A stretch of DNA of 57,279 nt, filler included, from Dimargaris cristalligena (lineage: Eukaryota), in NCBI GenBank assembly GCA_003614675.1. It is 3 parts of 3 records of this genome, joined end to end, with 100 filler letters (N's around TTAATTAATTAA, not from the genome) between each part and the next. Parts side by side here need not be neighbours in the genome. Positions count along the whole stretch, not along the records: positions 38,256 to 57,279 come from ML002744.1; 2 more parts are not named here. One strand, written 5' to 3'. Below the pieces are notes generated by a model. That model saw nothing but the letters and a program-made list of their open reading frames with translations, was not told where the DNA came from and did no database searches. This document shows, in pieces, positions 1 through 57,279 of this stretch (position 1 is the first letter of the stretch; every line of letters starts with the position of its first letter). The position numbers and the translations under genes were made by a program.

Positions 1-84
1 GAACAGCAAGTCTATCATCACCTTTCCCTTTTATTATCTATCTTTTCAAATAAAGTTCAGTTTTCAAGGATTTGATTTCAGTTC

Positions 85-669
85 TTTACACCTTCTAATC
101 CACCTTAATCCAGACACCATGCTGTCTACCCTTATTAGGCCTTATAGTGCCATATTAACTTTCCCATGGTCACCCCTGGTACTATGGGATTACCCTATAT
201 TATATAACCCTTCCCCTTCTGGACTCCAGCTCTTTGTACTAATCACTCAATATGCTGATCCGAAGACTCTTACAGTTACCATAAGAGTCTTCCAGATCCT
301 AGTAGCCATCTGGTTGGCCTATTTTCACTATATACCTTAGTTGCCTGTAGTCTTCCCTTGGGACCTCCCTCTAGAGTTGTCCCTACATATATATAACTGG
401 GTCCCCTTAGGACTAGTTAGATTCCTTAGCTTATTCTTACCCCCCTAGTTTACTCCAATAAACTCTATATATGCTTACCCCCTCATACTGATCTATAAGT
501 GTACCCACTGCATGTCCTTTACATAACCAATTACCTAGGCCTTTATTAGTTAGTACTGTACCCTGTACCTAATGCTAGTAGCCCACTTAGCCAAGTCTAA
601 GCCCCACCTACTATTAGAAGCCTATCCTTAGGACTCTTAATGGACTAAGAGTAATAAACCTAGGTGACA
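85..669 (+). mobile_element. Degenerate solo LTR (copy 1 of a ~580-bp LTR family)
   Basis: Aligns by eye over its length with 54369-54951 (direct) and with 55773-56344 and 57155-57279 (inverted). Ends ...GGTGACA. Internal TATATAA (~390) is followed by AATAAA (~457). Strongly CpG-depleted. The left boundary is degenerate. Confidence 0.75.
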
Positions 670-1161
670 GCCTAATTATACTAATATTCTGTTAGTATTC
701 CCAGTATCTTAGACCTAACAATCAGATTAGTGAGCACATAAAATTAATACCCTTTAGTTGAAGATACCTGTATAGGGGATAAGTAGTTTGCTATAGTAGT
801 TAACTACTTTTAATCTTCACTTAGTCTATGTGGGTACACTTCTATTAACTATACCACTTAAGGCCATCTCAACAAAGATTTACTCCATAGGGAACATGTA
901 ATTAAGGGATAACACTATATAATACCTAACACACCTACTAACAATATTGACAAATGTGAATAGTTAACTAGGTAGCCAAGAGGAAAAATATATTTTGAGT
1001 GTGACTATCTATTACAGATTTATCAAACTGCCGTTTCTCCAAATTATTGAAATTCAATGTTATGTATTATAGGTAAATAGTCAATTGCCTACAGTATCAC
1101 AAGGTCGAGAGTTTAATGGAATCAATTGTGACATGTTTTAAGGGTATTTGGAGTTTATTGG

Positions 1162-1782
1162 TTACCCGAAATGCAAAGGATCGCCAAATAAAATGGAAGA
1201 AAAATAAAAATGACTGACAGTAGGCACAGTGCTGGTGCCGCTAGTCTTGTTTACTCGAAAGGTGGGTGTGGTGGGGGTGGGGTTCGGCAGAGAGTATTCT
1301 TACTCAAGAACAAACTGTAGTGGGTTGATTTCTCACTTATTAAGAACACCTGGGTAATTGCCAGTAACAAATGGTTTGGGCTTAGACACAGGCTTAGTCT
1401 CAGGTTTGGTGGTAGAGGGCTTTTTCGGGGACTTAATTTTTTCCTTGCCTACGGTATTGTTGCGTGGATTGCTTGCGTTGGATGAGTTCGCAGGAGGATC
1501 TGGTCTAGGGGCGCCATCGGGTTTGACAGCGGTGGAGGACGGGGTTTGCTTCTTGATGGTTGGTATGGGGGAATTAAGTATCTTAGAAGCTTTGTTGTCA
1601 AGGAATAGGCCTTGTCTGAGATTTAATGTCCGACGGCGAATATCTTGAGGTAAAGTAGTGTGCAGGGGCAGTTAGCGGCGTTCCAATTGGCCAAATGAGC
1701 CAATGGTAGCCAGGATGGTGCCATGACTGAAAGCAGCCACAGTTGTCAAGGCGAGGGTAAGCATGGCAGTCGGAAAGTGCAT
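1162..1782 (-). pseudogene. Pseudogene of a secreted Pro/Lys/Ser/Thr-rich protein with signal peptide and dibasic (Kex2-like) sites
   Basis: The minus frame from ATG 1782 reads MHFPTAMLTLALTTVAAFSHG...LERR*LPLH...KPETKPVSKPKP...VLNK*EINP...VLE*EYSLPNPTPTTPT... In-frame stops at 1674-1672 (TAA), 1335-1333 (TGA) and 1302-1300 (TAA), with no frameshift. Confidence 0.6.
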
Positions 1783-1958
1783 AGTGGGTAATAAGGCAGT
1801 CAGAGTGAGGTTGGATTTCAATGTGCAGACTTTAGAGATGAATCAGTGGTAAATATCTGGCGAGAATGGAAGGGGAAATTGCAGTGGTGATGGTAGTACA
1901 GATGAAGGAAGGATGAGAGACCTGAAGATAATGGATTTCTAGGGAAGGGCGGCATTGG

Positions 1959-2026
1959 GTCGGTATTTATGTAATGGGCTTAAAGAGTCGGTATTTATGT
2001 AATGGGCTTAAAGAGTCGGTATTTAT
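1959..2026. repeat. 28-bp tandem repeat, ~2.4 copies (GTCGGTATTTATGTAATGGGCTTAAAGA)
   Basis: Perfect copies start at 1959 and 1987, with a partial copy at 2015. Confidence 0.9.
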
Positions 2027-5000
2027 TTTGGAATGCTGGAGTACCAACAGTGTGAGTGAGAAGCCGATCCTTGAATTTGGCGGGGTGAGATGGAGGTCCA
2101 ACCCCAGGTCAAGAGCTGGTCCACTAGTCGGTTGCTACATGCACCAAGGTCTCAAACCATTGAGCTATGGCCATCATTGCCGATGCCGCCCCCCCCCCTT
2201 CTACATGATGGAGTTGCCTCGCCTCCTGCTTGAATCTGGTTGAATTACAATCTAGTGACATCCATGTCTTTGCTGGGAATCCACTCAACCGCGATTGACA
2301 CAGAGTTTAATGAATCGCAGTTGAGTATCTCACAATGAATACAGGAAGCTGTTTGGTTTGTTTTGCCATGCAATAGCCCTGTGGCCTCCTGTTGCTCTTC
2401 CCCCATTTATTTGAGCAGTCCCTGCCCGATCACTCCGGCCAAGGCAGCAAAAGATCGGCAAGTTGGCATTGTATTGCCTGAGCCATCTTTTTATATGGCT
2501 GCCCATCCCCCCTTTTCCATGTGCAGGAGTACTGTGGGATGCCGGTACAACAGGTTATCCTAATGGCTTAGAGCCTATTTATTTAAATCTGTCTAGATAT
2601 TGATATCAATAAGTCGGCCATGCGTAAGGCTAGGCTAAAAAAATGGCCTAGGAACAAAGGAAGGTTGATCTATTGGGTTCATCTTTGCATTTTACAACAA
2701 CCAGCTAGGATTTCCGCCAGTCGATTATTTGGCTTATTTTCCTTCTGCCCGCTTTTCCATTTCAACGACTGCCCACAGGCGATCTACATGAAATGGGCAC
2801 AAGTTTGATTATTTTCATATAGGTTGGCCTAGGCGGCTAATCTTTTACAAGGTGCTTTGAGATCCCCATTATCAACCCCTGCTCTATCGGGTCTACAAAG
2901 TCAGACCAAGCCCCTTACTCGCCTAAGCCTACCCCCCCTTGCCCTACTGCCCAGCCCACGGAGTGTTGAAACTGCTGATATTCTGGCCTTGCCCTTCACA
3001 TGTACCGTTTCTACATTTGCTGACCATAACATCTCTTCGTGACTCCGTCCTGCCAAGTATGTGGCCTATTTATTTCATTTTTTGCAGACAAGATATACGC
3101 CTACTCCAGAGACTGCTGTTGCAAATGTGTAGTCCAAGAAGGTAATGACCGCCGGAATACAGAGGCCTACCGGGACTGTGGACCACTGAAAAAGTATAGT
3201 CTATTCCGAATCATATGGACCAACGAACAAAGGGAGCACTACCTAATTATGTTTCCCATTTCGCCCCCTCTTTTGAGTGTTTGGTACCAAAGTACATGAA
3301 AACAAAATGGGAAAATTAGACACCTCTCAACTGAGGCCACTCTCATACCACTCTTGCTCGCCTGGTTCCCCTGTGTGCAGTACTAATAAATTGAACTATC
3401 CACAATTTAGTGGAGCAAAGAACGCCCTCTACCCATTCTCTTTACAGCCACTATATGTCAATATATGTTTGATATCCTCGGTAGCCCACAGACTCTATTA
3501 TAATAATAGAATAATAAATCGAAGGGTAAATGCAAATGTTTTTTAATGCAACTTAAAATAATTATAGAAGATAGACATAACTGCAAGTGGCAAAGCTAGA
3601 TGTCTGTAGTTGGTTTTATTGAGTTGGAAATAGCAGTAATGATGATAAAAACGTTGTTCCGAGATGATATAATCATAGATATGATATAGTCCCGATTATA
3701 GGACGGACCAATCAGAGCGATGAAATCGGTGGGGCGGCATAAATGAATTTCCGACAATTATTACCAACATGCCAGGCCAAAGAACATAAAGTTTACTTAT
3801 TTTTTTGAACAACTCCAAATAGGGTATCAATGCACTAGTCCTTTTAGAACAGCTATATCTTACTATTAAATAAAAACAAAGACTTATCGTTTTACACATA
3901 CAAACTAGAAGAAATGGGCTTTTTTCTGGTTATAACCATTTATTTCTACTTTTATTAGATCCTTAATAATACCCATTGGAGCCACTGAAGCTATGCGAAA
4001 GTATAGCTATAGTAGCTAATACAACTTGTGGCACTCACTATCCGGGCCATGCACTACAATCGATAGATCTGAATACAGAGACCCTCTAGGCCACAGTTAC
4101 CACTGGGTTTGACCTTATCAATGCGACGTGGAGTCAATGAGTCGACAATACAGTATGTACCTCCCGGATTCCCCTGGTATTTATTTGCCACTTAAGTGCT
4201 ATATCAAATAGCATCGTCTTTTGCCCCTTGCACTGGTACCGTTTAGAGGAAAACGAAGACTGAGTTCGAAAACTCTAAATATATAGTTCATCAGTTATGC
4301 AAATTTTTAGCTACTACTGTTGGGCAGTTCGCTGCAATAGAATTTTGCCACCCTCTATAAAATGATACTGTATTAAAGTATCCCTCGTATTTTTTATTGA
4401 TGCCCTTGGGACAGACTCTATCCAGAATGGGTTATTCAAATACTTAGGACAGCTATAGTCACCAGGAAATAAAATTAAAGGGTCTAGCATTGAGGGCCTT
4501 AAGAACCTAAATCCAAGCATGAAGCATGATGTTTAATAGTAAAACGCTGATGGAATAAGGGTAGATCATCTGAGAATTATAATATCCATTTTTTTACAAA
4601 GTGATGGTGTATATTTTGTAGGGGTTTAGTTGCCTGGAGATTGGTACCTGCCAGTCATCCATGTCCAACTGATATTTGTATAAAATATTATTTCACAAGC
4701 AATTAGTAAACAGGCCTTGAATTAAAATTAAAATACATTAAGAGAGTAAATAAGACCAAAGGGCTTAGACCTAAATCTCATATTTACATTCGCCAATACA
4801 CAAGCACATGGCCTAAAATATAAGCAACCCATCGTGATCGATTAAAGATATGGATGGAATATATTCACGATACACCCAATCACTGACAATGTATGCCCAC
4901 TTTTAATTTCAACAACCCTTTTATAGGTTATATTAGACCCTTGATTCGCATGAAAAGGATTGGGCTTTATCGATTTGAATGACAATTTAATTCCTGCTTT

Positions 5001-5925
5001 ATTGTATACAATGGAAAAACCACTTCTGGAGCCATTATGTACGGGGTGATAGAAATTAGATCTCGACGTGATACCCCTCATTCCTTTGAAAGCCTTCCAC
5101 ACTTAGGTTGGGCTTCTCCCATTAGGTGAAATGATGTGGACGTGGCTTAGTTAGCTGGCTGCACCAATCACCCGATGGGTATGGAGAGACCGTTGGGCCT
5201 GCTGTCCGTGTTATCTCTCCCCCGTACCCATCCCACCTGACCCTTGAAATAGGCCATTATTGGCCTTTGTCCGTCTTTAGATTACGTCTTCAGGGCCAAC
5301 CGCCGCACTATCTAGCTCGTATCTAACCCAGCATGGCCGGCAGTTACCCACTGCCTTGGCCATTTGACTGTTTTACCTTAGAGCAGGGATGACAATGGTG
5401 GCTCTGAATAAAGGTATTCGAAAGTAATCTATCCCCCCAGGCCTTGCAGCTAATTCCTTTCCCCAATAAATCATGGGGGAGGGGGAGGAAAATGTACCAA
5501 CCGGTGTGTCCGTTGGACAACCCCCCTCTACTCATATTAAATTGGGATATGGTCACACACTCAATATCCCAGTTAAACTTGTCCCACCCTCTCACCTGCA
5601 ATCCAGCCTATATTTTTGACATTCTGCAACCATTTTCCTCCCGCCTCATCCCCCATTCACACTGTGGGGCGCTTTATCTTATTACCAAGCAAGTTGCTTT
5701 TGGAACTGCCTAATAACTAAGCCTGTATAAACGAACCTGATCCCACTTGCCTCGCTGATTCTTTTGTATTCCTTCTCTAATTCCTTTTTTATATTTATAA
5801 AAAAAAACCCCTATTTTATTATCTTCCTCGCCCCAGGTCCTGCTTTTTCAGTGTCCGGTGAATTCCTACAGCCCGCCTTCTTCTCCCTTTTGCAGTTATT
5901 ATTTGTATAGCATTTGTCGCACAAG

Positions 5926-8055
5926 ATGCACGCCACCATGCTAAAACGATCCACGGCCGCTACGGCTCTTCGTCCGTCCCGCTTCTGGGCCACTCGCGCT
6001 TACACCCAGGCCTCCGCCGGATGCGCCAACTGGGCTATGCGCTCGACTAACTCAAAACTGGCTCAATCTAGCCCGCCCACCCCGTTTACTAGCCAGAATG
6101 CGTAAGTTCGCTGGAATGTATATATACCATTCCGCCGGGTCCTTCTATTAAATGGACTGAGTCTGAAGATTAAGCACTACTGTAGAGATTCAAGACTTTT
6201 ATATTCTGTGCCGGGTGGGATTGCATTGCCCTTAACTGCAAATCATGCTGCCGCAAAGTGGGCTTGGCCGCTTTTTCCTTTTCGCCCGTGGGCATTCAAG
6301 CCTTTGAAACCCCGTACTCAGGCCATTTAGGGCATTCTGCTTTATACCACCTTGAAATGAAAGTTTGAAGCCACCGTTGGATTCGCTGGACTATTGCAAT
6401 TGGCTATCATCCCTATAATCCTGATTCCTGTCCGAACCCGTAAATGCCCAGTTTTCTGACACAAGGCAATTAACACGACTCCTTCCAATCTATATTCCCC
6501 TCCTTTTTCATCATCCACGATATGTGCCATATCGTGCCACTAGTCCCTTGGCCTCCAACTTCACCCTGTCGAAACGTTTCTACGCCGACAAGGTCGTGAA
6601 AGTACCCCAGATGGCCGAGTCTATTACTGAGGGTACCCTGAAACAATGGGTTAAACGTAAGCTCCCTTTCATCTTTAATTATCTGTCCATCCGTATACAC
6701 CCAGACCTTATCTTTGGGACTATGTGGGCATAGTTTAAGTAGTGTGACTCATGCCCATCACCCCTTATTTCACCTGCTACCACTCGTTGACCGAATGGGG
6801 ATCACGTGGTCTCAACCCTGACTTGACTAACCTGCCGACTTTGGAATCATCATGACCACACTATACACATGTTTGCATTCTCTAACACCCTTAACAATAC
6901 TACCTACTGCCAACACGGATATTATCACCTGCCTCCCCTCCTTGACTATAAAAAATGTTCTTAGAGGTGGGTGATTTCGTCAAACAGGACGAGGAAGTCG
7001 CCACCATCGAAACCGATAAGATTGATGTTCCCGTCAACGCCCCCACCTCGGGTATTATCAAGGAGGTTTTCGCCCAGGAGGAAGACACTGTGGCTGTCGG
7101 CGCCGATTTGTTCCGTTTGGAGGAAACCGACCAGGCCCCCGAAGGCTCGCAGGAAGCCGCTGCCCCCAAGGAAGAAAGCCACTCCGCCCCGGCCGCTGAA
7201 GAATCCGAGGTGAAGGCCTCTCCCGCTCCGACCGCCGCTCCCCCCAAGCCCGCCACCCCGGCCCCGGCTGCCCCCACTAAGCCATCCCCGGCGCCCGCCA
7301 CCTCCTCCCCCTCATCGACATCCTCCACTCCCGAGACCCCCGCCTCTCTGCGTGGCGAGCGTCTGGTGAAGATGACCCGCATGCGTCTCCGTATCGCCGA
7401 ACGTCTCAAGGAGTCCCAGAACGCGGCCGCTTCCCTGACCACCTTCAACGAGATTGACATGACCAACCTCATGAACCTACGTAAGGAGTACAAGGACCTC
7501 GTCCTCAAGAAACACGGGATCAAGCTCGGGTTCATGTCGGCGTTCGTGAAGGCCTCGGCCTACGCCCTCCAGGAAGTGCCCGAAGTAAACGCGTGCATTG
7601 ACGCCAGCGGCGACTACATCAAGTACCACGATTACGCCGACATTTCCGTGGCCGTGGCGACCCCCAAGGGTCTGGTGACCCCCGTCCTCCGTAACGCCGA
7701 ACAGCTCTCGTTCGTCGGAGTGGAACGCGCTATTGCCAATTTGGGCGCCCGCGCGCGGGACAATAAATTGACCATCGAGGACATGACCGGCGGCACCTTC
7801 ACCATTTCCAACGGCGGTGTTTTCGGTTCCCTCTACGGTACCCCCATCATTAACCTGCCCCAATCCGCCATTTTGGGTATGCACGCCATCAAGGAACGTC
7901 CCGTGGCCGTGAACGGAAAGATCGAAATTCGGCCCATGATGTACGTGGCCCTGACTTACGACCACCGATTGATCGACGGGCGTGAAGCGGTGACTTTCCT
8001 GGTGAAGGTGAAGGAGGCCGTCGAAGATCCAAGACGCCTGCTCCTGGAGGTTTAA
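5926..8055 (+). CDS. KGD2: Dihydrolipoyllysine-residue succinyltransferase (E2 of 2-oxoglutarate dehydrogenase), mitochondrial
   Basis: Predicted exons 5926-6101, ~6466-6656, 6965-8055. Arg/Ser-rich presequence, lipoyl domain ([13 protein letters not shown]...IETDKIDV), Pro/Ala linker, and catalytic domain with YDHRLIDG. Confidence 0.97.
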
Positions 8056-9560
8056 AGCGCATTAGAGCAACACAACCACCTATATAACCACCACCCATTC
8101 AGATTTTACCGGTGGTTGATTCTCCCATTCTCACTCGCTCGCACCTTATAAGCTTCTCGCTGATTTCAACTGGCCTTTATTTATCGAATACGACGTACAC
8201 GTCAAGTGTACGGTGGATTTGCTTTGGGAAGGGAAGTAGGACTACCTGTGTGCGTGTGGTATGAAGGGGAGTTTACATTCATAAATGTGGCCTTTCTCCT
8301 CTACCAACAATTATCCCCTGGGACTCGTACTTTACATACCATCGTCTTTCCCCCCTCCCTTTTTTTTAGCTACCATTATCCACTTCTTTATTACTCTCAA
8401 ACGAGACACGTACTATATTAATATATATTGTATCGTTGGGTACACGGCCGCATGTGGGGAGTAAATCTACGAGAAACGCATATGCGGAGTTTGAAATGAA
8501 TTTGGCCCATCTCTCGGATGGATTAGTATTACAATTACCCTTAGAGCCACTCCTGCCGATGAATGAGGCAGACCCTACAAAACAGGGATATTCATCATTC
8601 ACAATCCAGTAATGCACGCAGAATCCAAAATGAAATACACAGCTTGTACAAATATCACGTAAGGTTTGGGTCAGACAAATATACTATTATTAATCAAAAG
8701 ATAATAAAGCTACGTACAATTAATGAGATCTAAGTTCTAAGGTATAATAGTAAAGAAATATAATTAAATCACAGAATGATTAGGGATAAAGATGCAAACG
8801 AAATTTCAAAAAAATAAATAAAGAACGACCCGATACAAAAAATAACCGAATCAGAGTACAAACTGAAAAAAAAAGCAACCCAATACTGACGGAGTATGCT
8901 TATCGTAAGAGCAAGGTGAGGCTAGAAGGTTGGTGTGAAGAAAGGTGAATCCAGCTGAGAAAACGCAAATGTAGTGAATAATTGAAATCAAAGGCGAAGC
9001 GGGGTGACTGAAAATAATAAGGAATCAAGTTAGAATACTAATAGTAACTAAAGAACTGGTGAACTCAGTATGGTAAGGAGGATACGGAAATTAATGTTTG
9101 GAACCTAATTTCGGCTAAATAAAGGCATTCAACGTGAGGAATATAAAATAAAACGACTAGTCAATAATGTGGAAGAGCAAATAGAGGAGGGGGGAGTGGT
9201 GCATTTAGTAATAAAGAGTTGAACACGCTCCCCGCAGTTATAGGAGGAAAAATACAAGTAACAGCTTTACAGTATTCGCGGGCTGGTAGGGCGGGAATGA
9301 AGTGGAGAATGGGTGGGTATGTGGGCGCACCAATAGAAAAGGAGGTGGGGGCATTACTAGGTATAGGGGAAATAGAGGATACTCCTACTATGGATACATG
9401 TAAGAGTCGGGTGAGCGAGCAGCATTAAGGATTATTAGAGGCATGGTCCAAAGAGGGGTTCCTGCGTCGTCGGGGTGTAAGATAATAGATGATTGGTGTG
9501 ACAACACGGTAGGCCACACGGGAGATCGGGTAGGAGGGTGGGTGGTGGGTGACTCGACCA

Positions 9561-12545
9561 CTATTCGTAGTCACCCCGTTCCAACTCGATTTCAATTTGC
9601 AGGTCCGTCTCTAGAATTTCCCGGTAACATTCGAATTTCTGGAGGTTCAAGTACTGCTTCTTAATCTGCTGCCGTAGGTTATCAATCACAATCGTGGCTC
9701 GCTGCCTCGTTGTTCGCTGGAAAGGCACCATGATTGCCAGCTGCTGGTGCAGTCGCAAGTCCTTCTGAAGTTTGGCCTTCAGCTCTTCGATGCGCTCCTC
9801 CAGCTCCACGATTTTCTTCTTGAGAATATCACGGCGGGAGAAGAAGGCAATGCGTTCCCGGATGGTTTCGTAGGAGGTGCGGAGAGCGGAACTATTGGCA
9901 CCCAGTGAGGATGGACTCCGCGGGGGGATAGCGATACGCTCAGGCGAACCCGTAGGACAGGGGTTAGTGCCACCACCATTAACACTACTGTTGCCATGGG
10001 GAGGGGAAATGGCAGTGGTGGTCGGGATTGAGGCGCTACAGGCGGTGGTCGACCGAACCACCCGAGGGGATGCGGGCGGGGACACGTCATTGAGCTTGGC
10101 CGTGGCGGTGTAGTTACGGGACAGTGTAGGGTCGGCTGGGTTGGGATGAGGGGCAGTGTCTGGGGAACCTTCGGCGCTATCGCGATTTAAGTGGGGACTA
10201 GCTGGTGGGGAAAACGACAGGTGATGGTACGACACATGGCTGCCCTTGCGCTGGGATCGGATAGACGATGCGGCAGACCCAGGCCGCGGTGGTGGTGCAG
10301 TTTGGCTGAAACCGTCCTCACTATAAGTGGGGCGGCGCGGTTTGCTTCGGAGTGGAGCGGCCGTTGGATTAATCTTGGAGCCAAACGAATTGGAGTTAAA
10401 AGAAGCCGTGGTAGACCGATCCAGTGTGTCATTCAAGTGACTCCACTGGTCCGAGTCGACGGTAATGGTGGGGGTGGCCACTCCGCGGGTGGCAACTTCG
10501 AGGGTCTTGAACGCAGCGGCGTAATTAATCTTGGCCATCCAGTCATCCACATCGTCGTCCGAAGAGGCCCGGAAGAGGTATTGGCGACCATCACCGGCCA
10601 CAAACCGAAACACGTAGGGGTATTTGGTGTAATCACTGTCCAAGACGCATACACCATTCACGGTGGGGATGACCGTGTGTGGTTTTGGGGGCGGGCTGGA
10701 GTACTTGACGCTGGGATCCCGTCCGAAGGAGAAGGGGTTCAAGTGGAACGAAGCGGAGGCGGCCGCATCGCCGGGGGGTGAAGTGGACGGAGACTGGGCA
10801 TCTGAGCCATCTTGGCCTGGTGCGGGCATGCGGTTCTTGGGGTTCCGGAACCAGTCGATGTTGCGAAATAAAACCAGCTGACTGCCACTGAGAACCACCC
10901 AAAAGTCCTTCCAACTCCGCACGGGGGCCCGCTTACCGTTTTCCAAAACGTCAACCTTACGGATCAAGAAACCCTCTTTAGCACAGCGTAGGACAGTCAC
11001 CGAGGGGGATGGCTTTTCATTGGCGGCATGGTTGGCGATGGTCAGATTGGGCTGAGCCCGTCCACTGACCGCCTGGCGGTAAGGCCGCATCAAGGGAACG
11101 TTAATTTTAAAGACGCCGCGCATAATGGCATCCCGCAGAATGGATTGGGAACCGTGGTAGGTGTAGGGGGACTGGGACGGGGTATAGGGACCCAGTTTCG
11201 GGGACAACATGGCGTTGGTCACTTGCTGCATTAATGCGACCGGCTTACTAGTCAGGGGAACCGACTGGGATCGACCGAGAAGCTTGTTTTTCACCCAGGA
11301 GAACCCGGACTGACCCCCACCCTGGCTTTGGGAGCGGGTCAGGGGAAAGCTCCGAGGGGTGGGGGAGTCGGTGGCGGCCGCGGATGCGGTGGGCTGGGAG
11401 TTGGCAGCGCTGGCGGCCTGATACAGGTGCAATTTGCGGGTTAGGTGACTCAAGGTGGAGGTCGAGGAGTTGGTGGACGACGAGGTAGAGGGCCGAATGA
11501 TATCGATGGGCCCTTCCGCGCCAAGTGGGGTCGATTGAGAGGGGCCCGGCGCAGCTGAACCGCCTCCTGAGGCAGCGACGGCGTCTTTATCCATGTCGAT
11601 TTGATCGGCATAAAAGAACTGCACGTAGGTGATATTGTCATAGAGAATATCTAGCACTTCCGATGGCATGACGAAGTTGTTATCCATGCTACGGGCCATT
11701 TTCATATACTGTTCCTTGGTCATTTTTTGTTTAACGTGAATGTTGTGGGCGTCGGTGTGGAGGAGCATAAGGGAAAAGGCGAGCGTATAGACGGAGTCGG
11801 CCGAATCAAACAAATTGGGATTGCTCTCGTGGTAGCGCTTGGCGAAGCCATGGATGATACGGTCAATCTGCTGGGTTTCTTTCGGCAAATGCAACTCCCC
11901 CAGAAGTTTGCGCAAAGCAATATCGATGGGCTGGTTGCCAAAGTCGAGACTGGCCATGTATGTTTGGAGCAGAGTTTCATGAAAGCCATCTTTGCGGGCC
12001 AACAGAGTCCCCAACTCCGACTTGGGGTGGGTCCGCTTCAGGTGGTCCAACACCTTTTTGGGGTCGCGATCCTTGTAATTAATGGTGTTCTCTATCTGGG
12101 TGTAAAAATCGGCATCTCTGGATCGACGGATACTCCGCTGGCGGGACATGCGCTGCTGTTCTTTGAGTTTGTCCACAGTCAGTGACGAGCCGGAGATGGG
12201 CGCGGGGGAGGTGGCCAGTCGGCGCAGCGAAGGCTGGGAGCTAAGGGTAGAGCGGCTGGGGGCAGAGGACACCGTGGGAGCAGTGGGTCGGTGGGCTTCA
12301 GCAATGGCCACAGGGCTGGGGTGTGCGTCGCCACCATCCGAGGAAGACAGGGTGGCCACACCCACAGGGGCAGAATGCGACTGGTATAGCGAACCGGCTG
12401 AACCGGTAGAACTGGGGGAGCTGCCCGCGGGCGGGGTAGGGAGGATGTCAGTCGCAGTAACTACCGTGGTGGGGGCAGTCGGAGGTACAAACGGGGCGGG
12501 CGGGAAGGACATGGGGCACAGCAGCGTATCGGCCGATGCCACCAT
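9561..12545 (-). CDS. Sec7-domain + PH-domain ARF guanine nucleotide exchange factor (Syt1/EFA6-like)
   Basis: Intronless ~995-aa ORF. Sec7 motifs LHLPKETQQIDR and LAFSLMLLHTDAHN, PH domain (KEGFLIRK...RSWKDFWVVLSGSQL...WMAKINYAAAF) and a C-terminal coiled coil. First in-frame ATG is at 12545. Confidence 0.92.
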   Translation of the reverse strand: MVASADTLLCPMSFPPAPFVPPTAPTTVVTATDILPTPPAGSSPSSTGSAGSLYQSHSAPVGVATLSSSDGGDAHPSPVAIAEAHRPTAPTVSSAPSRSTLSSQPSLRRLATSPAPISGSSLTVDKLKEQQRMSRQRSIRRSRDADFYTQIENTINYKDRDPKKVLDHLKRTHPKSELGTLLARKDGFHETLLQTYMASLDFGNQPIDIALRKLLGELHLPKETQQIDRIIHGFAKRYHESNPNLFDSADSVYTLAFSLMLLHTDAHNIHVKQKMTKEQYMKMARSMDNNFVMPSEVLDILYDNITYVQFFYADQIDMDKDAVAASGGGSAAPGPSQSTPLGAEGPIDIIRPSTSSSTNSSTSTLSHLTRKLHLYQAASAANSQPTASAAATDSPTPRSFPLTRSQSQGGGQSGFSWVKNKLLGRSQSVPLTSKPVALMQQVTNAMLSPKLGPYTPSQSPYTYHGSQSILRDAIMRGVFKINVPLMRPYRQAVSGRAQPNLTIANHAANEKPSPSVTVLRCAKEGFLIRKVDVLENGKRAPVRSWKDFWVVLSGSQLVLFRNIDWFRNPKNRMPAPGQDGSDAQSPSTSPPGDAAASASFHLNPFSFGRDPSVKYSSPPPKPHTVIPTVNGVCVLDSDYTKYPYVFRFVAGDGRQYLFRASSDDDVDDWMAKINYAAAFKTLEVATRGVATPTITVDSDQWSHLNDTLDRSTTASFNSNSFGSKINPTAAPLRSKPRRPTYSEDGFSQTAPPPRPGSAASSIRSQRKGSHVSYHHLSFSPPASPHLNRDSAEGSPDTAPHPNPADPTLSRNYTATAKLNDVSPPASPRVVRSTTACSASIPTTTAISPPHGNSSVNGGGTNPCPTGSPERIAIPPRSPSSLGANSSALRTSYETIRERIAFFSRRDILKKKIVELEERIEELKAKLQKDLRLHQQLAIMVPFQRTTRQRATIVIDNLRQQIKKQYLNLQKFECYREILETDLQIEIELERGDYE

Positions 12546-15500
12546 AATCGACGCACGGTACGGATGGCGCAAAATAAGGACTGGAAATAGGAGGGTGGTG
12601 AAGGTAAAGTATCCCTCCTGAAACTGACTTGTACAAAAAAAAAAGAAGAGGGGAACCAAAGAGAGCGAGATAGAGAGGGTTGTTAAGAGCAGCGAGGTGT
12701 ACTATCCACCAATACTAGCGGTGGGGCGGTTGTTGGGATTGGTATAAAGTCCGACACTTGGGGACCGTAAGGTGGTCGTAACGCGTGGAGGAAGAGACCG
12801 TGGAAAAAAAGGGAACTCGCTCAAATGCGCAAAGTAGGAGTGGCGGATGTTCCTGTAGGTTTCAGGGCGGAAGTAGTTGGAAGTACAGACAGTTCGCGGG
12901 GAATAACGCAGTGAAGAAGGCCGAATCGTAACACCAAAGTAGACGTAAAAATTATGGGCGGGTTCAACTAAAATATATGAGGACGAGGTAAGCTATGTAC
13001 AATGGGGTAACGGAAATGTAGCGGGGCACAGAGGGGGCGAACGGGCTGTGTGGGGCGTGCCTAGGATGAACTGGGGCCAAAGGGACTAGGGCGGATTACT
13101 GAAAAGAGGAGGGTTAAGGGGGGGGAGAATGAAGAGGGGTGTTGGGCTAACCAGCGGCTTAGAGGGGAAACAACCAGGAGAGCTAGGCGGGAATAGGCAC
13201 AGGAGAGGAGGAGAGGAGCCTGTTATAATAAAAAGAGGTTAAGAATGGGATTGGTGGGCTACAATAGCTGCTAGCAATTACCCCAAGCGATAAGAAGATT
13301 TGCCCGACCTGAACCGGTGGAGTGGAATCTGTAGGAGGGGGTCAGAGCGTCAGAGGAAAAGAACGGAGGAAGGAGTGTGTGTGTGTTTTGTAGCTCTTGC
13401 TCCTAGTTATCCAGGCCAGTAATCCTCTGCAGTGGTGTTTAGGTAGAGTATCAGACGACAGAAGGAGGAGGGGGGATTTTACATTAGCTGCTCTCACTCA
13501 CTCACAAGACTGCGGGAGAGCGACAAGCGATGGGTGTTCAAAAAAGATCAAGGAGCTACCTAAACGTGGGTGGGCCAGTTATAATAAAGACTATGATAGA
13601 GCAATAAAGGAAGGCAAAAGAGCATACGGTGGCTGGATCACCACGAAGTTTTATATACTATCCTGCATATATTCTAGGACCTTTCTTCTCAATCCAAAAG
13701 GATGTATGCGCATACCACCAAAGGGGGTGACTATAGAAAAGGGCAGGGTGCATATGGCTTCTGTCTACACACCCACCTCTTTCGCCTTCCCATTAAAGTC
13801 CGTTGGTATTTTTAGGTTGGACTACTACTGGACCGCTTGGCCTTAGTTTGGTTTATTTTTACTCTCTTCACCCGTCCATTTTATACACCATTGGCCACCC
13901 ACCCCATTTAGGGGAGGTCAGAAACAACAAACGGAGTGGGACACAGTTAATATGAGAAGGTATGTTTCCCCCGGTATGGCCTATAGCCGTCTACGGCCAG
14001 AAAGGCGGAGCGATACCCCCCCCTCCATGGTCTTCCGTGCATGGAGTACCACAGCAGGTCCGACCCCGCAGACTATTCGGTGGGCTTCTGCAGGTAGAAT
14101 CACAGCGGGCTAGTCGCCATTCTGCTGTTGGCATCGTGGCGGGTCACACCCACTTTTTCACTTTCGATTTTGGGGGAAACGCATTAGGGGAGAGGGGAAG
14201 GGAGGCCTTCTTCCACCACCGCGCAACACTGCTGCGACATCCTTGATGACTGCAATAGTGTACAGTTTCCGCCAGATGCGGTAACATGACGGTAAAAAAA
14301 ATCGAGAGAATGGGGAGGAGAAGGGCAACGCTTTCACATCTTTTTTCGCTTGTGGAGTGACCCACGTGTGGTTCCCCCTCCCATCTTGGGCGAGCCTCAG
14401 TCACTACTATACGTCTGGCTAACTACTACACCCCCCCACACATATCTCACCCCCCTCCTGTAACCCAACCCCCTAATCCGGTCATTGAATAGAAACCCCT
14501 GGGGCCGTTTGGGCCATTTTTTATCGCTTTTAGGTATTTTCAATATTTACCCAGGCAGCATCGTAAATGATGCGAGTTTTATCCCAAGCCCTCTAGATGG
14601 GGCCATACGACCCTCCTTATTACAGATCCCACACTGAATTACGAACGGCACTTTGTTTTCTACCAGGTTGGTAAATAATAACTTTGGAGTCCCCCGCCCC
14701 CGTTAACCCCCTCGTTAGATGGGCAAACGGAGCCTTTAAATTTACCTCTAACTTCACCACAAACCTGTCTATTTTAGGACGGGGGGATTTCTCCAAAAGG
14801 TACGTAATATGGTTAACCTCTGATTGGATAAGGTAATTGTCGTTATTATTGTTAATGCCGGTAAATCCAGAACATGGTCCACCTAACCACCACACATTTC
14901 AACTGTCCTGAGAAAAAATGGTCACAGAGGAGGTGGGTGGATCCAAGGTAAAAATTGATTCACCCCCTTCTTCCATCGCAAAGGCCAGCCGCCCAGCTCA
15001 TTCATGGATGGCATCCTCTACAGTGCTAATGGGTATAAGCCGGAGTCAATAATCCGATAGATACGGCAATAATTGGGGTGCTTCTAAAGACTTATTCGTA
15101 CGGTGGTGGGGGGGAGGGTCATCTAGTCGGGCCCTTTCAACCTTACACTCTTACAATCTACGACCGTGCGTTGGTTACATTGGATATGGCAAAGTGATCG
15201 CGATGAACAGGCCCATATATTATAGGATATATCAATAACTTCTACTTCATGCCCCCCTCTAATTTCATTTTTTTATTAATATAAATGTTGAGTTGCTAGG
15301 TAAACATTTACTATTGGCCTAGACTGGGTTTACACTGGGCCCCCACTCGGCCTTTCGTTTGGTGATAATGGTATAGTAGCCAATTATCCCCCCTGTCTAA
15401 CCCGCTTCAAGTATGGCTAATCGTTGGCGCCTAGGACCCCATAGCTACCAATGGCATCGCGATTCAAGTTTCCACTGGCGGGACATATCGTCAAATCCGT

Positions 15501-15834
15501 TAGGCCAGCGTCACACAGCCAGGCCCTTTGTTGTTGATGACCATAGACCATCAAAAGTCAAGTAGTGGCGCATAATCAGACACTCATTTGGATCGGAGCT
15601 GGTCGGTCATAACCCTCCTATACAGCCAAATGGACAGTCTTGGTCAAGAGCACATTGGACAGGTAGTTTAGTAATTTTAATGAGCAGGTATTGCTTGATT
15701 CGTTGGATTAAATATGCCCACCCTTCAACCAACAACAGCAGCAGCAAAAACAACAATAACAAAACAAAAACGGAGTAACTAAAGGGGACACGTCCCTGAT
15801 CCAGCATTCTGGATCCCATCTGGGGGATGGGTAA

Positions 15835-17004
15835 TTAAGCCGACTTGGACTTGATGACGGGTTCGGCCAGGTTAGGCCCGTTATTCAGGGGCACAATCTG
15901 ATTCGGGTTAATTTGGGTGTGGCTCATATAATAGTGCCGCTTGATGTGTTCCATGTCCACGGTCTCGGCCACTCGGGGCATCTGGTAGACCTGGCGGGCC
16001 CAGCGGAGAATGTTGGGGTAGTCAGCCGCGATAGTCTTGAGGTTACATTTGAAGTGGCCGTGATACACGGGATCGAAGCGCAGCACGGTGGTGAACAGGC
16101 GAATATCGGCTTCAGTGAATTTGCCGTCACCGAGCAGGAACTCGCGGTCCTTCAGAAGGGCTTCGACCCGGTCCAACGACTCGAATACCAGGCGGCAGTT
16201 TTCCTCGTAGGGGGCCTGCTTGGTGGCGAAACCGGCCTTGTACACACCATTGTTAATACCGTCGTAAATCCAGGAGTTAATTTCGTCGATTTGATCACGC
16301 ATATTCTCAGGGTAGTAGTCCAAATCCCGCTTGGATTCGGGGATGAATTCATTAAAGGCGGTGTTAAACATCCGGATGATTTCCGAGCTTTCGTTGTTCA
16401 CAATGGTACCCAGTTTCTTGTCCCATAGAATGGGAACGGTGAACCGGGCGGTGTAGTTGGGGTCGGCCTTGTAGTACAGGTCGCTGGCGTACTGGGCGTC
16501 GTTGACCGAGTCCGGAATGGCGCCAGGGCATTCCTCCGGGGTGCTGAACTTCCAGCCCTTGGGGCCCAGGAGGTAGTCGACCACCGAGACACTGATGATA
16601 TCCTCGAGTCCTTTCAGAGCGCGGACAATGAGGGTGCGGTGGGCCCAGGGGCAGGCCAGACTGACATACAGGTGGTAACGGCCGGGTTCAGCAGCGAATT
16701 GGGCCTCGGGCTGGGACTCGATTTGGTTCCGGAAGGAAGAGACCTGGCGGTTGAAGGCGCCAGACTTGTTGTCGGCCCAGCGCTGGATAGCGGGAAGCTT
16801 GGTGGTTTCGGCCATTTTGGGAAAAGTGACGGGAGCGGTAGGAGGGGAAGAGCGAGAAGTGGAAGAAGTAGAGAAGGAATGAGTAGCAGTCCAGGAAGAG
16901 GTGGCGGAATGAAGGAAGGGAGAGGCAAGGAGGGCGGGTTTGCCGGTGGTTAATATTGTAGAGTGGCGAAGGGGAGAAAATACACAGCGTGTGAGTTGAA
17001 ACAT
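15835..17004 (-). CDS. ECM4: Glutathionyl-hydroquinone reductase / omega-xi class glutathione transferase (Ecm4/YqjG family)
   Basis: Motifs YHLYVSLACPWAHR, TVPILWD, NNESSEI, NNGVYKAGFA and HIKRHYYMSH. Intronless 389 aa with an N-terminal presequence-like extension. Confidence 0.93.
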   Translation of the reverse strand: MFQLTRCVFSPLRHSTILTTGKPALLASPFLHSATSSWTATHSFSTSSTSRSSPPTAPVTFPKMAETTKLPAIQRWADNKSGAFNRQVSSFRNQIESQPEAQFAAEPGRYHLYVSLACPWAHRTLIVRALKGLEDIISVSVVDYLLGPKGWKFSTPEECPGAIPDSVNDAQYASDLYYKADPNYTARFTVPILWDKKLGTIVNNESSEIIRMFNTAFNEFIPESKRDLDYYPENMRDQIDEINSWIYDGINNGVYKAGFATKQAPYEENCRLVFESLDRVEALLKDREFLLGDGKFTEADIRLFTTVLRFDPVYHGHFKCNLKTIAADYPNILRWARQVYQMPRVAETVDMEHIKRHYYMSHTQINPNQIVPLNNGPNLAEPVIKSKSA

Positions 17005-17883
17005 GGGTAAAGCTGAGGGAGTTTAAAGTTTGAAAGGGGAAGAAGTCCATTGAATATATATATATATCTAAAGACGTGCAAAAGTGGACACCCACAAGTG
17101 GTTCGCACTTTGGATAAAGCAGTGACACTCACTGCAGATTGGTACTACGTTAGGAACGAAATACGCGGACAGCTGGGAAAATCGGGTGTAGAGACAAATT
17201 AGATGGTATAAGCAAGGGTCGCGGGGGAAAGATAGGGGAGGAAATGAGCACCTTGAAGCTGTAACGCCCTGGGTGCTTACAAAGTGAGGTAACACTTAAC
17301 CAATGGGTTTGGGTGAATTACTAACGCCGATGCTGCTTATTAACCACTTCACAGGTGGTTGACAGTTCTTGAGTCTTCTATCGCCTTACATTGCTCCAGC
17401 CAATCTATTTCATCCTAATCGTGAAACGGACCTATCAGCAATAAGCCCCCCATGTTGTGTAAGCTACACCACTATCTTTTCCCACTTGTTTAGGGAGGCT
17501 CAAATAGCCCAGTATTTATCAGCCAGCATACTGCCGATAAGCATCGGGATATGTCATCCTTCAGCCATGAGCATGCTCAACACTACTATGCTAAAGTAGA
17601 CCACGTACTATACTACAGCTCGTCCGAGACTGCTTAATATAATACTCACAAAAGATAAGACGGAATCGGTTTATATTCAACACACTCACAAAATGCTTAC
17701 AGTCCCGAGAACCACCCACACAGTTCATTCCAATTTCTCAGCATCCTTATAGTATTAGATTGGCCATGTGTAATAGTACTATCAGCCCAAATGGGTAACG
17801 GGCCTTTCGTCATGAACGGAATAAATGGACGGACATCCAACCACACACCAGTTAGATAATAAAAATAAAGAGGTCTTTGCCAA

Positions 17884-19029
17884 CTATTCGGCCTTTAGCC
17901 GCTGCTGACCCATACTAAGCAAGGCCGAGCGACCCACCACCACCGTCACTACCGTCAAACCGGCCAGATAAGGCAGAGTTTGCAGTAAATTCCAGCGGGT
18001 CCAGAACAGGGCATAGAGGATCCCGTAGCCCACTAGACAGCCCCAGAAGGTCAAACGGGGCACATCAGCCGCGGCGCACACCGAACTCACCACGCCCTGG
18101 CCATGGTCGGCGCAACCCCCGCTGAGGGCATACCAGGCCCCCAGGAGCCCCACGAAGGGTACCAGGGCCAACAGGGCGAAGATCAATGGAAACAGTACGA
18201 ACGGCTGTTTCGGGGCCGGACGCGGTGTGTGATGGATCTCGGGCAATGCGACGAGGGACGGGGTGTCCAGGGCTAGGGTACCCGTGGCCGCTGACGACGT
18301 CGGGCTATCCGGGGCGGTTTTGCCATTTTGGAAGGACGGGATATTGAAGGCGGCAATCCGGCGGCGTAAGCCATCGGCCACCGAAAAAGTGCCCAGCACG
18401 ATGTCCGCGTCATAGACCCCGGTGTGGGATTTGAACAGCGCTTCGAGGGTTTTGAGGCGGAGTTGCAGCGAGTACTGCCCCTGGCGGGTCGAATCAAACA
18501 CGCGGACCAGTTCGTGGCCGTGGTCCCGGTGGGTCAGAATCAGAAACGCCTGGTGGGCCCGGATGGGCTGGGTCGTTTGGCCCATCGCCAGCTCGGCAGT
18601 GAACTTGATGTCGACTTGATCGGTTTTGGCGAGGGCAATGGGCATTCCACTACATTACAGGGTCCGTTAAGAGATACCAAAGTAGTCGCGTATATAAATA
18701 AATAAATATGTATATATATATAGGGCGGGCACTGCGTATAGTTGACCTTCTCATAATCCACAGCTAGCTTAATATCAAGAAAGTCTGGAATACTCCCTAC
18801 TCTAAGATGGCCTGGTCCCGCCGAGTGGGCCAAGCTGTTTGAGGTTTGATCCCGAAATGGACTGAATCCTGAGATGAGAGAGCCTGAGATGAAGTGGGTC
18901 GGACCAAAGAGCCTAAGGCTTTAGTCTTTCTCTGCTACTTACCTATCGCTGAACGACTGGGCATCGGCGTTGCCAGTAATGGACACACTATCGGCGGAGA
19001 TTCGCCAAGTCGACTGTTGTGCAAATGAG
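17884..19029 (-). CDS. SWP1: Oligosaccharyltransferase subunit Swp1/ribophorin II, 3' part (5' end lost at contig break)
   Basis: Motifs RAHQAFLIL, LPEIHHTPRPAPKQP, C-terminal TM segments and FWTRWNLLQTLPYL. Short AT-rich intron at about 18650-18732 (donor position uncertain). Confidence 0.85.
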
Positions 19030-19129
19030 NNNNNNNNNNNNNNNNNNNNNNNNNNNNNNNNNNNNNNNNNNNNTTAATTAATTAANNNNNNNNNNNNNNN
19101 NNNNNNNNNNNNNNNNNNNNNNNNNNNNN
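19030..19129. other. Artificial contig linker (N44-TTAATTAATTAA-N44)
   Basis: 100 bp with a six-frame stop spacer. An identical structure is at 38156-38255. Confidence 0.98.
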
Positions 19130-19604
19130 GTTGTTACCGTTGTAGTCCCCGCGTCCTCGACCACCACGGAAGCTACCCCGGCCGCGCTGGCCGTTGTTGT
19201 TGTAGGGACGGTTACCACCGGTACGGACACCCTGCTCGGCGGCGAAGTCAACCTTGATTTGACGGCCGTCCAGCTCGTAACCATTGAGCTTCTCAATGGC
19301 CTCTAGGGCAGCCTCGTGGGTAGCGTAGGTCACGAACCCGAAGCCACGGCTGCGCTCTGTTGATACGGGGAACACAAAGGGGGTGCTAGAACGAGGTTAG
19401 CGCTTGCGCGGGCAGCTGGGGGGTAAGGCGGGGTAGATGATGAAGAAGAGGGATACATTATTTGGAGGGGAGGGGGAACTTACGGGTTTCGCGGTCTTGA
19501 ACAACGGTAGCCTGGGTGACCTCACCGAACTGGCCGAAGAGCTCGTAGAGATGGTCCTGGGTGGTGTTCCAGGACAGGGATCCGACAAACAAACGGCAGG
19601 ACAT
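19130..19604 (-). CDS. Glycine-rich RNA-binding protein (single RRM + RGG tail; GRP/CIRBP-like), 3' truncated
   Basis: Exon 1 19604-19484 MSCRLFVGSLSWNTT (RNP2), intron 19483-19357, exon 2 RSRGFGFVTY (RNP1)...LDGRQIKVDFA...RGRGSFRGGRGRG. Confidence 0.9.
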
Positions 19605-21204
19605 GGTGGTGTAGTTGGGGGAGGAGGGGGATGGAGATTGAGACGAGGACGGATCACCAAAGATGGTGAAGAAGAAACGGAGGAAAAGGCGGGTAAAGGG
19701 GAGAGAGGGGAGCCGGGCGGGGAGCTGAACTTAGGGTAGTTGGGGTGCCCCAGCTTCGGGTATTCTCGCACTCACTCTCTTTTCTTCTCCCCCATCCGGC
19801 GTTTTTTTCCAACCTTCGGTGAGAAAATGGGGGACAAGGATGGGGCGCATACATACCCCAAGGAATAAAAGGCAATGGGAAGGGGTCACGTGGGTCTATT
19901 CCCTTTGATTTTCGATTAATCATTATCAGTACTATACTACTACTACTGACAAGCAGGTTTTCACTGATTCCACTTTGGTTGGAAAGGGAAGGAAGGGACC
20001 GCCGATCCATTGTTATTGGTCACCCCCAACCAGCCAACCGCTAGTGGTTCTTCAGAGTAAGAAGCTGGTTTCGAGACCACTGCCACAGTGCCTCGAAACA
20101 CCATCGGCCGCCCGTCTTTTAAATCCCCAAATGCACTCCAAACCGGCCCCCTCACTCTAGAACTGCCGTGGGCATCGGCTCAGTGTGGATATACATTAAC
20201 TAGTGAACGACCATCGGGCGGCTAGGGCGGGTAATATCCTAAAGTAATCCTGCCCACATACACACCCAGTTCTACATGACTGTAATTGCAGCCGCTAAGT
20301 GGGACAGCTACCCTAGAACTGAACATGCGACGGGTCCCAATACCTCAGGGCCCCCACTCAGTGAAGCGCGAACTGCTGCCGACCCGACCCGCAATGCAAT
20401 CCCAGAGAACAGAAACGAATCTATTGACCAGAACCCCAGACTCGTTGATACATATATAGCCTGCGTTAGAGGGTTGTTGCGAGGAGTGGGAAGGAACAGG
20501 GCACGAGGGGCGGAAGGGTTTCCTGCCACTGGATATAGTGTGGTATGCTAATAGATACTCGATAATAAGTAGGGGGATACTAATGGATATACTGGAAGAA
20601 CGGGAAATATTTGGGGATGGCTATGGAAACACTAGGAAGGATACTCAAGACAGGAACACGTTTTCCTGGAGACGTTCACATAAGATGGTCTGTTTTATTC
20701 ATAGATTGGAAATGCTGGTGCTATGTATACAGCATCAGCAGGCATAAGGCGAATAGCGAATTATAGCAAGTTAGGGATAGAGACCAAAAGTTCGCTGTGG
20801 CAGATTCGATGACGAATGGCCGCAGCGCTAAAAATCATAAAATGGACGAAACCAGTGGGATTTTGGCATCAATTTGGAATATGAATAATCGGGACAAACT
20901 AGTATAGACTAGAGAAGGCCCATTTCTAATTGGATTAGACATGCGCGCTGCGGATCATAGCTAAGTTTCCAATTAAAAATGGAGATTGAAATGGTAAAAA
21001 TGTTTCACTCATATCTTATTAAAATAACAATTTATACTTTAACCTAAGAAACTCAAATTCCCCTCTCGGGCCTCAGTGCACGGTAAACCTTCCGCCGGTC
21101 CCTCTTGGCCACCCATCATATAATCAGCCATACTTTCCAGCTTAAAAATAGAGGTCGACTCGCCTTAGATATAACTTAGGTTAGATCGATGTATATGGGC
21201 TAGG

Positions 21205-24200
21205 TCAAATAAGCTCGATCCCATTCAGAAGACTAGGGTTGATGTCCGGATGGATTGGTTCATCTGATTGTAGGGACAAAACGGCAGCGGCCTGCCCTTG
21301 GTTGACTATTTGCATCAGGCTCACAAGGCTTGGTTGGGCGTTCTGGGGGGCACTCTGAAAATACCAGGTAAGTCCGGCCACCAACGTACCCACTAGACTG
21401 AAATCAGCTCATTGAAAGAGACCCAATCATATTAAGTTGCATTATTAAGAGTCAGTTATATGGGCAAACACCACATCAGATCTAGATTAGATAAATGCAA
21501 TCATGTTCCCCAGGGAGGCGTCCGACCATCACACATCCATTATTCCCTCAGCTGGAGGAATTATAAGATGCCTATGGTTGTACACAGTCAAACAATGAGA
21601 ATACTCTCATTAAAGCCAATCTCACTTACCTGTCCCCGGCACCCGCCACACTCCGGATGCTGGTACATAAATGGGCCGGGATATAAGCTAGTTCGATGGT
21701 GAGCGGGTATCCACCATCAATCGGGATAAAGCCCGCCACTTGCCACGCCGCCGTTCCCGACGGAAACCGCTCGGAAGGTAATTCAAGGGGGCGAATGGGC
21801 TGGGATAACCCACCTGGTATCCCGGTCGAGTCATCTGAGGACTGAGCCCGGTAGGCCCGAACAATAAGAACCCCTATGCTACCCAGTTTGACTACCAAGT
21901 TAGGCACGATGGTGGTAACGAGCATAAGGGCTTGTTTTAACATAGTTTGGGCAGTGGCGGGGGCTATAGTAGTAGCAGTAGAGCCCCCGGGCATGGAATC
22001 GGGACCCGTTTGTCGTCCACGACGGGCCATTACGGTTGCCCATGGGTGATGTAAGTTGGACACCAGTTGGCTGACATTGGCATCCCAACCATCCTGCCAG
22101 GCCGTAAGGGACTCCAAAGCCCCAAAGAGGGCGGCCAACTCGCTCCGGTCAGGAGTGGCGTAGTTTACCACCGGGTGACTGCTAGTCAGGCGACTAAGAG
22201 TCTGACGAAAACCTGGACCATCTGATATTCCCATACTGGTATGGAGGTGTTGCCATGCCTCAATAAGCTTAATGGCCTTTGGCCCCGAGGTGGGCTCGAA
22301 GACCGTACATAAGCAAGGCTGATACTGAGGGTGGATCACGCGGGCCACAGTAGAAGGAGCTAGGTTGCCATCGAAGCAGAGCACAGTGGGAGCACCCATC
22401 CTTGTCGGGTGGGCCAATAATCCAGTGAGGAGGGCATCCAATGCGTCAGTTGGCCCTTGAGTTAAAATGGCCATATCCGCTACCGCCACCACCAGCTCCC
22501 CATCGGGGCTATGCACCGCATTGTACACCGCCGTGGACTGGCCGGAGACGACTGACACATGGTCCGTTGCAATGGAATGTCGGGCCATATGGTCAGTAAT
22601 GCGTGCTCCATTGGTATCGGCCCCAACCCAAGAAACGAACCGTGGAGCCAGGCCCAGTTGCTGGCAAACCCGAGCAATGTTATAGCCCACCCCTCCGGTG
22701 GAATAGCGGGTTTCCCCGGGGTTGGATGTCCGTGTGTATTGGTCCCAGGGCCGGTTGGGTGATACAAGGGTACCCGGGATTTCACCAGCTGCAATGGTGC
22801 TAATGATATCCGTTGCACAGCCCCCAGCAATAATCTGCTCACAATGATCAGTTGCGGTACCAGAGATGAGATAAGGAACAGGTCAAGATGTTGTAAATCG
22901 TAGTCATTAGTGTCATGAAGTTTTTAAAGCCATGTATATTACCGTCAATGGTTCTACACTCCTGTAAGGCTTACGTACTGGCGAGGCATTGGGGAGCGGG
23001 TCTGCGTTCGGTATAGTCCCATGGGTTTGGAAGAGATATGGTTGATGGCTCATACCCGAGGTAGTCTAGTTTACAAAAAGTGGGAGGGGGTGTGTGGCAT
23101 TAGCATGGATAATATATATAAAAATAGCCTTTAGATCACAATGAATACTGCTAGTTGCACAGGATTTTATTAAGGGAAAATGTAAAAATATAGTTAGAGG
23201 GTGGTCTACATTCCCCTCCCCAATCCTTTCTTTGTATACATCATACCCTACTAAGCCAGACGATACAATATAATTCAGGGAAGGTTATAGGTATATGTAT
23301 AGATATAGATATAAGTGGCCGGTTAGTTGTACATGGTAATGAGCTGAGGCCGTCCATGACAACCATCAAGGGCTATTTACTTTAGCTTTTCGCAGGTCAG
23401 CCAGCTCCCGGGCAATGGTACTTCCCACTGTCGCGTTGTTTTTGATAAGAGTAACATCTAAAGGAGAGAGGACCAACAACGAAGGAAGTAGTAATTAGTG
23501 ACAAGGGGCCAGGGTTATTCTTACTCATTAGCATGTGGAGCAGAGGTGAAGGCAATCTACCTGGCTCAATGGGGGGTGTAGCAGTGACTAAAAGAAATAT
23601 TCGGATAGCGGAGGCAAGTTAGGTTATACATACTGGCTTTTAACGATTCACCCTTGGTTAATTCATTCACCCGTTGGAGTAGGAATGGAGTGACGTCTTT
23701 GCCCGAAATACCTCGGTCGCTGGGGAATAGTAATCATCAAGGAGAGTCGGATAGATCATAATATCACAAAATATTAGTATAGTCGGGGGGGGGGGTTATT
23801 CTGGGTAATACCGTTACACCATCAAGTATAGTGGCTTTGGAATTAACAACCCTTAAAAAATCAGGGTGTGGCTAACATGTACAATGGTGGGCCTACCTAG
23901 CCTCTTGGATGGCTTGCTGAATACTCTGCTGGATAAGGGCACCATTGGCCGCCCCTTCGATGGGGATGGGCACGGCCAGAACCATTCCAGTCTGCAGAGG
24001 TAGGCCCAGCTGGGTAGCAACTAAATGGGCGCATTCCCGAGTACTGGAAGTGAACCAGGGACTGCGACAGCCACTGTCAGCTGCGAAAAAAGCCGGGAAG
24101 GCCGGCCCCGGCCCCACGGTAATAACCGGCACCCCCTGGGTCTCTAAGTACTCCAGAGTGCGAGGAATATCGAGAATGGATTTAGAGCCGGCGCAGACCA

Positions 24201-24828
24201 CCGCCACGGGGGTGCGGCCTAGCTCCGTCAAGTCCGCGCTAATGTCCAGGGACCGGTGGCCATCCCGATGAACCCCGCCGATACCCCCGGTGACAAATAG
24301 CGGGATGCCACACTGGTGGGCAATCAGCATAGTGGTAGCTACAGTGGTGGCCCCCGGTAAACGTCGGCTCAGGACAGCAGCCAAATCCCGGCGGGAGGTT
24401 TTGACGGGCTGGAGGGCAGCGGGATTCCCATTAGGCAGGCGGGCGGTTTCGCCGAGTGCGAGAAGACGGTCGTTGGTGAGTCCCACTTGAATGCGACCAC
24501 CCCAGACGGCAATGGTGGCAGGGGTGCAGCCTTGCTCGCGCACAATGGCCTCCACAGTTTGGGCCGTTTCGATATTGGCCGGGTAGGGCATCCCGTGGGT
24601 AATGATGGTGGACTCCAGGGCAACTACCGGCCGGCCCACGGCTAGGGCCTCGCGGACCTCGGGGGTAACCTGGACAAAGTCGGAGCTGAGCCAGGGAGCC
24701 GAAGGTGCGGCACGCGTGGGGTGGTAGGTTCGGGAATGGGAGGGGAACAGTGGGCGGTGGCTGCTCCGGGAAACGGGGCCGAGCGGGAGAAGGAAAGGTC
24801 GGGTTAGTTCCCGCAGAGAGCGTAGCAT
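21205..24828 (-). CDS. Bifunctional pseudouridine-5'-phosphate glycosidase (PsuG/IndA) - PfkB pseudouridine kinase (PsuK) fusion
   Basis: Exons 24828-23897, 23719-23634, 23457-23381, 23065-22943, 22834-21630 and 21397-21205 splice in frame. PsuG motifs: ALESTIITHGMPYP, TGGIGGVHR, DISADLTEL, GKDVTPFLL, IKNNA. PfkB motifs: GGVGYNIA, GAGDSLVG. Confidence 0.93.
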
Positions 24829-25241
24829 GGTGGATAGTCGCGTGGCAAGTGTAAAGGGGGAAAAGAACTGAATGCGGCAACTACAGTTGTGGAGGTCGGG
24901 CCAAGTCACATATGCTGTAGGGCGTTTCAAAGTCGACGGACCCAAGTGACTCGCCGCCACCACGGCCCACGCTGGACCAGTCATTGTCACGCGGTACAAC
25001 CAGTGGGTGAATGGGCGAGTGCCCTTTTCTGACTATAGCCCACCAGCGTTTTTCCAGGCACAAAGTATTAGAGAGAGGCCCTCGGAAACCGAAACCTCTT
25101 CCTTCATTATATGGTGCTGTCCTTTACTCTTTCCTATAGTTATAGCCCGAGCTAGCGTCCGGGACTAGGAGTGTTTTACTCCACCTTGTTATCTTCGTGC
25201 ATTTCTGCATTGCTCTTCCCTTGGTTCAGTTGCCCAACCCC

Positions 25242-27036
25242 ATGAGTGTCCACATTCGCATCAGCACCCCTAATAGCCTGGATGACAGCCCCGTTGTGAA
25301 TCATATCCGCTACGGCCGCAACCAGGCCCGCATCGCCCGCTTCAAGAATTTAGTCCGTCGTTTTGTCCGCACCCGACTTCGAAGCCGGCCCTGGTTCTAC
25401 GCCTCGCTTCTCGCGCTCATTCTGCTGGTCCTCTACTGGATCTTCGTGCGCCGCGCCTGGACCCCTCTACCCAATGGCTCTGACTCCGCCCTGAAGGAGG
25501 GCCCTTCCTCCAGTCCCCCCCGGCCCGGCCGAGGCCCCTTCATGGCCAACTACCAGCTCAGTAACCAGCAGCTGGATGCCAAATACCAGAATCTGACCGA
25601 GCTGGTGGTGGTACCGGGGCACGCCGTGTTCGCCGGAAATAGCCACAGTCCCACTGATATTCACCTGGCCGATGCGTGGTCACTCGAGGGTTTTCAGTCG
25701 GCCCGGGACATTGTCGATTTTCTTACCCATATTCAACGGGGCGCGGATTTGATGACAAACACACCGGGGGCCCTCTTAGTGTTTAGCGGAGGCCAGACCA
25801 AATTCCGGGCCGGGATGCGTAGCGAGGCCCAGAGTTATTGGGTAAGTCGATGCATTCCGTCTATCCTAACCACCGCGAGATTCCTACACAGCCTCTGCCA
25901 ATAGATCCGCAAAATGGGTAGACTAATAAAACTACCTCTAGCTTGTACTTGCGCTGCTCTATTAACCATGCATCCCCCGTATGGCCTTCCCTTGGCTCTT
26001 CTTCAGGAAATCGCACAGGGGCAAAACTGGGTACCCCCGAACGACATGTGGCGGGCTACCACCGAGGAGTTCGCTCGCGACTCCTTTGAGAATATCATGT
26101 TCAGTTTGTGTCGCTTCTACGAGCTCACCGCGCACTATCCCGTCAAAATCACCGTCATTAGCTACCAGTTCAAGCAAAATCGCTTCGAAACCCTGCACCG
26201 AACCGCCCTTAAAATCCCTGAAACTAAGTATGTTTAAACCGGTATGGACCGCGATTTGCCCCAGGGCCGTTGGTTTCAGCCGGATAGATTCATTTTATGG
26301 CCATATGGTTTGGTCATTTGGGTGCACCCGCTCTTCTAATTGCCGATCTATCTGTATCTTCTGCCATATCATTGACTACGGTATACTAGGTTCAGCTATG
26401 TACCCTTGCCCATTGAGAACCCGCCCGATCCGGTCAAGGCTAAAGGAGAGGTAATTATTACCTGACGTGTGCTTCGGTGGAGTACCACACCCTCTCCCCT
26501 TCACACACATAAATGAACATGCAGGTATCGATATGGACACTAAGACTCGGGAGAACCTATGGGCTGGCTAAGACTAACTTCTTTGGATAATATCCTTTTA
26601 TTTGTCGTATACGTGTATTCTCTAAAACTAGATGAACAACGCATTTTCTCTATTCCAAACGGATCCCTACGGTTGCGACGGGGCTCTGCTCGAGAAAAAG
26701 GGACGTCGGAACCCCTTTCATAGACAGTAAGTGGGCGTGGTAGTGATGTTGCCGGGTCGCAGCCCTCTGTGTAGATGTTGCTACTACTTACACGGGATCC
26801 CTATCCAACAATAGCTCCTTCCCCTAATGACCTAGGCTAATATGCTAATAATTTAATTTGGCCCATATTGAACTTTTCCCCGCCCAATCCACCCGGATTA
26901 TATGCCCTATAGCCATCCATATCGGGAGAGCTGCCCTCACCTCAGGGACCTATTCGACTACTGCAATGGTCCCAACAAAACCATTTTTTCCAAGCTTTTG
27001 CCTTGGGAGGAGGCGAGCGAGCCCATCAACCAATAG
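25242..27036 (+). CDS. DUF218-domain protein (yeast YOR238W-like) with N-terminal TM anchor
   Basis: Exons 25242-25841, 26007-26227, 26390-26450, 26632-26726, 26913-27036. Motifs [33 protein letters not shown] and DPYGC...RRNPF. Confidence 0.85.
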
Positions 27037-27360
27037 TGTAACTTATACAGTCGGATAAAACCGAGCGTCTTTTCGAGCCATGTTGAGTATTTTATCTGTG
27101 CATTAACTAATAGAAATGGTATCCAGCGGCTGTAGAATATATAGGCCGTTAGGCAATGGACTAGGGCCGTTTTGACTGCCCCCTCATTTAAAACATAGTA
27201 TTAATGAAAGATGTATTTATAGGTAGGGTGGTGGGAGGGAGTCAGTTGACGTAATATCGCCGTAATTATTGGTTGATCCAATTGAATACTGTCGGCCCGC
27301 CGAAGTGGAAATGAGCTCGGGAAGGGGGGAGACATTGTATGGCAAGGGTGCCTCTAGACT

Positions 27361-28152
27361 TTAGCGATACAGGCATTTAATGCCCTTAGCCAGGACTACG
27401 GCAACGATGCCCGAGTAGACGGCCAGGGGGATACTCGAGCCCTGGGCTTTGTAGTAGAAGCTGGTAAGCGGGTTATGGCAAATTAGGGCCAGGGGGGAGT
27501 CACAGGAGGTGGCCTGGGCGCGCCGTTTCTGATCCTTGTGGACCAGGTAAAGGTCCTCCAGCCCGTCGCCCACTTCCACGGGGATTTCTTCGTAGGAATT
27601 GAGGTGGGACCAGCCGTCGGCGCCATTGCGGAACCAGGCGACCGTGGAGCGAATGGAAACGGTCAGCAGTTTGGTCGTGAATAGGCCCAGCAGTACATCG
27701 CGGGTACGGTAGCCGTGGTACAGGTTGAAATTCATCAAATGCTGCAGGGTGGGAGCGCGGTCAGCAATCCAGCGGCCGACCTCCAGGACGAGGTCCCGGC
27801 GAACCACCAGCAGTCCAAACAGGAGGGCCGAGTCCAGGGCCAAACTCATGGAGCGACGGGACGTGGCTAGTTTCTCCTTAACCTCTTTGATTTGGCGTTG
27901 GAGGGGCTGGTACTGAGCTGGTACGTGGATGACCGACAGGTTCTGACGGGCGGCTTCGGCCACGTCCTGGGGGTTCTGGCAATAGCTAACACAGACCACC
28001 GGACGAGGTAGGGTGATGTGGCTGGCGGCGGCCTCTTCCTCCGTCGGAGCGGGCATCATAGAGGACAGGGCAGCCACCAGATCCTTGGTCTCCTGGTGAC
28101 TGAGGGCCTCTTCGCGGGCGATGCGGATATCGTAGTCTTTGGAAGCACTCAT
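27361..28152 (-). CDS. Hypothetical protein with hydrophobic segments (263 aa)
   Basis: Long ORF with strong C/G-ending codon bias. CACC-ATG context at 28152. Probable 5'-UTR intron 28329-28170 (GTAAGT...CAG). Confidence 0.75.
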   Translation of the reverse strand: MSASKDYDIRIAREEALSHQETKDLVAALSSMMPAPTEEEAAASHITLPRPVVCVSYCQNPQDVAEAARQNLSVIHVPAQYQPLQRQIKEVKEKLATSRRSMSLALDSALLFGLLVVRRDLVLEVGRWIADRAPTLQHLMNFNLYHGYRTRDVLLGLFTTKLLTVSIRSTVAWFRNGADGWSHLNSYEEIPVEVGDGLEDLYLVHKDQKRRAQATSCDSPLALICHNPLTSFYYKAQGSSIPLAVYSGIVAVVLAKGIKCLYR

Positions 28153-29690
28153 GGTGTCGTAAGGAGTATCTGGGTGGTTGGAGGGGAACCCCGAAAGCGG
28201 GTAAGCCAGAGACGGTGGAATAACGGTTAGAAAGGGGAGCGTGGGCTGGCAAGTGCTCATAGGAGGGGCCTGGATTTGAACTATCCCAAGCAACGCGTGG
28301 GCAGGGCCAAGGCGGCTCTAGGGACTTACCAAGTGGAGTATGCGGCGGTGGAGGAGATATAGTTCAAAGGGTGCGCAAGGAAGGCGAGGTAAGGAAAAGG
28401 AAAGGAACAGAAAGGTAAAGAGAAAGAAAGGGAGAGAGAGAGAGTGGGCTGGTGCTGGAAAGGGATTAAGTTAGACCAGCAGGTGAGACCTCCGCTGGGC
28501 GCCCCCTGACTACGTTGCGAGAGTATAATGAAGTCACTCACTACTATAGGAGAGGAGGGGGGGGCTGTATGCGCGCACTCACGTTGAGGGGTTACTGTTG
28601 TATGCGCCCTCTCTTTCTCTGGCCCCAATTGAACGAGGGGCTCTTCCTTGAGCTAGTTCAGACGAAGCCGTATAGTATAGCATAGTAGCTGGTGGCCATG
28701 GGAACTCCCCGATCATATGCATGATGCATACATACATTGTATTTATGGCATTATGAGCCAAGCGTAGTTTTATAACAAGTAGTATATATATATATATAGG
28801 ATGGTGGTGGGGAGCCTCCAACCCTCTAACATTCTATGCGCATTAGCTCTGATTAAAGACGAAGCCTTACGGCCCTACAAACCGCGTTGTAGAATAAAAC
28901 CATTCCCTAGCCTTGTTCTTTCCTTTCAACTGCCCGATGATGTTGTTGATATATGGTTAGGAGGAATTCCGCCCCCCCTTTTTTTTTTGGTCGCAATCGG
29001 TGGTGCGAACCACTTACCACTCTACCCATTGAAGCCCCCGACGATTCGACAACCCTAAATAAAAATCCTTGACTGGGTCAAGAAGTATCGGCCACTGTGT
29101 GGTCCAAGCTCCACAATCCAAAATATCCACTGGGAATCAATCTCGTCCAGGTGGTTGGTGACCGTGACTGTCAGCTGCGCACTCCTCTATTCGAAAATCA
29201 TTCGGGTCTGCGGTAGTCCTTAATATTTTGGGTCACTCAGGTAAAGTAGAGTATTATTTAAAGTGAATCTAAGGCAGGCGCGACCTTTTGGTCATATTTG
29301 CCATCCACAGGGTTTAGGTCGCTCAGAGAAGAAGTACCTGTTTTTAATTTTGGGGGCTGTATCTTTTGACCAAGTCAAGTCAAGTCAGGCCAGGCGGGAG
29401 GGGAGCGGGGGTGCCTTTTTCAAGTAGTATTATTTCTGGTGGTGCTTTACGTATTATTGCCCTAGCCCTCACCCAGCCGAGGGAAACGTAAGTTGCTCTC
29501 CATCCCCCTGATATGGCCCCTCTAATTCCTAACTTGCTTTACTTCCTTGACCTTTCTCGGTGTTTATTCCTTTCTTGCCCGCATCCCTTCCCCCTGCCCT
29601 AGCCAACCAAGTCGTCACTTCAGCTTACCCAGTGACCACCACCATTCTCGCACAGCCCTTTGCATTCCAGCCCCGACCCAGGTTCCAGCC

Positions 29691-32440
29691 ATGTCTTCTG
29701 CCCCCCCCCTCCTATACAACCAACTTCGTCGCGGTCGTCCATCAGCGACCCACCCACGGTACCTCCCGGCATCCCTCCTCTCCTATTTAACCCATCCGCC
29801 TCCCGTACGCTCGTGCCCATGTCCATTAAACCCTTCGACCCCCGGTCGCATCTCGGCCTCCCCAATATTCCACCACTGCTCAATTGGATGGACGCCCCGT
29901 CGGTGTCCCCAGACCTCACCAGTACTGCCAATACGCACGAACTCCACCATTCGGCCAGGTTACCCGTGAAATCCCTTCCCCAGGACCCCGGCGTAGTAAT
30001 GAGCGAGCCTGCCCCTCTACTACCCGACATTCCATCCATTCCCGAGTCCGCCCAAGCCATGGAGGTAAGTATAGTGCTCCACGCCGTTCGCCTACCCGAC
30101 TGGGCATTCTGTAGTCTGGCGCATCTCTCTATTTACCAGCTCCGTTCCATTTGTGCCACACCACGACAGCCTGCTTATTATAACCCCCCTTCTACTTCTT
30201 CAATCTCACCACGGATATAATCTGAATAGCCCCCATCCCAGGCCACCCACCTGAACCAGCTCCAACGCACCCGCCGCTGGTTTGACCACGGTTTCTGGCA
30301 AATTTACGTTATAACCATGGTCACCTTCCTGGTCACTGGGTTGTATGTCTTCTTCACCACGTACTCCACCACCCTGACGCCGGGTCGGGAGAACCTCCTG
30401 TTCGTTAATTTCAAAGACGCCATTGGCCTCATTTTCTTCTTGACCGTGGTATCCACTGGTCTGGGCATCTTATGGCTCATTTCGCTGAGGTACTACGCCG
30501 AAAAACTGGTCTGGGTTACCATTATCCTCGTACCCGTCGTGAGTTTCTTCACCTCCTTCGCCGTGATATCGTACGCTGCTACCACTTCCTCTGCCCACGA
30601 CACTATCACGTTCCAGACTAGGTAAGACGTGCCGTCGGTGCTTTCCCAGACTACCATGCGTCACTAACCCATACGGTTGGTGCCTCCGTTGCTGCACCCT
30701 GTTTAGGGGGTAGGCCCCACCAAACATTTGGACTACTCTAACCTCAGTCTACCCACCTATCCGCTCGATAACATCGCCCTTCAGCTATTTAATCGGTGCC
30801 CTCGTCTCTTTCGCCATTGGGACCGCCCAGTCCGTTTACATTGCGCGCCGACGAGAGCAGATCCACCGGGCCATGAAGGCCGTCAATCTGGCGTGTAGCG
30901 TTCTGACTAGCCATCCGGAGCTGTTCGCCCTGGCCATCCTCCTCCTATCGGCTTATGTGCTATTCTTAGTCGTTTGGCTCATTTTTTTCTCCCGGGTAAT
31001 CCTACTCATCCCCTTCTTTCCCGGTAAGTGCTATGCCCAGGCGATTAACAGCTCGGGTTTCGCTGCTGCTAAGCCGTATGTCGCCCCACCTGGGACATCT
31101 CTTTCTATCACTAGATGATTAACCTCTTCTATTATCCCTTGCCAACGGCCCGGTCGTCCTTCTGGGTCGACGATTTCAATCCATGCAGGTACTCCCTACA
31201 ACCTGGCCATGCCGGTCGTGCTCCTGGGCCTCTTTTACTGCTTTGTATTTACCTGGACTACAAGTATCTTCACCAACCTCCTCCGCATCACCATCGCCAT
31301 GGTGGTTGCTCAGTGGTATTTTTATCGACACGAGGATGAGCGCTTGGGAATCAGCGGCTGTACCCAGGCCGCCTTCCATCTGGCCGTTTCCGACTTTAAG
31401 GGTTCGATTTGCCTAGGGGGCCTGGTCCTTGCCGTGGCCCAACTGGTGGGTGGTGCGACGCACTACCTGCTTTTGGTAAGTGGGATTACATCGTTGATAA
31501 CGGTCCAAGAGCCCCTACTACATGTAGCATATCCCCACCCGACCGCTCTTTAGTTTCTCGTTGAATGGCTTGGCCCCTTCGTCATCCAGGTATTAACCCT
31601 GGTTTGGCCGTCGATTTCCCACTAACCAACTGTCCCATATGATTAGATCCTACGGCCGCTCCGGATGTTCCCTTTTACCCTAATCGCGTGGCTTTTCCGC
31701 CTATTGGAGAAACTACTGGAGACGCTATCCAGCTTTACCGTCGTTTATGTGGGCGTAACCGGTAAAGGCTTCTTCACATCCGCCTATGCCGTCTCCAACC
31801 TGATGAAACGTAACTACGTCTTTTCCGTGCGCTCCGGTAAGTCACGAAGGTTCCTTGGTGGTTGCTTCTAAGATGCTTTGGTGTATCTACAGCGGCCTGC
31901 CCTCCGTTAAGCAATTTCGACTTTGGGAAGGTGTCGTGTCCGATTTCTAGGGGGGCTTGACTTACCCATTTAGTATACTGTTTGCCTATTTCTGCCCCCT
32001 ACTGTACCAATTCTAGCCCTCGTGATTGGAAATCTACTGAGTGTCACTTCGACAACCTTGGCCCTCACAACCGGATGGACCAGGTCATATATTTCATTCA
32101 GTGACTTTCATATGAAATACCCCTACCTACCCGGGGTTTTCGGCGTGGCCATTTCCTGGATCATCTTTCAATTCTTTGGCCATATCCTTGTAAACACGTA
32201 AGTTCAACTTCTAACCCCAAACACTCGCCTTATCCGCCGATTTCTTTATCAGGTCTATGCCCCCTCTTTTTTCTATAGCTCCTTGAATACTAACTTCTAA
32301 TCGCCCTATATTGTCCCTTCGTGTAATCCGCCAGTATTGAGGCTACCCTAGTTTGCTACGCCGTGGATCTAGATACGCGGACGGTTCATTCAAACGAGGC
32401 CCAGCGGGCCTTTGAAGATCCCGGTTCCTCGATGGCTTAA
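29691..32440 (+). CDS. PNS1: Choline-transporter-like (CTL/PNS1 family) plasma-membrane protein
   Basis: Multi-exon, many TM helices. Motifs VVAQWYF, FKGSICLGGL, VYVGVTGKGFFTSA and TLVCYAVDLD. The start is either 29691 (needs one more C in a C9 run) or the in-frame ATG at 29819. Confidence 0.8.
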
Positions 32441-33437
32441 GCAGCCGAAGTCTTTCTATACTCCCCTTTACCGACTTGATCACAACACCCTGCCCACCCC
32501 CTCTTCCTATACGTTATAGCATAGCCGCATGATATAAATGAAACGTGTCGGTGCCTGTACAATAATCCTATAAGCGTCTGTTATACAATGGTCAATGGGC
32601 ATTGTAAATTCCACTGTAATATCCCCCACCTTTTCCGTAGCGTTTGATCGTCTGTCTATTCAGCCAACGACCCGCCTTAATATTAGCCTCGCCTTTCGCT
32701 TCCCTTTTCCTTCCCGGGCTTTACTCGTGCATTAGTAATAAACCATGCCGTATCACACAGTTTAACCTGGATCAAGGTCCAATGTGGGATTGATTGGTGA
32801 TTTCTGGCATACTAGTGTCGAGGTTCCCGATCCGGGGGCTCATGCAACGCCGAGGAGCGGTCAATACTATGGATTGAAGGAGAATGGGTGGACATGTAAT
32901 CCCAGGCCTGATACGTCCTCATTCAGGCAGTCGCCTAGTGGCCAGGCCCAGATACCGGGGCAAAATGAGCTAGGCCCGATTCGACGGAAATAGACCTACG
33001 GTGGTCTGACTAGGTGTACGACTGGCCTTCCCTAACTGCACAGGCACATGCACGGGCTAATGTTTTGTTTCTTCACCCGCCCTCAATGCTCAAATCCAGG
33101 ACCATTATCCCCTGTATACATTGGCCTATAATACCGCAACTATTTACTCCCCCATGGTTAGGACTGAACTCCAGTACTACGCTTTGCTTGAAATGCGAGG
33201 GTGGTATTCTTCCAAATTCATTGAGTTTATTAGGTACGGCCAATGGCATGGCTTATGTCCCCGTTGCATAAACACGAAAAAAAATCGCGACAGAGCCCGC
33301 TAAATAGACTTATATGGTAGTTTACAATTGAGTCGCCAAAAAGCCAGCTCGAACCTCAAGTAAACCAGTATTATCCGTTGAAGGGGATACGGTCGGGCGA
33401 GGCGGTTAAGTCGAACGGGTGGCTGATCTAGAAGCCA

Positions 33438-34745
33438 TTAAATGACAAAAGCTGTGCGATTTTCACACACCGAGCAGGGGTATATGAGTGGGAGGACGGG
33501 CGCGGAAAATAACGGCTCGCCCGGGGGCGCTGTTTCGGGATGGTCGGGTAGCGGCGCAGGTGGGGGTAGCAGGGCCGTTGTCAAACCAGTCTCACCCAGG
33601 TGGAATGGATCATGTTTAGCGGACACGTGGTTGGCCGCCGAGGAAAAAGCAGCCAATTTGGGCGAGTCCGCGGGAACAAAGATATCGGCGGAAGCAGCAG
33701 GGTCGGTGGGAGGGGAGTCCCGGCTATATTCTGGTTGTGACTGGGGAGAAAGTCCGTGGCCCTTGGGTGGCAACCCTTCCGAGGGAGAGGGGTCTTGGTG
33801 GGCCAGACTATTAAAGAAATCGACGGCCGACGGCCGGTTTCCTTCGGGAAGCAAAGGGTCCGCCAGTGGTGCCGGCGGCGAAGAAGCGGGCGCCGGTAGG
33901 GCCGACTGTAGAGTATTTTCGCTGTTCGCGGGGGTTTCCTCGAATGTGGCTGTAATTTTGGGTGAAGTCATAGGCGGCGTCAGGTCCGATACCAGAGGTT
34001 CGGATTCCATAACGGTTTCGACAATAGTGGTTGTGGTGGCTGCAGCCAAGTCCGTGCCGGAAAGGGGGGTGCAGATGGAGGGCAAATCCACCACATCTGT
34101 CTGGGCCAGGGAAACCGCCGGCGGTTGGTCGGAGGGCGAGGATGTGGGTCGTCGCTGAGAAGAGGACGGAGGAGAAACAGGCCCCGCCCTGTCCCCTTGG
34201 TGAACCGGGGACTGGGTCGGTGAGCCGGACAGGGCATCGCGCTTTTTGGCCTGCTTCACGCGGAGGGTTAATTCGATGTTGCGTTTCTTGAGCTCGGCAA
34301 TTTGGGTTCGGGCGGTAGCGAGCTCGCATTCCAGGGCTTCGAGAGTGGCCGTGGTAGGCCGGGTGGTTAATTGGTCGGCCAGGTCGGTGGCGCGGTCCAG
34401 CAGGGTACGCCGCTCCTGGTCCCACTGCGCTTTGCAGTCGCCCAATCGGGCCTGGGCTTCGGTTAACTGGGTTTCGAGCTGCGTTCGCTCCGCTTGGAAT
34501 TGGGCCTCCCCTTCCTGGCCGCCGACGGTCGGGTACGTGGAGGGGGGTTCCGCCTGGGCTAGGTCTTGGTGTTTCAGCTGTAGGTCGGCTAGCTGAGTTT
34601 GAAGGGTGGCCAGGTTGGCCTGGTATTCTTCCTCCCGCTGCTTCTGCGTACGGAGCGCGCTCTGCAGCTTGGCGGCCAGGGCAATGTTCTTTTTCTTTAG
34701 GGTCGACACTTGGTCGGCCGCGGGGGAGAGTGGGGGGGACTCCAT
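33438..34745 (-). CDS. Hypothetical coiled-coil protein with Pro/Ser-rich tail and C-terminal CxxC
   Basis: Intronless ORF. Heptad-rich N-terminal half (LATLQTQLADLQLK...), low-complexity C-terminal half ending YPCSVCENRTAFVI. Confidence 0.75.
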   Translation of the reverse strand: MESPPLSPAADQVSTLKKKNIALAAKLQSALRTQKQREEEYQANLATLQTQLADLQLKHQDLAQAEPPSTYPTVGGQEGEAQFQAERTQLETQLTEAQARLGDCKAQWDQERRTLLDRATDLADQLTTRPTTATLEALECELATARTQIAELKKRNIELTLRVKQAKKRDALSGSPTQSPVHQGDRAGPVSPPSSSQRRPTSSPSDQPPAVSLAQTDVVDLPSICTPLSGTDLAAATTTTIVETVMESEPLVSDLTPPMTSPKITATFEETPANSENTLQSALPAPASSPPAPLADPLLPEGNRPSAVDFFNSLAHQDPSPSEGLPPKGHGLSPQSQPEYSRDSPPTDPAASADIFVPADSPKLAAFSSAANHVSAKHDPFHLGETGLTTALLPPPAPLPDHPETAPPGEPLFSAPVLPLIYPCSVCENRTAFVI

Positions 34746-35078
34746 GGCGTTGTTTGGCAGGCGCAGGTCGGAGAGGTATAGGGCTGAGGGAAAGGGGCTG
34801 TAGATGGGGAATAGGCGAGTCAACAAGGGCTTCCGGTATACTCTAGACCATGTTGTACTGGTATAGGAACAGAATGGGAATTACAAAGGCTGAAGGGGTT
34901 TATTCAAAGACTAGCAGTTCTATATGGCCTGGAGGAACGAGGTGGGCCCTGGTCTCAGATGGTGATGGTGCTTCAACGGGCTAGGCGCCCTGTCTCCGCA
35001 AGTGGGGCTGACAGTCCCCCCTTCTCCTTCAATTTCCCCCGAGCGGTGTGGAACAAGGAGCTCCAAAGGCGCTAAGCG

Positions 35079-35086
35079 TCACGTGA
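35079..35086. promoter_or_regulatory. TCACGTGA palindrome (bHLH/Cbf1-type E-box) in a divergent promoter
   Basis: Exact 8-bp palindrome midway between two head-to-head genes. Function is inferred only. Confidence 0.3.
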
Positions 35087-35433
35087 TGGTTTAGTTTGCT
35101 ATATCCCTCTATTATACCACTCCCCAAGTGCATATATCATCATTATCAACTCGGCCTATAGGCGTTCAGTTTCGTACTTTAGGCATGTATAGACACATAC
35201 ACAAAAGCTCCCTTTGGCTTATTCGTAAGAAGTCAGCCCTCACGATAAAAACTTTGGGTTTCCTGTGGGTAGTAAGTAGGGGAAACTCCGCTGGTTCTGG
35301 CCGTTTTTTCTTTACCTTTATCCTTCATTATTGACGTTGGTCAATTCTATTTACTCATCCCTTCAGTCGCAGCTCTCCTCCATTCACCGGCCACTAGGAA
35401 CCCGTCTATTGTCGGAGTTGTGGCCTTCTGTCT

Positions 35434-38155
35434 ATGGCCCTTCCCGAACTCCCGACCCGCCTCTCGGCGATTGACCCCGCCTTTGAAAAGACGGTCTTGG
35501 AACTATTTGGGCCAAACCCTGGCCCAGCAGTCGCCGGTCGGAAACCCGAACCCAAACGCACCCTGGCCAAGGCCGAGGCCACCAGCCGGGGGTACTTCGC
35601 TATGCGACTAGTCAATTTTATACTCACTCAACTGGCTGCCGGCAAGCAGCCGGATAAGGGGGGGACCCTCCCGGGCGTGTCATCATCGCCTGCCGCAGGA
35701 TCAATTGCCGCTCTTCCCAATTTCGCCATTATTCTCCGCATCACGACCAAGGGCCTGGCTTTCCTATGGAGTATCGAGGCCCAGTTGAAGTTACGGCCTT
35801 ACGACCTCGCCAAAGTCTCTTCTAATTTTGCATCGCGATTAATTCAGTTGGGCCAGGTAAGATTTACCAGGTGATTTAGTCACTGACAGAGGCGCTTGCT
35901 TAGATTACATCGAACCATGGTTGCTCTCGAAGTGCAGCATTTCCCAGCGATCCCGTTGAGAGAGGGACCTTTGCTTCACCTCGTCTTTCTCACTCGTGCT
36001 AAAATCTATCATTTGGACTTACCAATGTATCCGCGTGTACCACCTGGTGCCAAGTAGTATGAGTTAGCCCAGCAGCAGCTTATCCAGTTCCGGGCCCATT
36101 TGAAGCTTCCCAATCCGTCCGCGGGACCCACCAAGCCCGCCCACGCCAGCCGTCTTCCCATTAAAGCCACCCAAATCCAGCGCCGCGTGCCCCTGGCTCC
36201 CCGTCGAAACGCCGACAATGCCCCGCCCGTTTCGAACCATGGGGATGCTACCACGTCCCCCAGTCTGGTTTTTCTTGGCGTAAATCACTATAATCCCAAC
36301 GACGACACGTTTAACTTTCTGGTTATTACCTCGCTGATCAATGCTCTACGCTGCGCCGTGGACACCAAATCCCTCCGCCAGCTTCAAGGCTGGGTAACGG
36401 ACCTCACCCGGTCTGGTGGTACTTGCTACGATTGGTGCCGAATCCTTCTGACCCAGTCCCCTTCCAAAGTAGCCCACTCCCACTTGGACATCTATTTTCG
36501 CCTTCTCCACAAAGCGGCGGCTCTATTCCCGTACCACGACCCCCTGTTCCTACGTTACAAACGGGAGTCCCTCCGGGTGTTCCGATCCACATCCAGCTTC
36601 AGTTTCGCCCAGCTAATTGATTTAACCCTCCACGCCGCCCTTTCCAGCGAAAAGGCCCTGCAAGGTAAGTGGTACTAATCCCTGTTTACTACATGCCTCT
36701 CGCCGTCCCTACGGGAGGTTCGCTCGTCCGGTATTCGGCCATCCTTGGTCGGGATGCGTAATTCTCATTAACCGTCGTTGTCTAATGATGCATCCCATCG
36801 ATTTCCCTATGGCCCGGATTGGGTGCACTTGGTACCTGTCCTTTCCCCATGTAGTGCAAACTGCTTCCTTGGACGAAACTGCCAAAAGGCTCGATTCCTT
36901 TTACGACAGTGTATTTAGTGGTGGGGATTTCCCCGCCCCGTCGCTTATCGACCTAGCCCAAGTATCGTATTTTAAACTCGTTGAGCACCGCATGCTCCTC
37001 AACCGCAAGGTAATAGACATCCGGATTTACGATATAAACCTGCCCTTGTACATGGCTATCCAGTTTAACTCGCACGCCAAATACCCAGATCGAGCTCGAT
37101 TTCCCCCACCGTTACTTCTCATGGATTTGTTGGGTATGGCCTTATCTTAACTTCTCGCACTGTGACTATACCCCTTGCTTTCCGATTCTAAACCGGTCTA
37201 GCTTCCTGGTGGAAATGGCGGCACTGATATTTTTGGTCTTATCGATGAACTCGCTCGATCAGGTACGCCCACGTCTCCCTCGGTGGGCCTTCTCCAGACA
37301 ATCAGGACCATTTATGCATTTGCCATGGCCCTCCATGGCCCCTCCGGCTCCAAACCCATTAGTACCGTCCTCATTGAATTCCGAGACATTCGTAGGGGTA
37401 TGACCGGGCTGTTACTCGAGTTTCCCGGCAACCAACTGCCGGTTATTAATCGCCTCCTGACCATCATGGGCCGGGCCTTTGAGTTTTTTCAAAAATGCCT
37501 CAATTCATTGCCAACTACGGCGCCTCCACCCGAACGATCGGTGGTGCCTAAAACTCCAGGGACCCCTGGTAGACAGGGCGTGGTCGATACCAGCCCGGTA
37601 TCCCTCCCTGAGCTTTGGCAACTGGACGGACCCCTTGAACATATGACCGGCTGCGTGGACCTAATCATTTTGAACTACCGACCTCCCTGTAAACAGGTAC
37701 GTTGACTGGCAGGAACCCTGCTTCGTGTCGCTCGGGACATATCATTGAACTACGTCTTGTGGTGCGGCTGGCGATGGTTATTCTTAGCCAGTACTTCATC
37801 AATTACGACTCGGCGACTAAAACCCTCCGCATCCACTGTGCGTATGCCCTTTTGTATGCATTTTTTATAACCTTCCACCCTCGTTGGTACCATTAGCACC
37901 CACCTCTCCGGGTCGAATTACAGAAATTGAGTGGGGCATTGGCCGATTTATACATGTCGGGGATTCGGGTCTTATACAAGAGCGCCGACCCCACCTCGTT
38001 TCAGTCGTGCCGTTTCCTGCTCGATAGGGCTACCGAATTTGCCCGGAATCACCATCTCGATGTCACTCTTTTGACCCTTTCTAGCATATATTTCAATTGC
38101 GGCGGGACCTTCTATCGCCACCGGAAATACGCATCAGCAATCCAGGCTTTTGAGG
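35434..38155 (+). CDS. Probable separase (Esp1/Cut1) N-terminal helical region, 3' truncated
   Basis: Exons at about 35434-35856, 36058-36664, 36855-37009, 37202-37696 and 37898-break. Segments FAMRLVNFIL and DLAKVSSNFASRLIQLGQ|YELAQQQLIQFRAHL resemble fungal separase N-termini as I recall them. The protease domain is not in the window. Confidence 0.55.
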
Positions 38156-38255
38156 NNNNNNNNNNNNNNNNNNNNNNNNNNNNNNNNNNNNNNNNNNNNT
38201 TAATTAATTAANNNNNNNNNNNNNNNNNNNNNNNNNNNNNNNNNNNNNNNNNNNN
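38156..38255. other. Artificial contig linker (N44-TTAATTAATTAA-N44)
   Basis: Same structure as 19030-19129. Confidence 0.98.
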
Positions 38256-38718
38256 CTTGCCGGGCCGGCCTCCTATGATGGCATCCACCGGTATGGGCGG
38301 TGCCCCTCCTCCACCCCCGCCTCCCCCACCACCGCCCCCACCGGGTCCAGGTACGTCCAGACCCCCCGCCTGGCGGTCTCCCCCCTCGCCCCTCCCTCCC
38401 CAACCCCCCATGAGTATGGGCTACCAAAGCCAAACGGTCGCCAACCGATTATCCCAGCGCAACAGCCTGTCCCCGCCGCGTAGTTCCACCCCCACCGGTT
38501 TCCGGCTTCCGGGTTTCCCATCCGCCAACGGACTCGGTATGGCACCCAACGGAATGGGCCGGTCCCCCAGTCAATCGGTCCCCCTCCAAGAAGGTCGGTG
38601 GAATTTCCACTCCCCCGCCCATTTCCCTCCGCCACCCCGTCCTGCTAACGGCGCCCTGGGCAAGAAGATGTACCCGAGTGGTCGTAACATGGGAAGTGCC
38701 GTCCCTTTGCGTTTTTAG
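38256..38718 (+). CDS. VRP1: Verprolin/WIP-like protein, C-terminal fragment
   Basis: Polyproline tracts followed by EGRWNFHSPAHFPPPPR...KMYPSGRNMGSAVPL, matching the WASP/Las17-binding C-terminal motif of verprolin/WIP. Confidence 0.75.
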
Positions 38719-39386
38719 AAGCCGGCCCTGCACAGTGATCAAACCCTCACCTACCGTTACCGCGATATTATATATGGTTTAATTAGACCGAGCTGCTATA
38801 TATTTGTGTGTGCGGATAACTCCAAATCCTTTCTCAGGTATATTTCATGCGCCGGTTTTATAGTGAGATGACCCCTCCAGCCAGACGGTTATCGCTTTAG
38901 CCTGAATGAACTATCACATCTAAAAGCCGTGTACACCTATACTACGTTCAACCCAGCTATACGATGGAAACCCGGTTGCCTGGGTTTGGCTTTGCTGGAT
39001 TCGAATATATATACGCAATATTCTCCATAAATATAAATATATCGATATTAACTCAAAACCCTATTCGGTTTAAATGTAGTACGTGCTGTTTTACTGTAGA
39101 ATACTGACAAGGAAATAAACGGAGGTTGAATAAAAGGGTGGTGACCATGCTTAATATTTCATACGATATCGTTTGGGTAGTTTATAGGGCCTATTTTCTG
39201 CTTGACAACAATTCATTTCAAAAATCTTCAACATGTATTGAGATGGAATTAGGGAGCGCAGATTTTCGATACATCCCTTTTAATAATTAGCCAGGGGGTG
39301 GTCCTAGCCTTTCTCAGCCAGGCCCAACACGACACTTCCCTATGGTATGTAGATAGTCCGGCTTCTGAGCCTGTGTCTGTACAATA

Positions 39387-39524
39387 TGGGAGAAGTTCAT
39401 CCAAGCTGTATAACGAAAAATCCATTAGATTCGGCCAATATTACTAGTTAAAAATACATTTCCCATATATTCTCCCATACACGTATAATGTAAACCCTTA
39501 TATAGCTGGGCTGAATTTCACTCA
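39387..39524 (+). mobile_element. MITE, 138 bp, ~27-bp imperfect TIRs, TA flanks
   Basis: TA|TGGGAGAAGTTCATCCAAGCTGTATAA...TTATATAGCTGGGCTGAATTTCACTCA|TA. Homologous to 48851-48988 and 41240-41361. Confidence 0.8.
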
Positions 39525-39890
39525 TATTAACCCCGTGTACCTAATTGTCCGTCCTAGCCGAATTGTAGTTTCAGGCCCACTAGTAACTTTTTACCCTTCA
39601 AGAGGCCTTCAAACAGGAGAAGTCCAGCTCACCTATATCATATTAAAACATGTTTAGTAGGTCTAGAGTAAAACGGTTAAAAATTGTACCATTGAGTTTC
39701 CCATTTCTATTTCACCCTATTTTTTATATCCATTGTATTGGACTTTCTCCCGTCCAGTTTTAGCTAAGCCTTATCGCGTAGCCTTCTTATAGGGTTAACG
39801 TTCTTTGCATTTATTTGAATTTTTAGGGACGCATTCCCTTTTCATTGCCTTCCATTTCGTCTCCATCCAGGGTTTTCTATTTAGTTCAAC

Positions 39891-40511
39891 ATGCCCAAGA
39901 TAAAGACCTCCCGGACGCGCCAGCCACCCGAGGGCTGGGACGACATTGAACCCACGCTAGAGGACTTTGCCCAAAAGATGCGGGAAGCCGAAAATGACCC
40001 CCATGAGGGTAAGCGCAAGACCGAAGCTCTGTGGCCCATCTTTCGGCTGCACCATCAGCGGTCCCGTTACGTTTACGAACTCTACTATAAGCGCAAGGCC
40101 ATTTCGCGGGAACTATACGACTATTGCCTCAAGCAGGGCTTTGCGGACGGAAATCTGATCGCTAAATGGAAAAGGGTAAGTTTAGTAACCATGTAAACAT
40201 TCCCAGTCCAATGTTCTGATTCCACAGCCATTTTATTTTTGGGTACAGTTGGGTGCTAACTATCCGTCGATTGTATTTTATATATATATACTAATACCAT
40301 CTCCCCTGCTTCCCTACCCCATGTGAAACTGCACTTATTATGAAATTACTAGGGCGGCTACGAAAAGCTATGCTGCCTTCGGTGTATTCAATCCAAGGAC
40401 ACGAATTTCGGTACTGCTTGTATCTGCCGGGTACCTAAAAACAAACTGGAGGAGGACCGTGTTGTTGAGTGTGTCCATTGTGGTTGTCGTGGTTGTTCCA
40501 GTGGCGACTAA
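39891..40511 (+). CDS. BUD31: Pre-mRNA splicing factor Bud31/G10
   Basis: Exons 39891-40175 and 40353-40511. Motifs [36 protein letters not shown] and [12 protein letters not shown]. Confidence 0.97.
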
Positions 40512-40691
40512 CACACAGCTAATGTAACGCTTTGCTATAATAAATTCGTATACCTATGCCTTATTTCGCCTATTCCTTTGGCATAGTTATCCAAATTAGA
40601 ATGAACATGGGTGATTATGTTTAGGATCGTACGGAATAGTATGGTTTGGGATATAGGCTAGGATGGGCTAAATTATGGCCATCCAGTCAGC

Positions 40692-40762
40692 TGGGAGAGG
40701 TTCAGCCAGACTGTATAGTGGACAATCCGTTGGTTGGGATAGATACTATACTAGTTAAAAAT
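40692..40762 (+). mobile_element. Truncated copy (left half) of the 138-bp MITE
   Basis: TGGGAGAGGTTCAGCCAGACTGTATA...ACTAGTTAAAAAT matches the left TIR and internal ACTAGTTAA of 39387-39524. Confidence 0.6.
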
Positions 40763-41239
40763 CTCGGCATTGCTCCACAGCCCCGTGGCCTTTTTCAATT
40801 GCGTGGTACGAAAACACTCATCCCGTCCCCCAAAATAGTTTATTCACTTTAGTCGGTTAAAATTGTTTTAAAGGGAGTAGGCATGGCAACTCCTCGATTG
40901 TTCCACTGCGCTTGGATCCGGGGTCGTCAATGGCATTACCTATTTTCGGATCACCCCGCCTGTACCAAGAGTTTGGGTCTCTTTGATCCAGAGTCGTCAG
41001 CCTTATTTTTTTCCATCGGATGCTCCACAACTAAACAGTGTCAGTCAATCGCCGAGCTAACTTGCAAGCTGTTGTGGCATATCAGCTTAAAGTATCAGTT
41101 TAGTTTACTACCAAAGAGACACTTACTCCCCAATTATGTCCGGAATCTTGACCTGAACATTTATATTATATACACTTATCGTGTTCTAGTTAAACGCATG
41201 TAACCGCCGCTATTTTGTATTTGAATAAAATGGTCGATA

Positions 41240-41361
41240 TGGGTGAAATTTGGACCGGCTGTATAGTGGTATAAATGTGCGTGATAATATATATTTGTGG
41301 AGTATGGTTTTTGCCTCATTCAGCGGGTTTTTTGTTAAATAGCCTGGTTGAACCTCTATCA
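41240..41361 (-). mobile_element. MITE copy, inverted, internally deleted (122 bp)
   Basis: The reverse complement shares AGGTTCAACCAGGCT, GAGGCAAAAAC, TATACAGC and CACCCA with 48851-48988. TA on both flanks. Confidence 0.75.
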
Positions 41362-41693
41362 TAAGTCTGGAAATGGAAGTGGAATAGAGAGGCTCACTTG
41401 GCACGACGCTTATGGCTGGTTAATCAACTTTGGTGGGAATATCACACGTACTATTACTGAATTTTTATACATAGACTACTATCCAATCTTCCGTTGAATC
41501 ACTTTACCTGTTAGAAAACCAGCCACTAGCTTAACCCGTTATACTCGTTGTAATGCTAACATTGTCCCTCTTGTTTTAAATAGTCTACTATTACTCGACT
41601 CTGCATTTACCCAGGTCTTACACATTATTCCGTATTCCACTCTTCGTTCAACCATTTTCCGTTTTCTAGCTACTCCATCTGATCTTTGTTACC

Positions 41694-42717
41694 ATGAACG
41701 CTCCCGATTTTTACGAAATGTTCACCCTCCCGGAGGGTGTCAAGAAGTAAGAATAAACTGCCAATCTAGTGTCCCATTTTTATACTGCTCGGGCGGGCTG
41801 ATCCACCCTTTTCCCCACACCTTTTTCATAACTCAAATATCCCAAAGAACTTGGAACCTGACCAACGCGTCTTTCGAATTCACTGCATCTCCCATTCCCG
41901 ACATGGCGTTGCGCTCGCTATTTTCTCTAACTCAGGGTTGCCGTACACCGAGACGCCAAGCAACTTGACACGGCCACCATTGAAATTCAAAAGGAAGATC
42001 ATACCCTTGGTAATCTCATCTCCAAGTAAGTCTAGCTAGTACTGTATCCGGCGCTTAAACCTCTGCCTATTTGTATGCCTGTCGAATATGTTGAGTTTTG
42101 CAGAAAACCGGCGAATTCAGTAGTGCTCATCACGAACCTTGCAACCGGTGCTTGCTATATTTACTCTGAAATCAGAAAACTGCTCAAAGACAACCGGGTC
42201 ACCTTCTCCGGCTACAAATTCCCCCACCCGCTCGAGCATAAAATCCTTATTCGGGTGCAGACCACGGAAGAGATAACTCCTGTTGTGGCGGTCCACGACG
42301 CCATTGGCGGGCTGATTTCCGAACTCCAGGATATCGCAGGAAAATTCAAGGTAAGGTTAATATCCTCACCAATGTCCATTCTTGAAACGACTACCCGAAC
42401 TCTGCCGATCATGCATGGGGGAGTTTTTTTGTATAAGCTTGTCACTGGTGAAAACCAAATTAATATATTTTGCTTACTAACTTAATTATTGTACAATGAT
42501 TGCCTGGGATTTTCTCCCAATGGTGCCCCGGTGGACTGATTTCATCTAATTTTATCATGACGTGGATTTCAAGCTGGATATTGTGCGTGTGGGAGCCGAA
42601 CAAGATGCCCGTCAGTCCAGCGATACAATCGGTCAAGGCGTTGACAGCAAGGTCAATTATCCCAAGGACAGCGATGCCGACTCGTCGATACCAGTCAACT
42701 TTGACGTTGACTTTTAA
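41694..42717 (+). CDS. RPB11: DNA-directed RNA polymerase II subunit RPB11
   Basis: Exons 41694-41746, 41936-42025, 42176-42350, 42574-42717. Motifs MNAPD, KEDHTLGNLI and FSGYKFPHPLEH...IRVQT. Confidence 0.93.
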
Positions 42718-43479
42718 ATTGGTTAGTTTCCGAACCGCCCCGGTTAAAGCGCATTTTTTTTGGGGGGGGGGGAATTCTATGGCTGATCACCTACGCAATC
42801 ATGGTGGCCGCGCTCTCCATATACTACCATCGTCTGTAGTAATTTAGATGTCACTGGTAGTGGCATTGATTTTACCATACCTATCGGTTCTTTTCACCTT
42901 TTCTTAGTGGTTGGTTATCTGGTTGGGCGCCCTTCGACCCTTGTTTTCCTATACAGTATCACTTTAAGTAGTACATTGCTCCAAATCCCAAGCCGTCCGC
43001 TACTCTCTTGGATAATTGCATAAATGGTGTTTTGTGGTTAGTTTTCTAAATGACATGTAATAAATATTTATAATAAAACTTGTTCTGAATAATCTATAGT
43101 TCGAAAGCACCTCTTGGTCAAGCCAGCTAATTTCTATGTTAGGTTCTTCACTTAAACCGTAATTGAGGAGCTCATTATCAGGGAGACTTGCTTAAACCAA
43201 TGGGGTTAATGTGGGCGTCTCAAGAAGCTCCACCGATTTTACGGCCACTGTGGTAGATACAGGCGCTGGGGATACTGTTGATAATATACTAATTTGGAGG
43301 GTCCAAACAGCATCCGAGCCCTTCCTGGCAAGTCTTGCACAGTAAATTGAGGAGTGGGGTAACTTGATCAATGTAGATTCATAGATTCAAACGAGTTGTG
43401 AACATTTTTTTTTTTGGAGCTTATCCCTTTTCGCCCTTCCATTACATTCCCTCAATTCAATTCTATCCTCTTTCGCAAC

Positions 43480-44217
43480 ATGCTGGTCTCTTTAAGTCGC
43501 TCATTTAGCTCGCTCCGTTTGGCCCCGGCCCTGAGTCGGTCCTTTTCGGCTGGGATCCTTGCCCGCCAAAACGGAGAGCCATTCCAACCCAATCCTTACC
43601 CTCTGCCCCATACCCACCAGGCCGTTCAATACAAGACCGATTTCGTTGCGACGCAACCCCCGCAGGCTCAGGCTCAGGCTCAGGTCCAGGCCCAGACTCA
43701 AGGTCCGACCCCGTTTCCATCCCTTGCCGCGGAAGCTACGAGTGGTGAAGCGGACATTGCCGGGGGCGAAAGCGTCAGCTCGGAGGATCGTGCCTTCATG
43801 CGCAGCGACATCCTCTTGGCCCAGATCGTCAATACCCTGATGCGGGATGGCAAGAAGACCCGGACCCAGCGCCAGATCGGCGAAGCCCTGATCGAGATCC
43901 GCAAGGCGACCAACTCCAATCCCTATATTGTGCTTCGGGATGCCATCGACATGTGCAGTCCCTTGATGGATCTGACCTCCCGCAAGCAGGGCTCCAAGGT
44001 GATCCGCGTCCCCACTCCCCTTACCCCGCGCCAGCGTATCCGTCGGGCCCTGCTCTGGATCCTGAAGGCCTCCAAGGCCCGTCCCCAACGCCACTTCTCC
44101 CAACGCTTTGCCGGTGAAATTCTTGAGGTGATCAACGGCCGGTCGAAGGCCCTGGACTCCAAAAAGCTGCTTCATACCGAAGTTTTGGCCAACCGGTCCA
44201 ATATCCGCAACAAATAG
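43480..44217 (+). CDS. RSM7: Mitochondrial ribosomal protein uS7m
   Basis: Presequence MLVSLSRSFSSLRL, then S7 motifs IVNTLMRDGKK, VPTPLTPRQRIRRALLWI and LHTEVLANRSN. Confidence 0.92.
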   Translation: MLVSLSRSFSSLRLAPALSRSFSAGILARQNGEPFQPNPYPLPHTHQAVQYKTDFVATQPPQAQAQAQVQAQTQGPTPFPSLAAEATSGEADIAGGESVSSEDRAFMRSDILLAQIVNTLMRDGKKTRTQRQIGEALIEIRKATNSNPYIVLRDAIDMCSPLMDLTSRKQGSKVIRVPTPLTPRQRIRRALLWILKASKARPQRHFSQRFAGEILEVINGRSKALDSKKLLHTEVLANRSNIRNK

Positions 44218-44601
44218 CCGGCGCGCATTGCCGAGACCTTGCGTCATTAAAAATGCCGATATACTGCCTTTTACATTCCAATTTTCCGCTACAGTCTATT
44301 TTCTGATCAATATCCAATATATAATATTTGTTTAAAGTATTTCCTAACAAATGCCCTTGATCATACAAAACCGAGATCTTAAACTATACCACTTGGTCAC
44401 GCATCATCTGGCCCTCGTAGTCTAAGGCCGCCAATAGTTGGTTTAATTGGCCCTAGTACTATTTCTACTGTCCCTCATATTGGCAGGTGCCATGTACTTG
44501 AAGTCAAAGTGGACTCTGGGCCTCATGAACAAACTTTAATCTTAAAAACTTATAAAGTGGAAAATGGGTCGTCACAAAAGGTAGGTGGAGCTGGATAACA
44601 G

Positions 44602-45069
44602 CTAGTTCTTGGTTTTCGATTCCTGGTTCTTTTTGAGAATCTCATCGGCATAACGCTTGAGTTCTTGTAGATCGGCCTCAGCATCCGCCGACACGGAGTC
44701 GGACAGGGTTTCGATGCCTTCCAAGTCACTGAACTTAGAGAACCGCTGCAGGTGATCCACATCGTCCGACATGAGGTTACCCAAGGTGGGGTTCCAGAGC
44801 GGGTGGTTACGGGTGTCCTTGGTCAATTTGAGCTGGGATTTGGGAGAGGTGGTGCGCAATGTAATGGTGGATCCGTCGGTCAGAACCACGCGCTGACTGA
44901 AAATCTCGGGATTCGTAGTCGGCCCAGTGTACTTCTTCTTCTTGATCGCGCTGGCCATGCGGCGAGGCAGGTATTGGTAATTTGATTGCAATGGGAAGGG
45001 GGATCGGGAAACCGCTGTGAGGCTAATCCACTGCCGGACTAGCGGCTGAAGAGTTGAAACGCGAGACAT
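44602..45069 (-). CDS. MRPL36: Mitochondrial ribosomal protein bL31m (Mrpl36-like)
   Basis: Presequence followed by QRVVLTDGSTITLRTTSPK...KDTRNHPLWNP, typical of fungal bL31m. Confidence 0.82.
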   Translation of the reverse strand: MSRVSTLQPLVRQWISLTAVSRSPFPLQSNYQYLPRRMASAIKKKKYTGPTTNPEIFSQRVVLTDGSTITLRTTSPKSQLKLTKDTRNHPLWNPTLGNLMSDDVDHLQRFSKFSDLEGIETLSDSVSADAEADLQELKRYADEILKKNQESKTKN

Positions 45070-46433
45070 GTTGGAAGATATAATATAACGGGGGTAAACC
45101 GGATGTTGGGTGAGAAGGAGCACACGGCTTTTCTTTAATCAATAGGTCGGGTAGTAGAAATAATAGTAGCTGAAGCAATGGAATGGGGTTGCGAGAATTC
45201 AGTCCCAGGCCAGCAAGTGGAGTCACCAACCGATTCGGGGTGTAATTATATTAAATATGGGTTTAAAATAGAATTTATAATTATGGGGGGTTGGCGCAAT
45301 TGGCAGCGCGTGCGTCTCCAAAGCGCGAGGTTGGGTGTTCGAGTCACTCATTCCCCATCTTTTTGTATTTTTTTCCTTCTTAAACAGCCATTAGATTGGG
45401 CATTAATTTGTTGATTATTAATTCGTGCAAGTGGCAGATCCGAGTAATGCTCAAAGACATGCGTAATTGGGAGAACGGCAAGGGGAACAATAGTATCTGC
45501 CGTTTAATCAAGCAGGAGATTATCAGTATATCGATGGTTCGGAAGTAACAGTATTAACGAGGCTGTTAGAATAAGGCGCTCGGGAGGAGTTGTATTTTAA
45601 CTAAACGGGCAACCTCTATATTATTCTATATAGTATATGCTTGGACACCCCTCATAGTAACTCATTGCAGATTAATGATGACTTGTCCACCTGGTGGTTA
45701 GTTAGTATCGGTATCCCAGGTCACCTGCGGTAAGCCGATAGCCATATGAATAGCTGTTCCTCAGTGAGTAACTAAACTCCATATAAGCACTGCGCTCTTA
45801 ACGACCCCTCTTTAAACTCCCATCAACTGGAACTGACTCATCTAGTATGCCGGTCGTTCACTGGTTAATTTCCTGCATCCAGTAGTCTAGGTCATACAGA
45901 TAATTCCACTTTGGGACTTCCGTGTGGTTTACTTGACTAGTCTATATGGTCGGGTTGCGGTGCTCCAGCTGAGGCCGGGCCCTGTCTTGGCGTCAGCTCC
46001 AAAATACAACCCATTAAAATAGCAGCTGGACCATGACGCGATCTAGCCTTCTAGTGATGTTGTCTAAATTTATTATGCCCGTCACGGGTGCCCAATTGCA
46101 GTGCCCTTGGACGAAGGGAGTATCGGTGACTGATTACAATCATCTAAGCATCCGCCTCTTGCCCCTCGCTCAATTCCCCATTTATTTTCACACGACTTCC
46201 GGTTTGTTCATGTACTTTATCTATATATATACCTGGCTCACGTAAACCGCCAAACCTTGATATAAAAGAACGACCCGGTCCTATTTTCATCCCACCACTA
46301 TTAAAATATCTCGGAATACTTATTCTATAGCCATCCCAAGTGACCCCCCTCCCTCATAATATACACAGCTATTTTTTTATAAATATATATATTATCCAAC
46401 TTATATTCACCCCTTACATCGAGTGACTTCCTC

Positions 46434-48131
46434 ATGACTTTTACTTGGTTGTTCAGCCTGCAGGGGATCGTTCCGGTATTTGTTACGGGGCTGGGAGAGC
46501 GGTGGCTGCCCTTGGGCATCGTAACTCTGGTCACCTTCGGTGTATCCTGGGTCATCTACCAGATATTTCTGAGCCCTCTGGCCAATATTCCGGGGCCGTT
46601 TCTAGGTAAAATTCTACCTTCCATTGTACAGCCGGCCTACCGTAATGGGCGAATGTTCCGACACTCAATGGAAAACCACCGTCGCTACGGCCCCATGGTC
46701 CGGCTAGGCTGCAATACGGTTAGCTTTATCGACTTCCCCACCATCCAGCAGATTTACCAAAGTTACGAATTCATCAAAGCCCCTATTTGGTACCAGGGGT
46801 TCGAAATGTTCGGTGAGGGTTTTTTTACTACCGCCCGGGCCGATTTCCATCGTAAACGCAAGCGGGTTATACTCCCGGCTTTTACCTTGCGGGCCCTCCG
46901 CGTTATGGAGAAGTCCATCATCCAGTTCGGTCCGGTTAATTTGATCACGTTCCTGGCCCAACAGTGTCGCGCTCAAGGGGTCAATGGTGGGAACGGTTCC
47001 GCCAGCGGGGATCCTCCCGGGGATGCCACTGAAGGGGCCGTAGTGAATATATACCATACGCTAACCCTACTCTCGGCCGACGTCATTACCGAGCTGACCC
47101 TGGGTAAATCGGTCCAGCTTCTATCCCGCGGTAGTCACCCCATCACCGAATGGTTCCACGCTACGACCCGCCTGGTGGTTATTTTCAATGTGTTTCCGTT
47201 TTTGAAAGGGGCCCGCTGGGGTTTCCGTGAACTCCGCGGCCTCCTCCAGGACTTTGAAGATTACGTCAGTAGTTGTATCCAGGAGCGACGTCAACGGCTC
47301 CAGCAGGAGCCGCCGGCCGAGAAGGAGTCATCACGCGGACCGTCCGGACGTCTGGTCCCCGATATTCTGGGCAACCTAATCTTATCCGTCGACCCCGACA
47401 CGGGGGAAAAACTCACTGACCAGGAACTCAAGTGCGAAACCATTTCCCTATTGTTCGGCGGTTCCGACACGGTGGCCTCAACCATGTCGACGGTGTTACT
47501 GCAGTTGTTCCGTAATCCCCATGTGTTCACCCGACTGCAGGAGGAAATCATAACTACTTTTCCTAGTGTGAACCGTACCCACCCAGGTTTAAAGGAAGAG
47601 ACCGGCGTCCCGGGGTCTCCCATTAACTCAGAAACGGTGAAAGCCATGGGTATTGACTACGAAACTATCCGACATCAGATACCTCTGATGGAAGCGGTGA
47701 TTAGTGAAACGCTTCGCATCATGCCTAGCAGCCCGGGTACTTTCTGGCGTACTGTCCCTGCTGGAGGTCGGGTTCTCTTCAATCACTATCTCCCGGCCGG
47801 CACCGAAGTGGGCGGCGCGGCGGCCGCCTATCATATTGGGCCGGAATGGTCCGACCCAATGGTATTTAATCCTGACCGGTTTCTGGGCGTGGCCGGGGAG
47901 AAGAGCTATCCCCGGGTGTACACGTTCTCACTAGGTCCTCGGCAATGCCTTGGACGAGCCCTGGCGTTCCGTGAGATCTCCCTGATTTTAGTTACCTTAT
48001 TCCGATTCTTTGAGATCTCCATCTTAGATGAAGAGGAGCTGAACAAACAGTGGTTACATTTTGTGACCCTGCGGCCCCACGACAAGCAGCTTAATATCGC
48101 CGTCAAACCCCGACCAGGGTTCATAGTTTAG
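46434..48131 (+). CDS. Cytochrome P450 monooxygenase (intronless, 565 aa)
   Basis: N-terminal TM plus PLANIPGP hinge, I-helix GGSDT, ETLR (ExxR), PDRF (PERF) and heme motif FSLGPRQCLG. TATAAAA at ~46261. Confidence 0.96.
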   Translation: MTFTWLFSLQGIVPVFVTGLGERWLPLGIVTLVTFGVSWVIYQIFLSPLANIPGPFLGKILPSIVQPAYRNGRMFRHSMENHRRYGPMVRLGCNTVSFIDFPTIQQIYQSYEFIKAPIWYQGFEMFGEGFFTTARADFHRKRKRVILPAFTLRALRVMEKSIIQFGPVNLITFLAQQCRAQGVNGGNGSASGDPPGDATEGAVVNIYHTLTLLSADVITELTLGKSVQLLSRGSHPITEWFHATTRLVVIFNVFPFLKGARWGFRELRGLLQDFEDYVSSCIQERRQRLQQEPPAEKESSRGPSGRLVPDILGNLILSVDPDTGEKLTDQELKCETISLLFGGSDTVASTMSTVLLQLFRNPHVFTRLQEEIITTFPSVNRTHPGLKEETGVPGSPINSETVKAMGIDYETIRHQIPLMEAVISETLRIMPSSPGTFWRTVPAGGRVLFNHYLPAGTEVGGAAAAYHIGPEWSDPMVFNPDRFLGVAGEKSYPRVYTFSLGPRQCLGRALAFREISLILVTLFRFFEISILDEEELNKQWLHFVTLRPHDKQLNIAVKPRPGFIV

Positions 48132-48850
48132 CCATATTTAAGTATGTATTTTCGAACTTCATTCAACTTCTATTTAAAGCCAGGACTTTTCTATGCCTGA
48201 CTATTGAAATTTAGTAATTTATAATAGTATATCCAAACATTTCATCCATAAATTCGAACCATTATAATTCAGATGTATGATACTTTCCGGACGCGATATT
48301 TTCTATTGGGCATCAAATCCCATCCGTATTGGCTGAACCCTTGCATTATTGGGTGTGTGTATGCAGTGTTGGTGGGTTGACTTGCTTAGAATATATAATT
48401 AGCAGCTAAACTCCGGGTGCCTCTACCTCAAAGCAACCTTACGGCCATGGATTTACTACTTCGCCAAACTATTCATTCCAAATTGCTATTTGCATCCTAT
48501 TAAGCGCACATTAATTGGTTTTCAGGTAAGCGTGACTTAGAAGAAACCAAAGGAAGAGCTCAAGCAGGTGAATGCCTATTAATACATACCCGTACATAAC
48601 CGCTTATATGTAGATATTAGCAAAACCAAACTACTGTGCTTAGATTAATGGACGAGGGTCGCGAGACCATGCGTCGTGGCGTTAAACATTTAGACCCTGC
48701 AGTCAACCCCTCACGGAAAAGGAGAATTTATCACCAGCTATTAGTGTGCATAAAAACAAGGTCATATGATGGGGCTACTTATTTAATCGCCCCTAGCTGA
48801 AAATGTCTCTTCGAACTCCAATAGAGCTAGGCAAACACATTTTATTGATA

Positions 48851-48988
48851 TGGGAAAGGTTCAACCAGGCTGTATAACGATAAATCAGTTGGACGAGGCA
48901 AAAACTACTAGTTAATAATGGGTCTCTCATATATGTTCCCATACGCGTATCATCCAAAACCTTATACAGCTGCACTGAATTCCACCCA
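48851..48988 (+). mobile_element. MITE copy, 138 bp, TA flanks
   Basis: TA|TGGGAAAGGTTCAACCAGGCTGTATAA...TTATACAGCTGCACTGAATTCCACCCA|TA. Same length as, and colinear with, 39387-39524. Confidence 0.82.
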
Positions 48989-50733
48989 TAACTAGAGAGA
49001 GCTCACCAACTTACTCGGTAAAGCAAACCAGTGTATTCATGAAGTGGCCTCACTCCAAGTTTATAAACCATACCTGGTTATATATGGGGTGTCAATGCGA
49101 CCGCTGGGGAAGGTACCATACTGACCAATTTCCAAGGGGCCCGTGGTTTCTTTAGAAGAATGGGCGAAGTCGTCATAAAAAAACCACGAAATAACAACGG
49201 AATGTCTAGGCAGATAATATATAGCTGTAAATTATGGCCATTCACGCAAACCTAAGACATTCACTATAAAATTATACTGTCTGGCACATGTTTATCTTTA
49301 GCAAGAAATAATCACTCACATGTCTTTTGGTAACTTCGCTATATTATTATCCAGCTATTTATGACATGACTTCCGGTATATGCTCAAAAAGTTCGGACCA
49401 CCTACTATAGGCGGCCTGGAATTGAGAATATACGACATTCCTGGTAGTTAATAATTCCTTGTTATTAGCAGGTATCGTTTGCCCTCAAGATATTGAGCAC
49501 ACGGGCCATGGGAATCCGCGATATCTCTACCCAAGGGTTGTTCAAATGCTATATTGTTATACATTATATACATTATTATATATTCACATTTCCAGTCCAA
49601 CGGCCACTAAACAGTAGCCTATATATTTTATTTGAAACTCCAGCCCACCTACACACAGCCATTATATCTCACTGGGCTACACCTTAGCAACACTTTTTTC
49701 TATTAGTTTCAACTGAATTCATTGCATCAATAATGTGTCATTTGATATTTTCCAATCACGAAGGTCCCTTTCCCGCCTTCTTCGTTCTCACTCATGTTTT
49801 CTTCCGAATCCAAAACACCATGCAGCAGCTATTCATAGAAGTTGATCAGTCAGACCAAATGAGAGAGTCTACTGCGAACTAAAACGGAAAACTCAAACCA
49901 CTCAAAGTCTTGTCCGATAATACAACTTGTATCCACAAAACCGACTTATTCTTAAATATTATGATTATTTTAGGCTACGGTAAATATGCCTATTTGAAGT
50001 CTTTTCGAAATACCCTTGGCCATTCAATCTGATTTGTGAAGTCGGCATTGCCCCTAAAGCAGAATTTCGCGCGGGCTTACTGATGGGTAATTATAGGGAT
50101 GGGACTCACACCCCCTCCCATTGTGAAGTCGAACGCACCATCAGCTAGGAAAGTTCCTCTAAAACGATGCTCCAATTGTGGTTGGGGTATTAGACTACTT
50201 CATGGGAATTCAAGAACCAATGCATTTGGAATTGAGCACGATCATATTCACCCAGAATATAAAATCCGGAAGATATTTCGATTTTCACACACTCGTTTGA
50301 GAAGAAGTGTGACTAAACAATAGGCATATGCCAACCTGTGCCCCATGGTACCCATAGATCTGCAGGTAATAGATACTGTCCGTTCTTGATATCTTATTCC
50401 TATTATCCACCAGGAATTGGCCATATAATACCATCCAATGCGGCCACCAGGTTCTTAAATCAGCATTAAATCGCTAGTTTGCCAGTCTTTTCACCTGTTA
50501 CTATCCACTTTTGTCTACATGTACTGCTGTCCATCGACCACTGTCACCTTAATCTACACATCTTTCACCTAGCTTTATTATTTGATTTGTAATATACGCT
50601 CATTGATTCCAGTAGTCTTTAAATGCTTGCCCGTGGCCTTTGACTCGGCTTAAACCATATACAATACCATTTCTTCCTCTATCCCTACCCCCTTTCTTTC
50701 TCCATTTTATACTTGTCAGACTGATTGTACAAC

Positions 50734-53728
50734 ATGGAGAAGCCTTTTTCTGATGTGACACCTACCATGGTAGTCACATTTAAACTGGCCGAATTTTGGT
50801 GGGAAGGCGCTCTTTTGGCGGTCGGCTTGGCTCTGCTGTTCCAAATTTCCCCTCCCGATGGTTTCCGTATTCATCCAACTGGGATGACCTTGGTTTATCT
50901 CACTATTGCCGCGTTTTTAATTATGCGTCGCTACCGCCTGGGTCACCACTTGTTAAAACCGCGTCGAAGAGATGGTGAGATCACAAGCGTTCGAGTAATG
51001 ATAACTAGTTCTCCCTATACACAATTTCGCATTTCAAATTGATTTTAGATCCTAACCTATATTATATTGGTTGACCTATGTCGATCGTTCGTTTTCGGGT
51101 TGTAGAATTCCTGTCTCTTTACCTTTCTAGAGCTTCACGGGCTGGTCTCGAAATACCCTGGCTATACACCACCCAAGCAATGATGTGGGTAGTATTCATA
51201 TTCATGTATATTGAGGCCGCCGCAGTGTTTTTCGCCGTTTATGCTGACCCTGCCACGCCGACGGACTGGCATCCCTGGCTCAGATCTGCAACAATTCAGC
51301 AGGTTACCATTGCCTTCACCGCTGCAGTCTACCATTTCTTGTTCTCCGAGGCCAATTTTCAGTCCATTATCAAAAAAACCCCCAGTTGGTTTCCCCACTG
51401 GCTACAACTCTGGGTGGTGGCGGTTGTTTTCCACACCTGGGAGCTTGGTCAACTTGTGCTGAGTAGCGAATATCCGAACAATAGTGTCCCCAGTGCCGAT
51501 TATTTTGCACGCTACCTTACACTAGGTATTGTGGTTACCAAATTATTGTTGGCTGTTCTTAGCGTAGCCGTCCCTATCTTTGCCATGTGGTACCATGCCA
51601 TTGGTATTTTCTCGCAAACTGAGTCACCTCAAGGCCCGTTGGAGCCACAGACTGTGAAGAACCGGACATCTTCTGCGAATAACGAGTATAGCGATAGTGT
51701 CCCTCATACCTATTACTCGCCGTGGGTAGTTTGTACCCGAACATTTGGCATCATTTACGACCTGGTGTTCCCTTTGGACCTTTCCGTAGCCCTTCGACTG
51801 GCATCGAGCTTGGTGTTTGAGCTCTTTACCCAATGGGCCCGGGCCTTTGAACCGGGTTACTATAAGGATCTTCTCGATGCGTTGGCTATTCGCGAATTAG
51901 CCTTCCCCGCTGTGATCAGATACAGCGTGTCCAGCATGGTCAACGAATTGGTAAATGCGAATTGGAGGCCAAAAAAATACCGCCATAACAATGTAAAATC
52001 ATTCATCAATTCCAGGTGCGAGGTGTTCCTTTACTCAGTTTCGCTGGCCAAGTCTATGCGTTTTCACTCAGAAAATGCTGGTCGCCGACAGGCCAATATG
52101 CACTTCGATGCCGCCCGAGGCCTGGACGGATTTGTGGACCTTGTTTTCGTCAGGTTAGGACCCGCCCTGTTTGGGATGCTGGTGTCTGTTTACCAGTATC
52201 GTTGGATTTACAACTCATACTTCATGTCTCTTTCGTTAGCCATGGGTATATGGGAATTGGCCACAACTGTTGTGATTATTCCTGTCTTATACCTCAACCA
52301 ATTTTGGCTTCTTAATCGGTGCTCGGACGAATCTCATGACAGCAACATGGCCCTCATTTTATCCGACCTGGTAAAGCAGTATGCAGGGGAGCAGTTTCAC
52401 ATCGATAGGCACCTGGACCTCATCACCAAGGGACGAGATGGGTCAAAGGTGAATCTTTCCGCGGATAATGATATAACGTTCAAAGATGTTCACCGAATGA
52501 TCCAGAAGCTACTCCAATTTATAGGTATTATTATGTGCCTGAGGCTTCTTGCCCGGGGGGAAATGAAGTCCACCGACGTTCTATTTTTTGTAACTCATTT
52601 TAGCGGAACATATCGGCCATTGACTTACTTAGCCAGTCTCATCCGCGAGACTATACAAGTATATACTCATTGCCAAGCCCTTCTGCGACTTATCGATAGT
52701 GGCAATGAGGTATGCGACCCCGACGACGCGCCTGCCAACTGGGATATTTCTGAAGGTACCATTGAGTTTAAAGACGTGTATTTCAGTTACAACTCGAAGC
52801 ACCCGGTGCTAAACGGTGTCAGCTTTAAGGTCCAGGGTGGTACCACCACGGCGATTGTCGGCAAGACCGGGGGTGGTAAAACTACAATCACCCAATTAAT
52901 CGCGCGTTTTTACGACGTTAACCGGGGGAGTGTCACTATTGACGGGGTCGATGTACGCCACGTAAAGCAGAGGGACCTCCGCAAGTCCATATCAATAGTG
53001 CCGCAGGTAAATTACTAGCGATAAAATTAGTGTATATATATTCATCGATGTTCTCATGTCTTTTTCGTTTAGGTTGGTTTAAAATTCATTAACCCCGACC
53101 TGTCCGACTGTATTTTATTTGTTTTAAATATTCTTGTTATAACTATGCTCCATCCGGCTTCGATTTTTCGCTTTGACCTGGAAATTTGGATTGAAAGAAA
53201 GCCGAAATTCTGCCTACAACTATCCGGCATAACATTCAATACGGCTCGGCTTCCACCGGCATGAGTGCCACGCCGAAAGACGTCCATGAGGCTGCTTGCA
53301 AAGCGCAAATCCATCAAACAATTTCTTCCCTTCCTTATGGTTATGAGACGCCAATACATGGAAAAAAGAGTACGTTTAGCGGCGGAGAAATCCAGCGTAT
53401 CAATATCGCGCGAGGTTTGATACAACCACACAAAGTTCTACTTCTAGACGAGGCCACATCGGCCTTGGACATGATTACCGAGCGGAAGGTCCAGGGGGCG
53501 CTCAAAGGCGATAATCAGGGTAAAACATGCGTGGTCATTGCCCATCGCCTGTCGACCATTATTCACGCGGACCAGATTTTGGTTCTCCAAGATGGAGGAA
53601 TCGCCGAGCGGGGCACTTTTGCGGAGCTAACCGCCTTACCCGACGGCATCTTCAAAGAGATGTGGGACTCTCAAATGAGAATATCCGAGGGATCCGGAAC
53701 TTCAGTGGCCCCGAAACCTACCATGTAG
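50734..53728 (+). CDS. ABCB-type half transporter, HMT1/ABCB6/ATM1-like, with divergent TMD
   Basis: Exons 50734-50974, 51106-53006, 53198-53728. Walker A GKTGGGKTT, Q-loop IVPQ, signature FSGGE, Walker B LLLDEATSALD and H-loop IAHRLST. Extra N-terminal TM region. Confidence 0.9.
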
Positions 53729-53778
53729 GTAGCGACATACAACAAGTATCCTTATACTACTACTCATATATAAATTAA

Positions 53779-54261
53779 CAGTATACCATGATATCACCCT
53801 TTTTTTAACCCAGTTTATTTTGAATGCAAGTGATGGAAGTTCAATCTGTGTTGCCAACCATTTAAGGGGCACCGCCGGTTTGTCTTTGGGAGTGTCAGCA
53901 GGAGGGGGAACCCCCGGTTTCTTTCCACTGGACAGGTCACCATATTTCGTCATATAGTGCAGAGGGTTGGATTTTGCTGGGTTTGAGGGGGTCGAGACTG
54001 GGGTGGCCTTGGGGAAGTCGCCGCTGATCTTCTGGTCATCCATCACGTTGTACGTCATTGTCTTGCGTCATCAGTTGATAAGAAAAATAAAATAAACTAA
54101 AAGCGTTATAAAAAAACGTTATAATCAAATGGTATAATCAATTTGGTACTCGTAGATACCACAGCTTCAAACTAAGTGAATGAAAGTAAAACAAATAGGA
54201 GTAGTGGCAATAAAATAATCAAATAAAAACTGGGTAAAGGATAATCATTGGTATTATCTAG
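53779..54261 (-). mobile_element. Possible non-autonomous DNA-transposon (hAT-like) relic
   Basis: Imperfect inverted repeats (~53779-53822 vs ~54221-54261, core ATACCA..TGAT..ACCCAGTTT) flank a minus-strand peptide PLKWLATQIELPSLA that recalls the hAT dimerisation motif. Confidence 0.3.
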
Positions 54262-54368
54262 TAAAGTTAATATAAATGTTTATTCTGAGTAATAGAGGCT
54301 TATATTAAAAATAACATATTACAAAAACACTTATCTTGAATTTAACTTGTCCCTTCAACTGAGGGGAT

Positions 54369-54951
54369 TGTTGGCCCTCCTAATCTGACTTAACTCAGAC
54401 TTAACAATTGCCCACCCTTATTAGGCCTTATAGCACCATATTAACCCTCCCATAGTCACCCCCAGTACTCTGGGATCATTATTCAGTATATAACCCATCT
54501 CCTTCCAGCCCTAATGCTTCACACAAAACACTCAACCTGAAAATCCAAAAGAGTCTTCCAGTTCCCATGAGAGTCTTCCAGATATAAAGCCATCTGGTTG
54601 GCCCATCTATCTACCTATACCTTAGTCTTAGTAGCATTTCCCTTGGGACCTCTCTCTGGAGCTGTCCCCATATATATATAACTGGGCCCCACTGGGACTG
54701 GTTTAATTCCTTAGCTTATTCATACCCCCAGTTTACCCTAATAAACCCTATATATACTCATCCCCTTATACTAACTAGTAAGTGTACCCACTACATATCC
54801 CTTGCATATACCTGTACTTATCCTTAATTAGTTAGTACTCTGCCCCCATCCTAATGCTAATAGCCCACTTGGCTGAGTCTAAGCCCCACCTACCATTAGA
54901 AGCCTATCCTTGGGGCTCTTGACAGACTAAGAGTAGTTAACCTGGGTGATA
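54369..54951 (+). mobile_element. LTR copy 2 (TGTTGG...GTGATA), preceded by a polypurine-tract-like GAGGGGA
   Basis: Homologous to copy 1. TG start, TATATATAA at ~54672 and AATAAA at ~54740. No CpG seen. Confidence 0.8.
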
Positions 54952-55772
54952 GTGGGAGCTATCAGTTATATTGACAATTAAAGAATACATACCTTCCCAT
55001 ATTATTACCTGTTATACTATGAATACTATTAACCAAGTAATCTGTTATAATATTATAGTATGTCCTAAATATATAGTAAATGGCTGCCCAAGGAGGGTAT
55101 ATATAGTGCATAATAAATAGTCAGCCCATTTCAATATGCCCACTAGTACATTATTTAGTGACTTAAATATGCCAAGCTAATGAGTATGCCAAGTAAAATA
55201 GGGAATACATCTGGTAGTATTGATTGGTCTTTTGTGAGAGTCCCAGCCACAAATGTAGTAGAAGTTTTGGTAAGTAGGTATTATAAAGTGGCAATATGTA
55301 GCTCCATGAGCACTGTACCAACTAGGCTTTCACCATTTGGTTATCAGTTTACCCACTGATTCTGATGGTGATTTGATGATTATTGATTATTCTGATATTT
55401 GCAATTAATTTTGTCTGATATGATGAATTATATGCAAATCTTTTCCACTCCTTTTGGGAAGTCAATACTAATTTGTAACATTTATTATTTTTACAACCAT
55501 ACAATATGACAAATTTATGACAATTTAAAATATATAGTGTAAATTTTCATATTTAAATAACCATTTTTTGCACCTCTAGTACAGAGAGCCCTCTTTGAAG
55601 CAGAGTACAACATTCTGCCATACCATTCCATTTCCTTCACAACTTGTTTTTAATCCTATTTGTAATGATTAATTATTTTAAATAAATATTATATTCATTT
55701 CATACGGTACTTTTCTTTCCACTAATTATTGCCTATATTAATAGTTCAATTATTTATAATTATTATAATAAT

Positions 55773-56344
55773 GGTTACCTAAGTTTACCATTCTTAGTCT
55801 GTCAAGAGTCCCAAGAATAGGCTTCTAATGGTAGGTGGGGCTTATGCTTGGCCAAGTGGGCTACTAGTATTAGGATGGGGCACTGTACTAGCCAATAAAG
55901 GATAATTGTGGGTATATGCAAGGGATGTACAGTGGGTACACTTACTAGTTAGTATGAGGGGGTGAGTGTATATAGAGTTTATTGAGGTAAACTGGGGGAT
56001 ATGGATAAGCTAAGGAATTGAACCAGTCTATGATGGGGCCTGGTTATATATACATGGGGACAGCTCCAGAGGGAGGTCCCAAAGGGGGATACTACTAAAC
56101 TATGGTATAGACCAACCAGACAGCTTTGTATCTGGAAGACTCTCATGGGAACCAGAAGAGTCTTTGGATCAGCAGGTTGAGTGTTTTGTGCAAAGCATTG
56201 GGGCTGGATGGAGAAGGGTTATATAATAAATGATGATTCCATAGTACCAGGGGTGACTATGGTAGGGTTAATATGGTACTATAAGGCCTAATAAGGGCAG
56301 ACAATCATTAAGTCCAGATTTAAGTTAGATTAGGAGGGCTGACA
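55773..56344 (-). mobile_element. LTR copy 3, inverted relative to copy 2
   Basis: The reverse complement begins TGTCAGCCCTCCTAATCT and aligns with 54369-54951 throughout. No CpG seen. Confidence 0.8.
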
Positions 56345-57154
56345 GGTGTCTAAGGGATCTTGAAAAGTGGACTGTTGATCCACTGAAAACTAGTTCTGCC
56401 TCCCTGTCTAAGGTGGATATTCACTATAAATACACACTGGGGGACATCCCAGTTCAGTGTTTTAATAAAGGGATGAGGTCAGTCAAATACACTGCTTAGA
56501 TTACTAGAAACTAATGTTGGCCTATTTGACAGTAGACTCCCATTTTTCTTGGGAAATTGTTTTGCAATTTATCTCCCCCCACTTTGGTATTATCCCACAT
56601 CCACCAAATTTTAAGAGTGCTCCCCCCTTCCCTATTTGCCACTTATTCTACCTATCCTTGCCCCGTCATATAGAAATTGGACTGATAAATTTCTTAGGAG
56701 GGTGAGCTCTTCAATTTATTAGTTATTGCTGTTGCCATATCAATACAGAATCAATATTAGATGCAAGCCTTGTGTCGGTAAATTATCTAGTGATGTATCA
56801 AACTGCGGGATTTATAGATCTAAAGTGTAGTCCATCCACATGAGTCACAGAGTTTCAGCTACTATACTAGTTGTAGGATTATCAATATAATATACTATAT
56901 ACCCCGTCCCATACAGCCGGGGGTTGTGCTCCAGATATTTTTGCCACATAATAATAACAGAGCTAATCTAATACTAACAACCATTCAAAGGCCTGTTTTA
57001 CTCAGTATTTGTGATTTAATAAGAGTGAAACACGAGGGTGATATATGTTGCCAAGGATTATAGCAAACAGTTAGTCAGTAACTACCATGGACAGTACAAC
57101 AATCCATTAATGAACCAGTTTCACATCCGGAATATGATAAAAAGGGTATGCTGC

Positions 57155-57279
57155 TGTCGCCCGAGTTAACCACTCTTAGTCTGTCAAGAGTCTCGGGGAT
57201 AGGCTTCTAACAGTAGGCGGGGCATTGGACACGGCCAAGCGGGCTACTAGTGTTAGGGGGGGATGACAAGACTAACCGA
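57155..57279 (-). mobile_element. LTR copy 4 (3' end only; contig ends inside it), CpG-intact
   Basis: On + it reads TGTCGCCCGAGTTAACCACTCTTAGTCTGTCAAGAG..., matching the start of 55773. About 7 CpG in 125 bp. Confidence 0.8.

Follow-up and report, generated by a model that had tools for sequence, protein, structure and literature searches.

Sharply bounded CpG erasure in transposon-like blocks of Dimargaris cristalligena is probably a footprint of cytosine methylation

The window, i.e. the whole stretch of 57,279 nucleotides that was analysed, consists of three contigs of Dimargaris cristalligena joined via artificial N-linkers. The host was originally predicted to be a non-Dikarya fungus, and this is borne out: D. 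cristalligena belongs to the Zoopagomycota, and the E2 protein is 100% identical to that of this species. A gene-rich interior (1031–54152) lies between two CpG-poor blocks, both of which sit at contig ends (Table 1). The right block begins ~95 bp past the start ATG of an ORF on the minus strand (53702–54058; 118 codons). A repeat of ~565–585 bp occurs four times in the window, copy 4 being truncated, and copy 1 is on a different contig from copies 2–4.

Table 1 Features of the CpG-poor blocks and adjacent DNA (positions are those of the window).
Feature	Position	Strand	Remarks
Left CpG-poor block	1..1031		Start of first joined contig; 1 CpG (261); CpG-free gaps of 261 and 771 bp
Repeat copy 1 (LTR-like, ends ...GGTGACA)	85..669	+	Decayed; BLAST 91-670/685 vs copies 2 and 3, 77-78%
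Non-repeat DNA in left block	670..1031		0 CpG vs 9.0 expected; no Pfam family, 6 frames
Right CpG-poor block	54153..56663		1 CpG (55705)
Repeat copy 2 (TGTTGGCC...GGTGATA)	54369..54951	+	0 CpG; 83.6% to copy 3 over 578 bp
Spacer between inverted copies 2 and 3	54952..55771		1 CpG total; no Pfam match
Repeat copy 3, inverted relative to copy 2	55772..56344	-	0 CpG
CpG-free DNA, no second copy among public-run contigs	56345..56660		0 CpG vs 13.1 expected
Intermediate-CpG DNA, no second copy among public-run contigs	56661..57154		7 CpG vs 16.6 expected, o/e 0.43
Repeat copy 4 (starts TGTCGCC), cut by window end	57155..57279	-	7 CpG kept, at least 3 ancestral lost

A single CpG remains in 1–1030 (position 261; observed/expected ratio, o/e, 0.03) and another in 54153–56660 (o/e 0.01), compared with 2685 in the interior (o/e 0.83), so that the counts match the original description of one CG in each block and CpG-rich genes elsewhere. 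The segment 56661–57279 contains 14 CpG (o/e 0.56). The four longest CpG-free gaps of the window (1554, 959, 771 and 261 bp, with 45.8, 39.2, 25.2 and 7.9 CpG expected from base composition) are all within the blocks, the interior's longest being 246 bp, and windows within the blocks have a mean CpG o/e of 0.025 (n = 31). The blocks are AT-rich (GC 0.25–0.44) and non-coding, as would be expected if unselected AT-rich DNA had lost CpG through a general bias in mutation with no involvement of methylation, genes keeping theirs via selection. Low-GC DNA of the interior argues against this explanation: 300-bp windows there have a mean o/e of 0.68 in the GC 0.35 bin (n = 22) and 0.80 in the GC 0.40 bin (n = 72), and only one of these 94 (1/22 and 0/72, respectively) falls below 0.2. 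The CpG borders are also step-like, at 1031, 54152 and ~56660, and a short dispersed repeat in the interior retains 3 and 4 CpGs vs 3.9 and 5.6 expected. Mutational bias, already disfavoured, is extremely improbable; CpG erasure is confined to the blocks, with genes and ordinary low-GC DNA spared.

The repeat ends in TGTC(A/G)...TGACA, giving TG...CA termini with a short terminal inverted repeat, and use of copy 3 as bait matched >100 contigs per position among contigs of public runs. Its termini, length and high copy number are those of an LTR. Inspection by eye revealed no target-site duplication at copy 2 or copy 3, no Pfam family reached the curated threshold in the three spacers (six frames each, 18 in total, stops read as X), and BLAST of the spacers among themselves and vs the window gave no similarity beyond the four repeat copies. 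Because target-site duplication and Pfam domain are lacking in these searches and the spacers are mutually dissimilar, ‘LTR’ stays a likely label only. All four of the repeat copies originally described are real, and every string quoted for them is present. A head-to-tail joint (56344 to 57155, exactly end to start) is present in one contig in each of three runs, and a scan of metagenome contigs with a degenerate repeat motif gave no matches.

Other readings of the arrangement were set aside. The spacers were not identifiable as transposon coding remnants (no Pfam family in the 18 frames); two weak Pfam matches in them (E 0.009 and 0.04, below the cut-off) were taken as chance. The inverted arrangement of copies 2 and 3 (821 bp apart) would suit a DNA transposon bounded by long terminal inverted repeats. 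This was rejected as the main reading: copies 3 and 4 form direct repeats, divergence between copies is 16%, and most members of the family occur as separate units. An amplification or assembly artefact was rejected, as a run of another sample from another study shows the same arrangement, with 2–3 differing letters per ~920 bp.

At 23 inferred ancestral CpG sites, copies 1–3 provide 69 cells, none of which is still CG: 27 read TG, 28 CA, 13 TA and one something else. TG and CA are equally represented (binomial p = 1.0), so that the loss is strand-symmetric. Copy 4, which retains 7 of at least 10 ancestral CpGs, had been described as keeping CpG at positions where copies 1–3 have TG, CA or TA, and this is true at 7/7 of its CpGs (TA in 6/21 cells). 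The proposed derivation of AGTGTT/AGCATT/AGTATT (alignment column 623) from an ancestral CpG fits the same mix of TG, CA and TA, and the CG-to-TA double changes, for which a second hit in CpA/TpG context is needed, are the 13 TA cells. At another such site, position 57224, where copy 4 reads CA, other genomic copies have G in 28–44 contigs per run, and in contigs running past copy 3 (n = 37) the consensus of the onward parts carries two CpGs. Loss may be age-dependent: copy 4 is the only less-decayed copy in the window, and CpG-bearing copies exist elsewhere. Strand-equal replacement by TpG and CpA and confinement to blocks are both traits of 5-methylcytosine (5mC) decay. The succession of TG and CA states in each copy was inspected by eye for strand runs, which would point to processive events; eight consecutive CA in copy 2 stood out, and nothing else did.

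Copies 1–3 are old. Their pairwise identity is 0.77–0.84, lowest for copy 1 among the three full-length copies (0.773 and 0.786), and they differ by 22–45 transversions per ~565 bp (4–8%). Transition:transversion (Ts:Tv) counts are 85:45, 82:38 and 68:22 (ratio 1.9–3.1) between these copies, and 139:31 places across genomic copies in one public run (X1). CpG retention of 0/69 corresponds to a value below 4.2%, and change at CpC+CpT is 11/135; given the age of the copies, a CpG rate at least ~19x that of CpC/CpT is enough for total loss, although 0/69 sets a lower bound on the CpG rate only, and is also compatible with an active process of much higher rate.

Such a process would be a RIP- or MIP-like defence, in which repeats would be recognised (e.g. 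before meiosis) and undergo bursts of enzymatic methylation and deamination of cytosine, with CpG preferred first and CpA second and with leakage into adjacent and linker DNA. Total CpG loss is consistent with it, but with 4–8% transversions and Ts/Tv of 1.9–3.1, rather than the very high Ts/Tv of RIP, a burst is unnecessary. Its second preference can be examined in non-CpG contexts. Polarised C-to-T changes affect 9/94 CpA vs 13/354 CpC+CpT (p 0.029), rising to 7/18 vs 11/135 (p 0.0014) with copy 4 as reference and three hidden CpG sites removed, and TA at ancestral CpG cells (13/69) also exceeds CpC+CpT change (11/135; p 0.037), all of these p-values being optimistic since copies 1–3 share ancestry and the cells are non-independent. 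Referenced to copy 4, C>T is found in 27/42 CpG, 14/27 CpA, 9/69 CpC and 2/66 CpT cells. The C-to-T excess at CpA is modest, ~2.5-fold to 5-fold, and a direction-agnostic comparison of YpA with YpC+YpT is not significant (23/124 vs 27/195, p 0.27). The order originally proposed, CpG first and CpA second, agrees with the CpG loss and with the polarised comparisons but not with the direction-agnostic one. The original prediction would also have reduced to passive decay with no CpA excess; as a modest excess is present the idea stays alive, without rising above methylation decay. Among 33 repeat rows (seven spacer rows being dropped), 11 of the 15 C>T or G>A places examined are at CpA/TpG by reference context. 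This can be cited for an active defence, but the count is ambiguous, as many CpA/TpG of copy 3 are decayed CpGs and the rows come from 40/286 variable places.

Classical RIP thresholds are TpA/ApT of at least 0.89 and (CpA+TpG)/(ApC+GpT) of at most 1.03. Copy 1 falls on the RIP side of both (1.72 and 0.77), with 1.39 and 1.02 for copy 2 and 1.24 and 1.09 for copy 3. However, little-decayed copy 4 gives 3.0 and 0.71, so that the values of copy 1 may simply reflect the composition of the family. In the spacers (CpA+TpG)/(ApC+GpT) is 1.19–1.31 vs 1.11 in the interior, the product excess expected from CpG changing to TpG/CpA, and TpA/ApT is 0.96–1.0, with no TpA surplus and no CpA depletion.

The loss had been characterised as repeat-targeted and RIP-like, and neither term is demonstrated. 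Copy status of right-block DNA was judged from contigs of public runs, a second copy being counted at >=80%. Two segments represented by one contig per run (54953–55328 and 56345–56660, together ~690 bp) contain 0 CpG vs 23.7 expected, 10.6 of these in the former; the remainder of the spacer (55329–55772) has one further copy (444 bp, with 54 mismatches and 8 gaps) and 1 CpG vs 6.7 expected. CpG loss appears domain-wide, as it is as complete in stretches with no second copy among these contigs as in the repeats. The dispersed repeat of the interior keeps its CpGs. The state of the one-contig segments could be due to leakage, domain-wide decay or repeats too old to be recognisable. As for ‘RIP-like’, the loss is strand-symmetric, Ts/Tv is low, the spacers fail the classical indices and YpA is not in significant excess.

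RIP of Neurospora crassa and other Pezizomycotina is RID-dependent, prefers CpA, produces very high Ts/Tv and acts on duplicates in premeiotic bursts; in Neurospora it also leaks into linker DNA. Shared with the Dimargaris blocks are C-to-T/G-to-A changes in repeats that reach linked non-repeated DNA and include CpA to TpA. Unlike Neurospora RIP, in Dimargaris CpG is hit much more heavily than CpA, opposite to the RID-type preference, with total loss at CpG and a secondary effect at CpA, and the copies are old, with DNA that has no second copy among the public-run contigs equally affected. Within the same phylum, a composite RIP-index signal is given for Zoophthora radicans and other Entomophthorales in the available part of PMC11105155, which likewise suggests a repeat-associated C-to-T bias outside Dikarya. 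The analysis in that part of PMC11105155 is a window-based TpA/CpA index with no copy alignments or CpG analysis, whereas copy alignments in Dimargaris identify CpG, not CpA, as the main target. The accessible text of PMC12543289, a kingdom-wide k-mer screen, restricts RIP-like signatures to ascomycetes and labels D. cristalligena ‘no_rip’, although the screen looks for enriched rather than depleted k-mers. Taken with the symmetry and Ts/Tv of the copies, a RIP- or MIP-like origin of the blocks is unlikely. That Dimargaris, and perhaps Kickxellomycotina, have an active CpG-first, CpA-second hypermutation defence triggered by repeats or heterochromatin is a still more doubtful proposition; if true, it would be a RIP/MIP-like system outside Dikarya, missed by k-mer screens that score enriched and not erased k-mers.

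CpG erasure is what DNA methylation usually leaves behind on transposons, and it does not prove a RIP-type defence. The blocks probably reflect 5mC-type CpG decay of methylated transposon DNA, with weaker decay at CpA, the methylation, the enzyme and passive deamination all being inferred. They would consist of dead transposon DNA, in which LTR-like copies (solo or truncated) of a family with very high copy number are accompanied by unrecognisable filler, most likely CpG-methylated as silent chromatin by DNMT1/Masc2-type maintenance, perhaps with DNMT5. Spontaneous deamination of 5mC would then convert every CpG to TpG or CpA, the strand affected being random, across the whole methylated domain including its non-repeat parts, leaving sharp edges and sparing genes and ordinary intergenic DNA. 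The partial decay of copy 4 and its flank presumably reflects later insertion or methylation. A weaker C-to-T excess at CpA/TpG would turn some TG/CA into TA, for which low-level CpA (non-CpG) methylation in the same domains appears the most economical cause. A pure CpG-maintenance enzyme does not predict raised C-to-T at CpA, and this counts against methylation decay as formulated here.

The same footprint could be a fossil, made when an ancestor methylated transposon CpG that the present fungus no longer methylates. Every fully decayed copy is old, DNMTs are frequently lost in fungi and, according to the portion of PMC13297926 available, early-diverging fungi in general are dominated by 6mA, with 5mC near-undetectable. 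The scarcity of 5mC in such fungi also counts against methylation decay as the main explanation. Part-decayed copy 4 and its flank instead suggest that decay continued on younger DNA, and relatives in the Kickxellales keep the relevant genes: the section of the PMC10538959 supplement that covers them records DNMT1, CDCA7F and HELLS for both Coemansia reversa and Linderina pennispora, and marks the latter as 5mC-positive. Such machinery in relatives also speaks for methylation decay. A fossil origin is accordingly very unlikely. Literature searches turned up nothing published on methylation or on mutation of repeats for Dimargaris or Kickxellomycotina. The type of footprint is a known one, seen here in a lineage that has had little study, and on present evidence it is not a new kind of mechanism. 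The completeness and sharp bounds of the erasure argue for long-running cytosine methylation of transposons in Dimargaritales, and screens for enriched AT-rich k-mers overlook footprints of this type. Practical value is modest, the blocks serving as a clean example of domain-wide vs copy-specific decay.

CpG-signature C-to-T decay of fungal transposons was reportedly described by Horns and colleagues (Horns et al. 2012). In Microbotryum and rust fungi, C-to-T decay at transposon CpG is attributed to methylation by Masc2/Dnmt1 class IIA, with which the CpG signature is associated, and to subsequent deamination of 5mC (Amselem et al. 2015, PMC4352252, in the sections available). Dimargaris resembles these fungi in that C-to-T change is concentrated at transposon CpG, genes are spared and there is no dominant CpA signature, but differs in its host, a member of the Zoopagomycota (Dimargaritales) and not a basidiomycete, and in its secondary CpA excess; a TpCpG preference of the Microbotryum/rust type cannot be read in the Dimargaris blocks, as every CpG is gone. 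Tuber melanosporum, for which the same sections of PMC4352252 give a predominant CpG and secondary CpA signature and CpG-methylated transposons, is similar in its order of contexts (CpG first, CpA second) and its methylation-linked reading, but is an ascomycete listed there with genes of the RID/Masc1 and Dim-2 classes. In vertebrates, symmetric decay of CpG to TpG/CpA scales with methylation and time and is genome-wide (PMC13297926, in the portion cited above), unlike in Dimargaris, where loss is confined to transposon blocks and the rest is CpG-normal.

The two terminal blocks of the window, in which the original prediction counted a single CpG each, were confirmed to have lost almost all of this dinucleotide, and the counts were reproduced exactly (Table). 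The four longest CpG-free gaps of the window (1554, 959, 771 and 261 bp, where composition predicts 45.8, 39.2, 25.2 and 7.9 CpGs, respectively) all lie within the blocks; the longest in the interior, between the blocks, is 246 bp. Ordinary low-GC DNA keeps its CpGs, a control that held: interior 300-bp windows have a mean observed/expected CpG (o/e) of 0.68 in the GC 0.35 bin (n = 22, one below 0.2) and 0.80 in the GC 0.40 bin (n = 72, none below 0.2), versus 0.025 in block windows (n = 31). This contradicts a mutational bias acting without methylation, which we regard as extremely improbable. Chance, or a small old relic, could account for each of two CpG-poor patches in the interior (4386–4791, 2 CpG vs 11.6 expected; 23057–23261, 1 vs 7.3), neither of which has a matching repeat in the window.

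Coordinates and CpG content of features in the window (exp., expected CpG).
Feature	Position	Strand	CpG	Remark
Left block	1–1030		1 (o/e 0.03)	
Repeat copy 1	85–669	+		
Interior	1031–54152		2685 (o/e 0.83)	
Artificial linker	19030–19129			44 N, TTAATTAATTAA, 44 N
Artificial linker	38156–38256			44 N, TTAATTAATTAA, 44 N
Short dispersed repeat	39384–39526		3 (exp. 3.9)	
Short dispersed repeat	40692–40762			weaker match
Short dispersed repeat	41307–41363			inverted match
Short dispersed repeat	48848–48990		4 (exp. 5.6)	
Right block	54153–56660		1 (o/e 0.01)	
Repeat copy 2	54369–54951	+		
Repeat copy 3	55772–56344	-		
Right flank	56661–57279		14 (o/e 0.56)	
Repeat copy 4	57155 to window end	-		125 bp only

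Both blocks are located at contig ends, and repeats are the usual break points of draft assemblies. Three contigs of ~19 kb each compose the window and are joined by artificial linkers, so copy 1 of the repeat found in the blocks lies on a different contig from copies 2–4, and genomic adjacency of features in 1–1030 and 54153–57279 is not implied. The repeat unit (~565–585 bp, four copies in the window) has the ends TGTC(A/G)...TGACA. Pairwise identity is 0.773 (copies 1 and 2), 0.786 (1 and 3), 0.84 (2 and 3) and 0.73–0.77 (copy 4 with the others), and each pair of full copies differs by 22–45 transversions, with a transition/transversion ratio (Ts/Tv) of 1.9–3.1. Copy abundance was gauged from contigs of three public runs placed on 54953–57279 at ≥80% likeness: the repeat is very abundant (1591–3391 contig pieces per run), and among the places listed 40–111 contigs often agree on one alternative letter at a position. 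The limits of the unit are confirmed by single contigs, one per run in all three, in which 56344 is joined directly to 57155, exactly end-to-start. Several contigs from other genomic copies omit 83–96 bp at 55874–55971 of copy 3 and many part from its sequence just past 55874, pointing to a family with length variants or a hypervariable segment there. The repeat is likely, rather than proven, to be an LTR, because no target-site duplication, PBS/PPT or coding remnant was found adjoining any copy. The spacers (non-repeat DNA of the blocks) gave no Pfam family at threshold in 18 frames. Copy 3 is inverted relative to copy 2 (84% identity; 54369–56344), with an 821-bp AT-rich spacer (GC 0.29) between them, and is in direct orientation to copy 4, 811 bp away; there is no similarity between the two spacers, and nested solo LTRs or rearrangement are possible origins of this arrangement.

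Ancestral CpGs were called where copy 4 has CG, or where copies 1–3 show both TG and CA, giving 23 sites in the unit. The predicted decay was borne out at these sites, with CG kept in 0/69 cells (site × copy states) of copies 1–3, replaced by TG in 27, CA in 28, TA in 13 and another state in one. The balance of TG and CA (binomial p = 1.0) shows that the two strands were equally affected, and retention of <4.2% (0/69), set against 8% at CpC+CpT, places the CpG effect at ~19-fold at least. Seven CpGs remain in copy 4, from which at least three have gone (alignment columns 623, 664 and 692). CpG-bearing copies are present elsewhere in the genome, since at one of these lost sites (57224), where copy 4 has CA, 28–44 contigs per run from other genomic copies have G, and two CpGs occur in a consensus built from 37 contigs where they continue unlike copy 3 beyond 56293.

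Simultaneous deamination of both strands of a CpG leaves TG in one daughter and CA in the other; TA is unreachable in one step, so every TA reflects a further transition at TpG or CpA. TA occupies 13/69 ancestral CpG cells, compared with C-to-T in 11/135 CpC+CpT cells (p = 0.037). With copy 4 as reference, C-to-T was found in 14/27 CpA, 9/69 CpC and 2/66 CpT cells; three of the nine CpA/TpG sites of copy 4 are really decayed CpGs, and their removal leaves 7/18 CpA versus 11/135 CpC+CpT (p = 0.0014), or 4/6 versus 8/43 per site (p = 0.026). Cell counts in all these comparisons overstate independence, given the shared ancestry of the three old copies. With copy 1 as outgroup to polarise changes along the branches to copies 2 and 3, and with inferred CpG columns removed, C-to-T was found in 9/94 CpA, 7/180 CpC and 6/174 CpT (p = 0.029), with T-to-C at 1–6%. 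Direction-agnostic transition polymorphism was not significant (YpA 23/124, YpC 16/93, YpT 11/102; p = 0.27), and neither CpA depletion nor TpA surplus was seen in the spacers ((CpA+TpG)/(ApC+GpT) 1.19–1.31 and TpA/ApT 0.96–1.0; interior, 1.11 and 0.91). We read the CpA excess as real but modest, ~2.5-fold to 5-fold and far under the CpG effect; the proposed secondary CpA target survives as this excess.

Targeting of repeats as such, also part of the original prediction, is not supported in the copy-number sense. Inside the right block, segments 54953–55328 and 56345–56660 contain 0 CpG against 10.6 and 13.1 expected, and each is represented by a single contig per run, in all three, with no second copy at ≥80%, although a gap in contig placement proves nothing about absence of a second copy; 55329–55772, with just one further copy among run contigs, has 1 CpG against 6.7 expected. 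A short dispersed interior repeat (~70–143 bp, 75–79% identical) retains CpGs and may be a MITE-like element escaping erosion. With segments showing no second copy among run contigs erased and the dispersed repeat spared, the erased unit appears to be a chromatin-sized block, not each repeated sequence. The borders of erosion are step-like (1031, 54152 and ~56660), and the block filler could be transposon debris too old for recognition. Rightward from 56660, o/e is intermediate (0.43) over 494 bp for which run contigs gave no second copy, and reaches 0.74 in copy 4, which fits younger or later-silenced DNA.

Symmetric and total conversion of CpG to TpG/CpA, confinement to transposon blocks and reach into DNA with no second copy among run contigs, together with old copies of ordinary Ts/Tv and a part-decayed younger copy, argue for CpG methylation of silent transposon domains, which would be followed by spontaneous deamination of 5mC; we infer each of the methylation, the responsible enzyme and passive as against enzymatic deamination. 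Low-level non-CpG methylation of the same domains would be the simplest account of the CpA excess. The part-decayed copy 4 and flank weaken the reading of the blocks as the fossil footprint of a methylation system since lost, which seems quite improbable. Basidiomycetes, Tuber and vertebrates are well-known cases of methylated transposons decaying with a CpG signature; literature searches found no account of methylation, or of mutation in repeats, for Dimargaris or Kickxellomycotina, making D. cristalligena a new lineage for an already known kind of footprint. CDCA7F is a hemimethyl-CpG reader. DNMT1, CDCA7F and HELLS are listed for two relatives in the Kickxellales, Coemansia reversa and Linderina pennispora, the latter marked 5mC-positive (PMC10538959); Amselem et al. 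(PMC4352252) link such CpG signatures of Microbotryum and rusts with Masc2/Dnmt1 class IIA enzymes, and describe a CpG plus secondary CpA signature in Tuber. A 2026 review has 5mC near-undetectable in early-diverging fungi (PMC13297926).

The RIP-like (repeat-induced point mutation) defence originally proposed was not substantiated. An active RIP/MIP-like process would accommodate the CpA excess, the rate is bounded only from below by the total CpG loss, and a RIP-index signal was reported for another Zoopagomycota fungus (PMC11105155); however, no observation requires such a process, the hallmarks of CpA preference and very high Ts/Tv were looked for and did not appear, and classical RIP indices are negative in the spacers and mixed in the copies; we consider an active process unlikely. 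In a 2025 kingdom-wide k-mer screen, RIP-like signatures are limited to ascomycetes and D. cristalligena is scored 'no_rip' (PMC12543289); the screen scores enriched k-mers, and CpG erasure would therefore escape detection.

Eukaryotic genes in the window include those for Sec7/PH, P450, ABC transporter, GST and 2-oxoacid dehydrogenase E2 proteins, among others. The E2 protein matches that of D. cristalligena at 100% identity, with other Dimargaritales next (76–79%), identifying the organism as a Zoopagomycota (Kickxellomycotina) mycoparasite, rightly predicted to be a non-Dikarya fungus. The interior also carries a tRNA-Trp (CCA) gene (45284–45359, +). PfkB kinase and indigoidine-synthase-A-like (pseudouridine-5′-phosphate glycosidase type) domains occupy neighbouring open frames (21626–25032, -), which may be a single fused or split pseudouridine-salvage gene. 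A 118-codon ORF (53702–54058, -), a candidate gene, has its start ~95 bp away from the border of the CpG-free block; it overlaps the region of the ABC-transporter gene at the 3′ end of that region.
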